Assembly (NCBI GenBank): GCA_964651115.1
Contig: CAZYXJ010000001.1
Location: forward strand, 286,085 to 350,084
DNA length: 64,000 bases
Direction: 5' to 3'
Source of the DNA: an uncultured Candidatus Saccharibacteria bacterium
GTDB taxonomy: Bacteria > Patescibacteriota > Minisyncoccia > Phycocordibacterales > JACOZG01
How positions within the stretch are numbered: position 1 is the stretch's first letter; every line of letters begins with the position of its first letter. The position numbers and the translations under genes are program-made. Of this stretch, positions 1 through 64,000 are shown one piece after another. The notes under the pieces are model-generated. The model saw nothing but the letters and a program-made list of their open reading frames with translations, searched no databases and was not told where the DNA came from.

Positions 1-285
1 CAATCCCACGGCGGCGCGCGTCGCTTGGGCGACCGCCTCAGACGACAAGTCGTAACCGCTACCATGGACGCCAAATTCGCGCGAGAGCCAAATGCTATTG
101 CGCCCATTACCACAACCTAAATCCAAAATCGAAGTGGTCAGATTAAGGATCCGCCCGCGATAGTGACGCTCCAACCAGCGAGTAAACTTCTGCAAATCCT
201 CAGACGGCTCCGTCGAGATCGCCAAATGAGTTGGCTTTTGATATTCGCGATTCCAAAACTTTTTGTGAGGACTATTCCGCCGCAT
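1..285 (-). CDS. class I SAM-dependent methyltransferase (partial, runs off window start)
   Basis: My minus-strand translation from the ATG at 285..283 gives MRRNSPHKKFW...ILDLGCGNGRNSIW..., which carries the SAM-binding motif I (LDLGCGNG). The ORF has no stop before position 1. Confidence 0.55.
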   Translation of the reverse strand, partial: MRRNSPHKKFWNREYQKPTHLAISTEPSEDLQKFTRWLERHYRGRILNLTTSILDLGCGNGRNSIWLSREFGVHGSGYDLSSEAVAQATRAAVGL

Positions 286-288
286 AAT

Positions 289-711
289 TTACTGCAAAGA
301 CTCAACTAATTTTTTAACCCGCTCGTTTATTTGATCGCGAATCCTTCGAGTAAATTCTAAATCTTGCCCCTTTGGGTCTGGAATTGGCCATTGTTCAAAA
401 TTACGATTAGCTAAAACATACGAAGGAATTTCACATTCATTATCTTCGATTAACACAACAATTCTATCCGCAGCCAAAGACAGATCCTCTGTAAGCTGTT
501 TACGAGTCAACCTGGAAACATCAATGCCCTTCTCCCTCATGGCATCGATCACCTCTTGAGTTTTAGGTAAAAGATCTTCCAAAGATTTTGGCTCACCAGA
601 AAGTTTAATCCCCGCTGAAATACCTATATGACCAGTTTTGAGATTGTTAAAAAAGGCTTCAGCCATTTGACTTCTTCCCACATTGCCAACACAAACAAAA
701 AGAATCTTCAT
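289..711 (-). CDS. low-molecular-weight phosphotyrosine phosphatase / ArsC-family protein
   Basis: The N-terminal P-loop FVCVGNVGRSQMAE matches the C-X5-R signature of LMW-PTP/ArsC. Length is 140 aa. Confidence 0.7.
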   Translation of the reverse strand: MKILFVCVGNVGRSQMAEAFFNNLKTGHIGISAGIKLSGEPKSLEDLLPKTQEVIDAMREKGIDVSRLTRKQLTEDLSLAADRIVVLIEDNECEIPSYVLANRNFEQWPIPDPKGQDLEFTRRIRDQINERVKKLVESLQ

Positions 712-714
712 AAA

Positions 715-1086
715 TTATTTTTGCCAATAGGCCTTAAAATTTATAATTTCCTGAAACAGTGATTCTGAGTCTTGACCTTTATAAGTGACAGACCGATCAT
801 CTACATAAACGTAAGCAATGGGCTTTCCCGGATTAGCTCCTTGTTTATTGGGATTTTCGTTAAAATAATCAACTGGAATTTCATACTTACGACAATAATC
901 TCTGAGAAAATCATTACCGCGAGTGGAATAGATGATGATTGAGTGGCCCAAATCTTTAAGCTTCCTAATAACTTCGACCATTGAGGGAATAGGTTCCCCT
1001 GCATGTTCTGTTCCCTTAAAACCATCATACTGAGCAATTACGCCATCAAAATCAAAAGCGATATCTTTGGGTTGATTATGTATCAT
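715..1086 (-). CDS. HAD-superfamily hydrolase-like protein
   Basis: The N-terminal DxDG motif (FDFDGVIA) matches HAD phosphatase motif I. Confidence 0.5.
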   Translation of the reverse strand: MIHNQPKDIAFDFDGVIAQYDGFKGTEHAGEPIPSMVEVIRKLKDLGHSIIIYSTRGNDFLRDYCRKYEIPVDYFNENPNKQGANPGKPIAYVYVDDRSVTYKGQDSESLFQEIINFKAYWQK

Positions 1087-1141
1087 TAATCCCTACCTTA
1101 CCATTGACTTGAAGGATAGTCTATTATATTCTGAGCACGAC

Positions 1142-1215
1142 AGCGGGGTAGAGTAACGGCAATTCGCGAGGCTCATAACCTCGAGATCCCGGTTCGAATC
1201 CGGGCCCCGCGACCA
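1142..1215 (+). tRNA. tRNA-Met, anticodon CAT, possibly the initiator
   Basis: Cloverleaf read by hand. Anticodon stem cgagg/cctcg with loop ctcataa. T-arm cccgg-ttcgaat-ccggg. CCA is encoded. Positions 1 and 72 are an A and a G, so they are mismatched, as in bacterial initiator tRNA. Confidence 0.7.
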
Positions 1216-1258
1216 GCTTTGCGTTATCTCTTGGTTTTGTTTAGTATAAAAAGCACCT

Positions 1259-1335
1259 GCCGGTGTAGCTCAGTTGGTTAGAGCGTGGGACTCATAAGCC
1301 CAAGGTCGGTGGTTCGATTCCACCCGCCGGCACCA
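1259..1335 (+). tRNA. tRNA with anticodon CAT (elongator Met or lysidine-type Ile2)
   Basis: Acceptor gccggtg/cgccggc with G1-C72 paired. Anticodon loop ctcataa. T-arm ggtgg-ttcgatt-ccacc. CCA is encoded. Confidence 0.7.
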
Positions 1336-1390
1336 GCTTGGGGTTTGGCAAATAGGCCAAAACCAAGTAGGATAATATTCGTTGGGAATT

Positions 1391-1464
1391 GCGGTCGTAG
1401 CTCAACTGGTTAGAGCACTCGCCTGTCACGCGAGAGGTTGCCGGTTCAAGTCCGGTCGACCGCG
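1391..1464 (+). tRNA. tRNA-Asp, anticodon GTC
   Basis: Acceptor gcggtcg/cgaccgc. Anticodon stem ctcgc/gcgag with loop ctgtcac. Discriminator G. CCA is not encoded. Confidence 0.8.
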
Positions 1465-1537
1465 CACTTGTTGACATAAATTAGGTTTTGTTATATAAAT
1501 CAAACCAGACCCAAACCAAAACAGAAAGGAGTGAACT

Positions 1538-2791
1538 TTGAAAGACCGTCTAAAGTTTGAAACGACCGTCTTGGACAACGGCATCACGGTCCACGCTAAG
1601 CCAGCGGATGTTCCGTTTGCTTATGTCCGCCTCTACCTTCCGGTGGGCCATGTCCATAACACTGGCGACATTTTGCCTGGAACCGCCCACTTCCTCGAAC
1701 ACATGCAGTGTAAACGTTCGGCGCTCTATCCCGACTGCGACAGCTACGATACCTTTGTGGCACTCGAGGGCGGGCAGTTCAATGCCTCAACTCATCCGGC
1801 CTGGACCGAGTATCGCCTGAAAATCCCCACTACTGTTTTTGTTCCCGCTTTCCAGGGGTTGATTAGCCACGTTCTTGAGCCAATCTTTGATGAGCGGGAC
1901 CTCGAACGCGAAATTGGAATCATCAGTAGCGAACGCCGGAGACGAAGTCGGTGGTACCCGGGCAGCGACGAACTTGAACACCACTGCCTGACTAAGTGGA
2001 AGTACGATCACCCTCTGACCCTGAGGCAAATTTTCGGCGAAGACCCCGATCTCAAACAGATGAGCGTCGAGAGACTGAGAAGGATGCACCAGGCCTATCT
2101 CGACCCCAGAGCGTACATGCTGGTGGGAGGGAATTTCGATCGGAGCCTGGTGTTCCAGGAGCTTTCTCGCTTCCCAACCGCCGAACACAACCTCTCCGTG
2201 CAGATAGAGACCTTACGGTGGGAACATCGACAGTATCACGAAGAGAAATTCCCATCGATTAACCGCTTCATTTATCACCTGGGCGGCATCGTGCCGGAAA
2301 GAGATCTCCAAATCCTGCAGGGCAACAATTTTCTCGGTAGACTGCTGGTCAACACGGTTCATGGGACTCTGTATAACTGGCTGAGACGGGAACTCGGCTG
2401 GTCCTACAATCTGGGTTTTGAACTTGACGGTGGTCACCCCCACAAACAGGCTGACTGGGAACTGTACTTGCCCGTCAACAGTTACGAGCAAGCGCAACAG
2501 GTACGAAAAGAGGTTCACGATCGGATCAGAAAGGCAATCCACGACCAAGATCTTTTGGCCACCGAACTAAGACGAAGAATCTCTGGACAAGTGTTCTGGT
2601 ATCAAACAATCGGGCAAGTTATCGACGAAGCTCACAGTTCGCTAATCGGCGATAAAAAGCTGACAAGTGAACTTGAACTAACGAACCTGCTCAAGCAATG
2701 CCAGAACCCTTCTTTTTTGGAGAACATTTACGAACGGTACTGGTCGCCCGAGGTTTCCGGCGAATTTCTGGCAATCCCAGATAACGTCTAA
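1538..2791 (+). CDS. M16-family (pitrilysin/insulinase-like) zinc peptidase
   Basis: Inverted zinc motif HxxEH (HFLEHM) near the N-terminus. Length is 417 aa. TTG start is preceded by an AAAGGAG Shine-Dalgarno. Confidence 0.7.
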   Translation: MKDRLKFETTVLDNGITVHAKPADVPFAYVRLYLPVGHVHNTGDILPGTAHFLEHMQCKRSALYPDCDSYDTFVALEGGQFNASTHPAWTEYRLKIPTTVFVPAFQGLISHVLEPIFDERDLEREIGIISSERRRRSRWYPGSDELEHHCLTKWKYDHPLTLRQIFGEDPDLKQMSVERLRRMHQAYLDPRAYMLVGGNFDRSLVFQELSRFPTAEHNLSVQIETLRWEHRQYHEEKFPSINRFIYHLGGIVPERDLQILQGNNFLGRLLVNTVHGTLYNWLRRELGWSYNLGFELDGGHPHKQADWELYLPVNSYEQAQQVRKEVHDRIRKAIHDQDLLATELRRRISGQVFWYQTIGQVIDEAHSSLIGDKKLTSELELTNLLKQCQNPSFLENIYERYWSPEVSGEFLAIPDNV

Positions 2792-2814
2792 GACCTGGCG
2801 ATTAGAAAAGATAA

Positions 2815-2842
2815 AGCCGCCTCATTTTTGAGGCGGCTTTTG
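2815..2842 (+). terminator. rho-independent terminator after the M16 peptidase gene
   Basis: Hairpin agccgcctc-attttt-gaggcggct followed by TTTTG. Confidence 0.6.
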
Positions 2843-2856
2843 CTAACTGCGGTCGA

Positions 2857-3546
2857 CTAACTTCGGTAGAACTCGGGGAACTGAGCCTCCACCTTTTTGA
2901 GGGGCTCGGGGAGATTGTTGTCGAGGCAGATCTGGATCGCCAGCTCCACATATAGCCGGTACTTCGATCCTCCCTGCCGGTAATACGCCGCCAAGACGCG
3001 GAAGCCGCGCACCCGAGCCAGTGGCGAGGCCTCAAGGGGTGGGCAACCTTCCGCCCCCATTAACCCCCGATACAAGTCGATCGAAGCCTTGGAGGCGTCA
3101 GCATCATCAATCCCCCCGAGGGAGACGCGAAGCTGGAGCCGGTTGGCAACCAGCAACAGCCGATTATCCGGTGAGAGGGATCGCTGTGGGCTCAGAGCTT
3201 CGTCCACCAGACGGAGCGCCCTTCTCCTCAGTCGCGCCGCGCGCAAAACCGAGGCACAGACATCGAGCTCGCTCGACGAGAGCTCGTAAAGCGAGGTTCG
3301 CGAGAGCTGCAACAGCACACAACGCAGAGCCAGCAGGAGATAGAAGGCGGCCCGCACCGGTCGCCGCACCGACCGAAAGTGCCCAGCCGCGCTGTAATAA
3401 GTGCTGGCCAGCGGCACCCAACGGTGATTGTTCTTCTTCGCTTTCTCCTCTCGATAAATGTCCCGCGCCAACCGGATCGCCCCGTCCGGACCGAGGTAAT
3501 TGCCCTGTAAAGTTAACTGGGATAACAACTTGTTATTATTCTCCAA
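2857..3546 (-). CDS. hypothetical protein (229 aa)
   Basis: Long ORF in a GC-rich segment. I chose the minus frame because the overlapping plus-frame ORF 3021..3602 has the Arg/Pro-rich composition typical of an off-frame read in GC-rich DNA. No recognisable motif. Confidence 0.4.
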   Translation of the reverse strand: MENNNKLLSQLTLQGNYLGPDGAIRLARDIYREEKAKKNNHRWVPLASTYYSAAGHFRSVRRPVRAAFYLLLALRCVLLQLSRTSLYELSSSELDVCASVLRAARLRRRALRLVDEALSPQRSLSPDNRLLLVANRLQLRVSLGGIDDADASKASIDLYRGLMGAEGCPPLEASPLARVRGFRVLAAYYRQGGSKYRLYVELAIQICLDNNLPEPLKKVEAQFPEFYRS

Positions 3547-3626
3547 AATCGTCCCCTTTCTTAGAAAAGAACCTTGATTGCCGTTTAACTACGCCACCTT
3601 AAAATATACTATATTTAAAATTAAAG

Positions 3627-4190
3627 TCAAATAAGTTCAAACTCTTCAAAGACGGTCCGGTAATCGGCAATGGTCTGTCGCGCTAAGCGATCCGTCAGCA
3701 CAAAGCCTGGTTCGTGAGCGATTTGGTTGCGGACTTTATGAGCCGACCAGGCCTGGTCAAGCGAAGTAAAATCACTAGGCTCAACGGCCTTAAGTTTCTC
3801 CCCCAACGAGTCTCCGCGATACTGCATGGACTTGAGGAGCTCATCGAGCATCTTATCGGCCTCGATAATTGCCAACTGCCAATCGGAAGGATTTGTCGAC
3901 GCAATCAACTGCTCCACCTTCTGCCAAGATTTGTTCTCCCGCGGAGTAAGTGCGGCCACTGGCACTCGCGACAAATTACCCACATAACCACGGCGCGCCT
4001 CTCGGATAGTGCGCGTCCAATAAAAAATCCGCCACAAAAAAATAGGAGTAACGATCACCAAACCCCACCACAGCAACCAACCGATTAATTTGACCGTCGC
4101 CCAACCGCCAGCCGAAGTGAGCAAGTTATAAACTTGCAAGTATAAATATTCGAGATTAAGAAAAAGTGGTCCGCTATACATGATGCCCAC
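3627..4190 (-). CDS. membrane-anchored protein with HEPN-like Rx4HE motif
   Basis: N-terminal hydrophobic segments (LIGWLLWWGLVIVTPIFLW). The C-terminal region contains AHKVRNQIAHE, which fits R-N-x3-H-E of HEPN/HepT-type RNase domains. Confidence 0.4.
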   Translation of the reverse strand: MGIMYSGPLFLNLEYLYLQVYNLLTSAGGWATVKLIGWLLWWGLVIVTPIFLWRIFYWTRTIREARRGYVGNLSRVPVAALTPRENKSWQKVEQLIASTNPSDWQLAIIEADKMLDELLKSMQYRGDSLGEKLKAVEPSDFTSLDQAWSAHKVRNQIAHEPGFVLTDRLARQTIADYRTVFEEFELI

Positions 4191-5574
4191 TTTCTATTGT
4201 AGCACCCAAGGCAAAAAGTGTGTTCTCGGCAAAGTGAGGTGCCAGTAATTGCATGCCGATGGGCAGATTTTTGGCGTCACGGCCAACCGGCACCGAGAGC
4301 GCCGGCAAACCCGTTAGGTTAGCGGAGACCGTAAAAATGTCTTCCAAATACATCTGGAGTGGATCGCCAGTTTTCTCACCAATCTTAAACGCCGTACTGG
4401 GAGTAGTAGGCAACAAGATCGCCTGGACACGGCCAAAGGCGTTAGCAAAATCCTGCTCCAAAAGCGAACGGACCGCGACCGCTCGACGATAGTAAGCGTC
4501 ATAGTAACCGGCCGACAAAACATAGGTCCCTAAAATAATGCGTCGCTTCACCTCACGACCAAAGCCCGCGCCGCGAGTCCGTAAATAATCTCCCAACAAA
4601 TTATCTCCCGGCACCGAGCGACCATAACGCAAGCCATCAAAGCGCGCCAAGTTGGTCGAACTCTCTGCCGGCATAATAATGTAATAACAAGCCAAAGAAT
4701 ATTTAATGTTGGGCAATTCAATCTCTACAATTTCGTGACCGGCCGCGCGCAGGGTGGCAATTGACTGATCCAGCGCGGTCAAAATTTCTGGCGCCACACC
4801 CGACTGCAAAAAGTGTCGTGGTACGCCAATCTTTAGCGGACCAGTGGGAGCTGGCTGAACCGGCGTTGCCACCGAAGTCGCATCCAGCGGGTCAACGCCC
4901 CGGATCGTCTCAAACAATAATTTGGCGTCGGCCACCGTCTCGGCAAAGGGACCAATCTGATCGAGTGAGGAGGCCATCGCCATCAAGCCCGAACGCGAGA
5001 CCGTGCCATACGTCGGTTTAAGACCCACCACGCCACAAAAGGCGGCGGGCTGACGGATCGAGCCACCCGTGTCGGAGCCCAGCGCCGCGGCGGCCAACTT
5101 CGCCGCTACGGCCGCCGCCGAACCACCCGAGGAGCCGCCGGCCACTCGAGACAAATCTTCTGGATTGCGCGTGGGGCCAAAGGCCGAATTTTCGGTCGAA
5201 CCGCCCATCGCGAATTCGTCCATATTCGTCCGGCCCACAAACACCGCGCCAGCGGCTCGGAGTTTGGCGATCACCGTGGCGTCATAACTGGCCACATAAT
5301 TTTCTAAAATTTTTGACGCCGAAGAAGCCACTCGCCCCTTGATTAAAATATTGTCTTTGACCGCGAGCGGCACGCCGGCGAGCGGTCCAAGCTCCTCCCC
5401 CCTGGCTCGACGCTCGTCGATCGCCGCGGCTTGTTCGCGAGCGTCCTTAAAAATTTCTAAATAAGCATTGAGCTCGGGATTTTTTTCTTGAGCGCGTTTT
5501 AAATACTCCTCAACCACTTGGGTAGCCGTCCGTTCGCCCGTTTTTACTGCGCGAGCAATCTCCGCTAAACTCAT
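4174..5574 (-). CDS. gatA: Asp-tRNA(Asn)/Glu-tRNA(Gln) amidotransferase subunit A
   Basis: Amidase signature GGSSGGSAAAVAA. Length 466 aa. Typical GatA N-terminus. Confidence 0.95.
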   Translation of the reverse strand: MSLAEIARAVKTGERTATQVVEEYLKRAQEKNPELNAYLEIFKDAREQAAAIDERRARGEELGPLAGVPLAVKDNILIKGRVASSASKILENYVASYDATVIAKLRAAGAVFVGRTNMDEFAMGGSTENSAFGPTRNPEDLSRVAGGSSGGSAAAVAAKLAAAALGSDTGGSIRQPAAFCGVVGLKPTYGTVSRSGLMAMASSLDQIGPFAETVADAKLLFETIRGVDPLDATSVATPVQPAPTGPLKIGVPRHFLQSGVAPEILTALDQSIATLRAAGHEIVEIELPNIKYSLACYYIIMPAESSTNLARFDGLRYGRSVPGDNLLGDYLRTRGAGFGREVKRRIILGTYVLSAGYYDAYYRRAVAVRSLLEQDFANAFGRVQAILLPTTPSTAFKIGEKTGDPLQMYLEDIFTVSANLTGLPALSVPVGRDAKNLPIGMQLLAPHFAENTLFALGATIESGHHV

Positions 5575-5822
5575 AAAATCTTTTTGACCTTAAGCGGCGT
5601 ACCGCCCTCGGTGGCTGGTTGATTAAGCGGCTCATCCGGACGCATGACATTGAGCGGGCGATAAACCGGTAGATCGTTAGCCGCCGCGACCGGAGCTTGT
5701 TCCAGCTCGGCCACGTAACCCAAAACCGACTCCAGATCTCGCCCCAGCGCGGACAATTCTTCTGGCGTCAATTCTACCCGCGCCAAGGCGGCCAAACGAG
5801 CGACTTCTTCTGATCCCAACAT
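5571..5822 (-). CDS. gatC: Asp-tRNA(Asn)/Glu-tRNA(Gln) amidotransferase subunit C
   Basis: 83 aa, of the form MLGSEEVARLAALARVELTPEE... It overlaps gatA by 4 nt. Confidence 0.85.
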   Translation of the reverse strand: MLGSEEVARLAALARVELTPEELSALGRDLESVLGYVAELEQAPVAAANDLPVYRPLNVMRPDEPLNQPATEGGTPLKVKKIL

Positions 5823-5839
5823 ATAGCGCTATCCTAACA

Positions 5840-8412
<2,573 letters not shown>

Positions 8413-8415
8413 AAA

Positions 8416-8994
8416 TTATTGAGGGTTACCGCCCGGACCCTGACGCAATAGCTCCAGCGGCATAATTAAATTTTTAGAGGTGACGCCGTTAAACCACTGG
8501 ACCTCCACCCGCGCCACCAAGCGATCATCGGCCGTGTTGGGGGTATCATTGTCCTCGACCACCAGCGTCGCTCGACGAAGAAAGCGCGGGCCAACAATAT
8601 CGTTCTGAGTAGTCACGGGCACATACCGGCCGGCTCCGGGACTAAAGCCCAAAACGCAGGGCGAAACATTTCGCGCCGTAATCGGCCCCTGGCAACCCGA
8701 CTGTAATTGCGGAGTTGCGGCATCGATCCAAAAAGTTCCGGTTAGGCCCGCAAACACATCGGCCTCACCCAAACCCTGAGACAGCGCGGCAATCAAGGCG
8801 GTGTCGCGTAAATTGCGGATCACCTCCACACCCTCCTGAGCCAAAAAGGCGGCCACCAAATTATTGCGGGCGTACAATCCGTCACTAATCCCCCGCACCG
8901 CAATCGTCAGCGGCCCCAGCACGCCAATAACCAAAATCGTAATCGCCACCAGCGACTCAATCAAGGTAAACCCACGAGAATTAAAAGACTTCAT
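8416..8994 (-). CDS. prepilin-type pseudopilin / minor pilin
   Basis: Class III signal with a GFTLIESLVAI N-methylation motif. Confidence 0.8.
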   Translation of the reverse strand: MKSFNSRGFTLIESLVAITILVIGVLGPLTIAVRGISDGLYARNNLVAAFLAQEGVEVIRNLRDTALIAALSQGLGEADVFAGLTGTFWIDAATPQLQSGCQGPITARNVSPCVLGFSPGAGRYVPVTTQNDIVGPRFLRRATLVVEDNDTPNTADDRLVARVEVQWFNGVTSKNLIMPLELLRQGPGGNPQ

Positions 8995-8997
8995 AAG

Positions 8998-9576
8998 CTA
9001 ACGTTCGGAAATAGTGGTTTGTAATGCGAAACTAGTCTTGAGATCGCCTCGACCACCCTCCCCCAACAACACGACGGTGACGAGTGGTTGGGCACTAGGC
9101 AACCCGCCCAGCTCCTCGCTGTTTTTTACAAAAAACTTAACCGACTGCAAATCAATCAAATCTGGCGAAGTAATGGGTACAAACTCCGCGCCAGACTCAG
9201 AGACCGAGAGCACGCCTCGACCGTTGATCGTCTCACGCTTATACAAATAAGTGCGAGTGAGATCGCTGGATCGGAAGGCCAGAGATGATTCGCCCGTCGG
9301 GCAATTATGACCTTCGGTGGGAATAAACGAGGTCGAGAGCGCGGCCCCGGCCTCACAATAATAAAGTCCGCCATCTTGAAGATTGAACGAGATACTGTTA
9401 ACGGCAAAGTGGAGACTGTCCATCACCACCTTAATGGCTTGCGCCTTCTCATTGATCCGGTTGGCGGTAATCACGGCACCGCTAACAATCAAAGCCACGA
9501 TGGCGAAAATGGAAACGGCCACCATCAGCTCGATCAACGAAAAGCCGCGCGCTAAAAATTTAAGATTTCTGAACAT
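8998..9576 (-). CDS. prepilin-type pseudopilin / minor pilin
   Basis: RGFSLIELMVAVSIF prepilin cleavage and methylation motif. Confidence 0.8.
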   Translation of the reverse strand: MFRNLKFLARGFSLIELMVAVSIFAIVALIVSGAVITANRINEKAQAIKVVMDSLHFAVNSISFNLQDGGLYYCEAGAALSTSFIPTEGHNCPTGESSLAFRSSDLTRTYLYKRETINGRGVLSVSESGAEFVPITSPDLIDLQSVKFFVKNSEELGGLPSAQPLVTVVLLGEGGRGDLKTSFALQTTISER

Positions 9577-10195
9577 AAATGTGACCCGCCTTAGTGATCA
9601 TAATATCACGCCAACTCCCCACCTTATTTTGCACCCGGATCTTAAGCGCCGGCGTATTTAAGCTCGTGGGCGAACCGCGACGAGAAATATAAAAGCTGGC
9701 ATCAGTCCGCGGCCGCTGGAAAACAATGTTGACCGGCTGAGTATATTTGGAACTATCGCAACCGGTGGCCGGACAACGATAAATCCCCTCAAGCGAAATA
9801 CCGCCGCCCAAACGGAAAATCTCGCGACACTCGCTCCCCGTCTGACCACAATTTAAGGCCTTATTGTATAAGCGGTCACCCAACAAACTGCCAGGTCCGG
9901 TTGGCAAATCAGCAAACAACACAAACTGTTGAGTCTGCGCTGGATCCAAATAAATACCGTGCGAAGGGTAGACACTGCCACCAAAGGCCCGGGTGCCAAT
10001 CCCAAAAACTTGCGCCTGGCGAATCGTCAACGCAATCTCTTGGGCCACTAGATCGAGAGAAGATTTGTCGCGAAAGGACGGCAAATTAACCAGCACAATA
10101 CCCGTCACGATCACGAAGATCGAAATGACGACCAACATCTCAATCAAAGAGAAGCCCGAAGATTTAGAAAAGCGTAAAGACATTGATCGAAGCAA
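9560..10195 (-). CDS. prepilin-type pseudopilin / minor pilin
   Basis: SGFSLIEMLVVISIF prepilin motif. The start is probably the internal Met at about 10183. Confidence 0.75.
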   Translation of the reverse strand: MLRSMSLRFSKSSGFSLIEMLVVISIFVIVTGIVLVNLPSFRDKSSLDLVAQEIALTIRQAQVFGIGTRAFGGSVYPSHGIYLDPAQTQQFVLFADLPTGPGSLLGDRLYNKALNCGQTGSECREIFRLGGGISLEGIYRCPATGCDSSKYTQPVNIVFQRPRTDASFYISRRGSPTSLNTPALKIRVQNKVGSWRDIMITKAGHIYVQKS

Positions 10196-10931
10196 AAAAG
10201 GTCAGCGCCGTACCCAAAATAATAAAGGGAGCGAAAGGCAATTCACTTTTCATTGTATATGATCGCGAGCGGCCGGCAAAGCGAGACAAGATAATCAACA
10301 GGAGACCGACGACGGCTCCGAGCCAAAAGGCCAAGACCATGGCCGAGACGCCGCGCGTGGGCCCCAAGAGCAAGCCAACCGCCAGCGCCAACTTGGCATC
10401 GCCAAAGCCCATCCAACGCCCGCCCGAGAAGTACCAGAGCGCCGCAAAAAAAGCGGCCAGACCCAGCGCCGCCCCAAGCGCGGCCACCAATCGTCCCTCG
10501 CTAGCGGCCAAGAGCGCCGCCGCGGCGCTGGCGGCGTAAACCAAACCATCGGGAATAATTTGGTGCCGCAAATCGTAAACCGTGATCACCACCAACAAAC
10601 TCCAAATGATCGCCGCCAAACCGGCCCCGAGCCAAGTGGCCGACTGACTTACAATCGCGACAAACAAAAAGCCCGTGGCCAGCTCGACTAACGGATATTG
10701 CGCTGAGATGGCGCTACCACAACGCCGACAGCGACCGCCTTGCCAGATGTAGCTAAAGACGGGCACCAACTCAAACCACCGGAGCGAGCGATTGCAGGCC
10801 AAGCAACGCGAGCGGCCATTATAAATCCGCCAACCACCGGCGCCGGTGTTGTAGCGATAAATAACAACGTTAAGAAAACTGCCGACGATTAAACCAAAGA
10901 GAAAAGAGACTATTTCTAGCCAGATATCCAT
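10164..10931 (-). CDS. pilD: prepilin peptidase (A24 family)
   Basis: N-terminal TM, then a CxxC...CxxC zinc-binding region (CLACNRSL...CRRCGSAI), then multipass-membrane A24 architecture. Confidence 0.9.
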   Translation of the reverse strand: MDIWLEIVSFLFGLIVGSFLNVVIYRYNTGAGGWRIYNGRSRCLACNRSLRWFELVPVFSYIWQGGRCRRCGSAISAQYPLVELATGFLFVAIVSQSATWLGAGLAAIIWSLLVVITVYDLRHQIIPDGLVYAASAAAALLAASEGRLVAALGAALGLAAFFAALWYFSGGRWMGFGDAKLALAVGLLLGPTRGVSAMVLAFWLGAVVGLLLIILSRFAGRSRSYTMKSELPFAPFIILGTALTFFASINVFTLF

Positions 10932-11001
10932 CGCTCTAGTATATCATGAGACACGCAAAACCCCGCTCTGATTAGAGCGGGGTTTTGGAGTAGAGAAAAA
11001 C

Positions 11002-11442
11002 TTACAAACAGGTCAAATTAGTATCGGCCAAAACCGGGCTCGAAGCTAATTCGCCAGCATATCCAGTTGAATCTACACAATAGAAACCACCACTCCCAAG
11101 AGCAGAGGTTTGAATACCCCACGCGCTCGGCAGAGTGCCACCGGAAGCGTCGTTATCAAAACAGCTTACAGTAACTCCACTTCCCAAAGCTGTACCAGCG
11201 GCAGTAACCAGACGACTCAACCCTCCAGTTGCCGTAGAATCGCACACAGCGTCCACATACGAACCAGATGAATTTGCTCCGAGCTCAGCCTCGGCTCGAG
11301 CGGAAGACAAGCTTGCAACAGCCGAAGCTTCTTTGGCCTTCTGACGAGCACTACCAAGCGAGGTCAAAACAATACCCGAAAGAATACCGATGATCGCAAT
11401 GACCACCAAGAGTTCGATCAAAGTAAAACCTTTACTTTTCAT
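11002..11442 (-). CDS. pilA: type IV major pilin
   Basis: [22 protein letters not shown] prepilin leader. The start is the internal ATG at 11442..11440. The longer ORF-track start at 11637 would overlap pilC. Confidence 0.85.
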
Positions 11443-11505
11443 TATATTAATCGTTATTTTATAAACCTTTGTTCGACCAACTTTGATAAAGTTGTGACGC
11501 CTTTC

Positions 11506-11534
11506 ATTATAATACGGCCGAGGTAGCGCCACAA
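11506..11534 (-). promoter_or_regulatory. candidate sigma70-like promoter for the pilin gene
   Basis: On the minus strand, TTGTGG then a 17-nt spacer then TATAAT, inside the pilC-pilA intergenic region. Confidence 0.3.
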
Positions 11535-11569
11535 TCGGCCTGTGGACAACCGCTCCAATCAAACTCCAC

Positions 11570-12778
11570 TTAGAAGCCCGAAGCGAGATTGTAGATCGGG
11601 ACCAAAACCGAGGTGAGCAGGATGCCCACGCCCACACCCAAAAAGACGATCATCGCTGGTTCGATCAGGTCCACCAGAGTGTCGACGGCGTTATAAACTT
11701 CGCGCTGGTAAAAGCGCGACATCGTATCGAGCACAAAACCCAACTTCCCCGTCTCCTCACCGACGCGGATCATCTGGATCATAATCGTCGGCACCTCAGG
11801 ATGCTTGGTGAGGATGGCCGAAATGGCATTGCCCGACTTAACGCCCTCCGAGGCCTCTCGCAAAATGCTCTGGTAGACGTCATTGCCCACCACGTCACCG
11901 GTGATCTCTAGCGCCCGGACCATCGAGATACCGGCCGTCAACATGGTGGCGAGGTTATCGGCAATGCGCGAGAGATACAACTTTTGGTAAAGCACGCTCA
12001 CATAAGGCACCGTCAACTTAAAGCGGGCCAACTGCATCTGCCCCGACTTGGTGCGGAGCCACCGACCAACGAAAAAGCCCACCACGATTAGCAAAAAGAG
12101 GAGCAAAATACCGTAACTAACAAAGAAGTTAGAGATGGCAATAATGATCTTGGTGTAAATGGGGATCTCTTGCCCCGTCTCGAGCAAAATCGCCGAGAGT
12201 TTAGGGATCACATAGACGAGCATCAAAATCATCACCACCAAAAAGGAAAAGATGATGAAGGCGGGGTAGATCAGGGCGTTGCGGGCCTTAGAGACCAGCG
12301 CGTGCGAACGTTCGAGATAAGCCGCCAGATAAGAAAAGACTTCGGAGAGCTTGCCCGACTCCTCGCCGGCCTTAACCATATTGACGTAAAAGTCAGAAAA
12401 GACCTCCGGATGCTTGCCGAGCGCCTGCGAGATAAGGACGCCGGAGTTAAGATCGTCCGACACCGCCGTTAGCACCAAGCGGAGATGAGGCGTCTCAGCC
12501 TCTGAGGCCAAGAGGCGAAAGGTGGAGAGCGCCGAGACCTTGGCCTCAAACAGCGTCGAAATTTGCCGCGAGAGAAAGACGATCTCCTTCATCTTAACCC
12601 GACGACCACCGAACGAGAGGAGTGAGTTGAGCCGCCCACGATCCTCGACGGAACGGACATCAATAATCACCAGGCCGCGGCGCTGGAGCGAGCCGATCGC
12701 TAAATCGACGTTGGGCGCGTCAATGGTGCCGTCTTGCGGCTGGCCCTCCTTGGTCGTCGCTTTGTACTTAAAAATCAT
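11570..12778 (-). CDS. pilC: type IV pilus assembly platform protein (GspF/PilC family)
   Basis: 402 aa polytopic membrane protein with a duplicated GspF-type domain. Confidence 0.9.
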
Positions 12779-12787
12779 GGCTGGGAA

Positions 12788-13849
12788 TTATAAAATTCGT
12801 TCGAGCGCCCGGGGATTAAGCGAGAAGTGGTAAGCCACATCGGGAGCAATTTCGCCTCGACGCACCAGGTCCGCCAAGGAATGATTAAGATTAATCATTC
12901 CTTCCTCAATCCCCGTCTCGATCACCACGTCGATCTCGGCCGTGCGGCCCTCACGGATCAGGTTGGCGACGGCGTTATTATTAATCAACAGTTCGTAGGC
13001 CGGAATCAGCCCGCCCGACAATCGCGGAATAAGGCGCTGAGAAAAGATGCCGAGCAAAGAACCGGCCAGCTGGATGCGAATCTGATTTTGCTGAGCGGCC
13101 GGGAAGGAGTCGATAATGCGATCAACGGTTTGCGAGGCGCTGTTGGTGTGGAGCGTCGACAAGATTAGGTGCCCCGTCTCGGCGGCCGTCACCGCGGTGG
13201 AGATCGTCTCGGGACTGCGCATCTCGCCGATCATCGCCACGTTAACGTCTTGGCGGAACATTGAGCGCAAAGCGACTGGGAAGTCGACCGTATCGAAGCG
13301 GACCTCGCGCTGATCAATAATCGACTTATCTCCGGTAAACAAATACTCCACCGGATCCTCAATCGTCACGATGTGCTCGGCCCGATTTTGGTTAATGTGC
13401 TGGATCAATGAGGCGAGAGTCGTTGACTTGCCCTGACCGACCGGCCCAACCACCAAGAAAAATCCCTGCTTGCGCGAAGCAAATTCGAGCAGTTTATCGG
13501 GCAGATTAAGCTCGGCCATCGTCTTGATCTTGTTGGGAATCAATCTAAACGCCGCGCCCACCACTCCGCGCTGGAAAAAGGCGTTACCACGGAAGCGCGT
13601 GCCATCACTCGCCGTAAAAGCAAAATCGAGCTCCTTGGTTTTAAGAAATTCCTCGCGGTTGCCGGGCGTCATCACCTCCGAGATAAGGCCCAGCGTATCT
13701 TCGGCGGTAAGGAGAGGCTTTTTTACAATCGGGATCAAGTCGCCAGACACGCGGATCGTTGGATGACGCCCCACCGTTAAGTGGAGATCGGAGGCCCCCT
13801 CTTTAGAGACGATATAAATCAGGTCATCAAGCTCGGCTCGATAGTTCAT
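12788..13849 (-). CDS. pilT: type IV pilus retraction ATPase
   Basis: Walker A GPVGQGKSTT. Length 353 aa. PilT/GspE fold. Confidence 0.9.
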   Translation of the reverse strand: MNYRAELDDLIYIVSKEGASDLHLTVGRHPTIRVSGDLIPIVKKPLLTAEDTLGLISEVMTPGNREEFLKTKELDFAFTASDGTRFRGNAFFQRGVVGAAFRLIPNKIKTMAELNLPDKLLEFASRKQGFFLVVGPVGQGKSTTLASLIQHINQNRAEHIVTIEDPVEYLFTGDKSIIDQREVRFDTVDFPVALRSMFRQDVNVAMIGEMRSPETISTAVTAAETGHLILSTLHTNSASQTVDRIIDSFPAAQQNQIRIQLAGSLLGIFSQRLIPRLSGGLIPAYELLINNNAVANLIREGRTAEIDVVIETGIEEGMINLNHSLADLVRRGEIAPDVAYHFSLNPRALERIL

Positions 13850-13858
13850 TCTAAAAAA

Positions 13859-14251
13859 TTATTTTTTCTTGCTTTTAACAATGTCCATCACCTTGGCTAC
13901 CACCTCCGAGGGCGTGGCCGAAGCTTTAATAATGTAGCCATCGACGCCCAAACTCGTCCCCTTCTCCACGTCATCCTTTTGACCCAAGTTCGACAAAATA
14001 ATAATGGCGCCATCCTTCTGAACGCCACGCTGTTTTAACTGCTCGATCAACTGGAAACCGTCCATCTTGGGCATCAGCACATCAACCAAATAAATGTCGG
14101 CGCGCAAACCACCATCAATCTTTTCGAGTGCCTCTTGGCCATCGCGGGCCGTCACCACCTCAAAGTTATGTTCACCAAACTTGAGCGAATACATATCCAA
14201 CAGAAACTTGTCGTCATCCGTAATCAAAATTTTGTAGGTAGGTTCTGCCAT
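13859..14251 (-). CDS. single-domain response regulator receiver (CheY-like)
   Basis: 130 aa with receiver signature ILITDDD...DVLMPKMDG...K. It sits between pilB and pilT. Confidence 0.85.
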   Translation of the reverse strand: MAEPTYKILITDDDKFLLDMYSLKFGEHNFEVVTARDGQEALEKIDGGLRADIYLVDVLMPKMDGFQLIEQLKQRGVQKDGAIIILSNLGQKDDVEKGTSLGVDGYIIKASATPSEVVAKVMDIVKSKKK

Positions 14252-14283
14252 AATGCTTTAAGTATATTACTGGCCTTGCCAAA

Positions 14284-15855
14284 TCACAACTTCCCGACCT
14301 CCTCAAGTGGGATAAATCCGCCCAGCGCCTTCTTGAGCGCGTCGTCACGCATCGTGGTGAGACCTTTTTTCTTGGCCTGTTCAGCGAAACGCTCTTCGCT
14401 GGGCGCCTCAAGCAATAACTGCTCAAAATCGCGGTCCATAGGCAACATTTCAAACACCGCCATCCGGCCACGCAAGCCACCTGGGCAAGTTGGCGAGGGT
14501 TTGGGCCGATAAACCTGGCCCGGCAAAGTAAACTGCCCGCGCGCCGACTCGGGCACGTCGGACAAATACTTTTCCACCATCGTTTTTAAGCCGCCCTCCA
14601 AGGGCACTTCCTCCCGCGACTCCTCGCAGAGCGTTGGCAACAGGCGCTGAGCTACCGCCAAAATCAAGGTAGCCGAAATTAAGTAGGGCTCGACGCCCAT
14701 GTCGATCAAACGCGGAATCACGCCAGCCGTATTGTTGGTGTGCAAAGTGGAAAGCACTAAGTGACCAGTGAGCGCCGCCTGAACAGCCAGCTTGGCCGTC
14801 TCAGAATCGCGGATCTCACCAACCATGATGATATCGGGGTCCTGGCGCAAAATACTGCGCAAACCATTGGCAAAGGTGTAATGGATCTCCGGCCGGACTT
14901 GCGACTGGCTAATCCCTTCGATCGAATACTCCACCGGGTCCTCCAAGCTAACGACGTTATTCTTTTCGCGATCAATCTCTTGGAGCAAGGCGTAGAGCGT
15001 CGTCGTCTTACCCGAACCAGTCGGCCCAGTAATTAAGATCATGCCGTAAGGACGAGTGATGGCGCCCAAAAGTAGCTGTTTTTGCTCTTCGGAGAGGGCT
15101 AGATCATTAACGCGCAGACGCGTCCGTTCCGGATCCAAAATACGGATGACCACCTTTTCGCCATAGTAAGTCGGCATCGTGGAAACACGAAAGTCGATTT
15201 TGCGATTATCAATCCGCGCCGAAAAGCGGCCATCCTGGGGCTTGCGCCGCTCATCAAGCTTCATATTAGTAAGAATCTTGATACGCGCCACCACCGCGTC
15301 ATGGACCGAGACGGGCAAGAACAGCGAAGTATAGAGAACGCCGTCAACCCGGAAACGCACCTTAACCTGCTTGTCGGTTGGCTCGATGTGGATATCGGAA
15401 GCGGCCCCAGATGAGGCGTGCTGGAGGATCACCGCCACGATTTTGGTCACCGGCGCGTCCTCAACGATCTGAACCTCGCTGGGACGAGTGGGCTTTTTCT
15501 CCGTGGCAGTCTGCTTTTGCTCCTCGCTCTGGATCTCCAAATCCAAATCAGAGAGCGCCTTAGTCACCTGACTGGTCAAACCCTCATAACCCGTAATCAC
15601 CTGATCGAAATCTTTTTGACTAATGCCAAAAACTTTAAACGGCATCCCCACCTTGGTGGCGATAAACTGGAGCGCGTCGCGAGCCTCGATATTACCCGGA
15701 TCAATCATCCCCACCTCCAGCACGCCGTCACGGATCCTTAGCGGCACAAAATTATAGTACTGCGCCGAAGTCTTCGGGATGTACTTGAGAATATCTTGAG
15801 AAATTTTTTCTCCCGGTTCGATTTGCGCTACCGGAATCTCGGCGTCAGACGGCAT
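14284..15855 (-). CDS. pilB: type IV pilus assembly ATPase (GspE family)
   Basis: Walker A ITGPTGSGKTTTLYA. Length 523 aa. N1/N2 domains present. Confidence 0.9.
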   Translation of the reverse strand: MPSDAEIPVAQIEPGEKISQDILKYIPKTSAQYYNFVPLRIRDGVLEVGMIDPGNIEARDALQFIATKVGMPFKVFGISQKDFDQVITGYEGLTSQVTKALSDLDLEIQSEEQKQTATEKKPTRPSEVQIVEDAPVTKIVAVILQHASSGAASDIHIEPTDKQVKVRFRVDGVLYTSLFLPVSVHDAVVARIKILTNMKLDERRKPQDGRFSARIDNRKIDFRVSTMPTYYGEKVVIRILDPERTRLRVNDLALSEEQKQLLLGAITRPYGMILITGPTGSGKTTTLYALLQEIDREKNNVVSLEDPVEYSIEGISQSQVRPEIHYTFANGLRSILRQDPDIIMVGEIRDSETAKLAVQAALTGHLVLSTLHTNNTAGVIPRLIDMGVEPYLISATLILAVAQRLLPTLCEESREEVPLEGGLKTMVEKYLSDVPESARGQFTLPGQVYRPKPSPTCPGGLRGRMAVFEMLPMDRDFEQLLLEAPSEERFAEQAKKKGLTTMRDDALKKALGGFIPLEEVGKL

Positions 15856-15866
15856 GCGTAAAAAAG

Positions 15867-16310
15867 TTAATTATTGAGAAAATCGAACAGATCCTGCACC
15901 GCACTGCGCGGCGCGGCTGGGGCCGCCGGAGCCGCGGAGCGGCTCCCCGCCGACGAAGTGGCGGCGGCCGGCGAAGAAGTCGCCGGCCGGGCGGCATCCT
16001 TACCAATCGGCGCAAACGGATTAGGCCGACCTGGGGTTTGGGGCTTAAGCTCGGTCGAAAAGTCTTTGAAAGTTCGTAACTGGGGATAAATCTCGCTCTC
16101 CAAACTAATATTCTGCAAACTCAGCAACAGCGAGAGAAATTCGTCCGTCCCACCAGCCGCCGCGGTGCCATCCAAATAACCCACGGCCTCCACGCCCAGC
16201 AAATCCGCCGCCGGCTCTTGCCCACTCCGCCAAGCACGATAACCAAAGAACAAAGCCACGATCACAATGACCAGCAGCAACAATTTTAGCAGTGATGAAG
16301 TGCGTGACAT
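15867..16310 (-). CDS. hypothetical membrane-anchored Ala/Pro/Ser-rich protein, possibly PilP-like
   Basis: Probable start is the internal Met (MSRTSSLLKLLLLVIVIVALFF), with its ATG overlapping the pilO stop. C-terminal low-complexity AAPAAPA tail. Confidence 0.4.
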   Translation of the reverse strand: MSRTSSLLKLLLLVIVIVALFFGYRAWRSGQEPAADLLGVEAVGYLDGTAAAGGTDEFLSLLLSLQNISLESEIYPQLRTFKDFSTELKPQTPGRPNPFAPIGKDAARPATSSPAAATSSAGSRSAAPAAPAAPRSAVQDLFDFLNN

Positions 16311-16311
16311 A

Positions 16312-16854
16312 TTATTTGAGCCAATAGGTTTGAATTTCGACCGTGTAATCGTACACATCCTTCTCAGCCGAACTAAAGCCACTGGCCGTCAAATCAATCA
16401 AACGTAAACTTTGCGCCAGATCGTTGAGAAAGGCCTTAAAATTTTCGTACGAACCGGTCACCGAAAAGCCAAAGGTGACCGATCCATGCTTGTCGCTCCC
16501 CGCGGTGATCACCGACTCCTCAGTTTTGCCCTCCTCGGTCTTGATCTGGATGTTGCGAATATTCATCCCATAGGGCTTAGCGATGTTGTTGATGTCGATA
16601 ATCAAACGGACGTTATCAACGTTATCGGGCAAAAGCTTGTTAAGCCGATTAAGATCGTCTTCGGGAATTGCTCGGAACTCGGCCAAGAGCCGATCCTGTG
16701 CTTCGCGTAACTTTTTCGCATTACCGAGCGCCTGATTGAGCGTTTGCTTTTCCGTCTCGATCAAACGGATGTCGGCAAACAGGGGCTGAGTAAAGCGCAA
16801 GAAACCACCAACGGCGACGAGGATGATAATTAGTGGTCCAAGAAAGCGCAGCAT
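16312..16854 (-). CDS. pilO: type IV pilus assembly protein PilO-like
   Basis: N-terminal TM, then a coiled-coil, then a C-terminal domain. Assigned from its position after the pilM and pilN genes. Confidence 0.65.
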   Translation of the reverse strand: MLRFLGPLIIILVAVGGFLRFTQPLFADIRLIETEKQTLNQALGNAKKLREAQDRLLAEFRAIPEDDLNRLNKLLPDNVDNVRLIIDINNIAKPYGMNIRNIQIKTEEGKTEESVITAGSDKHGSVTFGFSVTGSYENFKAFLNDLAQSLRLIDLTASGFSSAEKDVYDYTVEIQTYWLK

Positions 16855-16856
16855 AA

Positions 16857-17471
16857 TTAAGAAGTTTGATTTTTAATTTGTTTGACCACCGATGGATCAG
16901 GCGTGAGCGTCAGCTTAAAGGTAACCTCTCCCGCGCCATCCAAGTTAAGGTCAGAAAAAATAAAGCTCTGGATCCGCCGCTTCTCGGCTGAAAAAACCTG
17001 CGTCTGTACCGCAATATCTTCGTAACTAGTGGCGGTGCCGGCAATGGTTACGCCCTCGGCCGAATAAGCAAAGGTTTTGTAACTAATCGTGGGCAGAGTG
17101 AGTTCTTCCAGCAAAGAAAAGAGGGGCAAAATCGTCTCGTGATCCACAATCACTCGCTCGGCCACCTCCAACTTAGAGTCAAGGCGCTGTAATTGGGTGA
17201 TGGTGTTCTGATCAATATTTTGGCGCTCCCGTTCGACCGAGGCCTTAAGACCACAACGCAAAACTCCCGTGCCATCCGCGGTACAAGGACGATCAATCTC
17301 GGCGCGCAAAATCCCCCGGTAAGCAAAAGCGCCACCGTAAATAGCGGCCGAGATCAAAAGGACGATCACGGCAATAACTAAAAGCAAGTTAGACGAGGAG
17401 GAACGCGGCCGCTCATTCTTGGTGAGCGCCGCCTTGGGAATGAACGAAGTTGGTGATGAACTCGGAGGCAT
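16857..17471 (-). CDS. pilN: type IV pilus assembly protein PilN-like
   Basis: N-terminal TM protein. Assigned from its position directly after pilM. Confidence 0.6.
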   Translation of the reverse strand: MPPSSSPTSFIPKAALTKNERPRSSSSNLLLVIAVIVLLISAAIYGGAFAYRGILRAEIDRPCTADGTGVLRCGLKASVERERQNIDQNTITQLQRLDSKLEVAERVIVDHETILPLFSLLEELTLPTISYKTFAYSAEGVTIAGTATSYEDIAVQTQVFSAEKRRIQSFIFSDLNLDGAGEVTFKLTLTPDPSVVKQIKNQTS

Positions 17472-17496
17472 ATCCGTCTAATAATAATACCACAAG

Positions 17497-18606
17497 TTAG
17501 TCTAAAGTTTGCAAATGTCGAAGCGCTAAACCAATCGCCACGGCAAAACCCGGACCCGCTTCGCTTAAAATTGGGGTTAAAAATGCGGGCGCGGCCACCA
17601 TCTCGAATGGTTTGCCGAGCGTCACCGGAATTTCGAAATTTTTTCCGGCCACTTCGACTAAGCCACGCAAGAGCGCGCCACCACCGATCAACACGATCTT
17701 ATTAACCGACCGACGATTCTTTTCTTGATACCGGCTAATCACCTTACTGACTTCCGAAAAAATAAATTCAACAATACTATTAACCGTCACCGACACATTG
17801 CGTCCATCATAATGCTCCACCAAGCCCACGGTGCGCTTAATCTCTTCGGCCTTAGCAAAATCCACCCCCAAGGAGCGCGATAAAGCTAGGGTAATGTCTT
17901 GCGAGCCCTTGGGGATGGTGTGCGAAGAACGGACAATCCCGTAATCCACAATCGCCATCTTGGTATTGGAGGCGCCGATGTCGAGCATGACAGTCGCATT
18001 CATCTCCCCGCCAAAGACAGAACGGATGGCACTAAAGGTCTCAATCTCAAAAAACGCTGGCTGGATGCCCATCTGTTTAGCAAATTCCTGATGCTGACTA
18101 ATAATGGTGTTGTGAATGGCCACCACTAAAACCTGGAGCTTGTTCTCGCTCGCCTCGGATCCACCGCCCTCACTCGGCAACACCCACCAATCCAGCGCCA
18201 CTTCGGAAATCGGTACGGGAATATATTTTCGCGCCTCAATCGGAATCACCTTAGGCAACAGATCACGACTCACCTTGGGAATCTCGATAATCGTCACCAA
18301 ACTTGAGCCCAGCGGGATCGAAAGCGATCCGAGTGTGGTAGTAACATTGGCCTCCTTAAATAGATCGCGCGTCACTTCTACCATCTTTTCGGGCGGCACA
18401 ATCGCGACCTGACCGACCGCCAAACTCCGATAAGGACCAGTGGCAATCTCGCCATAGGTTTCTAAAATCGCTCGGCCCTTTTCGCGTCGCAATTGCACGA
18501 CCTTGATTGAAGAGGTGCCCACGTCAATACCAATCACGCTGTTGGCCCGACGTTGGAAAAGATTAAAGGATTTAAAATTTAAAAGTTTTTCAAATGGACT
18601 CGCCAT
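17497..18606 (-). CDS. pilM: type IV pilus assembly protein PilM (actin-like ATPase fold)
   Basis: GIDVGTSSIKVV phosphate-1 motif. Length 369 aa. Confidence 0.85.
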   Translation of the reverse strand: MASPFEKLLNFKSFNLFQRRANSVIGIDVGTSSIKVVQLRREKGRAILETYGEIATGPYRSLAVGQVAIVPPEKMVEVTRDLFKEANVTTTLGSLSIPLGSSLVTIIEIPKVSRDLLPKVIPIEARKYIPVPISEVALDWWVLPSEGGGSEASENKLQVLVVAIHNTIISQHQEFAKQMGIQPAFFEIETFSAIRSVFGGEMNATVMLDIGASNTKMAIVDYGIVRSSHTIPKGSQDITLALSRSLGVDFAKAEEIKRTVGLVEHYDGRNVSVTVNSIVEFIFSEVSKVISRYQEKNRRSVNKIVLIGGGALLRGLVEVAGKNFEIPVTLGKPFEMVAAPAFLTPILSEAGPGFAVAIGLALRHLQTLD

Positions 18607-18648
18607 ACCGTCGTCTTAGTATATCATTAAAGAAAGTCGAGACGGAAC

Positions 18649-19305
18649 ATGCGCGCCTGGCTAACCTTCTTCGCGGATCTCCTCTTCCCACCCCGCTGTG
18701 TGGGTTGTGGTCGCGCCAAAGAATTTTTGTGCTTAACTTGCGAGGATCTGCTCCGACGCGCGCCACTCCCGCCGGAGCCAAACGTCGTCGCGCTGTATGA
18801 TTATGGCGATCGGCGCGTGCGCCGGGCGATCTGGTATCTAAAATATCGAGGAGTCCACTCCATTGCCGAACGCTTAACTGGCAATCTCTACGCCGTCCTC
18901 ATCGAATATTTGGCGGAAATTGATAGTTACTATCCTCACGTCGAGCCCTGGATCCTCATCCCCGTCCCCCTGCATCCCAAACGACTGGCGGAGCGCGGCT
19001 ATAATCAAGCCGCGCTCATCGCCCGCGCCCTCGCGGCTCGCCAACCCGAAAGCTTTGATCTACGCGAACGAGCGGTGAGAAAAATTAAGGCCACCAAAAG
19101 TCAGGTCTCGCAGGCGAGCCGCGAGGCCAGAGCGCAAAATCTCAAAGACGCCTTCGAGCTCAGCGCGCCGGCCGAGCTAGCCGGCCGGCGCGTCATCCTC
19201 ATCGACGACGTCTACACCACCGGAGCAACTCTGCGGGAGTTAGCCAAAACAATCCGCGCGGCCGGAGCCGCGCGGATTGTGAAAGTGGCACTTGCCCAGG
19301 GATAA
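18649..19305 (+). CDS. comFC: ComF-family phosphoribosyltransferase-domain protein
   Basis: N-terminal CxxC...CxxC zinc finger and a C-terminal PRTase motif ILIDDVYTTGAT. Confidence 0.85.
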   Translation: MRAWLTFFADLLFPPRCVGCGRAKEFLCLTCEDLLRRAPLPPEPNVVALYDYGDRRVRRAIWYLKYRGVHSIAERLTGNLYAVLIEYLAEIDSYYPHVEPWILIPVPLHPKRLAERGYNQAALIARALAARQPESFDLRERAVRKIKATKSQVSQASREARAQNLKDAFELSAPAELAGRRVILIDDVYTTGATLRELAKTIRAAGAARIVKVALAQG

Positions 19306-19449
19306 TTACTCCGTCTGGAAACTGCCCTCTCCGACTGGGGTCGTCGTTGACACCGTGTCGGTCGTGGTTGGAGCTTCGCTCTTATTCATCCACATACCAA
19401 CCAACACCAAAACAACTACCAGCACGATAATTGCAATAATTGTCTTCAT
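19306..19449 (-). CDS. candidate small membrane protein (47 aa) with Thr-rich tail
   Basis: My own minus-frame reading gives MKTIIAIIVLVVVLVLVGMWMNKSEAPTTTDTVSTTTPVGEGSFQTE. It is not in the ORF track, which appears to omit ORFs shorter than about 60 aa. It competes with the plus-frame ORF 19292..19486. Confidence 0.3.
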   Translation of the reverse strand: MKTIIAIIVLVVVLVLVGMWMNKSEAPTTTDTVSTTTPVGEGSFQTE

Positions 19450-19554
19450 GGGCGCCACTATAGCACAGCTAGCCTTTTTGGTCTAGGCGGCCAGCGCCCC
19501 GACCATTAAACAGTTTTTATTTGTGGTAAATTTATGATAGGTTAAAGCCACATT

Positions 19555-19641
19555 GGAGAGTTGGCTGAGTGGTCGAAAGCGCCTCACTGCTAACGAGGTG
19601 TCCCTTTACCGGGACCGTGGGTTCGAATCCCACACTCTCCG
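19555..19641 (+). tRNA. tRNA-Ser, anticodon GCT (class II, long variable arm)
   Basis: Acceptor ggagagt/actctcc. Anticodon loop ctgctaa. Long variable arm. T-arm gtggg-ttcgaat-cccac. Discriminator G. Confidence 0.7.
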
Positions 19642-19762
19642 CCTTCGCCTCGCCGTAGCTCGAAAGAGTATAGGCGAGAAGCCGCTAAGGTTTTTATATC
19701 GGTTGTACTGACGACCTTAAAATATGAGCCATGCGCGTCCCTTAAAGCGCTCAACAAACACC

Positions 19763-21286
19763 TCATTTATCTTCTAGAGAAAAAGTTGCAGGATCTTTCC
19801 CCTCGACAATATTGCCACTTAAATAAACATGGTTCTTGTCTTTTGAGTATCCGTATTCGCCCAAATCAACGAATGTCTCTGGGTCGGCACCTTCGATTAT
19901 CCTATTTCCGTAATACACATGACTCTTGTCCTTCGCATAGTAGCTGTTGATCGGGTGGAACGTGGCATGGTCAGCAGTGGCTATGATCGGACCTTCATCG
20001 AAAGAACCTTCAATGTAATAGACGTTGTTCTTATCTTTCTGATAGGCACCGATATCATCGACAATATTTTTGAGCGTATCAGGATCGCCAGTCGGGATGT
20101 ATTTGTAAGTGTAGTAAAGCTTGTCGCCATCCCTACCATATTCACTCGACATCACCATAAATGTTGCGGGATTAGCTCCTTCAACAAGATCCCCACGCCA
20201 GTAGACATGATTCGCGTCTTTCATCCATAATCCCCCGTGCTCCGAATCTTCGACACCCACAAGAGTAGCCACGTCCACGCCTTCGTAGCCCTCGTCAGGG
20301 TAGATCCAGTTAAAAACCCGACTCTTATCCTTGCCGAGGCCCGCGCTGAAGTAAACATATGTCTCGGGGTCTGCACCCTCAATCTTGTAGCTTCCAGAAA
20401 GACCGAGACCGCCAAGGTACCCATCTAAGTACACGCCGTTCTTGTCCTTCACGAAGTTTCCTTCCTCGTCAATAGCCATGAAGCTCGCCACGTCATACTG
20501 GACATCGTGCGGTGCGCAGTCGTACTTGTAGACGTAACGAGAATCCTTTGCCCATATGCTGTTGAATATGACGAAGGAAGAGAGATCAATGTCGGGACGA
20601 GGCGTATCTCCGCAGTACAGAACATCGTCTCGAAACACGAAACCATAATGCATGTTTCGAGCGGGGCTCTTCCAACTGCTGAACTTGCCGTCTGAGTAAT
20701 GCAAAGTCAGGTAGCCAGTTTCCGCAGGAAACTCTGTGCGAACGCGAGCCTCAGTCTTTCCGTCCTCGTCAAAATCCTTGAAGACGACGCCCCATTCACC
20801 CTCTCTGAGAAAGGAAGGAATTACGCCAAGGTCTTTGTGGTACACCTGTTCGTAGGAAGACCCACCATACACAAAGAGTTCAGTCCTCGTTGATTTGTCG
20901 CTTGGAATTACATCCTGCTTGAGGACAATGATTTTGCCCGGGGCAAATTTTGAATTGCTCCTGACAAGGATGTCATGCCCTCTTCCATTGGAACCGTAGA
21001 GGAGTATAGCGTTTGCATTGTCGCCGCAACTCTCGATTATCTGAGAAAGAAAAGTGTTCAATTGCTCGACCGGAGCAGGATCCTTGATGTCACCTTCTCC
21101 CTTAGAGCACATGATGTGAAGTGTATTTGCTGGAACATCAATGTTGCCGAGACGACCTTCGACATTGAATTCGGATTGGTTTGACCACGAGATGTATGCC
21201 CATAAGGCATATGCCCCGAGCAGTAGAATAATCACGCCAAAAAGTACGGCCAGTGATTTTAAGAAAATCTTAAATGGTTTGCTCAT
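19763..21286 (-). CDS. membrane-anchored secreted protein with C-terminal DKNYY-family repeats
   Basis: N-terminal TM. The C-terminal half has tandem KDKNHVYY...GADPETF repeats matching the DKNYY family pattern. GC looks lower than the neighbouring sequence. Confidence 0.7.
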   Translation of the reverse strand: MSKPFKIFLKSLAVLFGVIILLLGAYALWAYISWSNQSEFNVEGRLGNIDVPANTLHIMCSKGEGDIKDPAPVEQLNTFLSQIIESCGDNANAILLYGSNGRGHDILVRSNSKFAPGKIIVLKQDVIPSDKSTRTELFVYGGSSYEQVYHKDLGVIPSFLREGEWGVVFKDFDEDGKTEARVRTEFPAETGYLTLHYSDGKFSSWKSPARNMHYGFVFRDDVLYCGDTPRPDIDLSSFVIFNSIWAKDSRYVYKYDCAPHDVQYDVASFMAIDEEGNFVKDKNGVYLDGYLGGLGLSGSYKIEGADPETYVYFSAGLGKDKSRVFNWIYPDEGYEGVDVATLVGVEDSEHGGLWMKDANHVYWRGDLVEGANPATFMVMSSEYGRDGDKLYYTYKYIPTGDPDTLKNIVDDIGAYQKDKNNVYYIEGSFDEGPIIATADHATFHPINSYYAKDKSHVYYGNRIIEGADPETFVDLGEYGYSKDKNHVYLSGNIVEGKDPATFSLEDK

Positions 21287-21321
21287 CGTCTCTTAATTTT
21301 ATCAAAATTCGGCTCGCCCGA

Positions 21322-21360
21322 CGAAAAAATAGAAAACCGTCCGGGGTCGGACGGTTTTTA
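21322..21360 (-). terminator. rho-independent terminator
   Basis: Hairpin aaccgtccg-gggt-cggacggtt. It is followed on the minus strand by a T-rich run. Confidence 0.5.
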
Positions 21361-21387
21361 AGTAATGAACAGAAAGAGCAAAGTTGC

Positions 21388-21786
21388 CTACCTCTCAGGA
21401 TTCCCGTCGGCATCATCCTCGACCATCTGAGTCACCGACCGCTCAACGCCGGAAATGATTTCCACCTCGTCAGCGCCAAAGCAAAAAAACTGACCAGGCT
21501 TGGGGAATCCCTCTGCTCGCCACCAACCCACGGCCTCGTTTTTTCCGCTGGCCGCCAGCGCATCGAGAGCCTCGCGCTGGGGAACCAAAAATCGCACCCG
21601 ACCACACTCGGCGCAACCAACTGGCTGGCCCGTCAGCACGCCCCGATCGGGCTCGCCGTAGACGGCTCCAAAAAAGGGCAAGCACGGCAGAACTTCGCTC
21701 GGCCAAGCCTGGCGCACCCACAGCGGTGCCTCTCCTGCCGGCTCCTTAGTAATTCGGATTGATCCCGTCGCTTCGCTGTGCGCCAC
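21388..21786 (-). CDS. hypothetical protein (132 aa)
   Basis: Co-oriented downstream of rarA with a terminator just after its stop. A competing plus-frame ORF 21274..21762 exists. Confidence 0.35.
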   Translation of the reverse strand: MAHSEATGSIRITKEPAGEAPLWVRQAWPSEVLPCLPFFGAVYGEPDRGVLTGQPVGCAECGRVRFLVPQREALDALAASGKNEAVGWWRAEGFPKPGQFFCFGADEVEIISGVERSVTQMVEDDADGNPER

Positions 21787-21876
21787 GATGACCCCCTTTC
21801 GTTATGAGAGTTATCTTTATCCAAGACCCACCAAAAACCATCCTAGCAAAAATCAAAATTTATTAAAGTAGGCTAA

Positions 21877-23004
21877 TTACCAATACTTCTTTTTTTTGAG
21901 CCGCTCGGGAAAGAAACTTTTCTCGTCGTAAGGTTCGTAATCCTTGCCGTAACCGAGATCTTTCAAGAGCTTAGTCGGCGCGTTGCGGAGCGAGAGCGGT
22001 ACGGGCAAGCTGCCTAATTTTTCCACATCAGCGAGAGCGGCTTCGATGGCGTTATAAGCCCGCCGATCTTTTTTGCAGGTCGCCAAGTAGGCCGCTCCAT
22101 GGGCCAGATTGATCCGGGCCTCCGGCAAGCCGACGGTTTCCACCGCGCGGAACACGGCATTAGCCACCACCAAGGCCGTCGGCTGAGCCAATCCCACATC
22201 CTCGCTCGCGAAGATCACCAGGCGCCGGGCAATAAATTTGGGATCTTCTCCCGCCGCGATCATCCGCGCCAGCCAATAAATGGCGGCATCGGGCTGGCTG
22301 GCGCGCAAACTTTTAATAAAGGCCGAGATGACGTTGTAGTGCTCCTCGCCTTTCTTGTCGTAACGGATCGTCTTGGTCTGCAAAGTCTCTTGTAAATTTT
22401 CTAAATTGACTTCGCCATAAAGTTCGAGCGTCGCCTCGAGCATCCCGAGCGCTTGCCGCGCATCACCGTCGGCAAAATCGGCCAACCACTCCAGCGCCTT
22501 TTTCGCTAACTTAATTTTAGTGCGCTTAAGCAGGGACTTGAGCTCTTCCGGCGACAGCGACTTAAGCACAAAGATGCGGGCGCGCGAGAGCAAGGGAGCA
22601 ATCACTTCGAAGCTCGGATTCTCCGTCGTCGCGCCCACCAAGTGCAGAGCACCAGACTCAACATAAGGCAACAAAAAATCTTGCTGACTTTTATTAAAAC
22701 GATGGATTTCGTCCAAAAACAAAATCTTCGGCCGCAAGAGCGCTCCGCCCTCCACAATTTTTCTAATGTCGTCCTTGCCCGCCGAGACGGCCGAGAGCTC
22801 ATAAAGTTCGGCCTCCAGCGACCTGGCATAGATCCGTGCCAGCGTCGTCTTGCCCACCCCCGGCGGACCCCACAGAATAAAGGAGAAGAGATGGCGCTGT
22901 TCGATGGCCACCCGCAAGGGCTTACCTGGACCCACCAAATGGGCCTGACCAACAAATTGATCCAGATTTTCAGGGCGTAACTTAGCCGCCAACGGTTCGG
23001 TCAT
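21877..23004 (-). CDS. rarA: replication-associated recombination protein A (AAA+ ATPase)
   Basis: Walker A GPPGVGKTTLA. Length 375 aa. MgsA-type C-terminal domain. Confidence 0.9.
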   Translation of the reverse strand: MTEPLAAKLRPENLDQFVGQAHLVGPGKPLRVAIEQRHLFSFILWGPPGVGKTTLARIYARSLEAELYELSAVSAGKDDIRKIVEGGALLRPKILFLDEIHRFNKSQQDFLLPYVESGALHLVGATTENPSFEVIAPLLSRARIFVLKSLSPEELKSLLKRTKIKLAKKALEWLADFADGDARQALGMLEATLELYGEVNLENLQETLQTKTIRYDKKGEEHYNVISAFIKSLRASQPDAAIYWLARMIAAGEDPKFIARRLVIFASEDVGLAQPTALVVANAVFRAVETVGLPEARINLAHGAAYLATCKKDRRAYNAIEAALADVEKLGSLPVPLSLRNAPTKLLKDLGYGKDYEPYDEKSFFPERLKKKKYW

Positions 23005-23006
23005 AT

Positions 23007-24161
23007 GTGGTAGTATACTATACGCACATGCTTAAAAGAGTCTTAATCCAGAGCATCGGGATGGGCTATCGCAACGTCGTCAAACCCATTCTCTTTACTG
23101 AATCCCCCGAGACGGTTCATGAGCGTTTGGCCGCCGCCGGCGAGCGCTGGGGTCGAGGTGGCTGGATTAAATCAACCACCAGTTGGCTGCTGGAGCAAGA
23201 GTACCCGGAACTCGAGCAGACGGTCGCTGGCATTAAATTTGCTAAACCGATTGGGCTCTCGGCGGGCTTCGACTACGAAGCCCGCTTAACTCAATTTCTG
23301 CCCGCGCTCGACTTTGGTTTTGCCACCGTCGGCACCATCACTAACGAACCTTGCCGCGGCAATCCACCACCTCAGCTCGACCGCCTGCCAGAATCAAAAT
23401 CCCTCCTCGTCAACAAAGGGTTCAAAAATCCTGGGGTTACCTCCATCGCCCGCAAACTTTCTCAATTGCGCTTCGAAATGCCCATCGGTATTTCGCTTGG
23501 TCGGACCAACACCCTTAAACTAAAAAATGTTGCCGAGAGTATTGAGGACATCGTCAGCGCCTTCCGCGCCCTAGAAGAATCTCGCGTCCGCCATCACTAT
23601 TACGAATTAAATATCAGCTGCCCCAACCTGATGGGCAACATCTCGTTTTATCCACCAGAAGCTCTGCGCGATCTTTTAAGCGCCGTCACCAGTCTCAATC
23701 TTAAGCGACCAATTTTTATTAAAATGCCGATTGAAAAAAACAATCGCGACGTCCGCCAAATGCTCGAAGTGATCGCGGCCGCGCCAATCGATGGAGTCAT
23801 TTTTGGCAACTTACAAAAAGATCGCACTCACCCCGCCTTCGACCCAACCGAAATCGCCCAAGCCGGCCGAGGCAACTTTAGCGGCCACCCCACCGAAGGA
23901 CGCGCCAACGAGCTAATCTCCCTAACCCATTACCACTACCATTCGCGCTTTATCATCATCGGCTCCGGCGGCGTCTTTTCGGCCGAGCAAGCTTACGAAA
24001 AAATTTTGCGAGGCGCCACCTTAGTCCAACTGATCACCGGCTTAATCTATCGCGGCCCACAATTAGTCCACGAGATCAATCAAAGTTTAGTAAAATTACT
24101 CCACGAAGACGGTTACTCCTCAATCAGCCAAGCCATTGGCGCCGGACATGCAGCCAACTGA
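23007..24161 (+). CDS. pyrD: dihydroorotate dehydrogenase family protein
   Basis: FMN-binding motifs ...GFDYEA... and the active-site loop ELNISCPN. The true start is probably one of the internal Met codons. Confidence 0.75.
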   Translation: MVVYYTHMLKRVLIQSIGMGYRNVVKPILFTESPETVHERLAAAGERWGRGGWIKSTTSWLLEQEYPELEQTVAGIKFAKPIGLSAGFDYEARLTQFLPALDFGFATVGTITNEPCRGNPPPQLDRLPESKSLLVNKGFKNPGVTSIARKLSQLRFEMPIGISLGRTNTLKLKNVAESIEDIVSAFRALEESRVRHHYYELNISCPNLMGNISFYPPEALRDLLSAVTSLNLKRPIFIKMPIEKNNRDVRQMLEVIAAAPIDGVIFGNLQKDRTHPAFDPTEIAQAGRGNFSGHPTEGRANELISLTHYHYHSRFIIIGSGGVFSAEQAYEKILRGATLVQLITGLIYRGPQLVHEINQSLVKLLHEDGYSSISQAIGAGHAAN

Positions 24162-26283
24162 TCCCATCCTTGAGCACTTCCGACCTAATCCGCTCCAGCG
24201 ACGCGGACTAGAACGATTAGGTCTCGAGACGGTAGCTGATCTCTTGTGGCACTTCCCCAACCGCTATGCCGCTCCCGGTTTGCAAAAAAGCATTGCCACC
24301 CTCGCCGTGGGCGAACAGGTGGTCATCTACGGCCAGGTAACCAAAAGTCGAATTACTCGCGGCTGGAAAAAGAGAATCCCGATTGGCGAAATAAAAATTG
24401 AGGACGCGACCGGTAGCATCAAGGCGATCTGGTTCCATCAAGCTTTTCTCGCCAAAAAAGTGGCCGAGGGTAGTTACGCTCGGCTCTCCGGCAAAGTCGC
24501 CGAACGACGCGGCGAAAAATATTTAGCCAATCCAGAAATCGAATCAGCCGCCAATGTGCCGCCGCCCGAATCACTCTTTACCACCAATAGCGACCCGACC
24601 CTCACTCTCACCCCCGTCTATCCCGAAACGCGCGGACTCTCTTCTAGCTGGCTAGAACACGCGATCAAAAAATTAATTAGCCACAACTTACACGAAGCTT
24701 TAATCGACCCTCTACCGACGGATCTACTGGAAAAATATAATCTGCCGACACTAGCCAGCTCCCTGGTGTGGATCCACGCCCCCCGAACCGACAAAGACAC
24801 TACTCGCGCCCGCAAACGCTTCGCCTTCCAAGAAATATTTTTTATTCAACTTAGTCGCTGGCGCGATCGTCTTAACTATCAAGCCAATGGCGCTTGGCCG
24901 ATTGCCACCAAAAAAACGGAAGTCGAAGAATTTATTAAACGTTTCCCCTTTGCCGCCACCGCCGCGCAAAAACGCGCCATCGATCAGATTCTCAAAGACT
25001 TTAATCAGACCGCGCCAATGACGCGGCTCCTAGAAGGCGACGTCGGCTCAGGCAAAACGGCGGTCGCGGCCACCACGGCTTACGCGGCCGTGCGCGCCGG
25101 CTGGGAGGTGGCTTACATGGCCCCGACCGAAATTCTGGCCCGTCAACATTTCGAATCTTTTATTGGTTATTTTCGCCACCTGCCCGGCGTCCAAGTAGCG
25201 CTTATCACGGGCAGTGGTTGCTACAAATTTCCATCCAAAATTAATCCCGGCGGCTACACCAACATCTCGCGACCTCAACTCTTAAAGTGGGTGGCCAACG
25301 GCGAAATAAAAATTGTCGTCGGCACCCATACACTGATCCAAGAAACCGTTAAGTTTAAAAACTTAGCTTACGTGATTATCGACGAACAGCATCGCTTTGG
25401 CGTGATGCAGCGAGCCCGCCTCGCGCGCAAACAAGCCAGTCGCGCGCCCCATCTCCTCTCGATGACGGCCACTCCCATCCCCCGGACGCTGGCGCTCTCG
25501 ATTTATGGCGACTTAGATCTCTCCCTGCTCGACGAATTGCCGGCCGGCCGCAAACCTGTCATCACCGAGATCGTGGCGGAATCAGGTCGCGCCCGGGCTT
25601 ACGAGCACATCCGGCAAGAGCTCGCGGCCGGCCGGCAAGCTTACGTCATCTGCCCGCGCATCGACGAACCAGATCCAACCAAAGAACTGGCACTGCAAGT
25701 TAAGTCGGCCACCGCCGAACGCGAACGACTGGCAACCCAAATTTTTCCCGATTACAAAGTAGCTCTCGTCCACAGCAAATTAAAATCCGCCGACAAAGAA
25801 AAAGTGATGGCCCAATTCGCGCGAGGCGACGCCCAAATTTTGGTGGCCACCTCCGTGGTGGAGGTGGGCGTTAACGTCCCGAATGCCACCATGATTATTA
25901 TTGAAGGCGCCGAGCGCTTCGGCCTGGCGCAACTCCACCAGCTCCGCGGTCGCGTCCTACGCTCTTCCACTCAAGCTCATTGCTACCTCTTTACTTCCAA
26001 ACCCGGCGGCCACGAGAGCGCGCGACTCAAGGCCCTCGTCACCGCCAAGAACGGTTTTGAACTAGCGGAAATCGATCTGCAATTACGGGGCGCCGGAGCG
26101 CTCTCTGGCGGTCAACAATGGGGCTTATCAGATATGGGCATGGAAGCGATCAAGAATCTCAAGATGGTCGAGGCGGCCCGCACCGAGGCCCGCGCGCTGA
26201 TTGAAGCTGATCCGACCCTCAAGAACTACCCCGAATTAGCTAGGGCTCTAAATCGGCGGACACAAAACATCCATTTTGAATAG
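24136..26283 (+). CDS. recG: ATP-dependent DNA helicase RecG
   Basis: Wedge domain. Helicase motif I DVGSGKTAVA and DEQH box IDEQHRFGV. Length 715 aa. Confidence 0.9.
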   Translation: MAPDMQPTDPILEHFRPNPLQRRGLERLGLETVADLLWHFPNRYAAPGLQKSIATLAVGEQVVIYGQVTKSRITRGWKKRIPIGEIKIEDATGSIKAIWFHQAFLAKKVAEGSYARLSGKVAERRGEKYLANPEIESAANVPPPESLFTTNSDPTLTLTPVYPETRGLSSSWLEHAIKKLISHNLHEALIDPLPTDLLEKYNLPTLASSLVWIHAPRTDKDTTRARKRFAFQEIFFIQLSRWRDRLNYQANGAWPIATKKTEVEEFIKRFPFAATAAQKRAIDQILKDFNQTAPMTRLLEGDVGSGKTAVAATTAYAAVRAGWEVAYMAPTEILARQHFESFIGYFRHLPGVQVALITGSGCYKFPSKINPGGYTNISRPQLLKWVANGEIKIVVGTHTLIQETVKFKNLAYVIIDEQHRFGVMQRARLARKQASRAPHLLSMTATPIPRTLALSIYGDLDLSLLDELPAGRKPVITEIVAESGRARAYEHIRQELAAGRQAYVICPRIDEPDPTKELALQVKSATAERERLATQIFPDYKVALVHSKLKSADKEKVMAQFARGDAQILVATSVVEVGVNVPNATMIIIEGAERFGLAQLHQLRGRVLRSSTQAHCYLFTSKPGGHESARLKALVTAKNGFELAEIDLQLRGAGALSGGQQWGLSDMGMEAIKNLKMVEAARTEARALIEADPTLKNYPELARALNRRTQNIHFE

Positions 26284-26319
26284 CTTGAGAGCCGGCACGA
26301 CCTGAGCTATAGTGAACGA

Positions 26320-26393
26320 GCGCGTGTAGCTCAGTTGGTTAGAGCACCGAGCTTATACCTCGGCGGTCCTTGGTTCGACTCCAAGCACGCGCA
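26320..26393 (+). tRNA. tRNA-Ile, anticodon TAT (UAU)
   Basis: Acceptor gcgcgtg/cacgcgc. Anticodon stem ccgag/ctcgg with loop cttatac. T-arm cttgg-ttcgact-ccaag. Discriminator A. No CCA. Confidence 0.7.
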
Positions 26394-26404
26394 CTACTTG
26401 GCTT

Positions 26405-26929
26405 TTAGGACTGCTGATTAACCTCCTTTTCGGCCCGATCGGCTAATTCCATAAAAACCGCCAACTCCTCATTGGTAAATTTACGCGGCGCCGTATCTTT
26501 GACGCAGAAAACGCCAACCGGCAAACCGCTACTAAAATCGTTAAGGGCCGAACCAGCATAAAATCGCACAAAAGGCGCGCCAGTAACGTAAGGATTGTTC
26601 TTAAAGCGGTCATCCAAAAGAGTATCCTCAACCACAAAAACATGCTTAGCCAAAAGAGCGTGGCCACAGAACGAAATTTCCCGCGGACCCTCGCGAGTCG
26701 ATAATCCCTGACAAGACTTAAACCACTCACGCTCACGATCAATGAGCGAGATCGTTGCGATGGGCACACGCAATTTATCTAGAGCTTCTTTCGTAATCAA
26801 ATCAAAACGTTCCTCAGTTGGAGTTTCCAGCAAACCTAGATTTTCCAAGGCCGCTTGGCGTTCAACTTCTTGCGGGTGCAGTGGGACCATAGTAATTTTT
26901 CTTATCGATGGCCGTCTCAATCCCCACAA
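26405..26929 (-). CDS. GAF-domain protein
   Basis: GAF fold pattern ...ATISLIDREREWFKS...EISFCGHA...VVEDT...RFYAG... The start is probably the internal Met at about 26890. Confidence 0.7.
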   Translation of the reverse strand: MWGLRRPSIRKITMVPLHPQEVERQAALENLGLLETPTEERFDLITKEALDKLRVPIATISLIDREREWFKSCQGLSTREGPREISFCGHALLAKHVFVVEDTLLDDRFKNNPYVTGAPFVRFYAGSALNDFSSGLPVGVFCVKDTAPRKFTNEELAVFMELADRAEKEVNQQS

Positions 26930-27395
26930 AAAAACGAATCTCCCCCGCTACGTCTAAAACGGGTGAAATTCGCAACTGGGCGTGATAGAGCTCGCCATCT
27001 TTCTTACGATTAATAACTTCGACGGCGGCCGAACGCTTCTTGGTCTTAATCTCGTGCCATAACGAGGCATAAAATTCGGGGGACATTTGCTTGCCCCACA
27101 AAGCGGGAGTCGCGCCAACTACCTCGTCAATCGTGTAGCCGGTGATCTCGGTAACATTTTGGTTAACAAACAAAATTACTCCCTCGGGATCAGTCACGAT
27201 CACCTGCTCACACATCTCTTGGAGAATTGAGTTAAACAAGCCGCAGCGGTGACACTTAATCTCAAAACCGGCGCCGTCTAATCCGGCCTTGGCCAAAAGT
27301 TTGCCGCAACCAAAACAACGAAAATCACCCGGTTGGTGATTTTCTTCGACAGGGTAATTAGGAGAGTGGCTCATAGAAGCTAAGTTGAGCTTCAA
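26862..27395 (-). CDS. zinc-ribbon plus PAS-domain protein
   Basis: N-terminal CFGCGK-x17-CHRCG zinc ribbon, then a PAS-like core (ILFVNQNVTEITGYTIDEVVG). Its 3-prime end overlaps the GAF ORF in another frame. Confidence 0.65.
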   Translation of the reverse strand: MKLNLASMSHSPNYPVEENHQPGDFRCFGCGKLLAKAGLDGAGFEIKCHRCGLFNSILQEMCEQVIVTDPEGVILFVNQNVTEITGYTIDEVVGATPALWGKQMSPEFYASLWHEIKTKKRSAAVEVINRKKDGELYHAQLRISPVLDVAGEIRFFVGIETAIDKKNYYGPTAPARS

Positions 27396-27442
27396 GAGCT
27401 TCTCGGCAAATTATAGCGGCCGCCCACCATCAATGCAAGACT

Positions 27443-29437
27443 TTAAGCCAGGTCGCCGTCTGGCCCAGGCGCCACCACGGCCGGCTCGGGATTAATCCGA
27501 TCATGCTCCTTGGGCTTAATGCCGTTAACCAACAACAATTTTTCGAAATCTTCGCGTTCGATTGTTTCGCGCTTAATCAGTTCGGCCGAAAGATCATCTA
27601 ACGCCCCCCGATAAGTAGTCAACAAAGTCTCCGCTCGTCGCAACGCCTCGGTCATAATCCGCGAAACTTCAGCATCAACCTGAGCCGCCACCGCCTCGGA
27701 CGAATAACGTTCTGGACCAAAGTTCTGCCCCGGGTAAAGCTTGGTCGCCCCACCCTCAAAGGCAATCGGCCCCAAACTTTCGCTCATGCCAAACTTAGTC
27801 ACCATACTTCGAGCCAAGCCCGTCGCGACGGCAATGTCGTTAGAGGCCCCAGTGGTAATATCGCCAAAAATCATTTTTTCCGTCGCGTAACCACCTAGCG
27901 AAACTACAATGTCATCAAGAAATTCTCGTTTGGCTTGAAGTTTTCGTTCCTCCAGCGGCAATTTAAGCGTATAACCGGCCGCCATCCCGCGAGAGATAAT
28001 CGACACCTTATGAACCGGATCGGCATGCGGCAGAACGGAGGAGAGTAGAGCGTGACCAATTTCGTGATAAGCAGTGATCCGCTTTTCGGCCTCCGACAAA
28101 ATATGACTCTTACGCTCCGGTCCGAGCATCACCTTTTCCACGCTCCGAATTAAATCGTACTGATGGATCTCTTTGCGATTCTCTCGCGCCGCCAAGATCG
28201 CTGACTCGTTCATTAGATTAGCCAGGTCAGCACCAGAGAAACCGGGTGTTCGTTTGGCGATTTCGTGCAGATTAACGTCTTCGGCCAGCGGCTTCTTCTG
28301 CGCGTAAATTTTTAAAATCTCTTGGCGATCATTAAGATCGGGATTGTCTAAAATCACCCGACGATCAAAACGACCCGGCCGCAAAAGCGCTGGATCCAAG
28401 ACGTCTGGACGATTGGTGGCCGCCATCACGATAATCTTTTCGCTCGGCTCGAAACCATCCATCTCCACAAAAATTTGGTTTAGTGTCTGCTCGCGTTCGT
28501 CATTGCCGCCACCCAAACCCGTACCTCGGTGACGGCCAATGGCATCAATCTCGTCCACAAAGATAATCGCCGGCGCTAGGCGCTTGGCCATGCGGAAAAG
28601 ATCTCGCACCCGAGACGCTCCCACGCCCACAAACATTTCCACAAAGTCTGATCCGGACAAATACATAAACGGCACATGAGCCTCGCCCGCCACGGCGCGC
28701 GCCAACAAAGTTTTACCCGTGCCCGGCGCACCCATCAACAAAACGCCCTTCGGAATCCTGGCGCCAATATCTAAAAACTTTTTGGGCGACTTAAGAAAGT
28801 CAACGATCTCTTCCAACTCTTCTTTGGCCTCCTTTACACCCGCGACGTCCTTAAAAGTGATCTTCTGCGTTAGATCATTAGGATCAATGATTTTGGCCTT
28901 GGACTGGCCGAAGGTGAACGCCTGCATTGAAGCTCCTTTAACCTGCCGCGAAATATACCAAAAGAAGATGATGACAAAAATCAGCGGGATAATAATTGGC
29001 AACAAATTAAGAATCCAAAAACCCACCCCCGCCGAATTCTCAATCGACACGGGCAACTTGGCTAGCATCTCGGAGGTCACGCCCAAATTAAGGAGCGCGT
29101 CCGAGAGCGCGATCTCTGGCTCTTTGCGAGACTCTACCACCTCACCAGAAGTTAAAGTCACCGTTAAAACATCTCCCTCCAAAACTAGCGACTTAACCTG
29201 ACCTAGCGTAACTTGTTGGGCAACAACCGAAAGAGGCACCTCCGTGATCCCCGCCCGCTGGCCCGAGACCAAACTATAAAGACTCACTAAAACCATCAAC
29301 ACCAAAATCGCCCCCAACAAACGGGAGCCGAGCTGGCCCATCAATTGGCCGCTGGGTGGTCGACTAGCTGGTCTACGTGAAGATGATTTTGACATGGCCG
29401 TATTATACTCGAGACGGAACAAAAAGAAAGATAACAC
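27443..29437 (-). CDS. ftsH: ATP-dependent zinc metalloprotease FtsH
   Basis: Walker [12 protein letters not shown], second region of homology, and the HEIGH zinc motif. The start is probably the internal Met at about 29395. Confidence 0.95.
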
Positions 29438-29452
29438 TCGTCCATGAATTTT

Positions 29453-30577
29453 TTAATGAAGATGACCGTGGTGATGACCATGATGCTCCCCTGCGCGAGC
29501 GGTCGCACCCGGAACCAACCAAACGGCCAGCAGGGTCGCCAACGGCACCGTCAAAACCAAACCGATGCTACCAATAATCGTCCGCGCGATCTCGGCGGCA
29601 AAAATTTCTTGATTAACAATTCGGTCCAGAGAGACAACGGAGTTGGAAAAGAACAAGAGTAACGGCAGTGACGCTCCGGCGTAAGCTAGAGCCAAGGTAT
29701 TGACTAGCGCCCCCACGTGCTCGCGACCAACCCGGATGGCCTGGCGATACAGCTGATGACGATCCTTAACCGTCTTAGACAACTCCGCCACCACCGCCGC
29801 CTGAGTGACCGCGATGTCATCCAAAACACCAAGCGTTCCGATGACAATCCCGGCCAGCAACAAACCATTAAAATTAAGTGTCCCGCCGGTAGCCAAATTA
29901 AGATAAATCGCTTCGTCGCTCGCAAAGCCCGTTAGGGACAAAAACTTAATCGAAAAGCTGGCCAACCAGCCCGTCACCGCCACCGCCATCACCGTCCCCA
30001 AAAACGCCGACACCGATTCGCGATTAAGGCCGTGAGTCAAAAAAATGGCCGCGCACAAGATGGCCGTAGCGGCCAACGTTCCAACCAAAACCGGCGGATA
30101 ACCTTTTAACAACAAGGGGATCAACACCCACGCGATCACGCCAAAGCTAAGCGCCAAACTAATTAAGGAGCGGACGCCCTGGCCGCGACCAAATAAGATA
30201 ATTACGCCAGCAAACAGCGCCCCCAGCCAAGCCAACCCCGATCGTCGGTCAACATCCGAAACGGTGTACAACTCCACCCCATCAGCCGAGATCAAATAGT
30301 TAAGAAAAAAATTATCTCCTGGAGCCAGTGGCTGGTAATCATTAATCAAGTTAACCACCTGACCGCGACGCTCGCCCTCGGTAATCTCGGCGACAATCTT
30401 TTGCGTCTCAACCACCACCTCCGTGCCAGCCACAGCCTGAGGATCGGTGGCCACGGCGGTGATGACTCTCGCCCGCCACGTCCCTTGAACGTCTTGGTGG
30501 AGCGCTTGCGCCTGGCCGATCAGTGGCCAAGCGCATGAAAAAATGATGAAGCCGGCTATCTTGTATTTAAGTCCCAT
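29453..30577 (-). CDS. YibE/F-family polytopic membrane protein with His-rich C-terminus
   Basis: Signal peptide, an extracellular domain, multiple TM helices, and the tail HHGHHHGHLH. Confidence 0.6.
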   Translation of the reverse strand: MGLKYKIAGFIIFSCAWPLIGQAQALHQDVQGTWRARVITAVATDPQAVAGTEVVVETQKIVAEITEGERRGQVVNLINDYQPLAPGDNFFLNYLISADGVELYTVSDVDRRSGLAWLGALFAGVIILFGRGQGVRSLISLALSFGVIAWVLIPLLLKGYPPVLVGTLAATAILCAAIFLTHGLNRESVSAFLGTVMAVAVTGWLASFSIKFLSLTGFASDEAIYLNLATGGTLNFNGLLLAGIVIGTLGVLDDIAVTQAAVVAELSKTVKDRHQLYRQAIRVGREHVGALVNTLALAYAGASLPLLLFFSNSVVSLDRIVNQEIFAAEIARTIIGSIGLVLTVPLATLLAVWLVPGATARAGEHHGHHHGHLH

Positions 30578-30600
30578 GGCCCGTATTATACCTGATACCG

Positions 30601-31614
30601 ATGAACCAATGGGAAACTCTGCTAGAGGGTACTGGTTACGCTTACTTTACCTTGGATCGTGACTGGCGCTTTACCCATCTCAACAAACAAGCCGAGTACT
30701 TCGAAACCACCACCAAAGCGGAAGTCCTAGGGAAAAAAATCTGGGAAGCTTTCCCGCGGATTGTGGAAACCCCCTTCTACCAGCAGTATCAAAAAGTTTT
30801 TACCACGAAACAACCAGTCATCTTTGAGGAATTTGACCAAGGCATCTGGTTTGAAGTGAGAGTCTTCCCTATCGACTCAGGCGGATTGGCCGTCTACTAT
30901 CGCGACATTACTGAACGCAAACAATTTGATGAACGAAAGGACGAATTTATTCGTCTAGCCAGCCACGAATTAAAAACTCCCATTACTACTCTCCGGCTCT
31001 ACGCGGAACTGCTCCAGGAGCAGATCAAAGATCCAGAATTAATCGACCACGCCAAAAAAATTCTCAACCAAGCCTCACAGCTAGATGAGCTGGTTTCCGA
31101 ATTGTTGGATCTCTCACGCATCCAAATTGGTAAACTCAACTTCGAGATGGAAGACTTCGACTTTGTCTCCTTCGCGCGGGAGACCGTCGAGACCATCGCC
31201 AAAGCCAGTCCCACTCACCGAATCCAGTGGGTTAGCGATCTGCGGCGCGCCAGCGTACGGGGCAGCAAAGCTCGGCTGGCTCAGATTATTAACAATCTCC
31301 TGAGCAACGCGCAAAAATATTCTCCCGAACGCGCCGACATCATCGTCCGCCTCACCCGCGAACGTCGCCAAATCCTCCTCTCTGTCCAAGACTTTGGCAT
31401 CGGCATCCCCCTCGCCTTCCGACCTAAAGTTTTTGATCGCTTTTATCAAGTCCCTCACAATAATGGCGACACCTTTCCTGGCTTGGGCATCGGCTTGCAC
31501 GTCTCTAAGTTAATCGCCAACAAGCATGGCGGAGACATCACCCTCCACAGTCGACCAGGACAAGGATCAACCTTTACTCTCACCTTACCGCTAAGCAAAA
31601 AAGTTGATGCCTAA
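30601..31614 (+). CDS. sensor histidine kinase (PAS-HisKA-HATPase_c)
   Basis: H-box SHELKTPITTL. N, G1 and G2 boxes are present (GLGIGLHVSK, GQGSTFTL). Confidence 0.85.
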   Translation: MNQWETLLEGTGYAYFTLDRDWRFTHLNKQAEYFETTTKAEVLGKKIWEAFPRIVETPFYQQYQKVFTTKQPVIFEEFDQGIWFEVRVFPIDSGGLAVYYRDITERKQFDERKDEFIRLASHELKTPITTLRLYAELLQEQIKDPELIDHAKKILNQASQLDELVSELLDLSRIQIGKLNFEMEDFDFVSFARETVETIAKASPTHRIQWVSDLRRASVRGSKARLAQIINNLLSNAQKYSPERADIIVRLTRERRQILLSVQDFGIGIPLAFRPKVFDRFYQVPHNNGDTFPGLGIGLHVSKLIANKHGGDITLHSRPGQGSTFTLTLPLSKKVDA

Positions 31615-31993
31615 AAAATCTTGCTCCATCCTCCTCATCGATGACAGCCCCGAAATCACCGGGGTAGTTAGTCTGATTTTAAAAAACGCCGGCCACGACG
31701 TCGCCGTCTCGCATACCGGCGAGCCACTTTTGATTTTGCAAAAACAAGAACTTCAACCCGACATTATCATCCTCGACGTCCTTCTTTCGGGAGCGGACGG
31801 CCGAGAACTATGTCGTCAGATTAAAAAAGACGCTCTCACTAAACACATTCCCGTGTTGATGTTTTCGGCCTATCCTCAGGTCGCCGACTCCGTCTACCAG
31901 GCGGGAGCGGACGCCTTCTTGGCCAAACCCTTCGGCGGGCAAGCACTCCTCGAGTCAATCGAAAAACTCTGTGCTAAAACGGCAAAGAACTAA
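31604..31993 (+). CDS. response regulator receiver domain protein
   Basis: LLIDDSPE...IILDVLLSGADG...K receiver signature. It overlaps the histidine kinase gene by 11 nt. Confidence 0.85.
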   Translation: MMPKKSCSILLIDDSPEITGVVSLILKNAGHDVAVSHTGEPLLILQKQELQPDIIILDVLLSGADGRELCRQIKKDALTKHIPVLMFSAYPQVADSVYQAGADAFLAKPFGGQALLESIEKLCAKTAKN

Positions 31994-31995
31994 AA

Positions 31996-32035
31996 CGACG
32001 CCGTCTACCAAGATTGGTAAAACGGCGTCGTTAGT
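31996..32035. terminator. hairpin between convergent genes
   Basis: aacgacgccgt-loop-acggcgtcgtt, an 11-bp stem with weak U-tracts on both sides. Confidence 0.35.
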
Positions 32036-32193
32036 TGGGGAGAATACCTAACGGCCTCCCCCTCCACCGGGTCCGAGTATCATACTCGCGGCCTCCCTTT
32101 TCTAAAGGAGAATCATTTGACCCCTGTTCACAAGGATCTGCCATCAGACAGTATACGGAGTGAAATGAACAACAAATGAATCCTCCTCGAGAT

Positions 32194-32472
32194 CTAGGCC
32201 ACCAAGCGGCGCTCACGCGCACTGGCTCCACGAATCATCCCAACAATAGCAATCAAGACCACCGCTCCGGCTAGGGCCACCAAGAAGCTGTAGAGATTGA
32301 AGCCGGTCACGCCAGCTTGGCCAAATACGCCCATAATCCAACCACCCAATACGGCGCCCACGATGCCCACCACCACATTGAGAATTGAACCCTGTTCGCG
32401 ATCGGTCCCCATCACTAGCGAGGCCACCCAGCCGACGAGCGCACCGAAAATAACCCAAAGTAAAAAGTTCAT
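32194..32472 (-). CDS. GlsB/YeaQ/YmgE-family stress membrane protein
   Basis: 92 aa with three glycine-zipper TM helices (GALVGWVASLV...GIVGAVLGGWIMGVFG). Confidence 0.8.
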   Translation of the reverse strand: MNFLLWVIFGALVGWVASLVMGTDREQGSILNVVVGIVGAVLGGWIMGVFGQAGVTGFNLYSFLVALAGAVVLIAIVGMIRGASARERRLVA

Positions 32473-32529
32473 ATAAATTATGGTTATTGATAATAATCAC
32501 GACCATCCCCAGTCTGCACCTCGGGCATT

Positions 32530-32568
32530 AAAAAACAGTGAACCCCGTTCTCATGTGAGAACGGGGTT
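32530..32568 (-). terminator. rho-independent terminator
   Basis: ccccgttctc-atgtg-gagaacgggg hairpin. It is followed on the minus strand by TTTTTT. Confidence 0.5.
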
Positions 32569-32586
32569 TTAGCCTCCTGATTTAGA

Positions 32587-32931
32587 TCAAATTTGGTTGC
32601 GGAGAAAATTGAACCGGCCACCGCGCCAATTACGCCGACGACGCAAAGTCTCCCCCCGACTAGACGTAAACTCGGGATGCTGAAAGTGGGCGCGCCAGCT
32701 CCGAACCCCCTTAACCGACACACCAATCAACCACGGACCACCGAAAAGTTGCGGGTGGTCGTACTCCTTCCTCTTGGGCCGGACTACCTTACCCTTCACA
32801 GCAACCTCGGGACACTGGAGGTGGTAAACCACCAGCTCACTCCGACGCCGAAGCCAGCCCAAAAAGCGGTTGGGAACTTCGACCTCCAGTTCACACTCGT
32901 CACGCCCGCAACCACAAGGAATTTTTGGCAT
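32587..32931 (-). CDS. candidate small Cys-containing protein (114 aa)
   Basis: Internal ATG preceded by GGAGGA 9 nt upstream. The product reads MPKIPCGCGRDEC...LQCPEV... A terminator follows its stop. Confidence 0.3.
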   Translation of the reverse strand: MPKIPCGCGRDECELEVEVPNRFLGWLRRRSELVVYHLQCPEVAVKGKVVRPKRKEYDHPQLFGGPWLIGVSVKGVRSWRAHFQHPEFTSSRGETLRRRRNWRGGRFNFLRNQI

Positions 32932-33075
32932 CGTGCCGCTTCCTCCAGAGAACTGATTAAAGTAAAGAACCACGCCACTTTTTATCTTACGAATTATTGC
33001 CCATTTGGCAAGCAAAAATTTTACCCAAAATTTAGTGGGGATTGGGGGCCAAAGTTAGAAACGAAACTTTTGTTT

Positions 33076-33121
33076 AAAAAAGAGAAAGCCGCGGGAAAGT
33101 CCTTTGACTCTCTCCGCGGCT
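33076..33121 (-). terminator. rho-independent terminator after the 33143..33559 gene
   Basis: agccgcgg-loop-ccgcggct stem. It is followed on the minus strand by TTCTCTTTTTT. Confidence 0.5.
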
Positions 33122-33142
33122 GCTTTGGCCATTGTACTCCGT

Positions 33143-33559
33143 TTATAAACCACTCACCGTCTGACGCAAGAACGGCCGACGATCAGGGTTAAGGTAGGCG
33201 ACGTGAACCGCACCGAAATTTGCGGCGGGTCGACGGTGATAACCTTTAATGGCGCAGATAGCCACCTTATCCCCCTCGCAAATGCATCCGTCTTGAAGAA
33301 TGGCGATCACGTGACGACCGTCGCCATCAAGAACAACTAGAGCCAGCCTGATTCTGTTTTGCGGATATTCCGCCATGATCTTGCTGTCCGTTGTTGACCA
33401 TGTAAGGATCTGCCGGGCAACGCCAAGCTGGCTACCTTCCGCCTCGGTTTGAATCGAACTATCCGCGACAGCTTGGTCTGCGACATACATCCAATAAAAA
33501 AGCATGCTCAAGACTACGACCACACTCACAAAAACCGCAATTACCGTTCTTTTGTTCAT
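33143..33559 (-). CDS. hypothetical exported protein
   Basis: N-terminal signal/TM (VIAVFVSVVVVLSML). Length 138 aa. Confidence 0.5.
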   Translation of the reverse strand: MNKRTVIAVFVSVVVVLSMLFYWMYVADQAVADSSIQTEAEGSQLGVARQILTWSTTDSKIMAEYPQNRIRLALVVLDGDGRHVIAILQDGCICEGDKVAICAIKGYHRRPAANFGAVHVAYLNPDRRPFLRQTVSGL

Positions 33560-33744
33560 TGCCTAATCCACCCTATTCAAAGTTCTACTCAGACTCCCCC
33601 GCAACGCACGAAGTAACGAGTCTTTTTACATCATACTACATATATGTGTTTAAGTCAAGAAGTTGACGTTGGGTTCTAACTTCCCGCTTCCCGAACAGAA
33701 AAAACGTTAATTTTGAATCGCCCATAAGTTTAGCTCGCCGTTGC

Positions 33745-33984
33745 TCAAATTAAGTGCTTGTTGCGAAAGGCAAAACCAGAACCATTTTTTAAATACATTT
33801 CAAACTTAATCGCCTTAGTTTTGTCAGGAAAAGCACAATACCAAATCAAAACATAGGGTTTCTTACTCGAAGAATATTTCGCTGAACCGCTATTATGATC
33901 GGCTACTCTTTTTCGAACATCAGATGTAGAGCCAACATAGTAGCTGCCATCAACTTTGCTTTTTAAAACATAAACAAAATGCAT
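33745..33984 (-). CDS. GIY-YIG nuclease-family protein
   Basis: FVYVLKS...DGSYYVGSTSDVRKRVADHN matches the GIY-YIG motif. Length 79 aa. It lies in an AT-rich segment. Confidence 0.8.
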   Translation of the reverse strand: MHFVYVLKSKVDGSYYVGSTSDVRKRVADHNSGSAKYSSSKKPYVLIWYCAFPDKTKAIKFEMYLKNGSGFAFRNKHLI

Positions 33985-34056
33985 GAGTTTAATTATGCAT
34001 CAATTCGTTCTACTTCGCCCGCCTGTGTCGAGCTTCGAAGAACCACTGCTTCTCAC

Positions 34057-34082
34057 AACAAAAAACCACCTTTTGTGGTGGT
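34057..34082 (-). terminator. terminator of ssrA
   Basis: accacc-aaaa-ggtggt hairpin plus TTTTTT on the minus strand, immediately 3-prime of the tmRNA end. Confidence 0.45.
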
Positions 34083-34133
34083 AATTTGCGTCTGGCTTTT
34101 TAGTGCTTGCACTGCGAAGCCTTGGCGAAGCAG

Positions 34134-34502
34134 TGGAGATGGCGGGAATCGAACCCGCGTCCGAATGAGTCGGTCAGTTGGAATCTACAAGTTTAGTTAA
34201 CTTTAAATTTTAAACTGTGACGATAAAAAATTAACCAAACTCGTCACAATCGAGCTCATAATTTTAGGTCTCCAACCCGAGCCGAGTTGGTTTCCGATCC
34301 TGCAAGGCAACACGGAACGGATCGAGCACAGGCACTCGGATCCGCACCGCTACATTACGCTAAAGCGAACGTAGAAGTGTAGTATGGAGATACTACACCC
34401 GTATCAGATGCGTTTGCACGTATCTGGGTGCTTGTTTTTACGAGGTCAAGCGCCTCGACCTGCTTCCTCCTGCTTCGTCAATCGTCGAAGCCGATCATCC
34501 CC
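34134..34502 (-). ncRNA. ssrA: tmRNA
   Basis: On the minus strand the 5-prime end reads GGGGATGATCGGCTTCGACG and the 3-prime end reads GGACGCGGGTTCGATTCCCGCCATCTCCACCA. An internal tag reading frame ends in ...TFALA-stop. Confidence 0.85.
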
Positions 34503-34947
34503 GATTAGTTTTCAACGTTCTCCGATCTTCCCGGTCGGCCTCTCGTTTTTTTATCACTGCCCGCTTATCATATTTCTTTTTACCGCGAGCGAGAGCTAGA
34601 GATAACTTAAGCCGACCAGCCTTACTATACATCTCAAGTGGCACTATCGTCAAGCCCGGAGCAGATTCCGCGGCCCGCAACCGCGCCAGCTCTTTCGCTC
34701 CTAAAAGCAAGGTAATGCTCCGCTCGGGATTAAAGTCTGGCGGCGTATTGCCGGCCTGATAAGGACTAATCGTCGCGCCCACTAAGTACGCCGTGCTCCC
34801 CCTCACCAAAACCCTCGCGCCCTTAAGCTGAGCTCGCCCTGCCCTAATGGCCTTAACTTCGTACCCACGCAAAACCAACCCGGCTTCAAAGTGTTCGAGC
34901 AATTCGTAATCAAAGCGCGCGCGCGAATTAGCAACTAGCGAAGACAT
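34495..34947 (-). CDS. smpB: SsrA-binding protein
   Basis: 150 aa with a typical SmpB core and basic C-terminal tail. It lies immediately upstream of ssrA. Confidence 0.9.
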   Translation of the reverse strand: MSSLVANSRARFDYELLEHFEAGLVLRGYEVKAIRAGRAQLKGARVLVRGSTAYLVGATISPYQAGNTPPDFNPERSITLLLGAKELARLRAAESAPGLTIVPLEMYSKAGRLKLSLALARGKKKYDKRAVIKKREADREDRRTLKTNRG

Positions 34948-35037
34948 CTTAATTGCATTCTACCTCAAGACGGGTATAATGTCGCTAAGATGTTTTAGGT
35001 CGAGAATTATTTAAAGTTAAAATTCATCAACACGCAA

Positions 35038-35286
35038 ATGTCAAAGAATCGAGGTTTCGGCGTTGGCGCAGTTGTAGTAATTATCGCCTTGATCTTGATC
35101 ATCGGTGGTTATATGTACTACAGCCGCAATGCCGCCGTCACCACTCCTGAGACCACCACGCCAGACACCACCACGCCTGCTACTGGTATGATGGAAGATG
35201 GTAGCGCCACAGCCGCGGCGACCACTTCTGATAACGCCGCCGCCGTAGGCATCACCGCCACCGGTAGCGCCACCGTTACTCAGTAA
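35038..35286 (+). CDS. small membrane-anchored Thr/Ala-rich protein (82 aa)
   Basis: TM helix GAVVVIIALILIIGG, then a TTPETTTPDTTTP low-complexity tail. Confidence 0.45.
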   Translation: MSKNRGFGVGAVVVIIALILIIGGYMYYSRNAAVTTPETTTPDTTTPATGMMEDGSATAAATTSDNAAAVGITATGSATVTQ

Positions 35287-35302
35287 TCACTTTTTACTCT
35301 GC

Positions 35303-35342
35303 AAAAAACACCCCGTCCGCGCGAAAGCGCGGACGGGGTGTT
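35303..35342 (-). terminator. rho-independent terminator
   Basis: caccccgtccgcgc-gaaa-gcgcggacggggtg hairpin with a minus-strand T-run. Confidence 0.6.
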
Positions 35343-35349
35343 GCAGTTC

Positions 35350-36024
35350 TCAGTCTCGACAACGACCACCAGCCGGAGCCAAAAAAGTAGCCCCTTTTTG
35401 CTCCAATTTCTTAAACAGATCGTCGGCCACCTCATCCACTGAAGGACTGGCCGAAATCGTAATCACTGGCACGGAGCGTCCAGCCTTAAGGGATTCAATC
35501 ATCGGCCAAGTCGAACTTTCGAACTCTTCCCAGCGGCGACAGAAGACTGCCTCCCGATCATCTGGTCGGACATCGAGACCGGTTTTTTGGGCTTGATTAA
35601 TCCTGTTCAGGCGACGCGAATCGCTCTCTTCGCGCCCCAGCTCAAGCTCAACCACCAACGCCGGGTGATCTCGCCAGACAAATTTATATCGAGCCACCTC
35701 CAGCAGTTTCTCGGCCTGTTCAATCGTACGCGGGAACCCGGCCATGATCACACCCCGATCATGTTCGGGACGCCTGATCCTCTCCTCCCAAACTCGACAC
35801 ACCACATGATCGGGCCACAGACGACCCTCATTTTGGCGTCCAGACCAAACGGGAGATGATTCAACATCAGCCCCCCTCAACCAATCGCTCATATCGCCAA
35901 AGGGCGGCCCTCCGACCATGCGGTCGTGCAATCGGCGGGCCTGCGTGGTCTTACCCGAACCCGGTGGACCCACCAAGACAATGATCAATTTAGCGCCTCC
36001 TTTCGGCAGTAAACGGTTGATCAA
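35350..36024 (-). CDS. P-loop nucleotide/nucleoside kinase-like protein
   Basis: IVLVGPPGSGKTTQA, a P-loop resembling the adenylate kinase GxPGxGKGTQ motif. Length 224 aa. Confidence 0.55.
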   Translation of the reverse strand: MINRLLPKGGAKLIIVLVGPPGSGKTTQARRLHDRMVGGPPFGDMSDWLRGADVESSPVWSGRQNEGRLWPDHVVCRVWEERIRRPEHDRGVIMAGFPRTIEQAEKLLEVARYKFVWRDHPALVVELELGREESDSRRLNRINQAQKTGLDVRPDDREAVFCRRWEEFESSTWPMIESLKAGRSVPVITISASPSVDEVADDLFKKLEQKGATFLAPAGGRCRD

Positions 36025-36053
36025 CCAAACCTCTCTTCAAACCCTAGCATAGG

Positions 36054-36082
36054 TTGACTTCTAACGGCAAATCACCTATGAT
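36054..36082 (+). promoter_or_regulatory. candidate sigma70-like promoter of the infC operon
   Basis: TTGACT then a 17-nt spacer then TATGAT. It is embedded in an imperfect inverted repeat (ccctagcatagg ... cctatgatgctaggg). An AAAGGAGG SD follows. Confidence 0.4.
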
Positions 36083-36116
36083 GCTAGGGTTCTAAAAGGA
36101 GGTAACTTAAATCCAC

Positions 36117-36629
36117 TTGGCAGCGAAAATTAAAGTCAATCACGAAATTTCGGCACGAGAACTGCGCGTGATTGACGAGTCTGGAGAAAATCTGGGCGTC
36201 CTCTCTCGCCAAGAAGCCATGAATCGGGCTCAAGCCGCCGGACTAGATCTAATTGAGATCGGTCCCCTGGCCCAACCGCCAGTGGCCAAGATAATGGATT
36301 TTGGTAAATATCAGTACATCGAGAACAAAAAACAAAAGGCCTCAAAGTCCAAGGTTAAGGTTACCGAAACCAAGTCTCTGCAAGTCAAAATTGGTACGGG
36401 CGACCACGACCTGGAGATCAAAGCCGGAAAAGTCTCCGAATTTCTCCGGGACGGTCATCGCGTCAAAATTGATCTCTTTTTGCCGGGACGAGCCAAGTAT
36501 CTCAATCCCAAGTTCCTCGAGGAGCGACTGGAGCGACTACTTAAATTCGTATCGGAAGCTTACCGCATCTCCGATCCTCCCAAAAAAAGCACCAAGGGCC
36601 TAACCACCGTTATCGAACGAGCCAAATAA
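36117..36629 (+). CDS. infC: translation initiation factor IF-3
   Basis: IF3 N- and C-domains (ARELRVIDESGENLGVLS...). It has a non-ATG start, which is common for infC. Confidence 0.9.
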   Translation: MAAKIKVNHEISARELRVIDESGENLGVLSRQEAMNRAQAAGLDLIEIGPLAQPPVAKIMDFGKYQYIENKKQKASKSKVKVTETKSLQVKIGTGDHDLEIKAGKVSEFLRDGHRVKIDLFLPGRAKYLNPKFLEERLERLLKFVSEAYRISDPPKKSTKGLTTVIERAK

Positions 36630-36645
36630 GTTAGTAAGTTTTTAT

Positions 36646-36840
36646 ATGAGCATCAAAACCAACAAATCATATTCTAAGCGTCTTAAGATCACCCGCACGG
36701 GGAAGATTTTGGCGCGCAAAGGTGGTCAGAACCACTTTAACGCCAAAGAGAGCCGCGCCAAGCAACTAAGCAACAAGCGCCAGGTCAATTTTATAATCAA
36801 AACCAAGGCGGCCTCCCACCTCTTGCCCAATCAGCTCTAA
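36646..36840 (+). CDS. rpmI: 50S ribosomal protein L35
   Basis: 64 aa basic protein between infC and rplT. Confidence 0.9.
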   Translation: MSIKTNKSYSKRLKITRTGKILARKGGQNHFNAKESRAKQLSNKRQVNFIIKTKAASHLLPNQL

Positions 36841-36858
36841 CAAGCTAATCTACCCAAT

Positions 36859-37203
36859 ATGCCACGAGTCAAACGAGGAACTATTGCCCAAAAGCGCCGC
36901 CGCAATCTATTGGCCCAAGCCAAAGGTTTCCGTTTTGGCCGCTCCAAGAAAGAGCGCGAGGCCAAGGTGGCCGTCACTAAGGCCGGTGCCTACGCCCGCG
37001 CCCACCGTCGCGCCAAGAAGAACGACTTCCGTCGTCTCTGGCAAATCCAGATTGGTGCCGCCGTCCGCCCCTTCGACCTCTCTTACAGTCGCTTTATGGA
37101 TCTACTCAAAAAGAAGGGCATCTTGCTAGACCGCAAAATTTTGGCCACGTTGGCTCAAGAAGAACCCGCCACCTTCCAGCGAGTTGTTGAGTCCGTCAAA
37201 TAA
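36859..37203 (+). CDS. rplT: 50S ribosomal protein L20
   Basis: MPRVKRGTIAQKRRRNLL..., the typical L20 N-terminus. Confidence 0.95.
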   Translation: MPRVKRGTIAQKRRRNLLAQAKGFRFGRSKKEREAKVAVTKAGAYARAHRRAKKNDFRRLWQIQIGAAVRPFDLSYSRFMDLLKKKGILLDRKILATLAQEEPATFQRVVESVK

Positions 37204-37208
37204 CTAAC

Positions 37209-37850
37209 CTACAAAATCGTCTCACAAGTCCCGCTCGGAATCGTCCGATGTTCGGGATTTTTGTAGAACTTATAACTTTCGGTTTTCTCTTTTTTCAAAA
37301 TATCAACAATCCGACTGACCAACTTTTTAGGATCACGATCGAAAATCACTCGGTCGCTCGGACGATGACCCTTAACCATAATGTCGCGGATCACTTCGTC
37401 CGTCAGCCAATCGCCCTCCAGAATGCCGATTAACTTGCCATCCTCAAAGGCAATGGTAAATTCGTTGACCGTTCCCACCCGACCACAGCCAATTAAAACC
37501 GCGTCCGACGAGCGAGTTAATAAAAGATTGCGCCCCGAGAAACCAAAACCGGTGTAGACAATCACATCCATATAATCAATAGGCAAGCCGTAAACTTCGA
37601 CATGCTCCCGCTCCGTCGAGGCGGGCGATAAACCGATCGACATCCCGCCCGCCTCCTTAGCCCCCATCGCCGACCACAGCGGAAAGCCCGTGGTCGCCCC
37701 CGTCATCAAGACGCCACCCTGCTTAACCACCTCCTGACCAAGCGACTTAGCCAGGTCCATGGCATTGGGTCCACAGTGGCCCGTCTCGGCGGCGCCAGAG
37801 ACACAAATTTTAAACTGGAGATGGCCGTGCTTTTGCTCTCGAGTAATCAT
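37209..37850 (-). CDS. LOG/TIGR00725-like Rossmann-fold protein
   Basis: ICVSGAAETGHCG...VLMTGATTGFP... resembles the SLOG/LOG-family nucleotide-binding fold. Confidence 0.5.
   Translation of the reverse strand: MITREQKHGHLQFKICVSGAAETGHCGPNAMDLAKSLGQEVVKQGGVLMTGATTGFPLWSAMGAKEAGGMSIGLSPASTEREHVEVYGLPIDYMDVIVYTGFGFSGRNLLLTRSSDAVLIGCGRVGTVNEFTIAFEDGKLIGILEGDWLTDEVIRDIMVKGHRPSDRVIFDRDPKKLVSRIVDILKKEKTESYKFYKNPEHRTIPSGTCETIL
37229..37263 (+). terminator. candidate terminator of the infC-rpmI-rplT operon
   Basis: Nested hairpin cccg-ctcgga-atcg-tccga-...-cggg followed by ATTTTTG. It overlaps the 3-prime end of the convergent minus-strand gene. Confidence 0.35.
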
Positions 37851-37871
37851 TAATTCTAGTATAGCTTAATT

Positions 37872-39266
37872 TTAACAAGGCAGCTCAAAAGTACTCCCCG
37901 GTTCGGGGGCGATCGCCTTTAAGCCGAAGTAGTCACGCAAGCGTTGGACCAAAAACAACGCCGACTTAGGCTCGCCCATCACCACAAAAACTTGCTTGAG
38001 ACTATCGGCGGTACGATGCGCAAAATCAATCAAATCGTCAGAGCCCTTGTGCGCTGAGTAACCGTTAATCGTAATCACCTTAGCGTGCACGGGCACGCGA
38101 TCACCCAAAATCGTCACACTATCAGCGCCATCCTGCAATTGGCGACCCAAACTACCGGGCGCCTGATAGCCCACCAAGAGCAAAGCACTCTTCGGATCAG
38201 GCAAATAACGCTTCTCGTGGTGGATTACTCGCCCACCATTAGACATCCCCGAACCAGCAATAATAATCTTCGGGCCACTGTGCCCGGCAATAGACTTAGA
38301 CTCGTCCGTCGTCACCGACAAGCGCAATTGAGGGAACCGAAAAATTCCCCCATCCCCCGCCACCGCTGGCGCAACTTCGTCTTTGAGATACTGGCGGGCA
38401 TACTTCTTGTAAACCGCCGTAACGTTAATCGCTAGTGGTGAGTCGATAAAAACAGGCACGAGCGGGATCCGGGAGTGCTCCATCATCTCCTCAATCTCAA
38501 ACAGCATCTCCTGAGTGCGCTCAATGGAAAAGGCGGGGATGACTAGCGCGCCACCAGCCTTCATCGTGTTTTCGATAATATCTTCTAACTTTTGCTTACG
38601 CGCGGTCCGATCCTCATGATTACGGTCGCCATAGACGCTCTCCATAATCAAATAATTTGCATCGCCAATCACTTCCGTATCCCTAAGCAGTGGCGCTGGT
38701 GAGTTGCCCAGATCGCCAGTGAAAACAATCTTCGTGCCGTTATAAACAAACTCGTACATCGTCGAGCCCAGAATGTGCCCAGCATCACGAAGCGTGGCCA
38801 CCAACTCACCATGCTCAATCGTCTCGCCGTACTCTCTAGTTTGCCACAAACGCATCGTCTCCGTCACATCAGCTTCGGTGTAGAGCAATTCGGTCTCGTG
38901 ATTACGAGCTTCTTTTTCTAAAACACCCAAACTATCGATCAAACTAAGTTCGGCAATTTCTTTAGTCGGTGGCGTCGAATAGATTTTTCCTCGAAATCCC
39001 TGATGGACCAAGCGTGGAATCCGACCAATGTGATCAAGATGGGCGTGAGTAATAAATAAGGCACTAATTGATTTAGGATCGTAACTAAAAGGATGGTAAT
39101 TAGGATCATCAGCCACGCGCGGTCCCTGCAATAGTCCACAATCAACCAGTATCTTATCGCCAGCCTCTGTTTCTAACAAAAAATTTGCCCCCGTCACCGT
39201 GCCCGCCCCGCCGCAGAATGTCAGTCGCACCTTTTTGGTATCAGCCATGGAGTAAGTATACCGCAA
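37872..39266 (-). CDS. MBL-fold beta-CASP ribonuclease (RNase J/CPSF-like)
   Basis: HxHxDH motif (ITHAHLDHIG) and a beta-CASP arrangement. Length 464 aa. Confidence 0.7.
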   Translation of the reverse strand: MRYTYSMADTKKVRLTFCGGAGTVTGANFLLETEAGDKILVDCGLLQGPRVADDPNYHPFSYDPKSISALFITHAHLDHIGRIPRLVHQGFRGKIYSTPPTKEIAELSLIDSLGVLEKEARNHETELLYTEADVTETMRLWQTREYGETIEHGELVATLRDAGHILGSTMYEFVYNGTKIVFTGDLGNSPAPLLRDTEVIGDANYLIMESVYGDRNHEDRTARKQKLEDIIENTMKAGGALVIPAFSIERTQEMLFEIEEMMEHSRIPLVPVFIDSPLAINVTAVYKKYARQYLKDEVAPAVAGDGGIFRFPQLRLSVTTDESKSIAGHSGPKIIIAGSGMSNGGRVIHHEKRYLPDPKSALLLVGYQAPGSLGRQLQDGADSVTILGDRVPVHAKVITINGYSAHKGSDDLIDFAHRTADSLKQVFVVMGEPKSALFLVQRLRDYFGLKAIAPEPGSTFELPC

Positions 39267-39288
39267 AACCCAATAGGGCCCCGCTTAT

Positions 39289-39897
39289 TTAATTCGACGA
39301 AGAACTAAACTTAAAGGTAGACAAAATATCCATGAGCGCTTGGCGATACTGATCAATCTCCGCCTGAGAAGGAATCTTGCCGTATCCGAAATTACTTGAA
39401 ACGGTTAGAGTCTTACCTTTCACCTGGGCCCGAGCATACTCACTCCACGTCGAAGCATCGGCGTCTAAAAAGCCCGAAAGCGCGTACCCCTGACCATCAA
39501 TCGTGGCATTAATAATGATCGACTTAGAAGATACTCCCGTCCCCGTAAAGGTACAGAAATTTCCTTGGCTGTCTCCATTACCATAAGAAATCACTCCTTT
39601 CGGAAAACTAATACTAAGGCAGTCACCCACCTTGGTGATAACAGCCTCATCGGGATATCTAAAACTAAGATTATTCGCCAGATCATTGTAGGTTGACCAC
39701 CCGTTTACCGTCGACGTAAGGACAGGGGCATTTTGCCGAGCCAAAAGCTGGATCAACTGTTGCTGAAGCGCAACAACTTGACTCAACAATTGCTGAATCA
39801 GAGCACTATCCGTCACTGCCGCCCGACTGGTCAACGGAACAACCACCGCGGTTAAGACTAAAGTGCAGGCACAGAACTTAAAGATTAGTTTTTTCAT
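39289..39897 (-). CDS. hypothetical secreted protein
   Basis: Signal peptide, then a Q-rich helical segment DSALIQQLLSQVVALQQQLIQLL. Confidence 0.5.
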   Translation of the reverse strand: MKKLIFKFCACTLVLTAVVVPLTSRAAVTDSALIQQLLSQVVALQQQLIQLLARQNAPVLTSTVNGWSTYNDLANNLSFRYPDEAVITKVGDCLSISFPKGVISYGNGDSQGNFCTFTGTGVSSKSIIINATIDGQGYALSGFLDADASTWSEYARAQVKGKTLTVSSNFGYGKIPSQAEIDQYRQALMDILSTFKFSSSSN

Positions 39898-39942
39898 TAA
39901 ATTAATTTAATTAGCTGCGAACTCATCATACCACCAATGAAC

Positions 39943-39972
39943 GACATCAAAAAATCCCCCAACGGGGATTCT
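39943..39972 (-). terminator. rho-independent terminator after ndk
   Basis: aatcccc-caac-ggggatt hairpin plus TTTTTT on the minus strand. Confidence 0.5.
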
Positions 39973-40160
39973 TTGATGCGGCTATTTGGAATTTATTACC
40001 CTAGAATCGAAACCCTAGGTGGGTGCCCGCACAGACAGCCCCTCGAGACTGCCGATATTGTGACTCCCTGAAAATATAATTGATCTTAGATAATACCCCC
40101 AAATAACCGCTGACCTAATTATATACCCGCCAGCATGAACGTCCAGTTAAAGTTTTCCAC

Positions 40161-40766
40161 CTACTCGAGAAGGCCATCGAGATTAACGTCGTAAAGAATT
40201 TGTTCCTGAACAAGACGGTAATCCACCAATTCCTCGGGATTAAACCATAGCTTAATTTCCCCCTCAGCCTCCTCGGGCGAGCCAGAAGCGTGAACTAGAT
40301 TGCGGACCGAACGCCCGTCAGCATCCGACATCGCGTAAGAATCGAGCACGTAATCGCCCCGGATTGTCCCAATGTCGGAGGTTAGCGGTTCCGTCCCACC
40401 AGTTATTTTGCGCACAATCTTAACCGCGTTGGCCCCTTGCCAAACCAGGGCCCCCAAAGGACCGAGCGTCATGTACTTCTTTAACCGACCAAGCAGTCTC
40501 TCCGTCACCTCAAGTGGATCGCGAGTTGGCGGTTCCAATCCTTTGTCGAGATAGCCCTTAATCGTTTTCTCCCCCGTCACTCGGCGCCAGGCCGGATCCA
40601 GCGTGTAATGCTGTTCGATTAGCTCTGGCGTCGGAACCAAAAATTTTGCCCCCACCAACTTTAAACCGATTCGTTCGTAACGTTTAATAATTTCCCCCAT
40701 CAAACCGCGCTGGACGGCATCAGGCTTAATCAAAACCAGAGTCCGTTCTTCTTTCGGATGTGCCAT
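40161..40766 (-). CDS. ndk: nucleoside diphosphate kinase with C-terminal extension
   Basis: NDK core (LVLIKPDAVQRGLMGEII...). About 50 extra residues at the C-terminus. Confidence 0.9.
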   Translation of the reverse strand: MAHPKEERTLVLIKPDAVQRGLMGEIIKRYERIGLKLVGAKFLVPTPELIEQHYTLDPAWRRVTGEKTIKGYLDKGLEPPTRDPLEVTERLLGRLKKYMTLGPLGALVWQGANAVKIVRKITGGTEPLTSDIGTIRGDYVLDSYAMSDADGRSVRNLVHASGSPEEAEGEIKLWFNPEELVDYRLVQEQILYDVNLDGLLE

Positions 40767-40784
40767 AAGCTAAAGTATAGCAAA

Positions 40785-41549
40785 TTAGGGGGTCAAAATT
40801 TCGGCTGCCCCATCAGTGATCAAAACCGTCTTTTCAAAATGAGCGGCCGGCAAACCATCGGCCGTCCTAGTGGTATAGCCGTCCTCATCAAACAGCACCG
40901 CCTCGCTACCCAAAGTAAGCATCGGCTCAATCGCCACGACCATGCCGGGCCGGAGCTTGGGTCCAACGCCCCGTTTGCCATAATTGGGCACGTGAGGCTC
41001 CTCGTGGACCGCTCGACCAACGCCATGACCGGAAAGCTCCCGCACCACACCAAACCCCGCCTGACGCGCCAGCGCGGAAACAGCGTGGCCAATATCGCCA
41101 ACAGTATTACCCGCCCGGGCGGCCTTAATCCCGGCAGCCAGGGCCTCCTGGGTCGTCTTAAGTAGGGCGGCCAACTCGGGCTTAATTTCGCCCACCGGCA
41201 CCGTCAGCGCCATGTCGGTAAACAAGCCGGCGTGACACAAACCCAAATCCAACCCAACAATATCGCCGGCTTGCAAAACTTGCTCAGTTGCTGGCAAGCC
41301 ATGGACAATCACCTCGTTAACCGAAGTGCAGAGTGCCGCTGGGTAAGGCGTGGGCGCGCCGGCGGGCTGATAATGCAAAAAAGATGGAGTGTCGCCGCCG
41401 GCGCGCACCAACCGCTCGGCCGCCTCATTAAGTTCGGCCGTCGTTACCCCCGGCTTAACTAAGGCCGCCAAAGAATGCAAAATTTGAGACAGTCGCGCAC
41501 CCCCCGTGCGCAGGTGGGCAATTTCGGCTGGCGTCTTAATCGTAATCAT
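40785..41549 (-). CDS. map: type I methionine aminopeptidase
   Basis: Conserved metal ligands in a typical MetAP-1 fold. Length 254 aa. Confidence 0.95.
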   Translation of the reverse strand: MITIKTPAEIAHLRTGGARLSQILHSLAALVKPGVTTAELNEAAERLVRAGGDTPSFLHYQPAGAPTPYPAALCTSVNEVIVHGLPATEQVLQAGDIVGLDLGLCHAGLFTDMALTVPVGEIKPELAALLKTTQEALAAGIKAARAGNTVGDIGHAVSALARQAGFGVVRELSGHGVGRAVHEEPHVPNYGKRGVGPKLRPGMVVAIEPMLTLGSEAVLFDEDGYTTRTADGLPAAHFEKTVLITDGAAEILTP

Positions 41550-42145
41550 AGCTTGGCGATGATCTCCTGATGAACAGCCTCGATGGGCTGCTCGCCATTG
41601 ACCTCGACAAATCTATATTCGGGTCGAGAACGGAAAAAGTCAATCGCGGGCTGGACCTCAGACTCAAACCAGGTCAATCGCGCCTCAATATCGGCCGCCG
41701 AAAGATCGTCGGCTCGACCACGTCCCCGCAAGCGCTCGACGGCCCAATCATGAGAGACGGCTAGATGGAAAATCGTGGCCGGCTGACGTCCGTAAAAAGC
41801 AAAGGCCGTACCCAACATCTGAGCCTCCAGCAAAGAGCGCGGCGCGCCATCAATCACGATGTGCTCGTGGCCAGTAAAATTGGCGACGAGCGGCTGTGAC
41901 CAATTCCAAACCGCCAAAAAATCCGGAAAGCGGCCGCCGGTCTCCATCAAGCGTCGCGCTCGATCCACCGTCTCTCCCCGCCCCGTTGAGATCAGCTCTC
42001 TCAACAATTTGCCGGTTTGGATGTAGATCACCGGCACCTCAGGCGAGCGCTCTCCCAAATACTTAAGAAGCTCAGCCGACTGAGTCCCCTTGCCACAGCC
42101 CGAGCGCCCCACCAATACCACCGTCTGGGGAGCAAGATCGGACAT
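41546..42145 (-). CDS. adk: adenylate kinase
   Basis: P-loop GRSGCGKGTQ. It sits in the secY-adk-map position of the spc operon. The start is the internal ATG at 42145. Confidence 0.85.
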   Translation of the reverse strand: MSDLAPQTVVLVGRSGCGKGTQSAELLKYLGERSPEVPVIYIQTGKLLRELISTGRGETVDRARRLMETGGRFPDFLAVWNWSQPLVANFTGHEHIVIDGAPRSLLEAQMLGTAFAFYGRQPATIFHLAVSHDWAVERLRGRGRADDLSAADIEARLTWFESEVQPAIDFFRSRPEYRFVEVNGEQPIEAVHQEIIAKL

Positions 42146-42146
42146 T

Positions 42147-42344
42147 TTAGCTAAAGATAAAGTAAATAACGGCGGCGGCCACCAAACAGACCACGGCCAC
42201 GACCAACAAAAACAAGTTGGCCTTGGCCTCATCATCGGTGCCCATAATCTTCATCGCCAAACCTACCAACGCACTCTGCTTACCTCCGCGGTAGTCACCG
42301 CCAGTAAACTGGGGTTCGCCCGGGTTAAATTGTACATCAGACAT
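42147..42344 (-). CDS. candidate small C-tail-anchored membrane protein (65 aa)
   Basis: ORF lying exactly between secY and adk. C-terminal TM LFLLVVAVVCLVAAAVIYFIF. No clear SD. Confidence 0.3.
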   Translation of the reverse strand: MSDVQFNPGEPQFTGGDYRGGKQSALVGLAMKIMGTDDEAKANLFLLVVAVVCLVAAAVIYFIFS

Positions 42345-42359
42345 AGGGCTATTATAACC

Positions 42360-43631
42360 CTAGTACTCGCGCATCGCCAACTGAGCATCCACCTGTTTGG
42401 TGAATTCGAGAGCCACCGAGACCACAATCAACAAAGAAGTACCGCCAATAGCCAGTGCCGCCATCCCCGTAATTGCCTGCATGACCAAGGGCAACATCGC
42501 CACAATCGCCAAGAAGAGCGCTCCCACAAAGGTTAAGCGATATAAAACATTGGCCACGTATTCGGCCGTGGGACGTCCAGGACGGATACCGGGAATAAAC
42601 GAGCCACTGCGTTGCAAGTTATTAGCCAAGGATTCGGGATCAAAGGTGATCGCCGAATAGAAGTAGGTGAAAACGAACACCAACACAAAGTACAACGCGG
42701 CGTAAATCCAAGAGTTGCTAAGAATCGACAAAATAATATCCGAAATTGAACGGAGAGTGCCGTTATCGAGGCGCGCCAAGAAGTTAGCAATCATTTGAGG
42801 GAAGAGTAAAATCGACAAAGCAAAGATGATCGGCATTACTCCCGCCTGATTAAGCCGCACCGGCAAATAAGAAGAGGCGCCGCCATAAACCCGGCTACCG
42901 CGCACTTGCTTAGCTTGGGTCACGGGGATAGGACGCTCCGCTTCGGTTACGGTTACCACGCCACCAATGATCACCGCGATCGCCACCGCCATTCCCAAAT
43001 AGAGAGGCACTTGGCTCGGCTCAAAGTTAGCGACCAGCTGACCAATAATGCTTGGCGCGCGCGAAGCGATACCAGCAAAAATAATCAGCGACACGCCGTT
43101 GCCAATACCATACTCGTTAATCAGCTCGCCCAACCACATCAAGAGCAAACAACCAGCGGTGATCGTCAAAAGATTTAAAGCACTATCGACCACCCCCAAA
43201 GGCGAGATAATTCCTTGGCCCTCGAGCAAAGTCAACAAACCCCAACCCTGCATCAAAGCCAAGGGCACTGTTAACAAACGAGAATATTGAGTAAACTGAC
43301 GGCGACCAAGCTCTCCGGACTCATGCCAGATCTCCTTTAGCTTGGGGATCATCATCGACAACAACTGCAAAATAATTGAAGCGGTAATGAACGGCCCTAC
43401 GCCCAACATAAAAATTGAAAGATTGGATAAGCCGCCACCAGAGAAAATGTTGAGCAAACCAAAAAATTGATTGCCCGACAAAAAACGCTCCAGCGCCAAA
43501 GTGTTGACCCCCGGCACGGGGATCGCGGCGCCTAAACGAAAAACTAACAGCACCCCCACCACGAAGAGGATCCGCTTTAAGAGCGGCGCATCGTGGATAA
43601 GGAGGCGCAACTTTTGAGAAAAAGAGTTCAT
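42360..43631 (-). CDS. secY: preprotein translocase subunit SecY
   Basis: 423 aa, 10-TM SecY topology. Confidence 0.95.
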   Translation of the reverse strand: MNSFSQKLRLLIHDAPLLKRILFVVGVLLVFRLGAAIPVPGVNTLALERFLSGNQFFGLLNIFSGGGLSNLSIFMLGVGPFITASIILQLLSMMIPKLKEIWHESGELGRRQFTQYSRLLTVPLALMQGWGLLTLLEGQGIISPLGVVDSALNLLTITAGCLLLMWLGELINEYGIGNGVSLIIFAGIASRAPSIIGQLVANFEPSQVPLYLGMAVAIAVIIGGVVTVTEAERPIPVTQAKQVRGSRVYGGASSYLPVRLNQAGVMPIIFALSILLFPQMIANFLARLDNGTLRSISDIILSILSNSWIYAALYFVLVFVFTYFYSAITFDPESLANNLQRSGSFIPGIRPGRPTAEYVANVLYRLTFVGALFLAIVAMLPLVMQAITGMAALAIGGTSLLIVVSVALEFTKQVDAQLAMREY

Positions 43632-43639
43632 GAGTTTAA

Positions 43640-44071
43640 TTATTTAACACTACCGCCCACCTGCTCAATCTTTTGGCGAGCCTGAGCCGACAATGGCAAA
43701 CCCTTAATTACCAACGGCTTCGTCACCGCTCCCGTGCTCAAAATTTTGACCAGCGGCACCCGGCCACTATCACGACCAATAATCCCCGCCTCCATCAGAG
43801 TTTTCATTGTTACCACCGAACCACTCGGCAAACGATCCAGTGCAGTCAAAGTCACGACGACTGGTCGAGTTGGGACGATAGACTTAAAGCGATAGCCACG
43901 GCGCTTAGGCAGCTTCTTAATGATGTCTCGAAGCTCTGGGCGCAACTTGCGTCCCGCACGAGCCTTCTGACCCTTGGTACCGCGTCCCGCCGTCTTACCA
44001 CGCTTGCCACCGCGAGCTACCTGGCGGTGCTTGCGATTAGCGCTTGGTCGAGTTAATTCGTGGATCTGCAT
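43640..44071 (-). CDS. rplO: 50S ribosomal protein L15
   Basis: Gly/Arg-rich N-terminus GGKRGKTAGRGTKGQKAR. Confidence 0.9.
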   Translation of the reverse strand: MQIHELTRPSANRKHRQVARGGKRGKTAGRGTKGQKARAGRKLRPELRDIIKKLPKRRGYRFKSIVPTRPVVVTLTALDRLPSGSVVTMKTLMEAGIIGRDSGRVPLVKILSTGAVTKPLVIKGLPLSAQARQKIEQVGGSVK

Positions 44072-44077
44072 AAAAAT

Positions 44078-44635
44078 TTACTTACGGATAAATTGGCGCA
44101 ACGCCGTAATCGTTACTCGCGCGTTATTAAGCTTGTTCTTGCTCTTGGAAGTAAACTTGGCGGAAACATCTTTGACGCCGGCCAGCTCCAACAGGGCACG
44201 AGCCGAGGAGCCAGCAATCAAACCGCGTCCCGGGGCTGGGCGTAAAACAATCTTCGAGCTCGCAAACTTGGCTGACACCTCGTGAGGGATCGAATTGGTT
44301 TTTGACAAAGGCAAGTCCATCAAACCTTTCTTAGCATCGCGGACAGCCTTATCGATCGCGGCCGAAACGTCACCGCCCTTACCAACACCCAAACCAACCT
44401 TGCCGCGACGATTGCCGATTGCCATCACGATGGAAAAGCTAAAGCGACGACCACCACGGACCACGCGAGTCACGCGTCGGACGTCTAAGGTCTTCTGGTC
44501 GTATTCTGGTTTTGGTCGATCTTCTCGTCCTCGACCGCCGCCCGGGCGGCCGCCTCGGCCGCCGCGGCCGGCAGGCCGCTGGCCGCGATTAGCGGCTGGG
44601 GCACTGGCTGGAATGTTTGGTGTAGTTTCGGTCAT
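44078..44635 (-). CDS. rpsE: 30S ribosomal protein S5
   Basis: S5 dsRBD core with an N-terminal Gly/Arg-rich extension. Confidence 0.9.
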   Translation of the reverse strand: MTETTPNIPASAPAANRGQRPAGRGGRGGRPGGGRGREDRPKPEYDQKTLDVRRVTRVVRGGRRFSFSIVMAIGNRRGKVGLGVGKGGDVSAAIDKAVRDAKKGLMDLPLSKTNSIPHEVSAKFASSKIVLRPAPGRGLIAGSSARALLELAGVKDVSAKFTSKSKNKLNNARVTITALRQFIRK

Positions 44636-44638
44636 AAA

Positions 44639-45025
44639 TTAAAATTGAAGTCCGCCTTCGCGAGCGCCATCAGCTAAGGCCTTAACGCGCCCAGCATAAC
44701 GATAGCCACCTCGATCAAACGCTACGGCCGTGATCTTATTCTCCACCGCTCGACGCGCCAAAAGCTTGCCGACTAAAAACGCCTGAGGCACCTTGGTAAA
44801 GCCAACATCTTCGGCGCGCTTGCCCTCAGCCAAACCTTTCTCCGTCTTTAAATCTCGCTCACTGGCGGCCACCAAAGTCTTGCCCGTCGTATCGTCAATT
44901 ACCTGAGCGTAAATCACCCGATTAGAACGGAAGACCGACAAGCGAGGTCGAGCGGCCACGCCAGACACGCGAGCTCGAACTCGATGATGGCGGCGCTTTC
45001 GTTTATTTGCAAAAATAGTTTTCAT
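44639..45025 (-). CDS. rplR: 50S ribosomal protein L18
   Basis: 128 aa, in the conserved L18 position of the spc operon. Confidence 0.9.
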
Positions 45026-45029
45026 AATT

Positions 45030-45566
45030 TTAAGCCACTACGCGCTTACCCTCCTTGCGACGAACCACTTCGTTTTCGTAACGAATCCCCTTGCCCTTGT
45101 AAGGTTCTGGCTTTTTAAGGGCCCGAATCTTGGCGGCAAAACCACCGACCAACTCCTTGTCGCTACCGCTGATGGTCACCACCCCCTTCTCGACCGCCAC
45201 CGTGATTTCGTTCGGGATAGCCACTTCGACCTGGTGAGACAAACCAAGATTTAAAACCAACTTCTGGCCAGAAACAGCGGCGCGATAACCCACGCCTTCG
45301 ATAATTAGTTTTTTAGTGTAACCAGTTGTCACACCGTCAATCATATTTAAAAGATGGGAAGCATAGGTTCCCCACAAAGCTTGAGTCTCCATGTCGTGAC
45401 GTACGGGCTTAAGGTTAATCACTCCCCCCTCGATCGCAATCGTCACTACCGGCTTAAAGTGACGCGTCAAAGTTCCGCGCGTTCCCCGAACGCTGACCGT
45501 TTCGCCCTCTTGCCGGACTTCTACGCCCGCGGGAATCGTGATTTGTTTTTTGCCGACGCGTGACAT
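45030..45566 (-). CDS. rplF: 50S ribosomal protein L6
   Basis: [12 protein letters not shown]... Internal start chosen to avoid overlap with rpsH. Confidence 0.9.
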
Positions 45567-45574
45567 AAATATAA

Positions 45575-45967
45575 TTACCAAAGAGTAAACAAAATTTCGC
45601 CGCCCAACTTCTCAGTGCGGGCCTCACGGTCCGTCTTAAGACCACGCGAAGTCGAATAAACAGCTAAACCGTGTCCCTGGCGAATCGGTCGGATGTCTCC
45701 CACCTGATGATAGACTCGACGCGAAGGCTTGGAGATCCGACGGACCTCATGGATGCGAGGCTCCTCGCCCTCATAAGCCAACTCCAATTCCAAAAACTTT
45801 TTCACCTTCTTGCCGCGTTTAGTGATGACCTTAAGGTAACCCTCGCGCTTGAGCAATTCGGCAATCTGATTTTTAAATTCCGAGTAAGGGACTGACGCTT
45901 CGCGATTGCCGGTCATCCCAGCATTCTTGAGGCGAATCATCATATCAGAAATTGGATCGGTGACCAT
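45575..45967 (-). CDS. rpsH: 30S ribosomal protein S8
   Basis: 130 aa, in the conserved S8 position. Confidence 0.9.
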   Translation of the reverse strand: MVTDPISDMMIRLKNAGMTGNREASVPYSEFKNQIAELLKREGYLKVITKRGKKVKKFLELELAYEGEEPRIHEVRRISKPSRRVYHQVGDIRPIRQGHGLAVYSTSRGLKTDREARTEKLGGEILFTLW

Positions 45968-45970
45968 AAA

Positions 45971-46156
45971 TTACCAAGAAGACTTCTTAATGCCTGGCAC
46001 TCGACCCTCATTGGCCAACTCCCGGAAACAAATCCGGCACAGGCCAAAGGCGCGCATAAACGCCCGCTTACGACCGCAACGGAAACAGCGCCGAACCACC
46101 CGAGTGCTAAACTTCGGGGTTTTTTTCGATCGAGCGATGACAGACGTTTTAGCCAT
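45971..46156 (-). CDS. rpsZ: 30S ribosomal protein S14 type Z (zinc-binding)
   Basis: 61 aa with CxxC...CxxC (CFRCGRK...CRIC). Confidence 0.9.
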   Translation of the reverse strand: MAKTSVIARSKKTPKFSTRVVRRCFRCGRKRAFMRAFGLCRICFRELANEGRVPGIKKSSW

Positions 46157-46222
46157 AGGCGTAGCCGCTATCCTAACAGGAGGTCAAGCGGAAGTCAACT
46201 AAATTATTAAGCAAACTAGCCA

Positions 46223-46759
46223 TTATTTCTTAAATGGCACCCCAATTAGGTCAAATAAGGCCCGAGCTTCTTTGGGGGTGCGAGCCGAGGTGGTTAAGGT
46301 AACGCTTAAACCAAACACATCCTTAATATCTTCGTCGGCCGTCTCAGGAAAGATCGTATGCTCTTTAATGCCGATCGTTAAGTTACCCATATTGTCGATG
46401 GCCTTAGCGTCAAAGCCACGAAAGTCACGGATTCGCGGCACGGCAGCGTTAAAGAAGCGGTCCAAAAAGCCATACATGCGCAAGCCGCGAAGCGTCACCG
46501 CCAAACCCACGATGTCGCCCTGGCGCAACTTAAAGCTGGCGATCGACTTCTTAGCACCGCGGAGAGCGGGCTTCTGGCCGGTAATTCGAGTCAAACGATC
46601 AGTGATAAACTCCACTCGCTTCTTGTCGCCCTTGATCTTGCCCACCCCCGTCGAGACCACGACCTTTTGCAAGCGAGGCAAAGCCCACACGTTATCGTGA
46701 CCAGAAGTTTTCTTAAGCTCAACACTGCCTTTATTAATTTTTTCTTTAATTCCTGTCAT
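46223..46759 (-). CDS. rplE: 50S ribosomal protein L5
   Basis: 178 aa, in the conserved L5 position. Confidence 0.9.
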   Translation of the reverse strand: MTGIKEKINKGSVELKKTSGHDNVWALPRLQKVVVSTGVGKIKGDKKRVEFITDRLTRITGQKPALRGAKKSIASFKLRQGDIVGLAVTLRGLRMYGFLDRFFNAAVPRIRDFRGFDAKAIDNMGNLTIGIKEHTIFPETADEDIKDVFGLSVTLTTSARTPKEARALFDLIGVPFKK

Positions 46760-46768
46760 AAAATATTT

Positions 46769-47074
46769 TTACAAACTAGTGCCGCAGGTCTTGCAAACGC
46801 GCGTCCTTTTGCCACTTACCTCCTTGATTCCGGTCCGGACTCCCTTTTTACACTTAGCACACTTAAGGGCCACGTTAGAAACATGGAGCGGCGCTGGGCG
46901 CTCAACCACCTGGCCCTTCTTGCCCTGCTGACGAGCGCGCTCGCGGCGCTTAACCAAGTTAATCCCCTCCACCACCACTCGGTCGAGTTCTGGCCAAGAG
47001 CGGACCACCAAACCCTCGCGGCCCCGATCCTTTCCCGTCAACACTATTACGTTGTCACCTTTTTTGATCTTCAT
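46769..47074 (-). CDS. rplX: 50S ribosomal protein L24 with C-terminal zinc-ribbon extension
   Basis: KOW motif at the N-terminus. C-terminal CAKCKK...CKTCG. Confidence 0.85.
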   Translation of the reverse strand: MKIKKGDNVIVLTGKDRGREGLVVRSWPELDRVVVEGINLVKRRERARQQGKKGQVVERPAPLHVSNVALKCAKCKKGVRTGIKEVSGKRTRVCKTCGTSL

Positions 47075-47078
47075 ATAT

Positions 47079-47450
47079 TTAAACTACCTCAGGAGCCAAA
47101 GAGGCGATTTTCTGATAACCTCGCTCCGCCAACTCGCGAGGAATGGGCCCGAAAATGCGGCCACCGCGCGGATCCTGCTTACCCTTTTCCAGTAGAACGA
47201 CGGCATTCTCATCAAAACGAACATAAGAACCGTCCGTGCGCCGAAAGGGTTTGCGCTGGCGCACCACCACCGCTTGGCAAACATCCTTTTTCTTGACGGC
47301 CTTTTTCGGCTCAGCAATCTGCACCGACAAAACCACCAAATCACCGATTTCGGCATAGCGGCGCTTTGATCCACCAAGCACCTTAAAGATGCGGCCAACT
47401 TTAGCGCCGGTATTATCTGCAATTTTTACGATGGATCGTGGCTGAATCAT
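47079..47450 (-). CDS. rplN: 50S ribosomal protein L14
   Basis: MIQPRSIVKIADNTGAK... Confidence 0.95.
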   Translation of the reverse strand: MIQPRSIVKIADNTGAKVGRIFKVLGGSKRRYAEIGDLVVLSVQIAEPKKAVKKKDVCQAVVVRQRKPFRRTDGSYVRFDENAVVLLEKGKQDPRGGRIFGPIPRELAERGYQKIASLAPEVV

Positions 47451-47452
47451 AT

Positions 47453-47698
47453 TTAAGCAATAACTTCGTGATGCTTATCCTTGGAGAGCGGCCGGGTCTC
47501 CCGAATGCGAACCTTGTCGCCAACTTTAGCCCCCACCTCGTTGTGCGCCTTAAACTTCTTGGTGAGCGTCATATACTTACCATACTTCGGATGCTTTACA
47601 AAGCGCTTCACCAAAACCACGACGGTTTTTACCATCTTGTCAGAAACTACCACCCCCTCCAATACTTTGCCCTTAGTTGTAAATTTTTTCGTGGTCAT
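47453..47698 (-). CDS. rpsQ: 30S ribosomal protein S17
   Basis: 81 aa with an OB-fold S17 pattern. Confidence 0.9.
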
Positions 47699-47700
47699 AA

Positions 47701-47898
47701 TTATTTTTGCGTCACCTTAACCCCGCGCAAGGCCGTCAAAATTCGAGCAATTTGACGTCGGGTATTGCGTCCGTCCTTAACATTAGTCGTTCGACTACCC
47801 GTCGAAGCGAAACGAAATTGTCGCAAAGCGCCTCGCTTCTCGGCCAAGAGCGAAGTTAATTCGGAAACCGTTTTAGTGCTGAGTTCTTTGTATTCCAT
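47701..47898 (-). CDS. rpmC: 50S ribosomal protein L29
   Basis: 65 aa helical protein, in the conserved L29 position. Confidence 0.85.
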
Positions 47899-47902
47899 AA
47901 GA

Positions 47903-48322
47903 TTATTGGCGCAATACCACCTTGGTCTTAATTGGCAACTTGGCTCCCGCCTTGCGCAAAGCCTCTTTGGCCGTCACGGGCTCAACACCATCAACCTCAA
48001 ACAACATTCGACCTGGCCAAACCTGAAATTCGTAGCCAGAAAGATCGCCCTTGCCGCCACCCATGCCCACCTCCGCCGCCTTTTGCGTGTAAGGTCGATC
48101 AGGGAAAATTCGGATCCAGAGCTTACCCGTCTTTTTGATCTCATGCATGATCGTCTTGCGGGCCGCCTCAATCTGATTAGAACGCACCCGGCCGGCCGCA
48201 ACCGCCTTCATTCCGACAGAACCGAAAGCCAAAGTTACTCCCCGAGTCTCGATTCGAGGCTTCGCCGGGTTGCGGCGCATGGTATGCCATTTGCGATGCT
48301 TAACTTTCTTGGGGAGTAACAT
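47903..48322 (-). CDS. rplP: 50S ribosomal protein L16
   Basis: MLLPKKVKHRKWH... Confidence 0.95.
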   Translation of the reverse strand: MLLPKKVKHRKWHTMRRNPAKPRIETRGVTLAFGSVGMKAVAAGRVRSNQIEAARKTIMHEIKKTGKLWIRIFPDRPYTQKAAEVGMGGGKGDLSGYEFQVWPGRMLFEVDGVEPVTAKEALRKAGAKLPIKTKVVLRQ

Positions 48323-48328
48323 GGTAAT

Positions 48329-48985
48329 TTATTTATCAAAAATTTCTCCGCGGTAAATCCAAACCTTAACGCCAATCACGCCGTAAGACAAATAAGCCTT
48401 CTCACGAGCGAAATCAATATCGGCCCGCAAAGTCTGGAGCGGCAACCGGCCCTTTTTGTAAGACTCGTAGCGACCCATCTCGGCGCCACCTAATCGGCCT
48501 GAGAGCGCCACCTTAACTCCCTCCACCGAGCGGTTAGCCAGCACCTTCTCGACCGTCTGCTTGGCCACGCGCTTAAAGGGCATCCGCTTCTCCAGGCCCT
48601 CCACGATCATCTGGGCGGCAATGCGAGCATGAGCCTCGGGGTTCTTAACCTCCTCAATATCCAAACGAAACTCTTTAGGAATCTCGGCCTTAATCTTCTT
48701 TAAAAACTTAGCGATGTCCTGCTTGAGACGATTAGAACCTTCGCCCGATCGACCAATCACCATGCCCGGTCGTGACGTCTTAACAATCACCCGCAAAGAA
48801 TGAGCCCCGCGCTCGATCTCCAAAGAATCCACAAAAAATCCTCGAAGACGCTTTTCCAAAAACTCGCGCAACAGAACGTCGGCCTTCAAAAACTCTTGAT
48901 ACTTCCCGCGAACGCCAAACCAGCGCGACTGCCAATCGCGAATAATGCCGAGACGATGAGAATAAGGATGGACTTTGTGACTCAT
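48329..48985 (-). CDS. rpsC: 30S ribosomal protein S3
   Basis: KH domain plus S3 C-terminal domain. Length 218 aa. Confidence 0.95.
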   Translation of the reverse strand: MSHKVHPYSHRLGIIRDWQSRWFGVRGKYQEFLKADVLLREFLEKRLRGFFVDSLEIERGAHSLRVIVKTSRPGMVIGRSGEGSNRLKQDIAKFLKKIKAEIPKEFRLDIEEVKNPEAHARIAAQMIVEGLEKRMPFKRVAKQTVEKVLANRSVEGVKVALSGRLGGAEMGRYESYKKGRLPLQTLRADIDFAREKAYLSYGVIGVKVWIYRGEIFDK

Positions 48986-48988
48986 AAA

Positions 48989-49315
48989 TTATTTCTTGGG
49001 AGCGAGCTCCACTACCACGTGACTTGATCGTTTTAAAATTTGCGCTCCCCGACCCATGGCTCGCGGCATCATGCGCTTAAGCACTTGGCCACCATCAACG
49101 CGCACGCTCTTAATTACCAGTTCACCCTCGTGTTTACTATTAGTACGAGCGTTAGCGACCGCCGATTTAATCAACTTAGCCATCGGCTCAGCGCTACGCT
49201 TCGCCAAAAAAGTAAGCTGATCCAGAGCGGCTGGTACTGACTTGCCCCTCACCAAACCCGCCACCAAACGCATCTTGCGGGGAGAAATTCGAAAATTGGA
49301 GAGCGAAGCCTTCAT
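48989..49315 (-). CDS. rplV: 50S ribosomal protein L22
   Basis: 108 aa, in the conserved L22 position. Confidence 0.9.
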   Translation of the reverse strand: MKASLSNFRISPRKMRLVAGLVRGKSVPAALDQLTFLAKRSAEPMAKLIKSAVANARTNSKHEGELVIKSVRVDGGQVLKRMMPRAMGRGAQILKRSSHVVVELAPKK

Positions 49316-49323
49316 AAAATCAA

Positions 49324-49665
49324 TTATTTCTTAGCTTCGGGGGTAGCGCTCGCGGCCTTAGCAGCAGCAATCTCGCTCTCGCGCTTCTTCTGCTCTAACT
49401 CCTTTTGCATCTTACCACCATGCTTAATAAACTTACGCGTCAGAGAAAACTCACCCAACTTGTGGCCGACCATATCTTCGGTCACCAAAACCTCCACGTG
49501 GTCACGACCATTGTGGACGCCGAACTTGAAGCCGACCATTTCTGGGCTGATCGAGGAGCGACGAGCCCAAGTTTTGATCACATTAGACTCGCCCGGCTTC
49601 TTACCGGCGATTTTCTTCAATAATTTGGGGTCCACATAGGGCCCCTTGGCGAGCGATCGTGACAT
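49324..49665 (-). CDS. rpsS: 30S ribosomal protein S19 with Lys/Glu-rich C-terminal extension
   Basis: S19 core [11 protein letters not shown]... plus a charged tail of about 20 aa. Confidence 0.9.
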
Positions 49666-49714
49666 AGATAAAGGAAAACACTGTCATCCACCATGGCGGA
49701 CTAGACAGTGTTCC

Positions 49715-49742
49715 ATATTAACAGAACTCTTTTCGATGTCAA
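49715..49742 (-). promoter_or_regulatory. candidate sigma70-like promoter driving rpsS and the downstream operon
   Basis: On the minus strand, TTGACA then a 16-nt spacer then TAATAT, directly upstream of rpsS. It is followed by a perfect 9-bp inverted repeat (49677..49712) and a T-rich tract. Confidence 0.45.
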
Positions 49743-49761
49743 CTAAGCCCTGTTTTTGGTC

Positions 49762-52173
49762 CTAACGAAAGAGACTGCGCAGTGACTCGGCGACGCCCGA
49801 TAGCTGCTTCCAGGCTCCCGAACTAGTTGGGCGAGCCACCGTAACTGGGCCATCCGAGAAGTCGATCGAACCGGAGGTGCACTGGCCGCCACCCGGGGTC
49901 GTTAGGTCACACACAGCGGCCAAATAGAAGGTGCCGGTAGCTTGACCCTCAGGAACAGTCCAAGTAGCCACACCAGTATTGGGGTGCTCGGGGATCAGCC
50001 AAGCCACTGGAGCGGTCTTGTTTTCGTTATAGAGGGCGATCGAAACGGAACTATTGGCCGGGAAATTGGCGCTCGTCCACTTAATCTCATAAGTCTGACC
50101 AATGGTAAAGGTTTGGGAGGCACGTGGCGAAGTGAGGCTAATGGTTGGTTCGGTCGAAGCGGGGCACTGGGGCAACGTCACACTCGCCACGGGACTAGTA
50201 CCATAAGCGGCCGAACTAACTGAATACTCAATCGTCTTACCGCCCCAGTTGGAATACTGACGAGTGGCGGTATAATTTTTACCAGCCGTCTGGATCCGCT
50301 CGCCGCCCGTAAAGTCAAAATAGCCCGTTGAGCCGCCAATCACCTTCTCTTGAAGGCGATACTCACCAGAAACGGCTGGTTCCCATTTAATCGCCACATT
50401 CTGGTAGCGACTACCGCTCTGATCCACGCACGAGGTCGTGATTTTAGGAGCCGGAACGCCAGCTACTGGCGCCGGGGCGCTACCCACCGTCACTGTAATC
50501 TGGTCAACATCTGTCCCCCCGACTCCGACGCAACTAACCTCAAAAACCTTAGTTCCGCTGCGACTGTAAGAATAGGATCTCTCACCGGAAACGCCAACCG
50601 AACTATCGTTTTCCGGATCGCTCAAAGTACAACTCGTCGCATTAGTGCTCGTCCAGCCGATGGTAAATTTAGTGTTTTGGGCCACAACCTGGTTCTGCGG
50701 ACTGGCATTGGCCGTGACGTTCACCGTCGGAGCCGCCGCTGGATTTACAATCTTGATCGGCTTATCGGAAAAGTCCCAGCGATCACCGGGACAGGTTCCG
50801 GCCACATTTACGAGGTCACAGAACACCCCTACATAGTACTCGCCCGTGGGCTGACCAGCCGGAATTGTCCACCAATAAGCGCCAGTGTTGGCTAATTCTG
50901 GCTTGATGTAAAGATTCTCACCAGAAGTGGTGTTGGTCTTCTTGAGCGTGAGGGTAATTGAGCCGTTGGCGGGAATGTTCTCCGCCGCCCACTTAATTAC
51001 ATAAGTCTTGCCGATTTCCAAGGTTTCGCCATTGTTGGGCCAGAGAATGGTCTCTTTGGAAAGAGAATCGCTCGCTGAGCCCCTCACTTTAACTTTAACC
51101 TTATTGCTAATACCTTGGGTAAACACCATATATACACTATAAGTTTTCCCTGGAATCAGGTCAGCAGGAGCAATGGCGCGAAGCAGAGTACTCCCCCATT
51201 GCGTTACCACTGCCCGGTACTGACCATCATTTTCGAAATAAACGATGGGATCTTTTGTCGGTCCAGTGCCCAACAAATTCAAGCCCTCAATAGCAAACTC
51301 AGCACCAGCATCAACAACAAAGTCATCATTGGCCTTAGAGCTAATCCTGGTTATTGCCGTAAGAGCCGTCGCGCAGGCGGGCGTCTTGAAGCTCTTAGCG
51401 CGAGAAAATTGCCCACCGGTAGAAACACGGACTAGGTAAGTGGTTTCCGGCTCAAGAGCCAAGGTGCCAATCTTATCCCAACGGGTAAAGCCTCGGAAAT
51501 CAATCGAGTTCTCTTCAGCCGAACGATTCCAGGTCTTAGTATTGTTGGCAAACGAGTCAGAACCAGGGCGAGAAATATCAACCCAGAAATATCCGTCCCC
51601 GGAAGCCCGACCACTCCAAGAAATTGAGCCGTCCAACCCCTCGTCAGTACAAGCGACGGAGACACTCGGAGTAGTGGGAACGTTAACCCGCTCGTCCACA
51701 ATCTTAAAGGTGCCATTGCTCCAATCATAGGAGTTAGCCGAACAGCGTTCGTCTACGCCCTTTTTGTCGCAAAAAATACCCAAGGTGTAAGTCCCCGGTT
51801 CAATATCTTCACTAATCGTCCAATCCCAGTTGCCAGTATTGTCTAATTCGGTTTTCACATCACTAATCTCCCCGCGGGCATCCTTAAGTGTTAGCGTCAC
51901 CACGGCGCCAGCGGGGAAATTTACGCCACTCCACACCACCGGGTAAGTTCCTTTAGTCACCAAAACTTCGCCTCCATTGGGATAGAGGAGTTGAACGCTA
52001 GGACCAGCCGCTGGCTGACTCAAGATCAGCGCGAGTTGCTCCTGGAGCTTCACAATCATCGCCTGCAGTTGAGCAATGAGAGCACTGTCGTTATTTGTCT
52101 GGGCCTGTACCAATCCCGCCCCACCCAAAACCAGAACTGCGAGCACGATCATCGCCGTCAAAAATTTCTTCAT
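49762..52173 (-). CDS. large secreted surface protein with three Cys-pair repeats of about 100 aa
   Basis: Signal peptide, a Q-rich helix, then three copies of the pattern P-NGGE-...-GxTYxIxW-...-NTG-xWxWTIP-...-GxYxLG-FCD-...-C-...-DFSD-IV. Confidence 0.7.
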   Translation of the reverse strand: MKKFLTAMIVLAVLVLGGAGLVQAQTNNDSALIAQLQAMIVKLQEQLALILSQPAAGPSVQLLYPNGGEVLVTKGTYPVVWSGVNFPAGAVVTLTLKDARGEISDVKTELDNTGNWDWTISEDIEPGTYTLGIFCDKKGVDERCSANSYDWSNGTFKIVDERVNVPTTPSVSVACTDEGLDGSISWSGRASGDGYFWVDISRPGSDSFANNTKTWNRSAEENSIDFRGFTRWDKIGTLALEPETTYLVRVSTGGQFSRAKSFKTPACATALTAITRISSKANDDFVVDAGAEFAIEGLNLLGTGPTKDPIVYFENDGQYRAVVTQWGSTLLRAIAPADLIPGKTYSVYMVFTQGISNKVKVKVRGSASDSLSKETILWPNNGETLEIGKTYVIKWAAENIPANGSITLTLKKTNTTSGENLYIKPELANTGAYWWTIPAGQPTGEYYVGVFCDLVNVAGTCPGDRWDFSDKPIKIVNPAAAPTVNVTANASPQNQVVAQNTKFTIGWTSTNATSCTLSDPENDSSVGVSGERSYSYSRSGTKVFEVSCVGVGGTDVDQITVTVGSAPAPVAGVPAPKITTSCVDQSGSRYQNVAIKWEPAVSGEYRLQEKVIGGSTGYFDFTGGERIQTAGKNYTATRQYSNWGGKTIEYSVSSAAYGTSPVASVTLPQCPASTEPTISLTSPRASQTFTIGQTYEIKWTSANFPANSSVSIALYNENKTAPVAWLIPEHPNTGVATWTVPEGQATGTFYLAAVCDLTTPGGGQCTSGSIDFSDGPVTVARPTSSGAWKQLSGVAESLRSLFR

Positions 52174-52252
52174 AAATAAAATTAAAGCTAAAAAACTTAC
52201 GCTCTTCTTAAGCTCTAGTATAGCGCTATTTTATCTGCTACGCTAAATCGGC

Positions 52253-53056
52253 TTGTCCACAATCATGCCCTCACCGAAAAAAATTTGGCTGATTTTACTG
52301 GGCCTAGTTGGCCTCTACCTTGCCGCCTCGGCCTTGGTCTTTTTTGGTGTTAAGTACGGCTGGACCAACACGGCCGGCCTGGCTGATCCAGGCCGGCCGA
52401 CGGCGGCGGCCAACCCCGTTTGGGCCAACAACGAAGAGTGGTCAACCCTGGCCGCCGCGCTAATTAAAGATCGCTCAGTCATTGAGGCGGCCGCCGCCCA
52501 AGTCAATCTGCGTCCCCGCCTGCTAGTGGCCCTCATCGTTCCCGAACAGCTCCGCCTCTTCCACACCGAGCGAGCGGTTTTTAAACAAATCTTCGCGCCG
52601 CTAAAAATTCTCGGCAACCAGAGCCAGTTCTCCTGGGGCGTGGCCGGCTTTAAGCAAGCCACGGCCGAGCAAGTTGAGGTCCACCTCACCAATCAACAAT
52701 CCCCCTTCTATTTGGGGCCGGAATTTGAAAATTTTCTAACCTTTACCACCACCAACCCTGATCAAGAACGCTTTGAACGGCTCGTTAACGAGCGTAATCA
52801 CTTCTACTCCTATCTCTACGCGGGATTATTTACCCGTCAGATTATGGCTCAGTGGGAACGAGCGGGCTGGCCCATCAGCGATCGACCAGAAATCTTAGGC
52901 ACGCTGTTTAACATCGGTTTTGATAATTCTCACCCCAAAGCCAACCCCGTCATGGGTGGGGCGGCGATTGAGATTGCCGGCACGACCTACTCCTTTGGCC
53001 GGTTAACTTACGAATTTTACTACTCCGAACTCCTGCAAGAAATTTTTCCGCGCTAA
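52253..53056 (+). CDS. hypothetical N-terminally membrane-anchored protein (267 aa)
   Basis: TM helix IWLILLGLVGLYLAASALVFF. No recognised motif. It lies inside the insertion on the opposite strand. Confidence 0.5.
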   Translation: MSTIMPSPKKIWLILLGLVGLYLAASALVFFGVKYGWTNTAGLADPGRPTAAANPVWANNEEWSTLAAALIKDRSVIEAAAAQVNLRPRLLVALIVPEQLRLFHTERAVFKQIFAPLKILGNQSQFSWGVAGFKQATAEQVEVHLTNQQSPFYLGPEFENFLTFTTTNPDQERFERLVNERNHFYSYLYAGLFTRQIMAQWERAGWPISDRPEILGTLFNIGFDNSHPKANPVMGGAAIEIAGTTYSFGRLTYEFYYSELLQEIFPR

Positions 53057-53673
53057 CTCTGAGGGCAGATTGACTTTTGCCCCAATTGCGACCGAGCCAA
53101 CAGAGCATCACCAAGATTTAATTGACCATTAGCCGTGCCATCATACTTGGCGTTACTGCCTGCGGGGACCAAAGCAATCTTACCTTTAATGGCTAGCGCG
53201 TCGGTCATATCGACGGCCCCGTCACTATTTACGTCGCCCAAGAGATTACGAAAATAAACGTTGCGATCAGTCCCAGAAGCAGTCCCACTAATCTTGCCCG
53301 ATAACGTCACCTCATAACAACCGCCATTAGGCAAAGCACCGAGCAACAGATCCAAGCTGAGGCCATCTGGCGCCAGGGAGACCCCTACCGGCGAACTGGT
53401 CGTGCCTGTTAAGACGTGCCGGACCACAATCGGACTGCCCGTTAACTCAACCACGTCATTAAAAACTGCCCTTAACTTGGTCACTCCCCCCAACCGTGGC
53501 TCGATGGTAATCGCAGTCGTCGTCCCCGGAGCCGCCGACTTATTAAGCGTCAGCGACTGCTCACCCGCCGCACCCTGAGTCTTCACCGACGTCCAGGTTA
53601 CCGAAGTCGCCTCCCCAAAAGCCACATTCGCCCAAAGCAACAAACTTAACACCGCCAAATACTTCATAAGCAA
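53053..53673 (-). CDS. secreted protein with C-terminal dockerin-like repeats
   Basis: Signal peptide. C-terminal GDVNSDGAVDMTDALAIKGKI and DGTANGQLNLGDALLARSQL resemble the duplicated calcium-binding dockerin segment. Confidence 0.55.
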   Translation of the reverse strand: MLMKYLAVLSLLLWANVAFGEATSVTWTSVKTQGAAGEQSLTLNKSAAPGTTTAITIEPRLGGVTKLRAVFNDVVELTGSPIVVRHVLTGTTSSPVGVSLAPDGLSLDLLLGALPNGGCYEVTLSGKISGTASGTDRNVYFRNLLGDVNSDGAVDMTDALAIKGKIALVPAGSNAKYDGTANGQLNLGDALLARSQLGQKSICPQS

Positions 53674-53762
53674 AAACTAATTATTAAAGCGAACACTTCC
53701 ATAGTAGCACAAACAACCCCCGCCACTGGCGGGGGTTGTTGATAACCGAACTGAACCTAGAG

Positions 53763-54380
53763 TTAGCGAGTCGTGACTGGCTTCTCTGAGCAAGAAGCGC
53801 TGTGGCCCATGTTAAAGCGGGCAAACAGAGCGTCACCCAAATTTACTTCGCCAGTGCGATTAACGTCATAGATAGCCAAGTCCGTCGTGGTACCGATAAC
53901 GTTCTTCAGCTTAAGAACGTCAGCCCCAGAAACTAGGCCATCACCCGTAACGTCACCAGCCAAAACCTTAACGTAAACCGCCTTGTCGCCCGTCTCGGCC
54001 AAGCCATCAAAGCGCTTATTAACGTCAATTTTGTAACAAGCACCGTCAGGCAAGTTGGCATACTCAAGCTCCAAGCGCTTACCGTCGTCGCTTAAGAAGG
54101 TCGAAGTTGGACGATGAAGGATCCCGGTACTCAAGCTACGAGCATGAGTATAAACTGGGCGCTTTTGGACTGGTAAGTCAAAGTTGATCACCACCTTCTG
54201 CAAACCACCCTGCCGGGTCTCCGTCGCAGTCGCCAGCGGGCTAAGAGCCAATGATTGCTCGCCTACCACCGCGTGACTGCGGACGCTCTCCCAGCTAACT
54301 ACCGTTGCGCCAGTTGAAGCGTAGGCCAGCGTTAGGCCAAAGGCCAAAGCTGCCCCCGCGCCAATAAAGATTTTGTTCAT
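53763..54380 (-). CDS. secreted protein with C-terminal dockerin-like repeats (paralogue of 53053..53673)
   Basis: Signal peptide. C-terminal GDVTGDGLVSGADVLKLKNVI and DVNRTGEVNLGDALFARFNM. The N-terminal domain aligns with that of its neighbour. Confidence 0.55.
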   Translation of the reverse strand: MNKIFIGAGAALAFGLTLAYASTGATVVSWESVRSHAVVGEQSLALSPLATATETRQGGLQKVVINFDLPVQKRPVYTHARSLSTGILHRPTSTFLSDDGKRLELEYANLPDGACYKIDVNKRFDGLAETGDKAVYVKVLAGDVTGDGLVSGADVLKLKNVIGTTTDLAIYDVNRTGEVNLGDALFARFNMGHSASCSEKPVTTR

Positions 54381-54463
54381 GAACCGTAAAAGTTAGTCTA
54401 ATCAATAAAACCACGAAAACTCTTCCATCCTACGTAAAAAGACGGAAAAGTCAACCCCGAGTA

Positions 54464-55315
54464 TTAGCGACGACGATCAATCTTCTTGCGTCGACTAAGC
54501 ACCGCGCCGCGAGAATATTTCTTACGTCGGCGAGTCTTAACGCCGAAAGCGAGCTTGCCAGTTGGCGTCTTAGGGCCGCGGCGCAAACCAATGGGCTGGC
54601 GACCCTCACCACCACCGTGAGGATGGTCTACCGGGTTCATCGCGCTACCACGAACCGTGGGGCGCACGCCCAACCAACGCGAACGACCGGCCTTACCACG
54701 ACTGACCAACTTGTGTTCATCGTTAGAAACGGCGCCAACCGTGGCCCAAGACTTTTCGTTAATCTTGCGCACCTCGGTGGAAGGCATCTTAACCGTGCTG
54801 TAACCGGCGTCATTGCCCAAAATCTGAGCGAAACTGCCCGCCGAGCGCACCAGTCGAGCCCCGCCAGCTGGTTGAACTTCGATATTGTAAATAAAAGTAC
54901 CTACCGGGATCTTGTAAAGAGGCAGGCGATTACCGGGTTTAGCATCAGCTTCAACCGAAGCAACAAACTGGTCCCCGACCTTAACCCCACCAGGCAACAA
55001 GACATAACGGCGAGTACCGTCAGCATAAACAACCAAACCAATAAAACCGGAACGGTTAGGATCGTACTCGATCGTCTCCACGCGAGCGGGAATATTTTTC
55101 TTGTCGTAAGAAAATTCGATTTCGCGATAGAGGCGCTTGTGGCCACCACCTTTATGACGAGTAGTGATCCGGCCATCAGCGTTGCGACCAAAGGCGCGCT
55201 TGCGACCATAAGTCAAAGACTTATGTGGCTCCGAGGCCGACAAGGTCTTGCGATAATCAATCGAAATCAGCTCGCGTCGACCGGGACTAGTAGGTTTGTA
55301 TTTTTTCGTGGCCAT
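54464..55315 (-). CDS. rplB: 50S ribosomal protein L2
   Basis: 283 aa with ...HPHGGGEGR... the conserved L2 motif. Confidence 0.95.
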   Translation of the reverse strand: MATKKYKPTSPGRRELISIDYRKTLSASEPHKSLTYGRKRAFGRNADGRITTRHKGGGHKRLYREIEFSYDKKNIPARVETIEYDPNRSGFIGLVVYADGTRRYVLLPGGVKVGDQFVASVEADAKPGNRLPLYKIPVGTFIYNIEVQPAGGARLVRSAGSFAQILGNDAGYSTVKMPSTEVRKINEKSWATVGAVSNDEHKLVSRGKAGRSRWLGVRPTVRGSAMNPVDHPHGGGEGRQPIGLRRGPKTPTGKLAFGVKTRRRKKYSRGAVLSRRKKIDRRR

Positions 55316-55321
55316 AATCGT

Positions 55322-55630
55322 TTAAGAAAAATCGATCTTATCACCCTTTTTGAGATAAACCAAGGCCTTCTTAAAGCTCGCCGTGCGACCGATCTTGCCG
55401 CGAACAAAGACGCGCTTGGCCGGAACGGTCACCGTTCGGATCTGAACGGGCTTAACGTTGTAAAGAGTTTTAATCGCCGCGGCAATGGCTCCCTTGGTGG
55501 CCGTCTTATCAACAACAAAGGTATAAACCGGATGCTCCACATTCGCCGACTGCGCCGTCGAGCGCTCCGTCACGTGAGGACGTTTAATTAAAATCGTGGT
55601 CTGATCGAGGGTGTGAGCAAGTTTAGACAT
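55322..55630 (-). CDS. rplW: 50S ribosomal protein L23
   Basis: 102 aa, in the conserved L23 position. Confidence 0.9.
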   Translation of the reverse strand: MSKLAHTLDQTTILIKRPHVTERSTAQSANVEHPVYTFVVDKTATKGAIAAAIKTLYNVKPVQIRTVTVPAKRVFVRGKIGRTASFKKALVYLKKGDKIDFS

Positions 55631-55635
55631 AAAAT

Positions 55636-56304
55636 TTACTTAGTCGCGGTGCGGCCGACCAAAACGTCAATGCTCGCCTTTGGCAAAACAATATATTTGT
55701 AAACCAGAGCATCGACCGGGTTAAGATCGCGGGCCTCGCGCACGCCAGCTGAGGCGATATTGCGGAAGCTCTTAATTAACGACTCATCATAAGCCGGCGT
55801 TGCCACCAAGGCGCGACGACCACGCTTATAATCAATCTTCTCGACTCCCGACTTAGCCAAGGCCTTGAGCACGCCATGCGCCTCTTTGGTCTTAGCGGCC
55901 TTGAGAACTAACTCCTCCATCACGATCAACTCGCCATCTCGCGCCTTCTGCGACAAGATCGTAAAGAGGGCCTTTGTCTTCATCTTCTTATTGATCTTTT
56001 TGTCGTAAGACTTTTCGGCGAGCGGTCCATGCGTCACGCCACCACCCTTCCAGATCGGTGAGCGGCTAGAACCGTGACGAGCGCGGCCCGTACCCTTTTG
56101 GCGCCAAGGCTTCTTGCCACCACCGCGAACTTCGCCCCGACCCCGAGAGTCAGCCGTGCCAGCGCGGGCGTTAGACTGCATCGAAGTCACAACCTGGTGG
56201 ACCAAGGTCTCATTCCAAGGCAAAGAGAAATTGCTAGGCAACTGGATCGTGCCCGTCTCTTTACCTGTTTGATTATAAGTCTTGGTCTCCATAGTTTTAG
56301 TCAC
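55636..56304 (-). CDS. rplD: 50S ribosomal protein L4
   Basis: 222 aa, in the conserved L4 position. Confidence 0.9.
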   Translation of the reverse strand: MTKTMETKTYNQTGKETGTIQLPSNFSLPWNETLVHQVVTSMQSNARAGTADSRGRGEVRGGGKKPWRQKGTGRARHGSSRSPIWKGGGVTHGPLAEKSYDKKINKKMKTKALFTILSQKARDGELIVMEELVLKAAKTKEAHGVLKALAKSGVEKIDYKRGRRALVATPAYDESLIKSFRNIASAGVREARDLNPVDALVYKYIVLPKASIDVLVGRTATK

Positions 56305-56317
56305 GATACTTTAAAGT

Positions 56318-56872
56318 TTATTGGGCACTGCGGATCTCGAGTAAGGTGCCACGACGACCAGGTACCGCGCCACGAATATAAAGCTGGTTGGCTTCGGCAT
56401 CAACCTTAGCCACCTTAAGATTCTTCACGGTAACGCGATCACTACCCATCCGACCGGCCATTCTCATGCCCACGATCACGCGACCGCCAGCGCGGCCACC
56501 GCCACCAATGGAACCTGGTTCCCGTTCGGAATGCTTCTGACCGTGAGTTCGGGGACCGCCAGCAAAACCATGGCGCTTAACTACACCCTGAAAGCCCTTA
56601 CCCTTAGATATGCCGCTCACGGCCACCGTTTCGCCTTCGGCGAAAGCGTCAACCGTCACCTCCTCACCCACCGCCAACGGGCTCTCGGGAGCCACAAATT
56701 CGCGCTTAACGCCACTGCCCTCTAATTGGACGGCCAAGTAACCATCGCGCTCTTTGGTCTTGGTCGCCGTTACCTTGGCCGGCCCAGCGGCAACTACCGT
56801 TACGGGCACCACCTCACCGGCGTCCGTAAAGATCTGGGTCATATTCAATTTTCGGCCAATAATAAACTTCAT
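56318..56872 (-). CDS. rplC: 50S ribosomal protein L3
   Basis: Internal start [15 protein letters not shown]... chosen. The longer ORF would overlap rpsJ. Confidence 0.9.
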
Positions 56873-56924
56873 AGTACGAATGGTTACGAATCTACACGAA
56901 AGCGGGTAATTTATCAAGCCCGCC

Positions 56925-57287
56925 TTAGAGCATCTTGACGTCAATGTTGACGCCAGAAGGCAAGGTCAGATTGGTCAAACTTTCAATAATTTTCGGAGAA
57001 GGGTTCGAGATATCAATCAAGCGCTTGTGAATGCGCATCTCAAACTGCTCGCGCGCATTTTTGTGCACGAAAGCGCCTCGGTTAACAGTGTACTTTTTGA
57101 TCTCCGTGGGGAGAGGGATCGGACCCTGGATCGTCCCATCGTAACGGACGGCCGTGTCGACAATCTGCTTAACGCTCGCATCCAAGATCTTGTTCTCGTA
57201 GGCCGAGACTCGAATGCGGATCTTTTGCAGATCACCAAGCGCTTTCGGGGCGCTCTTTTTGGTTTTAGTCTCGGTAGCCATGGTCAA
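56925..57287 (-). CDS. rpsJ: 30S ribosomal protein S10
   Basis: S10 core [16 protein letters not shown] preceded by an N-terminal extension of about 20 aa. Confidence 0.9.
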
Positions 57288-57303
57288 GATCTTAAAGAGC
57301 TAA

Positions 57304-58506
57304 TTAGGCAATAATTTTGGTCACCACACCGGCACCTACCGTCTTGCCACCTTCGCGAATCGCGAAGCGCTGCTTCTCTTCCAAGGCAATTGGCGCCACC
57401 AACTTAACCGTAAAGGTGACCGTATCGCCAGGCATTACCATCTTAACGTCCTCGGCCAAAGTTACTTCACCCGTCACGTCAGTCGTGCGAACGTAGAATT
57501 GAGGCTTGTAGCCAGTGAGGAAAGGCGTATGACGACCACCCTCCTCCTTCTTTAAGATATAAACTTCGGCCGTAAAGTCGGTATGAGGCGTAACTGAGCC
57601 AGTCTTAGCCAAGACCTGACCACGAGTAATGTCCTCCTTCTTCGTGCCGCGGAGCAAGATACCAGCGTTGTCACCGGCCATACCCTCGTCCAACTGCTTG
57701 TTGAACATTTCGATACCGGTAACCGTCGTCTTGGTGGTTGGGTTAATACCCACGATCTCAACTTCCTCGCCCACCTTAACCTTGCCGCGCTCGATGCGAC
57801 CAGTCACGACCGTACCACGACCTTCGATGGAGAAGATGTCTTCGATTGGCATCAAGAATGGCTTGTCCGTTTCGCGAACTGGATCAGGCAAGTAAGTGTC
57901 CAAAGCGTCGATGAGTTCCAAAACCTTCTTAGACCACTCGTCGTCAGCGCTCTTCGCCTCCAAGGCCTTCAAACCAGAACCGCGGATTACCGGCACATTG
58001 TCACCGTCATAACCGTTCTTAGTAAGTAATTCGCGAACTTCGGCCTCCACCAAGTCGACAATCTCGGGATCATCAACCATGTCTACCTTGTTCAAGAAGA
58101 CTACAATCTTAGGTACACCAACCTGTCGCGCCAAGAGAACGTGCTCACGAGTTTGGGGCATCGCACCATCAGTCGCGGCAACTACGATAATGGCACCGTC
58201 CATTTGAGCGGCACCGGTGATCATGTTCTTAATATAGTCAGCGTGGCCTGGGGCGTCGATGTGAGCGTAGTGACGCTTAGCCGTCCAGTACTCCGAGTGG
58301 TGGAGCGAGATGGTAATACCGCGAGCCTTTTCTTCTGGAGCATTGTCGATACCATCAACTCCTTCTACCCGCGCACCATAGCCCTTGTCCTTATTGAGAT
58401 CGAGGGTATGTAAAATTGCCGCCGTGAGCGTGGTTTTGCCGTGGTCAACGTGACCAATCGTACCGACGTTAACGTGTGGCTTGGAACGATCAAATGTGTC
58501 TGCCAT
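57304..58506 (-). CDS. tuf: elongation factor Tu
   Basis: [21 protein letters not shown] and NKVD motifs. Length 400 aa. Confidence 0.97.
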
Positions 58507-58579
58507 AAAACTTTATATATTGCCTAGTAAATTTTTAATAATAAACGACGAAAGTTAGGCGCGCGTAATGCGTAGCACC

Positions 58580-58608
58580 ATCCTAGCAGAGACGAGAAAG
58601 ATGTCAAA
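58580..58608 (-). promoter_or_regulatory. candidate sigma70-like promoter for tuf
   Basis: On the minus strand, TTGACA then a 17-nt spacer then TAGGAT. It lies immediately after the cassette terminator. Confidence 0.35.
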
Positions 58609-58615
58609 TGGGCCG

Positions 58616-58645
58616 CGAAAAAGGCGTCCTCAATTGAGGACGCCT
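58616..58645 (-). terminator. rho-independent terminator of the small cassette gene
   Basis: Perfect 10-bp stem aggcgtcctc-aatt-gaggacgcct, then TTTTT on the minus strand. Confidence 0.5.
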
Positions 58646-58678
58646 GGGGCGTGACGCTGCCCCGATTACAGTCTTGAC

Positions 58679-58930
58679 TCACACCAGAAGCCAGTAGCCC
58701 GGCGCGAGCGCGAGGCGCTCGGAGCGGCCCGGATGGGCCGAGAGCGGCGGCGAAGCGCGCGCGGGCGCCTCCGTGGTGAGCGCGGGTCTCAGATGGATCG
58801 CCGGCGCCCACGTGGCGCTCGGAGACACGATTGCCGTTGAAGTATGCAACCCACTCCCTGCGGTCTCTGCCGGCGGCGGCAAGCACCACGGCAAAGCCAA
58901 ACAGAAGGCCACAACCAAGAACAGCCGCAT
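58679..58930 (-). CDS. small secreted Pro/Ala-rich protein (83 aa) in a high-GC insert
   Basis: ATG at 58930 preceded by CAGGAGGTGACC. Product MRLFLVVAFCLALPWCLPPPAETAGSG... has a signal peptide. Local GC is well above the neighbouring sequence. Confidence 0.4.
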   Translation of the reverse strand: MRLFLVVAFCLALPWCLPPPAETAGSGLHTSTAIVSPSATWAPAIHLRPALTTEAPARASPPLSAHPGRSERLALAPGYWLLV

Positions 58931-59119
58931 GGTCACCTCCTGAAAATAAAAGTGCAAACCCACCCTAGAACACTGGGAGAACTGTAAGGGAAGACCTACT
59001 TAGGATCACCTACCTTTCTTGGTTAGACAATTCATAGTACAGTCTCCCGAGCCCAACTCCTACAAGCTGAGCAATCTGGGAATTAGCGTAACGCAAACTG
59101 CGCTAGAGCGCAAGAGTCC

Positions 59120-61264
59120 TTATTGCCGGGCCTCGATGATCTTCTGCGCCACATTCGCCGGTACAATTTCGTAACGATCAAACTCCATATTGAAGGTGCC
59201 GCGACCCTCCGTCATCGAGCGCAAAGCCGTCATGTAACCAAACATTTCAGAAAGTGGCACTCGGGCGCGGATCACCTTCGCCAAGCCGCGATCTTCCATA
59301 CTTTCGATCTGACCGCGCTTACCAGACAGGGAGCCAGTAATATCGCCCATGAACTTTTCCGGCACCACCACTTCCACCTTCATCACTGGTTCGAGGATTA
59401 CCGGCTTGGCTCGCTTAGCGGCGTCCTGCAAGGCCATCGAGCCAGCAATCTTAAAGGCCATTTCTGACGAGTCCACATCGTGGTAAGAACCATCGTAGAG
59501 CTCACAAGAGACGTCAACCAGCTGGAAGCCAGCGACTACACCACGTTCCAAACCTTCCTTTACTCCCTTCTCCGTCGGGCTAATAAATTCTTGAGGCACC
59601 ACGCCACCCTTAATCGAGTTAATAAATTCGAAGTGCGCTTCGCGCGAAACGTTTTTAGGAATCTTGGCCTCGGGATCGAGCGCCTCAAGAGGCTTAATCC
59701 GGATGCGCACGTGACCGTACTGACCACGACCACCCGATTGCTTAATATATTTACCTTCAGCTTCGGCTGGCGCGGTAATCGTTTCCTTATAAGCCACCTG
59801 CGGCTTGCCCACATTGGCCTCGACGTTAAACTCGCGCTTCATGCGGTCAACAATAATTTCCAAATGTAATTCGCCCATACCCGAGATAATCGTCTCGCCC
59901 GTCTCCTCGTCCGTCTTGATGCGGAAAGTCGGATCCTCATCGGCCAATTTCTTAAGCGCGATACCCATCTTTTCCTGATCGGCCTTAGTTTTTGGCTCAA
60001 TACGCAACGAAATAACCGGCTCCGGAATATCGATGCCTTCCAGCAAGATCGGATGGTTAGGATCACAGAGCGTATCGCCAGTTTTGGTATCCTTCATGCC
60101 CACGGTCGCGGCAATGTTGCCAGCAAAAATCTCCTTGATTTCCTGGCGCTCATTAGCGTGCAGACGCACGATGCGACTAATGCGCTCCTGCTGACCGGTG
60201 CGCGTATTCAAAACATAAGAACCAGCCGTTAATTTACCAGAATAAACGCGAAAGAAAGTAAGCGAACCAACAAATGGGTCGGCCGCGGTTTTAAAAGCGA
60301 GAGCCGAAAAGATACCTTCGTCAGTGGCCTGGACCAAAAGGGCTTCATTAGTTTTTTGATCAACGGCTTTAGTGGGCGGAATATCGACTGGTGAAGGCAG
60401 GTAATAAGCCACGCCATCGAGGACTAATTGGACACCCTTGTTCTTGAGGGCCGAGCCACAAAAGACTGGGAAAATATGGTTAGCGATCGTCGCGTGACGT
60501 AAAATCTCGCGTAACTTTGGCAGAGAGATCTCCTTACCCTCCAAATAATCATTCATCGCGACATCGTCATGTTCAACGATTCTCTCCACCATCGTGGCAC
60601 GCTCTTTGGTAGCCAAATCTTTAAGCGAATCCGGGATCTGACCGCGAATAATCTTTTCCCCCTTATCGCCCTCAAAGGTTACATACTCCATCGTCATCAA
60701 ATCGACAATGCCCTTAAATTGGTCCTCGTGCCCATCAGGAATTTGAACCTTAACGGCCTTAGGTGACAAACGGTCCAAAATTGATTGGAACGAACGCTCG
60801 AAAGAGGCGCCCGTCCGATCGAGTTTGTTGATAAAACAAATTCGCGGCACCTTATAATCATCGGCGTAATGCCAGTTAGTTTCTGATTGCGGTTCAACGC
60901 CCGCCACACCATCAAAGACCACCACCGCGCCGTCGAGCACACGCAAACTGCGCTTTACCTCGATCGTAAAGTCGATGTGCCCAGGAGTGTCGATAATATT
61001 GAGCTTAACCTTCTGAGACTCTTTCTCGCTCTCACCGGCCTGGGTCGGGGTCCAAAAAGCGGTGGTCGCGGCGGCGGTAATGGTAATGCCACGCTCCTTC
61101 TCTTGCTCCATCCAGTCCATGGTGGCGGCTCCTTCGTGCACCTCGCCAATCTTATGTGACAAACCAGTATAAAAAAGAATGCGCTCCGACGTTGTCGTCT
61201 TGCCCGCATCAATGTGGGCAATCACACCAAAATTACGAATCTTCTCAATGGGATAATCTGCCAT
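59120..61264 (-). CDS. fusA: elongation factor G
   Basis: [11 protein letters not shown]-domain. Length 714 aa. Confidence 0.97.
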
Positions 61265-61305
61265 GATAATTAAAACCTAATATTAAATTTTATAGTAACA
61301 AATTT

Positions 61306-61791
61306 TTAAGCCCGAGGAGCGCTGGAGCGGGCAAAGTGGGCAAAAGCGCGGTTGGCTTCGGCCATTTTGTGAACGTTCTCACGCTTCTTAACTGCCTCAC
61401 CCTCATTCTTGCTGGCGGCAATAATCTCATCAGCTAAACGACTTTGCATTGGCTTGCCACCCTTGCCGCGAGCGAATTCGATCAACCAACGGAGAGACAG
61501 GGCCAAGCGGCGCTCGGGACTAACCTCGTGAGGAATCTGATAGTTAGCACCACCAACCCGTCGCGTCTTGATCTCCATGAGCGGGCCGGCATTCTTAAGG
61601 GCATCTTCGTAAACCTCAAGCGGATCACGCTTAGTTTTTTCGGCAATCTCAGCGAAAGCGCCATAGACAATACCGCTGGCGATATGTTTGTGGCCCTTCT
61701 CCATAATATAGTTCATCAGTTTAGCCACCTTCGGTGAATTAAACTTCTGGTCGGGATTAACTAAACGCTTGGACTTGAGTTTGCGACGCAT
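61306..61791 (-). CDS. rpsG: 30S ribosomal protein S7
   Basis: 161 aa, in the conserved S7 position. Confidence 0.95.
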   Translation of the reverse strand: MRRKLKSKRLVNPDQKFNSPKVAKLMNYIMEKGHKHIASGIVYGAFAEIAEKTKRDPLEVYEDALKNAGPLMEIKTRRVGGANYQIPHEVSPERRLALSLRWLIEFARGKGGKPMQSRLADEIIAASKNEGEAVKKRENVHKMAEANRAFAHFARSSAPRA

Positions 61792-61797
61792 AAAGGA

Positions 61798-62211
61798 TTA
61801 TTTCTTAGGCTTCTTGGCACCATACTTGGATCGGCCTTGCATGCGCTTCTCGACGCCTTCGGCATCCAAACGGCCACGAACGATGTGGTAACGAACGCCC
61901 GGCAAGTCCTTAACGCGACCACCGCGGATCACCACCACCGAGTGCTCTTGGAGCTTGTGACCAATACCAGGGATGTAGGCCGTCACTTCCATGCCATTAG
62001 TTAGACGGACGCGAGCAATTTTACGAATCGCCGAGTTAGGCTTTTTAGGAGTGGTCGTCTTAACTTGCGTGCAAACTCCACGCTTAAATGGCGAAGGATA
62101 GTAGACTGGACGATTGTGAATCGTGTTGACGCCGCGCGCCAAAGCCGTCGCTTGAGATTTGCGACGGATCTGCTTGCGACCCCGGCGGACAAGTTGATTA
62201 ATCGTGGCCAT
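61798..62211 (-). CDS. rpsL: 30S ribosomal protein S12
   Basis: [13 protein letters not shown]... and the PKKPNSA loop. Confidence 0.95.
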
Positions 62212-62355
62212 AGAACGTAGGGTACACTCTAATATACCGCTTTAAATAATGCAAGAGGAATTAGACGGAAATGATTGACGACGGCACCGCTGGGGGTCTA
62301 AAGTAGAGGTAGCCCAAGCTCAGAACCTTCCTTTTTATTTTTAAGGAGAACGGAT

Positions 62356-62544
62356 ATGGACGGACCCGGACCGTTCGGCCCAGGAAAGCCCCCACGAGTT
62401 AACCTAGCGGCTCTAGGCCAAGCTCCCCGACCAATCGCGGCCAAGCCAGAATCACCCGCAGGCCAGCACCAACAATTAGTCGAACTGGGCCAAATCGCCC
62501 TAGAAAAAATCCTAGAAAATAAAAAACCTGGCAAAAGCGGCTAG
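62356..62544 (+). CDS. small Pro/Gly-rich protein (62 aa)
   Basis: Strong SD (AAGGAG 8 nt upstream) and a strong terminator directly after the stop. Product MDGPGPFGPGKPPRV... Confidence 0.45.
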   Translation: MDGPGPFGPGKPPRVNLAALGQAPRPIAAKPESPAGQHQQLVELGQIALEKILENKKPGKSG

Positions 62545-62572
62545 CCCCGCCCGGCGTAGCCAGCTCGCGCCA

Positions 62573-62599
62573 CCGCTCCGAAGTTCGGAGCGGTTTTTT
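62573..62599 (+). terminator. rho-independent terminator
   Basis: ccgctccg-aagtt-cggagcgg hairpin followed by TTTTTT. Confidence 0.6.
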
Positions 62600-63212
62600 A
62601 AACCCCGGTTAACAAGCGGAAGAGTCCCTGGACGACCAAGCCCAAAAAATCAAATCTCGTCACCACTAGGACCAAGGCGATCAACAACGCAAATTGGTAG
62701 CGATAAGTCCAGGCCTCCAGCCAGCGCCAACGCCAGGGCAATAGAGCAAACAAGACCTTGGAACCATCAAGCGGCGGCAGGGGCAAAAGATTAAATACTC
62801 CCAACATTACATTGAGCAAAATGATCATTGAAACCAGTCCCAAGGCCGGTCCGCTAATAAGTTCTGAGGCCAAACTAAATCTCAAAAGCAGGCCAAAGAC
62901 CAGGGCCACCACAAAATTAGAGAGCGGCCCAGCCAAAGCCACCAAAGCGGGACCCCACTTGCCTCCCCGTAACTGATGGGGGTTATAGGGCACTGGCTTA
63001 GCCCAACCAAACACCAAGCCACCCAACCACACCAAGATCGCGGGCACCAAAACCGAACCCACGGGATCAATGTGGACTAGTGGATTAAGCGACAATCGTC
63101 CGGCCAACTTGGCGGTGGGATCGCCCAAAGCATAGGCCGCGTACCCGTGAGCTACCTCATGGATGACGACCGAGACAATCAAAATAGCAATAAAAAATAA
63201 GGATTCGATCAT
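62598..63212 (-). CDS. site-2 protease family (M50) membrane metalloprotease
   Basis: HEVAHG zinc motif and an LPLPPLDGS (LDG) motif. Polytopic membrane protein. Confidence 0.8.
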   Translation of the reverse strand: MIESLFFIAILIVSVVIHEVAHGYAAYALGDPTAKLAGRLSLNPLVHIDPVGSVLVPAILVWLGGLVFGWAKPVPYNPHQLRGGKWGPALVALAGPLSNFVVALVFGLLLRFSLASELISGPALGLVSMIILLNVMLGVFNLLPLPPLDGSKVLFALLPWRWRWLEAWTYRYQFALLIALVLVVTRFDFLGLVVQGLFRLLTGV

Positions 63213-63245
63213 GGCCTAGTTGCGCAATTACGGACTTATGGTAGC

Positions 63246-63464
63246 ATGATAGCCACGACTATGAAAATTTGTCCCCTATGTGCCAAAACGAGTGGAGTAG
63301 CTGGCGGTTATTCTAACCGGGTCCGTGCGACCAAGTTTAACCCCACCGGCAAGCGCCGCCAACAGCCCAATCTCCAATGGGCAACCTTAACGACTGGTCG
63401 CCGGATCAAAATCTGCACCAAGTGTCTTAAGGCCAACAAGCACCTAACGGTTAAGATAGCGTAA
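63246..63464 (+). CDS. rpmB: 50S ribosomal protein L28 (zinc-ribbon variant), tentative
   Basis: CPLC...YSNRVRATKFNP...QQPNLQ...CTKC resembles the L28 pattern (CxxC...NxxSHxxxxTKRRFxPN...CxxC). Confidence 0.5.
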   Translation: MIATTMKICPLCAKTSGVAGGYSNRVRATKFNPTGKRRQQPNLQWATLTTGRRIKICTKCLKANKHLTVKIA

Positions 63465-64000
63465 TTCTCGGCCATCAGTTTTAAAAACAATCGTCCCCCG
63501 CTCGACCGTCTTAACGACGGTCGAGCTTGTTTTGGCCACCCTAGCCAAAAGTTCGGGATGAGGATGGCCGTAGCGATTTTTTGCCCCCGCCGAAATAATC
63601 GTCCAATCCGGATTAACCGCCGCCAACCAATCATCGCCCGTCGACGTGCGCGAACCGTGATGACCGGCCTTAAGTACATCAGCCCCGAGCGTCTCGGGAG
63701 CGGCAAGCAAGCGCCGCTCCACCGAGAGCGGCGCGTCACCAGTTAATAAAAATTCGTGCTGGCCATACACCAGTCGCGCCACGATCGAAGCCTCATTCGT
63801 CTCCCAACCACTCGGATCACGATCGGGAAATAAAATTTCCAACCGCGCGCCGCCACCCAACTCCACCACCTGACCTCGCCGCGCCAGGAGCAAAGTAGCT
63901 GGTTCGCGCTCAACTAAATCCCGCAGGTTATCATCTAAACGATTGTCCGATTCCACCCCCGACTCCATAAAACCGGCCACCTGATAACGCTTAAAAACAT
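63444..64000 (-). CDS. comEC: ComEC/Rec2-family DNA internalisation protein, C-terminal MBL domain (partial; upstream part beyond window end)
   Basis: KAGHHGSRTS motif typical of the ComEC beta-lactamase-like domain. The reading frame stays open through position 64000. Confidence 0.65.
   Translation of the reverse strand, partial: VFKRYQVAGFMESGVESDNRLDDNLRDLVEREPATLLLARRGQVVELGGGARLEILFPDRDPSGWETNEASIVARLVYGQHEFLLTGDAPLSVERRLLAAPETLGADVLKAGHHGSRTSTGDDWLAAVNPDWTIISAGAKNRYGHPHPELLARVAKTSSTVVKTVERGTIVFKTDGRELRYLNR

Follow-up and report, generated by a model that had tools for sequence, protein, structure and literature searches.

The rplB-rpsS junction of the S10 ribosomal cluster is open across a Patescibacteria clade and holds four envelope-protein genes in one lineage

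In the window, that is, the whole stretch of 64,000 nucleotides analysed here, the ORF listing together with Pfam and NCBIfam matches shows that a gap of 4798 nt with four non-ribosomal genes separates rplB from rpsS. The upstream half of the S10 cluster is closed by rplB (uL2; 54464-55315, minus strand), which matches TIGR01171 with 366 bits as well as Pfam Ribosomal_L2_N and Ribosomal_L2_C, and the downstream half is opened by rpsS (uS19; 49324-49665, minus strand; TIGR01050, 118 bits). The gene order in the window is canonical on either side, namely rpsL-rpsG-fusA-tuf-rpsJ-rplC-rplD-rplW-rplB upstream and rpsS-rplV-rpsC...rplO-secY-adk-map-ndk downstream, and the uninterrupted S10 order from rpsJ to rpsQ, including the rplB-rpsS adjacency, is absent. 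Both the split by four genes and the canonical flanks had been claimed in a preliminary description of this DNA, and both are confirmed by the gene listing and the profile matches. The same four genes are present in an independent sister genome (GCA_964444555.1, hereafter L164), which is colinear with the window over 20 kb at 91-93% DNA identity. The block consists of secreted and membrane proteins of the cell envelope, as was also claimed, including two true dockerin-bearing paralogues.

The two dockerin proteins lie nearest to rplB. P205 (53763-54380, minus strand) is small and secreted, combining a signal peptide and an Ig-like beta-sandwich with a type I dockerin at its C-terminus (Dockerin_1, 29.6 bits), and P206 (53053-53673, minus strand, probable start ATG at 53667) is likewise secreted, with an Ig-like domain and a dockerin (27.1 bits); both exceed the curated cut-off of 22.9 bits for the type I dockerin (PF00404). 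The duplicated calcium-binding loop-helix (F-hand) is found in each of them, as GDVTGDGLVSGAD...H and YDVNRTGEVNLGD...H in P205 and as GDVNSDGAVDMTD and YDGTANGQLNLGD in P206, and AF2 predicts helices at residues 152-160, 168-171 and 181-189. P206 shares 35% identity with P205 and 92.6% with its own orthologue in L164. A word-indexed search for close homologues of P205 returns P205 alone, and a full HMMER search shows the unit of Ig-like domain plus dockerin elsewhere as a module at the C-terminus of large proteins, subtilases among them. As for a cohesin partner, there is no cohesin Pfam match in P803, in P267 or among those of the other window proteins that were scanned. A weak match at 4174-5574, considered as a third dockerin in the window, is a GatA amidase and therefore spurious.

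P267 (52253-53056, plus strand, likely ATG at 52265) is antisense to the ribosomal genes and convergent with P206, the two stop codons overlapping by 4 nt. It has an N-terminal transmembrane helix and an alpha-helical fold of the lysozyme-like or lytic-transglycosylase type. The window protein matches no Pfam (including SLT) or NCBIfam profile and no PDB sequence; within its family, 22 of 43 members match DUF1402 weakly, with a best E-value of 4e-7, and no mention of DUF1402 was found in the literature, of which our coverage is incomplete. Two glutamates, E62 and E98, are invariant across the 43 family sequences, and one of them may be the catalytic residue. The family is conserved across the Patescibacteria clade at 47-60% identity, similar to L2. 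Divergent from P267 is the large gene P803 (49762-52173, minus strand), whose 803-aa product has a signal peptide, a short coiled-coil-like segment, three Kre9/KNH-type Ig domains (around residues 58-160, 375-480 and 676-785) and other beta domains. It matches Pfam Kre9_KNH (PF10342) in two stretches with 56.8 bits against a cut-off of 24.6, and Psg1 in addition; phmmer finds three internal repeats, and there is no match among PDB sequences. The orthologue in L164 has 620 aa, with an indel of repeat modules. The spacer between the two genes (52174-52252, 79 nt), as read from the sequence, has a -10-like TATACT on the minus strand and presumably has promoters facing both ways, and no motif in the divergent spacer is conserved across lineages.

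The spacers of the window are better conserved than the sequence as a whole, with 97-98% mean column identity to the sister genome vs 91-93% overall, and no known RNA families are found in them. Promoters and terminators are named here by consensus matches alone. The rplB-P205 spacer (54381-54463, minus strand; 98% mean column identity vs about 91% in the surrounding DNA) has a promoter-like TTGACT-16-TAGGAT (54454-54427), which overlaps a hairpin of 13-14 bp with G-U pairs, followed by a U-rich tail (-20.7 kcal/mol, z -1.8). Whether it would act as a promoter or as a weak terminator is ambiguous, and for this reason P205 may be co-transcribed with rplB. After P205 there is a terminator-type hairpin (53712-53740, minus strand; inverted repeat I3), a perfect GC-rich stem of 14 bp followed by UUUGUG, with -26.8 kcal/mol, z -4.6 and none of 200 shuffles as stable; in L164 it differs in the loop only. 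In the 96-nt spacer before rpsS, which is the same in L164 save for a 1-nt indel, the scan finds a promoter-like site (49715-49742, minus strand), TTGACA-16-TAATAT with an extended TG and 10 of 12 consensus positions. It is followed by a leader hairpin (49673-49714, minus strand; -21.5 kcal/mol, z -4.6, 0 of 200 shuffles as stable), then by UUUUCCUUUAUCU and the start codon. Lying past the rpsS promoter, a hairpin and U-run should also stop transcripts from that same promoter, unless transcription starts within the stem. No terminator is found in the window between P803 and the rpsS promoter. On the whole, these predicted signals suggest two transcription units rather than a single S10 unit.

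We then surveyed the junction in 151 loci having both rplB and rpsS, divided by L2 identity to the window at 57%. The 132 loci below this value have a median rplB-rpsS gap of 16 nt, with only one, L032, a Patescibacterium, exceeding 150 nt; at or above it, the gap reaches 150 nt or more in 15 of 19 loci. In a neighbour-joining tree of L2, built from this single protein, the open loci belong to one clade with 27 open, 2 closed and 1 uninformative. Outside this Parcubacteria-like L2 clade the two genes are adjacent at all of about 130 loci, sister clades being closed, and the sole apparent open outlier (L023) is explained by an N-masked S19. The window genome is a Patescibacterium of the Parcubacteria type. 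The signals recur as well: the first 120 nt downstream of rplB contain a terminator-like hairpin at 12 of 17 loci (6% in shuffled sequence), a promoter matching 9 or more of 12 positions precedes rpsS in 12-13 of 16-17 relatives (19% in shuffled sequence), and a leader hairpin with U-run lies between promoter and rpsS ATG at 11 of 16-17 loci (0.4% in shuffled sequence). The last is specific to the rpsS junction, with 0/6, 0/8, 0/8 and 1/10 at other open junctions of the same loci. Three slots of about 150-200 nt are empty except for the signals (L009, L086 and L092). In other lineages the cargo is unrelated, comprising MazEF, AbrB with ParE, DUF5674, DAGK, a PKD/CARDB protein with an IS200-like gene, and hypotheticals; the next relative sampled (L178, L2 74% identical) has one unrelated gene of 206 aa, without homology to P205 or P206. 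In L165 and L166, the 10 kb or so around rplB contain no rpsS.

The insert had been presented as a breach of a nearly universal adjacency, and with 27 of 29 informative clade loci open at the same junction it is not singular. Interruption by unrelated genes in relatives, which had been named as evidence against the claim, is largely what we find, though the genes are accessory rather than housekeeping. As to synteny, the four-gene block is restricted to the window lineage, while the open junction itself is clade-wide. Therefore, the window insert is not a unique event but one lineage's filling of an operon break whose kind is known. In the literature, again with incomplete coverage, we came across no account of a CPR/Patescibacteria operon broken at rplB|rpsS.

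The divergent pair of P267 and a large secreted protein is found beyond this junction. Among nine P267 contexts, taken from the 120 best matches on long contigs and thus not a random sample, 8 of 9 lineages have the pair within the str-S10-spc cluster, where it is found at three different junctions; in other lineages the sites are fusA|tuf, behind rplB, or ahead of rpsN. The large gene is invariably oriented toward the downstream ribosomal or EF gene in the sampled lineages. In the remaining one (L177) the P267 homologue is unlinked to ribosomal genes, and about 30 clade loci fetched via L2 lack a P267 homologue in the surrounding 8-10 kb. A VirD4-like gene adjoins the pair in L165 and L166 and is absent from the window. 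The presence of the pair as a conserved unit in other slots gives some support to a non-random association with the translation super-operon.

We regard it as fairly probable that rplB|rpsS is an insulated operon-boundary slot, clade-wide, which holds a resident envelope module in the window lineage. In this explanation the junction would have become an operon boundary in a large Parcubacteria/Paceibacteria-type clade of Patescibacteria. The upstream unit would stop after rplB, usually at an intrinsic terminator, and the downstream unit, from rpsS to the spc genes, would have a near-consensus sigma70-type promoter of its own, with a short GC hairpin and a U-run placed ahead of the start codon. 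Between these two signals the DNA would be transcriptionally insulated from either half, so that insertions are tolerated and the cargo differs by lineage. The slot in the window lineage and its sister species is filled by an envelope module of P205, P206, antisense P267 and divergent P803, presumably with its own promoters, and the pair of P267 and large protein occupies other open slots of the ribosomal super-cluster in other lineages. The hairpin before rpsS may keep transcription of P803 from running on into rpsS, and it may in addition make the 5' end of the rpsS mRNA more stable, and P267 may locally open the peptidoglycan, allowing the display of the large surface protein and its dockerin-bearing partners.

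That the split is a chimera of assembly or binning, with two contigs falsely joined near 49.7 kb or near 54.4 kb, might be suspected since several relatives' contigs stop at or near the junction: that of L005 ends 2 nt past the L2 match, and those of L008, L012, L085 and L088 end within the slot. However, the Logan per-run contigs of SRR14271365, SRR14271372 and SRR14271375 match the window at 100% identity, both across L23-L2-P205-P206 and across P803-S19-L22-S3, so both junctions are reproduced in three independent assemblies, and L164 is colinear through the entire block. Thus no join is found at either junction, and an artefact is refuted for practical purposes. The insert had been called stable, and it is indeed a real block common to the window genome and the sister species. 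Recent acquisition as a genomic island or mobile-element insertion we consider very improbable. The junction does act as an insertion hot spot, the slot of L032 has an IS200/Y1-type transposase-like gene, other relatives have toxin-antitoxin cargo, and in tetranucleotide usage the block correlates slightly less well with the rest of the window (0.77) than other 4.8-kb windows do (0.81-0.94). Yet the block has no integrase, transposase or tRNA and no direct or inverted repeats flanking it, and its GC of 0.53-0.54 and GC3 of 0.55-0.63 are native (0.52 and 0.58-0.59 in the ribosomal genes). Searches against phage, plasmid and viral collections, PHROG and PADLOC return no matches, and viral contigs contain no P267 relatives. 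Moreover, the L164 block diverges from the window to the same degree as the flanks do, and the P267 family is conserved across the clade at identities similar to those of L2. The block thus lacks the marks of a genomic island and is resident, not foreign, with no sign of a mobile element; an origin from phage is rejected on the same grounds.

Another explanation takes the module as a co-transcribed, functional part of the ribosomal super-operon, where selection keeps the pair within ribosomal or elongation-factor operons, so that synthesis of envelope or attachment proteins keeps pace with growth. The linkage of the pair to the cluster, seen at three junctions and in 8 of the 9 lineages sampled, with the large gene facing the downstream gene, agrees with it, and so do the codon GC3 of the block, equal to that of the ribosomal genes, and the lack of a strong terminator both between rplB and P205 and between P803 and the rpsS promoter. 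However, we find it rather unlikely, as P267 runs antisense and converges on P206, P205 is followed by a strong terminator-type hairpin, and rpsS retains its clade-wide promoter and leader with or without the window cargo; these features speak against the earlier suggestion of a block co-regulated inside the operon. The toxin-antitoxin pairs and the transposase-like gene in relatives' slots, the unlinked homologue in L177 and the 30 or so clade loci without P267 near L2 also argue against it, and the linkage may be merely inherited, retained since the slots are stable. A combined proposal is that the rpsS leader is a new ribosomal-protein-responsive attenuator or insulator creating an operon start inside the ancestral S10 operon, and that the pair is at the same time kept in super-cluster slots so that its expression tracks growth, for example as a host-attachment or wall-breaching apparatus of an episymbiont; taken jointly, this is unlikely.

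The rplB-rpsS adjacency is assumed in operon models, marker-gene binning and synteny-based phylogenomics. A clade-wide open junction with a separate predicted promoter changes the annotation of these Patescibacteria ribosomal operons, and may explain the frequent contig breaks there in clade genomes. As a natural insulated landing site, the proposed slot points to accessory genes, such as surface proteins and toxin-antitoxin pairs, varying between close uncultured lineages. In addition, a lysozyme-like protein and a giant surface protein recurrently nested in ribosomal clusters are a concrete candidate for an envelope or attachment module.

Compared with known systems, P267 resembles family 1 lytic transglycosylases and lysozyme-like glycosidases (Slt70, MltE, MltF, g-type lysozyme and the T6SS effector Tse3) in fold, but its identity to them is merely 6-15%, it has no Pfam SLT match and it has an N-terminal membrane anchor, and a muralytic role is putative. 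P205 and P206 are like non-cellulosomal dockerin-bearing surface proteins, being secreted with a C-terminal type I dockerin of two calcium-binding loop-helix repeats. They differ in that the Ig-like and dockerin unit stands alone rather than as a module of a large protein, and in that no cohesin, scaffoldin or carbohydrate-active domains are detected in the block. The S10 operon of E. coli has an L4-controlled leader attenuator upstream of rpsJ and runs unbroken through rplB-rpsS. The rpsS leader of the window is similar in having a hairpin and U-run between a promoter and the first cistron of a multi-gene ribosomal-protein operon, but it precedes rpsS rather than rpsJ and has no sequence or Rfam similarity; we know of no regulatory protein for it. 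Finally, the "invasion" of an operon cluster was defined as less than 10 kb of genes from outside the cluster, lying between two of its members, in a lineage whose relatives are intact or fully separated (Brandis 2021), and the events detailed there are from Gammaproteobacteria and Bacilli, mostly between operons (rpoBC|str, str|S10) and one inside the rpoBC operon. The window insert of 4.8 kb is an invasion in this sense, with sister clades closed and with rpsS missing from the 10 kb or so around rplB in L165 and L166, comparable to the full separation of both sides in some related lineages, and it shares with those events a few non-ribosomal genes, apparently native rather than from long-distance transfer. 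In contrast to them, the break here lies inside the S10 operon at rplB|rpsS and is clade-wide in a Patescibacteria lineage, with a dedicated predicted promoter and leader and a lineage-variable cargo.

The ribosomal cluster on the minus strand of the window is divided at rplB|rpsS, with rpsL-rpsG-fusA-tuf-rpsJ-rplC-rplD-rplW-rplB in order in the upstream half and rpsS-rplV-rpsC...rplO-secY-adk-map-ndk in the downstream half. Between the end of rplB (54464) and the start of rpsS (49665) lie four non-ribosomal ORFs, named here by their length in amino acids. P205 (53763-54380, minus strand) and P206 (53053-53673, minus strand) both have a signal peptide and a Pfam type I dockerin above threshold, and are 35% identical to each other. 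P267 (52253-53056, plus strand, probable ATG at 52265) matches no Pfam family and has a transmembrane helix at its N-terminus; P803 (49762-52173, minus strand) combines a signal peptide with three Kre9/KNH-like Ig repeats. The ORFs, gene order and domain matches agree with the preliminary description, which gave the split and its four genes accurately. It had also named an assembly join as a result that would refute it, and none is present at the junctions, as three per-run assemblies and a second genome reproduce the region: contigs of the separately assembled runs SRR14271365, SRR14271372 and SRR14271375 are 100% identical to the window over L23-L2-P205-P206 and over P803-S19-L22-S3, and the sister genome GCA_964444555.1 (L164) is colinear with the window for about 20 kb, has a DNA identity of 91-93% to it and contains all four genes. 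These comparisons show a split that is real and inherited. In structure, L164 differs solely by a repeat-module indel: its large protein (8046-9908) has 620 aa as against 803 aa in the window, about 183 aa having been gained or lost as repeat modules, with the ends 81-93% identical; the P803 gene is evolving fast via domain shuffling.

Several other features of the window are recorded here. A tRNA-Ile with anticodon TAT (UAU) is found at 26320-26394 by ARAGORN; most bacteria read AUA by a lysidine-modified CAU tRNA, and the UAU form may be unusual. No L30 gene lies between rpsE and rplO, as is known for CPR bacteria. A tandem run of three genes (7855-9576), each of about 190 aa, precedes the NAD-dependent DNA ligase gene; two have the prepilin N-terminal methylation motif and are therefore type IV pilin-like. 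In addition, uS19 (49324-49665) has an Ala/Lys-rich C-terminal extension, matching the Parcubacteria-specific one described previously (PMC9297842).

We then present an overall view of the junction in 160 loci, each surrounding an L2 homologue in a species-representative genome or a metagenome. L2 is less than 57% identical in 132 loci, from Firmicutes, Cyanobacteria, Proteobacteria, Actinobacteria and other CPR groups; here rplB and rpsS are a median of 16 nt apart, and a distance above 150 nt occurs only once, in a Patescibacterium. Outside the clade, S19 seems to be missing only from L023, where it is N-masked. With L2 at least 57% identical, the spacer is 150-2260 nt in 15 of 19 loci. On a neighbour-joining L2 tree every open locus falls inside one clade (27 open, 2 closed and 1 uninformative), which takes in sequences labelled Kaiser-, Zambryskii- and Nomurabacteria, and the junction is closed in the CPR lineages next to it, such as Yanofsky- and Uhrbacteria. 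The preliminary description had staked its finding on relatives not commonly sharing the interruption with unrelated housekeeping genes, and on this point it largely fails, L2-S19 being interrupted clade-wide, by accessory rather than housekeeping genes. Other junctions of the clade are also open, namely S7|fusA, fusA|tuf, S10|L3 and L5|S14, L2|S19 being the most consistently so.

The cargo of this slot shows no relation between one lineage and another. Among the relatives it consists of MazE/MazF (L011), an AbrB-type antitoxin with ParE (L008), DUF5674 (L007), diacylglycerol kinase (L015), a 1007-aa PKD/CARDB protein with an IS200-like Y1 gene (L032) or small hypotheticals, and "empty" slots of about 150-200 nt are seen in L009, L086 and L092. 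L178, the closest lineage examined outside the species group of the window (L2 74% identical), has a single 206-aa slot gene without similarity to P205 or P206; therefore the four-gene block is specific to the window lineage, which answers a question raised by the preliminary description, while the open junction is clade-wide. Our survey shows that the junction is open clade-wide and that its cargo varies. Toxin-antitoxin genes (PemK/MazF, MazE, ParE) recur in ribosomal-cluster slots of these Patescibacteria, at L175 1565-1954 (between secY and adk), L011 10895-11490 and L008 1910-2396. The contigs of L005, L008, L012, L085 and L088 end at or within the rplB|rpsS slot, that of L005 2 nt past the L2 match; cargo variation within populations may cause such assembly breaks.

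As to the proteins themselves, P205 is predicted (pLDDT 90) to fold into an Ig-like sandwich, similar to CopC and S-layer domains, with dockerin helices C-terminal to it. Hundreds of larger secreted proteins, one of them a subtilase, end in this two-domain unit. P803 combines Ig-type domains into a mosaic, and by sequence it has no relatives in the PDB. P267 homologues were placed in context for nine cases on long contigs, a sample biased toward the best matches: in eight the gene lies inside the str-S10-spc cluster, on the strand opposite to the ribosomal genes, and a large secreted protein of 550-1850 aa is encoded divergently from it; these large proteins have domains in common, in a mosaic pattern. 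This pair is located at rplB|rpsS in the window and L164, at fusA|tuf in L168, L170, L172 and L174 (the last with dockerin proteins), upstream of rpsN in L175, and directly after rplB in L165 and L166, which have no rpsS within about 10 kb; in L177 the P267 homologue is unlinked to ribosomal genes. No P267 homologue occurs close by in approximately 30 clade loci fetched via L2. The window cargo forms an envelope module, and its core pair is found again in other slots of ribosomal clusters. In L165 and L166 a VirD4/TrwB-type coupling ATPase (4630-6252 and 3394-5094, 72% identical to each other) and a glycosyltransferase cluster come after the pair, and this hints at part of a larger envelope or secretion locus; the window has no such ATPase gene.

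By its sequence the junction looks like an operon boundary and has a putative leader dedicated to rpsS. In the window, a promoter-like site (49742-49715, minus strand, TTGACA-16-TAATAT) is followed by a leader hairpin (49714-49673, minus strand, -21.5 kcal/mol, z -4.6) and then UUUUCCUUUAUCU-AUG. A strong terminator-type hairpin lies 3' of P205 (53712-53740, minus strand, -26.8 kcal/mol, z -4.6), and the rplB-P205 spacer is ambiguous, its promoter-like site being overlapped by a weak hairpin and U-tail. The spacers match no Rfam family, and in the three compared with L164 the mean column identity is 97-98% versus 91-93% for the whole region, which suggests constraint. By a simple scan of 17 open loci, a GC hairpin and T-run stands directly 3' of rplB in 12 (6% in shuffles), a promoter with 9 or more of 12 matches (TTGACx-16/17-TAnnAT) within 150 nt of rpsS in 13 (19%), and a hairpin then U-run between promoter and ATG in 11 (0.4%), usually ending 9-19 nt ahead of the start codon. 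The promoter-then-hairpin leader is specific to rpsS, found at L2|S19 in 11 of 16 loci versus 0/6, 0/8, 0/8 and 1/10 at their other open junctions. The convergent genes P206 and P267 share 4 nt at their stop codons (53053-53056), likewise in L164, leaving no space for terminators, so the transcripts must overlap as antisense RNA. The fusA|tuf spacer (58507-59119), the site of the pair in other lineages, is 613 nt, GC-rich and 76% identical to L164 versus 91-93% elsewhere; it has an 83-aa ORF with a signal-peptide-like N-terminus, conserved only in the last 25 residues, and 5' of tuf a perfect terminator hairpin and a TTGACA-17-TAGGAT promoter.

From these features we infer that the two halves of the cluster would be separate transcription units, the leader hairpin shielding rpsS from upstream read-through. 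The hairpin may also stabilise the 5' end of the rpsS mRNA; an RNase J-type beta-CASP enzyme is encoded in the window. The lysozyme-like P267 would help to display the large surface protein together with its dockerin partners. An origin of the block as a mobile element was considered, and its tetranucleotide correlation is slightly low; this origin is rejected, as the block is without integrase, transposase, tRNA or flanking repeat. Its GC and GC3 are those of the ribosomal genes, and it has no matches to phage, plasmid, viral-contig, PHROG or PADLOC sets. For such a resident envelope module, the linkage of the pair to translation genes would be either selected, through co-expression, or merely retained.

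An open rplB|rpsS slot has no description that we found in the searchable literature. Nearest to it among described phenomena is the "invasion-separation" by which, in Gammaproteobacteria and Bacilli, the conserved operon cluster received a few native genes and became fully disconnected in some descendants (PMC8046335). Unlike in that case, the break of the window type is located inside the S10 operon, at rplB|rpsS, is clade-wide, has its own putative promoter and leader, and acts as a variable slot.

Follow-up and report, generated by a model that had tools for sequence, protein, structure and literature searches.

An internal promoter of the rpsS-led ribosomal-protein unit, plausibly ancestral to a Parcubacteria/Paceibacteria subclade, and its conserved, perhaps 5'-protecting, leader hairpin

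The DNA analysed here, referred to throughout as the window, is a stretch of 64,000 nt from a genome of the Patescibacteria that is Parcubacteria/Paceibacteria-like. On its minus strand the genes fusA, tuf, rpsJ, rplC, rplD, rplW, rplB, an insert, rpsS, rplV, rpsC and the rest of the ribosomal-protein genes follow one another in that order. The insert, which parts rplB from rpsS, is 4.8 kb long and carries four genes. The features of the region, in the direction of rpsS transcription, are these:

54464-55315, minus strand: rplB
53763-54380 and 53053-53673, minus strand: two paralogous dockerin-domain genes of the insert
53712-53740: strong terminator past the first dockerin gene
52265-53056, strand opposite to rpsS: gene without a Pfam match
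49762-52173, minus strand: gene for an 803-aa secreted protein with a Kre9/KNH domain, directly upstream of the rpsS promoter
49737-49742, minus strand: -35 hexamer TTGACA, in which TTGAC is invariant across 32 aligned rpsS leaders
49715-49723, minus strand: extended -10 element (TG at 49723-49722, one base, TAATAT at 49720-49715), in which TA...T is invariant in the 32 leaders
49708-49710, minus strand: predicted transcription start, the fifth to seventh nucleotide past the -10 element, A49709 being the most likely
49704-49712, minus strand: 5' arm of the outer stem, aacactgtc, specific to the window genome and absent from all relatives
49686-49701, minus strand: predicted inner hairpin of 6 bp, GUCCGC-CAUG-GUGGAU, from folding and from covariation across loci
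49677-49685, minus strand: 3' arm of the outer stem, gacagtgtt, an exact inverted repeat of the 5' arm
49666-49676, minus strand: T-rich tail of 11 nt, ttcctttatct, reaching up to the start codon
49324-49665, minus strand: rpsS (S19), from the ORF map and a match to Pfam Ribosomal_S19 (E = 4e-33), heading the promoter-led unit rpsS-rplV-rpsC-...

A near-consensus TTGACA-16-TAATAT promoter had been predicted upstream of rpsS, and such a site is indeed present on the minus strand at 49742-49715, with a spacer of 16 nt between the two hexamers and, in addition, an extended -10 element. The promoter scan scored it as a 10/12 match with TG ahead of the -10 hexamer; promoter-like matches in the region as a whole numbered 16, against 11.6 +/- 3.6 in shuffled sequence, and were not above chance. 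The predicted start follows from the usual distance of 6-8 nt between -10 element and transcription start. An independent contig from a different sample (locus L081, Logan SRR14271375) carries an identical rpsS leader. The site is very likely a real promoter of the ordinary sigma-70 type. Translation of rpsS would begin at an ATG at 49665-49663, and the tail at 49666-49676 contains no Shine-Dalgarno sequence.

The outer inverted repeat is perfect over 9 bp, with four G-C pairs (44% G+C) and arms 18 nt apart. It had been described as closing a loop of 18 nt; the repeat itself stands, but these 18 nt hold a second hairpin rather than a loop. The structure does lie, as predicted, at the presumed start of the transcript, the outer stem spanning approximately A49709, and a T-rich tract does follow it, though an interrupted one (TTTTCCTTTATCT, spanning 49678-49666; directly past the stem the tract reads UUUUCCUUUAUCU). 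For the composite structure folding gives -21.5 kcal/mol (z = -4.6), a value matched by none of 200 shuffles, and within a context of 111 nt its z-score is -2.7. In RNA reading through from the 803-aa gene the outer 5' arm can be extended to G49714 by G-U pairs, giving the full fold of 11+6 bp at -21.5 kcal/mol followed by UUUUCCUUU; RNA starting at about A49709 keeps a stem of 6-7 bp (6+6 bp) at its 5' end, at -14.3 kcal/mol, followed by UUUU. Inverted repeats that pair perfectly over 9 bp or more around a loop of 3-30 nt are fivefold commoner in the window than in dinucleotide shuffles (30 against 6.0 +/- 2.3), and for this reason the rpsS hairpin is unlikely to be a product of chance.

Two further readings of the hairpin were considered and rejected. 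The arms do not belong to a repeat or mobile element, since the only two exact copies of the 9-mer within the window are the arms themselves and matches with one mismatch occur at chance level. Nor is a hairpin a generic companion of promoters in this genome, since among the 10 strict sites in the window (TTGACn-16/17-TAnnnT) only that of rpsS is followed by a strong one.

To place the element in context, 160 loci around S19 homologues were taken from genome and metagenome collections. The window S19 is 78-85% identical to its best matches, which come from metagenome-assembled genomes (MAGs) under names such as Zambryskibacteria. Across most bacteria, and most of the other lineages of the Patescibacteria (among those checked were Niyogi-, Falkow-, Buchanan-, Berkel-, Peri-, Gracili- and Dojkabacteria), rplB and rpsS lie 6-100 nt apart with no promoter-like site between them. 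In the closest group (Zambryski-, Nomura-, Taylor- and Kaiserbacteria and MAGs of Paceibacterota, with S19 66-85% identical) the gap is 150-3658 bp. At least 31 relatives with S19 66-83% identical to that of the window carry the same module of promoter and hairpin before rpsS. In these 31 the promoter has the form TTGACw, a spacer of 16-17 nt, often TGn, and TAnnAT, and the hairpin, short and rich in G+C, has a stem of 5-9 bp and a loop of 3-7 nt that is not conserved in sequence; there are no conserved bulges. The gap from the -10 element to the stem is 4-9 nt and amounts to 6 or 7 nt in 24 of the 31, the stem then opening at the seventh or eighth nucleotide. This distance is tightly constrained, whereas that from hairpin to ATG is not (5-141 nt). 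The first base of the stem is a purine in 24 of 31 loci, and where it is C (six loci) an A stands just before it in four. The 8 nt past the stem are 69% T, as against 31% in the rest of the leader, and in several relatives this tract begins with A, GA or UA. That promoter and predicted hairpin are kept at the same position in relatives is the decisive evidence against chance.

The stems themselves fall into at least eight classes (AAGCTC/GAGCTT, GTCCCGC/GCGGGAT, TAGTCCGCC/GGCGGATTA, CCCGC/GCGGG, CGCTC/GAGCG, CGCC/GGCG, AACGCC/GGCGTT and AGCCC/GGGCT), the largest of them being fairly uniform in sequence (AAGCTCgttagGAGCTTTTTgTTTAc). Locus L001 and the window's inner hairpin have the 8-mer AGTCCGCC in common, and this inner hairpin is clearly homologous to the hairpin conserved in the rpsS leaders. 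The outer 9-bp stem occurs in the window only, where it would lengthen the conserved hairpin from a point right past the -10 element. Another lengthened hairpin, in locus L091, lies in a leader whose fold is not significant (z = -1.0). A variant leader was seen in a subgroup of four loci (L003, L008, L020 and L034), which keep the promoter as TTGACA-17-TAGTAT; three of these loci have a longer leader (137-144 nt in L003 and L034), and three have a weaker hairpin that begins 11-12 nt past the -10 element.

Several lines of evidence suggest that the hairpin forms in RNA. Across 39 loci with a promoter-like site before rpsS, which were not selected for hairpins and in each of which 30 nt from 4 nt past the -10 element were folded, the mean z-score was -2.16, and 27 of the 39 fell below -1.64. 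A covariance model built from the leader alignment found 68 matches in 700 kb, all of them on the coding strand of the ribosomal-protein genes. In an alignment fitted to that model, on which the covariation counts accordingly rest, 81% of cells were paired, as against 65% in shuffles, and 47 cells had changed on both sides, as against 17. Neither the pairing nor the double changes were reached in any of 500 shuffles, and every slid control fell well below them; as the loci are phylogenetically related, their p-values are not independent of one another. G-U pairs number 14 in the stems, and in 23 of 32 hairpins the fold of the sense strand is better than that of the antisense strand (Wilcoxon p = 0.009), these hairpins having been picked on the sense strand. 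The G-U pairs and the strand asymmetry point to an RNA on the coding strand rather than to a palindrome in the DNA. What is conserved in the predicted rpsS-leader hairpin is thus base pairing, not sequence.

The original prediction regarded the element as a new, as it were engineered, promoter placed in front of rpsS after the insertion, and in this respect it did not hold. The same module is present in at least 31 relatives, and in two of them, L018 and L097, it occupies the same intergenic region in the absence of any inserted gene (the closest S19 overall is 85% identical). There the module is complete within a rplB-rpsS spacer of 151-158 bp that contains only a terminator for rplB and the promoter module. 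Since at least 31 relatives carry the module, two of them without an inserted gene, the module predates the insert. In other relatives the rplB-rpsS gap is 338-3658 bp and is filled with unrelated genes. Cargo was found in slots that include those of L004, L009, L016, L032, L084, L085, L096 and L098, several of the ORFs having no match; those assigned were:

L084, and L098 by sequence similarity: prokaryotic diacylglycerol kinase DgkA
L032: PemK/MazF toxin
L085: peptidoglycan-binding acidic-repeat protein
L004: 692-aa secreted protein with PKD and Kre9/KNH domains, of the same general kind as the product of the 803-aa gene

The likeness between the 803-aa protein and its counterpart in L004 is confined to the Kre9/KNH-type (Ig-like) domains, over which BLASTP gave approximately 30% identity, and in a tblastn search of the relatives, with 1e-5 as the cut-off, homologues of the insert genes turned up solely in the same organism (L081). 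Promoter and predicted hairpin are accordingly ancestral to the clade, and the rplB|rpsS junction is a pre-existing operon boundary that has collected cargo. The inserted genes are then, judging by these comparisons, later cargo in an older boundary and not the cause of the promoter, and it is probably the pre-existing break in the operon that makes the site tolerant of insertions. An old boundary with a promoter of its own explains how accessory genes (for surface proteins, DgkA or MazF) can sit harmlessly inside the most conserved gene cluster of bacteria.

The module is not confined to rpsS. The same architecture, with the same spacing of 6-7 nt and with other stems, was found before three further genes of the cluster:

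tuf, eight loci: L007:1890, L009:1227, L018:2526, L092:1297, L096:877, L097:1546, L098:881 and L105:784
rpsN, four loci: L015:8423, L023:11133, L032:12047 and L105:10239
rplC, one locus: L004:2045

The stems before tuf read AACTGCA...TGCAGTT or a close variant of it in seven of the eight loci, and matches to the covariance model recur approximately 5 kb upstream and approximately 4 kb downstream of rpsS. Modules before tuf, rpsS and rpsN imply that in this clade the supercluster consists of three or more promoter-led units, and they give further reason to regard the rplB|rpsS junction as an ancestral operon boundary. The boundaries of these units, rplB|rpsS and rplE|rpsN, differ from the S10/spc boundary of E. 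coli. As other operons use other stems and the loops are not conserved, the role of the hairpin looks generic and not gene-specific. Promoter-like sites are present in the window, too, at these three positions (tuf at 58607, rpsS at 49742 and rpsN at 46198); a clean hairpin at +1 accompanies the rpsS site only, and the module is therefore not universal in the window genome.

Some peculiarities of these neighbouring sites may be recorded here. An unusual -10 element, TAGGAT, occurs on the minus strand at 58607-58580 (tuf), 54454-54427 (first dockerin gene) and 46198-46170 (rpsN), and likewise in the rpsS promoter of L088. At the rpsN site (46156-46198, minus strand) only 13 nt separate the -10 element from the ATG, which would leave the mRNA almost without a leader; the relatives have their rpsN start codon 121-167 nt past the -35 element. 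Between fusA and tuf there is a 94-aa ORF without a Pfam match (58622-58963, minus strand), followed, just upstream of the tuf promoter, by a terminator-like hairpin that is a 13-bp palindrome.

The claim that rpsS and the distal genes are uncoupled from the inserted genes fared better than that of a recent origin. Read-through from rplB cannot supply rpsS, since it is broken by the terminator (53712-53740) and by the gene on the other strand (52265-53056), and rpsS has a predicted promoter of its own. (The second dockerin gene and the opposite-strand gene converge with overlapping stop codons at 53053-53056 and have no terminator between them.) The stop codon of the 803-aa gene lies 19 nt from the -35 element, again with no terminator between. 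Of 31 relatives, 11 have a terminator at least as strong as -12 kcal/mol in the 60 nt upstream of the -35 element, and L004, with its similar gene in the same slot, has a strong terminator of its own just ahead of the -35 element. Because these 11 have separate terminators, the hairpin is not required to terminate upstream genes in the relatives. In the window it is plausible that the lengthened stem serves as the sole, leaky, putative terminator for read-through from the 803-aa gene. Like the terminators of the window genome (53712-53740, 35307-35342 and 10956-10987), the composite hairpin begins with AACAC and ends with GTGTT followed by T residues, and it lies right after the stop codon of a gene. 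Those terminators, however, have perfect G+C-rich stems of 12-16 bp with loops of 1-5 nt, whereas the composite is made of a 9-bp outer stem and an inner hairpin and sits downstream of a promoter; the terminator scan of the window region did not call it, and the outer stem would qualify as a terminator hairpin only when taken with the inner one, as the structure of 11+6 bp. A dual use, as 5' stem-loop for rpsS and as leaky terminator for the 803-aa gene, would be a reasonable inference from the two predicted folds, and to this extent it agrees with the original prediction.

We favour, with modest confidence, the interpretation that the site is the ancestral internal promoter of a rpsS-led ribosomal-protein unit in a subclade of the Parcubacteria/Paceibacteria, and that it is joined to a conserved, 5'-protecting leader. 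The narrower proposal, that the rpsS-leader hairpin is a 5'-terminal stabilising stem-loop, we regard as about evenly balanced. The tightly fixed distance from the -10 element implies that the first base of the stem falls at, or next to, the predicted +1. In the rpsS RNA the hairpin would thus occupy the extreme 5' terminus, where it would most likely shield the 5' triphosphate end from 5'-end-dependent decay in the manner of the ompA, papA and aprE stem-loops; with its 5' end shielded, the mRNA of this highly expressed operon would be long-lived. Structure at the 5' terminus is known to stabilize mRNA, paired 5' ends blocking the entry of RppH and of RNase E/J (PMC3997798, section 6, with references 92-95 and 109 therein). 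The window encodes, at 37872-39266 on the minus strand, a 464-aa metallo-beta-lactamase/beta-CASP/RMMBL protein of the CPSF/RNase J superfamily, a candidate RNA-degrading enzyme, the presence of which fits 5'-end-dependent decay and lends the idea weak support. Two points tell against pure stabilization. The T-run past the stem is not needed for it and resembles that of a small intrinsic terminator, and in the window the strong composite hairpin with its U-tract would also face transcripts from the promoter's own start.

The main rival to the stabilizer is a promoter-proximal attenuator, in which a weak intrinsic terminator approximately 25 nt into the transcript would abort a tunable fraction of rpsS, tuf and rpsN transcripts, with NusA, NusG, a ribosomal protein (as L4 at the E. 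coli S10 leader) or the NTP supply as modulators. We consider attenuation possible, if on balance unlikely. The enrichment of T past the stem (69% against 31%), the A-rich discriminator and U-rich tail that flank the stem as in bidirectional terminators, the recurrence of the module at three translation-gene promoters, and the window's own-promoter fold, still -14.3 kcal/mol and followed by UUUU, would all be expected of it. The stems, however, are weak in most loci (-4 to -8 kcal/mol, against -12 to -24 kcal/mol for real terminators there); the strongest hairpins (L001, L002, L083 and L084) are followed by A or UA and by tracts with only 3-5 T in 8 nt, although the trend for strong stems to avoid U-tracts was not significant (rho = 0.26, p = 0.15); a leader of 28-50 nt is too short to accommodate an alternative, antiterminating fold; and the strict distance from the -10 element finds no explanation in attenuation. 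A bolder version would see in the hairpin and U-tract an undescribed, factor-dependent attenuator that marks the start of each tuf, rpsS and rpsN unit, the window extension terminating the accessory gene as well. We hold this to be quite improbable; were it true, one short RNA signal would set the output of all ribosomal-protein units together in bacteria with minimal regulatory repertoires. A leader of the autoregulatory type, in which a protein of the operon (S19, L22, S3 or another) binds the hairpin as a mimic of an rRNA site and represses the operon, would suit the location in the 5' leader of a ribosomal-protein operon, the conservation of structure with covariation, and the fairly conserved sequence of the largest stem class (AAGCTCgttagGAGCTTTTTgTTTAc). 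It is nevertheless very unlikely, given that the loops vary both in length (3-7 nt) and in sequence, that no bulge is conserved, that Rfam yields no matching family even at E up to 10, and that the same architecture with other stems stands before tuf, a gene not known to be controlled in such a manner. Nor does the survey of such leaders in PMC7247131 contain a rpsS-led leader of this kind.

The remaining rivals concern the origin of the element and the level at which it acts. That promoter and hairpin arose, or were selected, only after the 4.8-kb insertion, to restart and insulate the distal S10/spc genes, would accord with the loss of co-transcription with rplB that the insert does cause, with the restriction of the outer 9-bp stem to the window genome and with the lack of a terminator belonging to the 803-aa gene. 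It is highly improbable, since at least 31 relatives, whether they have other cargo or no cargo at all, conserve promoter and inner hairpin at this very position, and since the 8-mer is shared with L001; the extension by the outer stem is the one part that can be younger than the insert. An element acting in the DNA, namely a palindromic operator for a dimeric repressor overlapping +1, would account for a palindrome at a fixed distance from the -10 element. However, the half-site changes completely between stem classes, the spacer varies from 3 to 7 nt, the G-U pairs occur on the sense strand only and the folding is strand-asymmetric; the operator was rejected on the turnover of stem classes, the variable spacer and the sense-strand G-U pairs. 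Chance, for its part, is excluded by the excess of inverted repeats and by the folding of the 39 loci, and operator and chance together appear hardly credible.

The 5' hairpins of ompA and papA in E. coli and of aprE in B. subtilis are the nearest counterparts of the leader envisaged under 5' protection. They share with it a position at, or 1-2 nt from, the 5' end (here a predicted one), a premium on structure over sequence, a highly expressed mRNA and independence of the distance to the start codon. Unlike them, the rpsS hairpin has a conserved U-rich run and recurs at several operon starts of one supercluster, and its stabilising role is a proposed one. The S10 operon leader of E. coli is the site of L4-mediated, NusA-dependent attenuation. 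It, too, is the leader of a ribosomal-protein unit with a hairpin and U-tract before the first cistron, and the rpsS element could likewise lower downstream transcription; however, the E. coli leader is approximately 170 nt long, whereas the rpsS element is a single hairpin of approximately 17-25 nt that precedes rpsS, not rpsJ. In contrast to that leader and to other ribosomal-protein leaders, it lacks an Rfam match and conserved loops and occurs before tuf as well. The candidate L2 leader of the Alphaproteobacteria (upstream of rplB-rpsS-rplV-rpsC; PMC7247131) resembles it in lying inside the S10 cluster near rplB and rpsS, and differs in lineage, in its position before rplB and in structure. 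The same survey contains no rpsS-led motif in the Patescibacteria lineage, and a search for literature linking Patescibacteria or Parcubacteria with ribosomal-protein leaders or the S10 operon found none.

The covariance models of Rfam 15 had no match over the window at the gathering score, and at E up to 10 the sole match in the interval 49560-49860 was to an sRNA, on the opposite strand and spurious (E = 1.8). A site for BoxA/Nus-factor antitermination was rejected as not conserved across the 31 leaders: a box resembling BoxA (GCUCUUUAACAA) occurred in one of them only (L097, as GCTCTTTA), within stem and loop. The hairpin belongs to a known kind, the 5'-terminal leader stem-loop, with a terminator-like flavour, and no new kind of mechanism is invoked. 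It is also a candidate lineage-specific cis-acting RNA motif absent from Rfam, marked by its occurrence at three operon starts, by covariation and by a fixed distance from the promoter, and it offers a concrete target in uncultured Patescibacteria, whose promoters and control at the mRNA level are essentially unmapped.

Two further RNA genes in the window deserve mention. The plus strand encodes at 26320-26394 a tRNA-Ile with the anticodon UAU, which is uncommon in bacteria, where AUA is mostly read by a lysidine-modified CAU tRNA. On the minus strand, at 34131-34502, lies a tmRNA gene whose predicted tag peptide is long (ANASDTGVVSPYYTSTFALA).

Follow-up and report, generated by a model that had tools for sequence, protein, structure and literature searches.

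The window, by which we mean the whole 64,000-nucleotide stretch of DNA that was analysed, carries on its reverse strand a complete open reading frame of 803 aa, K803 (49762..52173, ATG start, stop codon included), and a protein identical to it is present in NCBI (P0001, on a contig of 444,558 bp). As the initial annotation had recognised, the gene lies inside an insert in the ribosomal operon: K803 sits within 4.8 kb between rplB and rpsS, a junction that normally measures 4-200 bp in the bacteria sampled. The genes and signals of this region, in the direction in which K803 is read, are the following.

54464..55315 (-): rplB (L2), the upstream border of the insert
53763..54380 (-): dockerin protein 1, 205 aa; PF00404, E 7.9e-7, 29.6 bits
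53712..53740 (-): terminator-like stem-loop between the dockerin genes, 13 bp with a 3-nt loop and perfect 14-nt arms, then UUUGUGCU
53053..53673 (-): dockerin protein 2, 206 aa, with signal peptide, beta domain and type I dockerin; PF00404, E 5e-6, 27.1 bits
52253..53056 (+): opposite-strand ORF, 267 aa, or 263 aa if started at the ATG at 52265; membrane anchor at the N-terminus
49762..52173 (-): K803, 803 aa
49715..49742 (-): promoter-like site between the K803 stop codon and rpsS, TTGACA-16-TAATAT with TG; 10/12 matches, a consensus match only
49324..49665 (-): rpsS (S19), the downstream border of the insert

The dockerin proteins that had been mentioned as neighbours are two in number, and both are confirmed by Pfam (the PF00404 cut-off stands at 22.9 bits). 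They are paralogues with 35% identity, each about 205 aa long with one small beta domain and no glycoside hydrolase attached, and a homologue search with dockerin protein 1 recovered its own cluster only. The opposite-strand ORF runs away from K803 and towards the gene for dockerin protein 2; it has no match in Pfam, NCBIfam or the PDB, and it is conserved in L001, the genome that also holds the K803 orthologue described below (92.5% identity, dN/dS 0.135).

From its place among ribosomal genes it had been suggested that K803 would be produced at high level, a suggestion that finds no support in the locus. The terminator-like hairpin (centroid -25 kcal/mol, z -4.1) and the conserved opposite-strand gene part K803 from the ribosomal genes upstream, the promoter-like site sits between K803 and rpsS, and the codon adaptation of K803 to the ribosomal-protein set is 0.686, compared with 0.66 +/- 0.04 for ordinary genes and a ribosomal mean of 0.735. 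No terminator-like site lies between K803 and rpsS, an intergenic stretch that is 98% identical in L001. Because related genomes hold unrelated cargo at the same rplB-rpsS site (e.g. MazEF, a diacylglycerol kinase or a transposase), a position there implies no shared expression programme. In this clade the cargo at the junction varies, which matters to those who use ribosomal-operon synteny or concatenated ribosomal proteins from genomes of this sort. The insert is flanked by neither direct nor inverted repeats and the GC content is flat, and hence nothing in the window speaks for a recent insertion of a mobile element.

Domain composition and repeats of K803

The protein divides into seven beta-rich domains between two terminal helices.

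52102..52173 (-): residues 1-24, putative Sec-type signal peptide MKKFLTAMIVLAVLVLGGAGLVQA, read from the sequence (KK n-region, hydrophobic core, A-x-A-like site) and likely cut after VQA
52015..52095 (-): residues 27-53, N-terminal amphipathic helix NNDSALIAQLQAMIVKLQEQLALILSQ; helix at 29-51 in a low-confidence model
51688..52002 (-): K1, residues 58-162, Kre9_KNH-like, Cys135/Cys144; 17.5 bits alone, E 1.4e-18 against K2
51364..51687 (-): A1, residues 163-270, beta-rich and weakly FN3-like; one cysteine close to either end (Cys175 at the start, Cys267 at the end)
51061..51363 (-): T, residues 271-371, beta-rich (strands in the low-confidence model), no Cys; missing from the orthologue P0002
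50740..51060 (-): K2, residues 372-478, Kre9_KNH-like, Cys452/Cys461; PF10342 at 27.8 bits, confident AlphaFold2 model
50476..50739 (-): I, residues 479-566, two-Cys Ig-like (TIGWTSTNATSC...EVSCVGVGG); missing from the orthologue P0002
50149..50475 (-): A2, residues 567-675, beta-rich and Cys-capped in the manner of A1 (Cys582 close to the start, Cys670 close to the end)
49825..50148 (-): K3, residues 676-783, Kre9_KNH-like, Cys755/Cys765; PF10342 at 33.2 bits, E 7.7e-22 against K2
49765..49824 (-): residues 784-803, C-terminal amphipathic helix SSGAWKQLSGVAESLRSLFR; helix at 787-802 in the model, 100% conserved in the orthologue

The three K domains are homologous modules of about 105 aa and bear out the threefold repeat of the initial annotation. 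They are mutually 39-41% identical and align to one another well above chance, with Smith-Waterman scores of 188, 126 and 212 for the repeat pairs against shuffled means of ~29 +/- 5 (z = 31, 20 and 31) and with the observed score reached by none of 500 shuffles. A tblastn search of the window with K2 retrieves K3 at 40.6% and K1 at 40.2% identity, with the E-values given above, and beyond these two no match falls below E 0.4. Excision of the modules before Smith-Waterman alignment with shuffles and tblastn was needed to reveal the repeats; BLASTP of the whole protein against itself yields the diagonal only. Both cysteines, spaced C-x8/9-C, are among the 20 invariant columns of the three-way alignment, and the motif quoted at the outset was accurate with small deviations (P-RASQ for P-NGGE in K3, WTIS for WTIP in K1).

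The central 'SCTLS...VSCVG' segment is likewise present (C515, C548), and it belongs to a recurrent Ig-like module: homologous modules of domain I occur in P0007 (score 135, z 13.9) and in a 1007-aa protein of L030 (score 111, z 8.8), and the domain has no match in Pfam. The four domains A1, T, I and A2 show no repeat relation to each other or to the K module (z <= 3.6). A2 has no Pfam match, and neither does T at E <= 10, the latter looking IPT/TIG-like by eye only. A1 is predicted to be all-beta in the low-confidence full-length model and matches PF16656 (Pur_ac_phosph_N) under the Pfam cut-off (E 6e-4, 20.7 bits). A second repeat family composed of A1 and A2 was considered and rejected at the sequence level (z 1.7), the Cys-capped layout alone being common to the two.

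At the level of the domain family the early comparison with Kre9/KNH1 was right. Whole K803 matches Pfam PF10342, the N-terminal Ig-like domain of fungal Kre9, Knh1 and related proteins of secreted or GPI-anchored type, over three stretches (E 3.8e-15, 56.8 bits); taken singly, K2 and K3 score above the curated gathering cut-off of 24.6 bits and K1 below it, and there is a weaker match to PF14610 (Psg1). The PF10342 matches fall short of the full profile, stopping at positions 72-79 of 94, and the last third of the K module is a divergent two-Cys loop region. No homologues came from a word-indexed search with the alignment of the three repeats, and an exhaustive HMM search was needed, in which the repeat profile matches 8,432 representative proteins, many with 10-49 copies, at E-values down to 1e-147. 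Literature searches on Kre9-like domains in bacteria brought up nothing specific.

The proposed beta-sandwich is corroborated by an AlphaFold2 model of K2, built on a 60-sequence alignment (pLDDT 95.1, pTM 0.87), which consists of eight to nine strands and nothing else. Cys452 lies at the end of a long strand in this model (73-83 in domain numbering) and Cys461 in the loop after it. Among solved folds Foldseek places K2 nearest to generic Ig/FN3-like modules that occur in extracellular proteins of the carbohydrate-active or surface type, namely an AA11 LPMO core, a porphyran-binding CBM, the CbhA FN3-like module, Rib, CARDB and the HPI S-layer, with TM values of 0.4-0.56 and identities of <= 18%. 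A solved Kre9 structure did not turn up in PDB sequence or Foldseek searches, and PDB sequence searches with the repeat profile, whole K803 and the 267-aa ORF gave nothing significant. K2 is the one domain of the seven with a confident model. The full-length AlphaFold2 model (pLDDT 48, two-sequence alignment), used for secondary structure only, is all-beta between the two terminal helices, and its best Foldseek matches are multi-Ig/FN3 ectodomains and alpha-2-macroglobulins.

The 12 cysteines of K803 are distributed as two in each of six domains, domain T having none. Among K modules at large the two-Cys tail is a rare subtype of about 1% of copies, and cysteine is absent at both positions in 1,620 of 1,687. 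Across homologues the two cysteines co-occur (15/39 vs 28/1,648; odds ratio 36, Fisher p 1e-15), and this coupled behaviour speaks for the disulfide that had been suggested, which would tie off a short loop between the two final strands of the K domain. As every Cys-containing domain has exactly two cysteines, six intradomain disulfides probably stiffen the chain. Many Patescibacteria inhabit anoxic water, where disulfide formation is not assured.

Relatives and divergence

The terminal helices of K803 recur in other proteins. The N-terminal helix motif is found in another ORF of the window (39289-39897), in a 703-aa protein of L087 and in about ten unrelated proteins of several domains, each likewise closed by a helix at the C-terminus, and a small HMM of the C-terminal helices (17-20 residues in K803) matches the exact C-terminus of proteins that bear the N-terminal one. 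K803 resembles in this respect the Patescibacteria-type exported proteins P0025, P0066, P0067, P0105, P0107, P0111, P0138, P0150 and P0154, in which a helix follows the signal peptide and another closes the chain. The shared order is signal peptide, Q/L-rich amphipathic helix, mixed beta-sandwiches including the two-Cys K subtype, and terminal helix. The K domains of these relatives are at most 25-40% identical to those of K803, and behind the N-terminal helix most of them carry a 'WCHxFN' module that resembles peptidoglycan-binding ones and has no counterpart in K803. No description of the helix-paired architecture was found in Pfam, NCBIfam or literature searches.

The K module also builds giant or multi-repeat surface proteins in bacteria, with 47 copies in P0008 and 49 in P0024, and a motif common to these and K803 can be written SPNGGE-W-G-ITW ... 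NTG-Y-WTIP ... Y-I-V ... D-SD-F-I. Whereas the multi-repeat proteins are uninterrupted tandem arrays that almost never have the Cys pair, K803 has single copies interleaved with other domain types, and it has terminal helices in place of a C-terminal sorting domain; in P0031, P0044, P0093 and P0101 the C-terminal segments resemble type IX secretion sorting domains, by eye only. Some of the multi-repeat proteins also carry protease-like regions. In these exported proteins the K modules are likely repeated stalk modules.

Fungal Kre9 and Knh1 are cell-surface proteins required for beta-1,6-glucan assembly (PMC13604645). K803 has in common with them a secreted context, a module of about 100 aa, an all-beta Ig-like fold and the HMM match to PF10342. 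However, in the fungal proteins a lone N-terminal copy precedes a Ser/Thr-rich, O-glycosylated stretch, whereas K803 has three copies among seven domains and its sequence is devoid of any Ser/Thr-rich tract; the tail of the profile is replaced by the C-x8/9-C loop and a D-x-S-D strand, and the organism is a Patescibacteria bacterium and not a fungus with beta-1,6-glucan.

The architecture of K803 as a whole has homologues in two or three assemblies only, and a metagenome scan returned distant K-domain relatives alone (28-37% identity), of which the one inspected, that of L087, is not in a ribosomal operon. A 620-aa orthologue, P0002, occupies the same position in L001; it is ~93% identical and lacks exactly two whole domains, T and I. 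The synonymous divergence of K803 from its near relative is far greater than that of its surroundings (dS 1.23, compared with 0.09-0.49 for 25 flanking genes), although it could stem in part from a strain-chimeric metagenome assembly at this gene. Identity falls exactly at the start and stop codons of K803, giving sharp edges. The dN/dS ratio is 0.07 (0.03-0.16 per domain), and third-position identity is 47-65% while amino-acid identity is 84-95%. Such fast divergence recalls what is often seen in genes for exposed surface proteins. The gene was also considered as the target of a diversity-generating retroelement and rejected as such, the divergence being gene-wide and overwhelmingly synonymous and not localised and non-synonymous.

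Proposed function of K803 and its alternatives

The fold, the paired cysteines and the putative signal peptide suggest a surface protein, and on balance we consider it probable that K803 is an exported, non-enzymatic protein located at the cell surface or outside it in a Patescibacteria bacterium (CPR, Paceibacteria-like), with a stalk or adhesin-like role. It would leave the cell via the Sec pathway, shedding the 24-residue signal peptide, and in the mature protein seven beta-sandwich domains, each independent of the others, would follow one another as K1-A1-T-K2-I-A2-K3 in an extended chain. The K domains may serve as stalk or spacer, a role that fits because the module is repeated up to ~49 times per protein in other bacteria, and the binding of a glycan or other ligand is a further possibility. 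Two features of fibrillar adhesin-like proteins are in place, namely a putative export signal and repeated Ig-like stalk domains (seven beta-rich domains, of which three are the repeats); a third, a known cell-wall or membrane anchor, is absent. Sequence inspection and searches of Pfam and NCBIfam revealed no LPXTG motif, lipobox, C-terminal membrane helix, SLH domain or type IX sorting domain, and K803 is not a lipoprotein, because there is no Cys in the signal peptide. The N- and C-terminal amphipathic helices are the sole candidates for anchoring or self-assembly. The neighbourhood also fits a surface role, with two secreted dockerin proteins encoded next to K803; epibiotic growth of cultivated Saccharibacteria depends on an essential envelope protein with a dockerin domain (PMC10633639). 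Neither an enzymatic nor a known adhesive family was matched in Pfam or NCBIfam, the adhesive families also being sought with A1, T, I and A2 individually against Pfam, and no tip domain for adhesion or ligand binding was recognised. K803 belongs in this sense to an already known kind of protein: multi-Ig-like secreted proteins are common, and the repeat family has thousands of bacterial members.

K803 is probably exposed to a selecting agent, which may be host cells, phages or grazers: compared with its flanks the gene appears to hold a far older allele, and entire domains have been gained or lost. S-layer genes are often deeply divergent in allele between strains, and K803 could also be viewed as a major envelope protein, an S-layer or sheath subunit that self-assembles via its terminal helices and is abundant through its ribosomal-gene position. 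The paired helices could mediate head-to-tail or lateral assembly, the HPI S-layer is among the weak fold matches of K2, and nothing terminator-like separates the gene, placed between rplB and rpsS, from the latter. We nevertheless regard such a subunit as distinctly unlikely: no SLH or other S-layer family is matched in Pfam or NCBIfam, codon adaptation is ordinary, the gene is insulated from the ribosomal genes upstream, and whole domains are dispensable, which is not what one would usually expect of a subunit in a lattice.

On the analogy of the fungal Kre9/Knh1 proteins, the K domains might bind a polysaccharide of the cell wall, the bacterium's own or its host's, and so aid in its attachment or remodelling, as membership of PF10342, the Psg1 matches and the proximity of a porphyran-binding CBM and LPMO cores among solved folds could be taken to indicate. 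This analogy carries little mechanism, because the molecular activity of the Kre9 domain is itself not known, and the glycan-binding function is improbable in view of the weak and generic fold matches (TM <= 0.56, identity <= 18%), a Pfam match that spans profile positions 1-79 of 94 only, the missing Kre9-type Ser/Thr-rich region, and the prevalence among bacterial K modules of long tandem arrays typical of spacers.

The dockerin genes invite a comparison with cellulosomal scaffoldins, cohesin arrays that bind type I dockerins and are likewise multi-domain secreted beta-sandwich proteins encoded beside dockerin-bearing proteins. The initial annotation had raised the idea of cohesin-like folds in K803; one or more of its domains would then act as receptor and form a small surface complex with the two dockerin proteins. 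The three genes have stayed together in each of the two genomes in which they occur, a scan of eight other uncharacterised ORFs of the window detected no recognisable cohesin, and A1, T, I and A2, for which there is neither a confident model nor a family, leave room for a divergent one. The idea found no backing in the searches and we hold it very unlikely: unlike the scaffoldins, K803 has no detectable cohesin signature or cohesin-like fold, as judged from the lack of a PF00963 match at E <= 1 (whole protein) or E <= 10 (A1, T, I and A2) and of any cohesin or scaffoldin among the best 50 Foldseek matches of K2 and the best 50 of the low-confidence full-length model. The dockerin genes and K803 do not form one operon, given the hairpin after the gene for dockerin protein 1 and the opposite-strand gene in between. 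Dockerin-like modules without cellulosomes are common, and often no cognate cohesin is encoded near them.

Beyond the stalk or adhesin-like reading, which we prefer, it is conceivable, if doubtful, that K803 represents an undescribed class of Patescibacteria surface proteins. In such a class the pair of terminal helices would act as a signal for sorting, anchoring or head-to-tail assembly, and would frame swappable beta modules that include the disulfide-looped Kre9-like domain; in this lineage the gene would occupy a recombination-prone cargo site that splits the S10 operon between rplB and rpsS and would be exchanged there as an allele cassette, with a dS four times that of the flanks and with gain or loss of whole domains, and the protein would possibly act together with the two adjacent dockerin proteins in host attachment.

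In itself K803 matters little. Its deep allelic divergence and its gain and loss of domains, set against a conserved ribosomal background, make it a concrete candidate for an exposed surface component under selection in a Patescibacteria lineage that is poorly understood and probably episymbiotic. The disulfide-looped Kre9-like subtype travels with the paired terminal helices, and the combination may be a recognisable signature of the exported proteins of this phylum.

Domain architecture of K803

K803 is an 803-aa protein encoded on the minus strand (ORF 49762..52173, ATG start), in which three copies of a beta-rich module, K1, K2 and K3, alternate with other domains:

Residues 1-24: putative signal peptide
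Residues 27-53: N-terminal helix
Residues 58-162: K1
Residues 163-270: A1
Residues 271-371: T
Residues 372-478: K2
Residues 479-566: I
Residues 567-675: A2
Residues 676-783: K3
Residues 784-803: C-terminal helix

The three modules are homologous, as first proposed by eye. Their pairwise Smith-Waterman scores of 188, 126 and 212 compare with ~29 +/- 5 for shuffled sequences (z = 31, 20 and 31; 0 of 500 shuffles reached the observed scores), and a tblastn search of the entire window with K2 returned the other two modules as its sole matches (K3, E 7.7e-22 and 40.6% identity; K1, E 1.4e-18 and 40.2%). Their three-way alignment has 20 invariant columns, both cysteines among them, and the motif written out in the initial annotation was accurate save for small deviations in K1 and K3. 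All other domain pairs remain at z <= 3.6, and the repeats are thus the K modules only. The assignment to the Kre9/KNH type also held: the Kre9/KNH-like N-terminal Ig-like family PF10342 matches K803 in three stretches (E 3.8e-15, 56.8 bits), with PF14610 (Psg1) a second, weaker Pfam match. Scanned singly, K2 (27.8 bits) and K3 (33.2 bits) exceed the 24.6-bit cut-off; judging from the alignments, K1 is clearly a homologue of both although it falls below it (17.5 bits). The PF10342 matches end at profile position 72-79 of 94, and the two-cysteine tail therefore departs from the family model. The module itself is common, since an exhaustive profile search of 1.84 billion representative proteins yielded 8,432 matches at E <= 1e-3 (311 at E <= 1e-30), many of them giants with 10-49 copies.

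The K fold is an all-beta sandwich in an AlphaFold2 model of K2 based on a 60-sequence alignment of family copies (pLDDT 95.1, pTM 0.87), where strand 73-83, a long one, ends in the first cysteine and the loop ahead of the last strands holds the second. Searches of the PDB by sequence found no matching solved structure, and Foldseek, also run against the PDB, gave only weak, generic Ig/FN3-like matches (query-normalised TM 0.38-0.56, identity 8-19%), the better of which include AA11 LPMO cores, a porphyran-binding CBM, the CbhA FN3-like module, Rib, CARDB and the HPI S-layer protein. Elsewhere in K803, A1 has a weak FN3-like resemblance (PF16656, E 6e-4, under the cut-off), and T and A2 have no family match in Pfam. 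The central two-cysteine segment was rightly called Ig-like: a recurrent Ig-like module, 'ISW-STNATSC...SC-G-GG', shares homology with domain I (z 13.9 for protein P0007 and 8.8 for a protein of locus L030). A full-length model of poor confidence (pLDDT 48) is all-beta between the two terminal helices.

The cysteine pairs of the K modules (C135/C144, C452/C461 and C755/C765) were surveyed in the 154 best non-self family proteins, whose 1,687 domain copies were aligned to the repeat profile. Neither position holds a cysteine in 1,620 copies; the first does in 39, and 15 of these have the downstream cysteine as well, as against 28 of the remaining 1,648 (odds ratio 36, Fisher p 1e-15, from copies that are not phylogenetically independent; p 5e-12 without the three copies of the orthologue). 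The two-cysteine tail is thus a rare K subtype whose cysteines are coupled, a pattern such as a disulfide pair would give. Of the original suggestion, the conserved pair stands and the bond itself is probable. The 12 cysteines of K803 fall exactly two to each of six domains, none in T, with those of A1 and A2 close to either domain end; this distribution would suit an extracytoplasmic protein with six intradomain disulfides.

Pfam and NCBIfam gave K803 no match to an enzymatic family, to SLH or to any other family of wall anchors, and the sequence lacks an LPXTG motif, a lipobox cysteine and a C-terminal membrane helix; a role as an S-layer-type structural subunit is unlikely. The idea that a cohesin-like fold binds the dockerin neighbours found no backing: PF00963 is absent at E <= 1 from the whole protein and at E <= 10 from A1, T, I and A2, cohesins are missing from the Foldseek top 50 for K2 and from the eight other uncharacterised window ORFs scanned, and the top 50 structural matches of the low-confidence full-length model include none, the best being multi-Ig/FN3 ectodomains and alpha-2-macroglobulins, not scaffoldins. 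The four domains without confident models could accommodate a very divergent cohesin, but given these results a dockerin scaffold within K803 is quite improbable. Fungal Kre9/Knh1 are surface proteins required in beta-1,6-glucan assembly whose domain activity is not established (PMC13604645). A Kre9-like glycan assembly factor is likewise an improbable reading of K803.

An insertion between rplB and rpsS

As originally described, K803 is encoded within an insert in the ribosomal operon, which spans 4.8 kb between the genes for L2 and S19:

54464-55315 (-): rplB (L2)
53763-54380 (-): dockerin protein 1, 205 aa
53053-53673 (-): dockerin protein 2, 206 aa
52253-53056 (+): 267-aa membrane-anchored ORF
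49762-52173 (-): K803
49324-49665 (-): rpsS (S19)

The dockerin proteins are paralogues (35% identity), both above the Pfam cut-off for PF00404 (29.6 and 27.1 bits); in a cultivated Saccharibacterium, epibiotic growth requires an envelope protein with a dockerin domain (PMC10633639). The stops of the 267-aa ORF and of dockerin gene 2 overlap by 4 bp, and the product of the former has no match in Pfam, NCBIfam or the PDB. The cassette recurs in one related assembly, GCA_964444555.1 (locus L001), where the 267-aa protein is 92.5% identical (dN/dS 0.135); beyond it, homologue searches returned nothing resembling whole K803 or dockerin protein 1.

The window L2 is at most 65% identical to that of any species representative, the nearest being Kaiserbacteria, Zambryskiibacteria, Paceibacterota and other Patescibacteria. 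We compared the L2-S19 spacing of the window (49666-54463) with that of loci L002-L081, retrieved with L2. In non-Patescibacteria, and likewise in distant Patescibacteria, 4-198 bp separate the two genes. Among the ten nearest relatives whose contig carries both, nine have a gap of 546-1,120 bp and the tenth one of 192 bp. One further genome has 4,067 bp, and the junction of L030, of L001 and of the window measures 4.1-4.8 kb. Its cargo differs from genome to genome: MazE/MazF (L009), a prokaryotic diacylglycerol kinase (L013), DUF5674 (L005), several ORFs without family assignment and, in L030, an IS200-like transposase with a 1,007-aa CARDB/PKD surface protein that carries the same 'STNATSC' module. 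The junction resembles an insertion hot spot specific to this clade, and it splits the S10 operon. Because the cargo is unrelated between genomes, the position in this operon is a property of the site and not evidence of a programme shared with the ribosomal genes.

High-level production of K803 had been expected from this position, an expectation that found no support. Immediately 3' of dockerin gene 1, a perfect GC-rich stem-loop (53712-53740 (-); 13 bp, 3-nt loop) is followed by UUUGUGCU; with a centroid energy of -25 kcal/mol (z -4.1), it is probably an intrinsic terminator closing the rpsJ-rplB-dockerin-1 transcript. The conserved opposite-strand gene sits between the dockerin genes and K803, a TTGACA-16-TG-TAATAT promoter-like site lies in the K803-rpsS interval, and codon adaptation to the ribosomal set is an ordinary 0.686 (ribosomal genes, mean 0.735; 18 other genes, 0.66 +/- 0.04). 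These features would bear only on the argument from position, which they remove.

Elsewhere in the window, ARAGORN identified a tRNA-Ile with anticodon TAT (UAU) at 26320-26394 (+), a less common bacterial route to AUA than the usual lysidine-modified CAU anticodon, and the tmRNA gene at 34131-34502 (-) encodes the tag peptide ANASDTGVVSPYYTSTFALA.

Divergence of K803 from its orthologue

The L001 orthologue (P0002; L001 9713-11575) has 620 aa and is 93% identical as reported by the homologue search. It lacks exactly T and I, with clean junctions that leave K1-A1-K2-A2-K3.

Synonymous divergence (dS, Nei-Gojobori) between the window and L001
K803 overall: 1.23
K1: 1.85
A1: 2.07
K2: 1.57
A2: 0.72
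K3: 1.09
25 flanking genes (including both dockerin genes, the 267-aa ORF, secY, adk, map and ndk): 0.09-0.49

The ratio dN/dS is 0.07 for K803 overall, 0.03-0.06 for the five shared beta domains, where third-codon-position identity is 47-65% against 84-95% for amino acids, and 0.16 for the N-terminal 57 residues. In 150-nt windows, nucleotide identity drops from 87-99% outside K803 to 66-90% (mostly 67-85%) inside; the shift coincides with the ends of the coding sequence, at the start and stop codons, and the spacer between K803 and rpsS retains 98% identity. The high dS, the sharp gene edges and the low dN/dS therefore indicate that the age of the K803 alleles is several times that of the chromosome around them and that the protein is under purifying selection, with the caveat that a strain-chimeric metagenome assembly could produce such a dS. 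On the simplest readings, a more distant relative would have donated a replacement allele through recombination, or divergent alleles would have been long maintained; exposed surface components are known for either. A DGR mechanism was rejected, as the changes are synonymous and gene-wide.

Terminal helices and the probable role of K803

The Q/L-rich amphipathic helix that follows the signal peptide (DSALIAQLQAMIVKLQEQL...; window 52015-52095) also occurs in another secreted window ORF, 39289-39897 (-), and on an M23-peptidase-like protein of contig L087 (190-3300). The C-terminal helix of K803 (window 49765-49824) is amphipathic. Among the 154 best non-self family proteins, about 10 have the N-terminal helix, each with a short amphipathic helix at its exact C-terminus (P0025, P0066, P0067, P0105, P0107, P0111, P0138, P0150 and P0154 among them); calls were made by eye or with small HMMs built on examples picked by eye, and the counts are indicative. 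Five of these proteins (P0025, P0066, P0067, P0105 and P0111) carry the two-cysteine K subtype. The feature is described in neither Pfam nor NCBIfam, and literature searches found nothing on it.

The window also contains a type IV pilus cluster (~7855-18606 (-)), with several prepilin-like ORFs bearing a G-FTLIE N-terminal methylation motif, PF07963 confirmed at 11002-11442, and a prepilin peptidase and PilB/PilT/PilC/PilM-like genes recognised by eye. A 507-aa membrane-anchored protein at 19763-21286 (-) has four repeats of the DKNYY family (PF13644, a family of unknown function; E 4e-61).

Overall, we favour, with some reserve, a view of K803 as a surface stalk or adhesin-like protein, formed by an exported chain of beta-sandwich domains that disulfides probably stabilise. 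The K modules would serve as spacers, possibly also as glycan-contacting units, and the terminal helices would be likely assembly or anchoring elements. The helix pair co-occurs in unrelated multi-domain exported proteins, apparently of a Patescibacteria type, and may represent a sorting or assembly signature.

Follow-up and report, generated by a model that had tools for sequence, protein, structure and literature searches.

Two neighbouring genes in a Candidatus Saccharibacteria MAG, that of a tiny epibiotic-type bacterium, encode proteins (here protA and protB) in which an Ig-like domain and a dockerin make up one module of ~185 residues, and this module is found in at least 338 protein clusters. 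As a unit, the Ig-dockerin is absent from Pfam and NCBIfam descriptions and is described newly here, and protA and protB are cargo-less versions of it. Both are read as Sec-exported Ig-dockerin units, which most likely act as calcium-dependent surface adaptor or adhesin subunits and would bind a receptor not recognisable as a cohesin; we place about even confidence in this reading as a whole. The S10 ribosomal operon is interrupted between rplB and rpsS by an insertion of four genes, two of which are those of protA and protB, and the features of the locus are listed in Table 1, with positions given within the 64,000 nucleotides of DNA that were analysed (the window).

Table 1. Features in and around the protA/protB insertion, by position in the window.
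Feature	Position	Strand	Description
rpsS (S19)	49324..49665	-	Downstream boundary of the insertion; Pfam
803-aa secreted protein	49762..52173	-	Signal peptide, helix (DSALIAQLQ..LQEQL), ~7-8 Ig/MG-like domains; last gene of the insertion
267-aa ORF	52253..53056	+	N-terminal membrane anchor; converges on protA with a 4-bp overlap; part of the insertion
protA gene	53053..53667	-	204-aa precursor with protB-like architecture; loops 145-156 and 176-187; Cys117 and Cys201
protA dockerin	53077..53250	-	Residues ~140-197; Pfam match at residues 145-192 of the 206-aa form; loops
protA Ig-like domain	53251..53610	-	Residues ~20-139; aligns with the protB domain
Hairpin	53712..53740	-	13-bp perfect, 23 nt past the protB stop, then UUGUUUGUG; terminator-like
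protB gene	53763..54380	-	205-aa precursor, ATG start; signal peptide, Ig-like domain, dockerin, C-terminal Cys
protB Cys197 codon	53790..53792	-	C-terminal Cys; putative disulfide partner of Cys115
protB dockerin	53799..53969	-	Residues ~138-194; loops 143-154 and 172-183; Pfam, AlphaFold2, PDB matches, loop statistics
protB Ig-like beta-sandwich	53970..54308	-	Residues ~25-137; family motif W30, S32, H36, E54, R56, G59; Cys115
protB signal peptide	54318..54380	-	Residues 1-21, predicted cleavage between AYA and ST; hydropathy and -3/-1 rule (rule-based)
Promoter-like TTGACT-16-TAGGAT	54427..54454	-	Between rplB and protB; consensus scan, weak (5 sites vs 3.1 expected)
rplB (L2)	54464..55315	-	Upstream boundary of the insertion; Pfam

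The two minus-strand ORFs inside 53053-54380 encode proteins that are 35% identical over 184 residues (E = 5e-31), which bears out the description of this segment in an earlier note as a pair of tandem paralogs. The peptides quoted there are found in both translated proteins, the N-terminal domain that it regarded as shared does align between them, and both proteins look secreted, as it had proposed, by the rule-based evidence of a hydrophobic N-terminus followed by an AxA-type site (in protA, cleavage is predicted between AFG and EA after residue 18). No further hydrophobic span was detected beyond the N-terminal segment of either protein. C-terminal sorting signals (LPXTG, PEP-CTERM etc.) were considered and rejected on the sequence and general knowledge, as the module ends in ..C-P without a transmembrane segment or basic tail. 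An alternative TTG start would extend protA to 53053-53673 and 206 aa; public gene calls use the ATG at 53667 (204 aa).

Relative to the ortholog in L003, protB has a dN/dS of 0.074 (the comparison value for rplB being 0.018), and a dN/dS of 0.083 was obtained for protA, with 38-55 synonymous differences behind these values. As judged from such ratios, protA and protB are shown to be real genes under purifying selection (dN/dS 0.07-0.08), and therefore a reading of them as non-functional relics of horizontal transfer or as spurious ORFs is effectively refuted and retains a vanishingly small probability. Such a reading could draw on the finding that no relative with >50% identity exists outside their own lineage among 1.84 billion cluster representatives (exhaustive HMMER search), and on a module family that apparently comes mostly from high-GC, Planctomycete-like genomes. 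However, two MAGs and two read-assembled contigs contain both ORFs in intact form, a more distantly related genome has a homolog at the same site, the GC content of the protA/protB region matches that of the flanks, and the key calcium-loop residues are all kept in both proteins, which likewise argues against relics. A protein identical to protB was found in public assemblies, and a word-index homolog search with protB returned protB itself as the sole match. The four proteins of the locus and three relatives gave no NCBIfam matches, and none of the other ORFs called in the 64-kb window has dockerin-type loops or matches the family dockerin and Ig HMMs.

The dockerin claim of the earlier note is confirmed, as the Pfam profile Dockerin_1 (PF00404) scores 27.1 bits with protA and 29.6 bits with protB, at a cut-off of 22.9, and a profile of the family matches the solved dockerins of XynY (2ccl_B, E = 9e-9), CelS and the CipA XDoc (2b59_B). 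The dockerin match of both proteins is thus far beyond chance, and PF00404 also matches 35 of the 71 full-length relatives. Each protein has two tandem F-hand segments, in which a loop with D at position 1, D/N-type residues at 3 and 5, G at 6 and D at 12 is followed by a helix, with a linker helix as well; the 12-residue calcium-type loops read DVNSDGAVDMTD and DGTANGQLNLGD in protA, and DVTGDGLVSGAD and DVNRTGEVNLGD in protB. T occupies positions 3 and 5 in some of these loops, and the L003 ortholog has DVNGDG where the protB loop has DVTGDG, that is, N in place of T145. Across 141 modules, D is found at loop position 1 in 96-100%, G at 6 in 88-96% and D at 12 in 99-100%, and the retained ligand positions suggest that the dockerin loops bind calcium. 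Positions 10-11 of these 141 modules are mostly L-G/S, and type I dockerins have S-T there. The earlier note would have given up the dockerin claim had there been no significant profile match and no paired calcium-binding helices in a predicted structure; the PF00404 match is significant, and paired loop-helix motifs are predicted with pLDDT >90. Its label 'type I' is doubtful, because an Ig-like module packed on a C-terminal dockerin is the layout of the type II XDoc dyad (PMC5141474).

The AlphaFold2 (AF2) model reaches a pLDDT of 94 and a pTM of 0.88 over both domains and shows two loop-helix calcium motifs C-terminal to an Ig-like beta-sandwich, with helices at 152-160, 168-171 and 181-189 (protB numbering; pLDDT >90), as expected from the positions of the loops. 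In this model, sandwich and dockerin are predicted to form one rigid unit, as in XDoc dyads. The best structural matches of the sandwich domain are CopC and Ig domains of S-layer proteins, not X modules; the Ig domain resembles those of the S-layer proteins SbsC and Sap, and a sub-threshold similarity to Big_5 (PF13205) is seen in relatives. Against the family Ig HMM, the protA domain gives E = 1e-27, a value obtained with protA in the training alignment.

The module was traced by an HMMER search of the 1.84 billion cluster representatives, which gave 1888 matches with E-values up to 1e-3, of which 338 had values of 1e-10 or less, and nearly all of the top 150 matches cover both domains. The carriers are diverse secreted proteins, in which the module is almost always located at the extreme C-terminus (about 85% of the modules end <=3 residues from it, typically with ..ALCP), and the cargo comprises subtilases, lectins, beta-helix and PMP repeats, glycosidase-like domains and beta-propellers. 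These carriers are encoded in one genome of the Planctomycetales and in many metagenome contigs of high GC content. As the module carries diverse cargo in other bacteria, it would work like an XDoc tethering dyad. Two Cys positions covary among the 141 modules, with both Cys present in 111, neither in 22 and one only in 8 (Fisher p = 5e-18, ignoring phylogenetic non-independence), and the module has either a covarying Cys pair or an Arg and a terminal ..xP; the two covarying cysteines appear to staple the module. When metagenomes were scanned with the alignment of close relatives (A4), no loci were found, and a scan with alignment A5 gave 16 high-GC loci without a shared neighbour. The gene contexts of the stand-alone relatives P0123, P0020 and P0062 are unrelated.

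In a more distant genome, the L2 of which is 85% identical, a single-copy homolog (P0015; 36% identical) is encoded directly after rplB, and by this gene order the site after rplB is shown to be conserved for a module gene. Directly downstream of P0015, too, a secreted protein is encoded that has the post-signal helix of the 803-aa protein; when the downstream surface protein of L022 is compared with the 803-aa protein of the window, the N-terminal helix alone is common to both (BLAST E = 0.13), and on sequence the synteny with a downstream surface protein thus holds only as 'same kind of gene'. The 803-aa protein matches Pfam Kre9_KNH in 3 stretches and is represented by a version of 620 aa in L003; its homolog search found only 6 sequences, and a PDB sequence search gave no significant match. 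Its AF2 model, computed from a shallow alignment of few homologs, is all-beta and poor (pLDDT 57), and Foldseek hits of this low-confidence model to Ig/MG arrays are weak evidence. The 267-aa ORF is kept in L003 with a dN/dS of 0.136, is called as 263 aa in L001, and found no match in Pfam, NCBIfam and PDB searches. The hairpin after protB folds with a dG of -31.7 kcal/mol (z = -4.1), and an analogous hairpin lies 3' of the ortholog-like gene in L022. Shine-Dalgarno motifs precede 9 of 55 genes, and as the genome is largely without them, their presence or absence is uninformative for protA and protB.

In the reading that we prefer, protA and protB would each be exported through Sec as a protein of about 19 kDa and would fold as one compact unit in which an Ig-like beta-sandwich packs on a two-repeat calcium-binding dockerin, with a putative disulfide between the sandwich Cys and the near-C-terminal Cys that would tie the tail back to the sandwich. 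At the cell surface, they would act as calcium-dependent adaptor or adhesin subunits, in which the dockerin helices may bind a beta-sheet receptor not recognisable as a cohesin, and a polar patch that is strongly conserved in the Ig domain (W-x-S-x-x-x-H ... E-x-R-x-x-G) may provide a second contact; candidate receptors are the downstream Ig-array surface protein (803-aa) or pilus components. That the two proteins bind calcium, form the disulfide, are located at the surface and act by binding such a partner is inferred. A point against this explanation is that a cargo-less tether has no obvious job. Conceivably, docking is cohesin-independent in ultrasmall epibionts, with abundant calcium-dependent adaptors that would be expressed from inside the ribosomal-protein array and would link the Ig-array protein or the type IV pilus (T4P) to the host surface, and with a fusion in the pilus cluster of a relative that would act in cis, an extension that we regard as unlikely.

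From the dockerins, the earlier note had concluded that a cohesin-bearing scaffold exists, and this step is not supported by the window, the 803-aa neighbour or the surroundings of the relatives. Pfam scans gave no match to Cohesin (PF00963) among 44 proteins of the window, which spans 64 kb of a contig of at least 445 kb, or among 10 proteins from loci of family members (module-bearing proteins and neighbours), and the precomputed Pfam labels of six further contexts contain none; no cohesin is among the top 50 structural matches of the low-confidence model of the 803-aa neighbour, whose Ig/MG-like domains of ~90-100 residues are not cohesin-sized (~150). Neither a scaffoldin, as would be expected for an XDoc system together with type II cohesins of SLH-anchored proteins, nor the CAZyme-dockerin fusion of a cellulosome was found within the window, and protA and protB carry no other domain, be it catalytic or other cargo. 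Together with the L-G/S that mostly replaces the S-T of type I dockerins (S-T from general knowledge) at loop positions 10-11, this speaks against a classical cohesin-dockerin system, in which protA and protB would plug into cohesins encoded elsewhere to give a cellulosome-like surface complex. We consider such a system rather unlikely, even with a dockerin homology that is genuine, with type II cohesins of anchoring proteins known as the partners of clostridial XDoc dyads (PMC5141474), and with non-cellulolytic cohesin/dockerin sets that have been proposed for Planctomycetes as the 'planctosome' (PMC6461901).

A link to pili is suggested by the nearest neighbour in the tree, P0013, in which the module is part of a 769-aa protein encoded among the minor-pilin genes of a T4P cluster. 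The window encodes a complete T4P set (PilM, PilB, PilT, PilC, prepilin peptidase and four N_methyl pilins, with pilins at 7855-11637), and T4P reportedly mediate host association in Saccharibacteria (PMC9894109, PMC11623550); protA and protB could dock on T4P minor pilins or the tip as exchangeable host-binding adhesins. This appears quite unlikely, as the grouping with P0013 comes from a simple NJ tree with distances of about 0.64-0.67, P0013 has no pilin Pfam match and no similarity to the 185-aa protein with which the pilus cluster of the window ends, and the protA/protB genes lie about 35 kb from that cluster and encode no prepilin motif. The two proteins could also be calcium-stabilised envelope components, for example accessory or lattice subunits of an S-layer, with the dockerin as a Ca2+-dependent folding or assembly element without a specific receptor. 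The similarity of the Ig domain to those of SbsC and Sap, the sub-threshold Big_5 similarity in relatives, and a site in a ribosomal-protein array with promoter-like and terminator-like elements of its own, which would fit abundant expression, are in line with this, but protA and protB are very small for S-layer subunits, and the C-terminal position of the same module on enzymes and lectins elsewhere is more in keeping with a tether than with a lattice subunit, so that we regard an envelope component as improbable.

How Saccharibacteria and other CPR bacteria attach to host cells and live on them is a central open question, and apart from type IV pili only a few surface factors have been described. 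The locus offers a small and easily expressed protein pair with which binding by a non-cellulosomal dockerin can be tested, and it defines an Ig-dockerin C-terminal family (at least 338 clusters) as a unit that current domain libraries do not hold. It also shows that, in one Saccharibacterial lineage, genes for surface proteins can be accommodated in the S10 operon at the rplB-rpsS junction, which is otherwise very conserved. If cohesin-independent docking is true, the pair would belong to a new class of Saccharibacterial attachment factors, and a function could be assigned to hundreds of unannotated C-terminal modules of PVC type; if protA and protB are ordinary calcium-stabilised surface proteins, the value would be limited to better annotation.

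Among known systems, the clostridial XDoc of ScaA/CipA and CipB (2b59, 5k39) likewise has an Ig-like sandwich of ~100 residues directly N-terminal to a dockerin of ~60 residues, whose two F-hand loops are accompanied by a short linker helix, and forms one rigid unit at the C-terminus of its carrier (PMC5141474; AF2 model for the module here). The family profile aligns with the dockerin of 2b59_B and with the last part of the X module before it (E = 5.5e-6), and its alignment to 2b59_B and 3kcp_A comprises query positions 103-187 only, that is, the last strands and the dockerin. In contrast to XDoc, the Ig domain here looks closer to Big_5/S-layer-type Ig domains and CopC than to the X module, the module has the covarying Cys pair, or Arg and terminal ..xP, and protA and protB have no attached scaffoldin or cargo; furthermore, the clostridial XDoc is found in Bacillota, whereas the carriers of the module are a Saccharibacterium and Planctomycete-like genomes of high GC content. 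With type I dockerins (PF00404; Xyn10B/XynY, 1ohz, 2ccl; CelS, 1daq), the module shares the duplicated 12-residue loop and helix, with D at positions 1 and 12, G at 6 and K/R at 17. Unlike these, its dockerin is always preceded by an Ig domain, positions 10-11 are L-G/S instead of S-T (the latter from general knowledge), protA and protB are not fused to a carbohydrate-active enzyme, and the window provides no cellulosome context.

Non-cellulosomal dockerins are known from PVC, Omnitrophota and CPR bacteria, and proteins of this kind were reportedly treated by Peer et al. in 2009. In Southlakia epibionticum, a cultivated Saccharibacterium and the only genetically tractable one, a dockerin-annotated envelope protein is essential (PMC10633639), and for freshwater Planctomycetes, non-cellulolytic cohesin/dockerin sets have been proposed as the planctosome (PMC6461901). 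The Ig-dockerin-Cys unit, cargo-less forms and the location in the S10 operon are features of protA and protB that occur in none of the reports on non-cellulosomal dockerins; unlike the two small proteins, the reported ones are large multidomain proteins, and SEML1_0315 of Southlakia comprises 927 aa and is encoded in another genomic setting. Like the planctosome, the giant proteins of Omnitrophota and SEML1_0315, protA and protB represent dockerins outside cellulose degradation, for which roles as adhesins or assembly modules have been suggested.

The C-terminal parts of protA and protB, the two paralogous minus-strand products in the window, are dockerins, as the earlier note had proposed. 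Dockerin_1 of Pfam (PF00404) scores 27.1 bits in protA and 29.6 bits in protB, both above the gathering cut-off of 22.9 bits, and a family profile built from 37 modules (Ig-like domain plus dockerin) matches solved dockerins, namely those of XynY (2ccl_B, E = 9e-9), 1ohz_B, CelS (1daq), C. perfringens NagH (2jnk) and the X-module-dockerin of CipA (2b59_B). The AlphaFold2 model of mature protB, computed with the 37-module alignment (pLDDT 94, pTM 0.88), has a beta-sandwich spanning approximately residues 27-139, followed by three helices, 152-160, 168-171 and 181-189 (precursor numbering); both long helices begin at position 10 of their repeat's loop, the arrangement of F-hand motifs. Over 141 modules, D occupies loop position 1 in 96-100% and position 12 in 99-100%, G occupies position 6 in 88-96%, and K/R is found at position 17 in ~80%. 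The protB loop DVTGDG reads DVNGDG in a closely related Saccharibacteria MAG (contig L003). Given this profile, structure and loop evidence, the grounds on which the dockerin call was to be given up, a missing profile hit and missing paired helices, do not apply.

Coordinates of the features discussed
Feature	Contig	Positions	Strand	Remarks
Type IV pilus gene cluster	window	7855-18606		complete; ~35 kb from protA/protB
507-aa protein	window	19763-21286
tRNA-Ile (UAU)	window	26320-26394
Secreted protein with post-signal motif	window	39289-39897
Four-gene block	window	49666-54463		4.8 kb; between rplB and rpsS
803-aa secreted Ig/MG-array protein	window	49762-52173		post-signal motif
Counterpart of the 803-aa protein	L003	9713-11575		620 aa
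267-aa orphan ORF	window	52253-53056	+	N-terminal membrane anchor; purifying selection, dN/dS 0.136 (against L003)
protA	window	53053-53673	minus	ORF from TTG
protB	window	53763-54380	minus	205-aa ORF
Secreted protein with post-signal motif	L022	4113-4621
P0013	L021 (GCA_964574265.1)	3652-5961		769 aa; internal Ig-dockerin module, residues 193-380

The peptides quoted in the earlier note lie in the protA and protB ORFs, and the paralogy is borne out by 35% identity over 184 aligned residues (E = 5e-31). In public assemblies, protA starts at an ATG at 53667, giving 204 aa. The N-terminus of both proteins is hydrophobic and carries an AxA-type site (in protA AFG↓EA, after residue 18; in protB AYA↓ST, after residue 21), in keeping with the signal peptides read previously, and no second hydrophobic span was found further along either protein. 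Each has exactly two cysteines and two 12-residue loops (DVNSDGAVDMTD and DGTANGQLNLGD in protA, DVTGDGLVSGAD and DVNRTGEVNLGD in protB); among the window's other called ORFs, a scan found no such loops, and HMMs of the family's dockerin and Ig parts had no match. The same locus is present on L003, where protB is 95% identical, and dN/dS between window and L003 is 0.074 for protB and 0.083 for protA (rplB 0.018, tuf 0.020), hence both are under purifying selection. The GC content of the locus is that of its flanks. A loose Shine-Dalgarno-like (SD-like) motif precedes only 9 of the 55 longer minus-strand genes of the window, so that translation initiation in this genome seems largely SD-independent; the window also encodes a tRNA-Ile with anticodon UAU, which is uncommon in bacteria, AUA usually being read by a lysidine-modified CAU tRNA.

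N-terminal domain and dockerin belong together as a single module. When 1.84 billion cluster representatives were searched exhaustively by HMMER with a two-paralog profile, 1888 proteins matched at E <= 1e-3, of which 338 reached E <= 1e-10, and nearly all of the best 150 matches cover profile positions ~20-207, the entire mature protein, so that the domain noted earlier as shared by the two paralogs co-occurs with the dockerin throughout these. In 156 full-length modules from 146 proteins, the module ends at most 3 residues from the C-terminus in ~85%, most commonly as ..ALCP or ..ASCP. The carriers are between 155 and 2239 aa long, and their varied extracellular domains include thrombospondin type 3 repeats, Chlamydia PMP repeats, beta-helix, Big_5, subtilase S8, lectins, Kelch, GHL10 with PKD, and RCC1 propellers. 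A polar motif of the sandwich (W30, S32, H36, E54, R56 and G59, protB numbering) is conserved to at least 91% at each residue, with Q at the histidine position in protA; neither Pfam nor NCBIfam holds a model for the sandwich or the whole unit. One family member alone carries a taxonomic label, a Planctomycetales MAG, and the ORFs on the contigs of the 16 metagenome loci recovered read as high-GC, the GC content being measured at the Planctomycetales locus only (0.64).

C115 in the sandwich and C197 near the C-terminus (protB numbering) covary across the 141 modules, both being present in 111, neither in 22 and a single one in 8 (Fisher p = 5e-18, a statistic that ignores shared ancestry). We read the pair from its sequence pattern as a probable disulfide tying the C-terminal tail back to the sandwich. 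Modules without the cysteines most frequently have Arg at the sandwich position (12 of 22) and usually end in ..xP instead of ..CP, and a contact between Arg and the C-terminal carboxylate is suggested to replace the disulfide in this sub-family. The retention of both cysteines in protA and protB fits an extracytoplasmic location. The combination of both domains in one widespread, undescribed, Cys-stapled C-terminal module appears to be new, as does the existence of cargo-less copies.

The S10 operon is split by the four-gene block, as the Pfam-confirmed gene order is tuf, S10, L3, L4, L23, L2, followed by protB, protA, the 267-aa ORF and the 803-aa protein, and then S19, L22, S3, L16. Since the 267-aa ORF lies on the opposite strand to the rest of the block, rpsS and the following genes are not simply co-transcribed from upstream of rplB; a promoter-like site precedes protB, and a perfect 13-bp hairpin (dG -31.7 kcal/mol, z = -4.1) lies 3' of it. 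The insertion is lineage-specific, because Southlakia epibionticum, a cultivated Saccharibacterium, has 3 bp between rplB and rpsS (PMC10633639 supplement). It is not recent, because in a more distant relative (contig L022; ribosomal proteins 66-92% identical to those of the window, L2 85%) the site directly 3' of rplB is occupied by P0015, a 196-aa stand-alone family member 36% identical to protB. There, a terminator-like hairpin comes after the P0015 gene, and next a gene for a secreted protein whose post-signal helix (QQSALSVIYQQLLFLQQQI) is the same as in the 803-aa protein (DSALIAQLQAMIVKLQEQL). L003 shares the block and L022 part of it; that a Saccharibacterial lineage keeps cargo-less copies of the module at this place in its S10 operon appears to be new.

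The 267-aa ORF converges on protA, overlapping its stop by 4 bp, and is absent from the L022 arrangement; it has no match in Pfam, NCBIfam or PDB, and its product looks helical from the sequence. The 803-aa protein comprises three Kre9/KNH-like Ig domains and further beta domains ~90-100 residues in length, and its AlphaFold2 model is poor (pLDDT 57). The DNA alignment to the L003 MAG (88-95% identical) breaks within its gene, which indicates that surface-protein domains are gained or lost between close relatives (803 versus 620 aa). The helix-forming post-signal motif, which reads DSALIxQL...LQxQL or, in L022, QQSALSVIYQQLLFLQQQI, is common to three otherwise unrelated secreted proteins and could be a shared anchoring or oligomerisation element of the lineage's surface proteins. 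A 507-aa protein of the window has a hydrophobic N-terminal segment and four DKNYY-family stretches (E = 4e-61).

We give an even chance to the reading that protA and protB are Ig-dockerin proteins that are exported, bind calcium, carry a disulfide staple and act as small adaptors or adhesins at the cell surface, that their binding logic would be that which tethers cargo in the wider family, and that their receptor would not be a recognisable cohesin; the downstream Ig-array surface protein would rank first among candidate receptors, pilus components second and a structure on the host surface third. The earlier note had taken the dockerins to imply a cohesin-bearing partner, but the Cohesin profile matched none of the 44 window proteins and none of 10 proteins from family-member loci (module-bearing proteins and neighbours), and Cohesin is absent from the precomputed labels of other family-member contexts. 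The best 50 Foldseek matches of the 803-aa model, alpha-2-macroglobulin, complement and cytokine-receptor Ig/MG/FN3 arrays, include no cohesin, which at its pLDDT is weak negative evidence. A classical cohesin scaffold encoded elsewhere in the genome, which would suit the likeness to solved dockerins, is unlikely given these scans of the window and of family-member loci. Many non-cellulosomal dockerins without an established partner are described in the literature, and since dockerins outside cellulosomes and one dockerin-annotated Saccharibacterium protein (S. epibionticum; PMC10633639) are already known, their bare occurrence here is unsurprising.

That the two proteins are pilus-docked adhesins has a small chance. 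In a distance tree, protA and protB are mutual nearest neighbours and group with the module of P0013, their nearest tree neighbour, whose gene has minor-pilin genes on either side; the type IV pilus cluster to which they belong also encodes an ATPase, PilC and several GFTL[IV]E-type pilins. Such a pilus-cluster relative appears to be new. The window's own pilus cluster encodes PilM, PilB-type and PilT-type ATPases, PilC, a prepilin peptidase, four N_methyl pilins and a 185-aa protein whose N-terminus is hydrophobic and which matches no family. That the proteins are calcium-stabilised accessories of the envelope or S-layer without a specific partner is slightly less probable again, and a relic of horizontal transfer, contradicted by the dN/dS values of both genes, is highly improbable.

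For the adaptor or adhesin reading, the closest known parallel is the X-module-dockerin dyad (XDoc) of clostridial type II systems, in which a 98-residue Ig-like X module is packed against a ~66-residue dockerin at the scaffoldin C-terminus and stabilises it for binding of cohesin (PMC5141474). The Ig-dockerin module has the same layout and likely follows the same logic; however, its Ig domain differs in type, the Cys staple is a feature of its own and it is found in very different bacteria, hence we regard it as probably working like XDoc and do not place it in the XDoc family.
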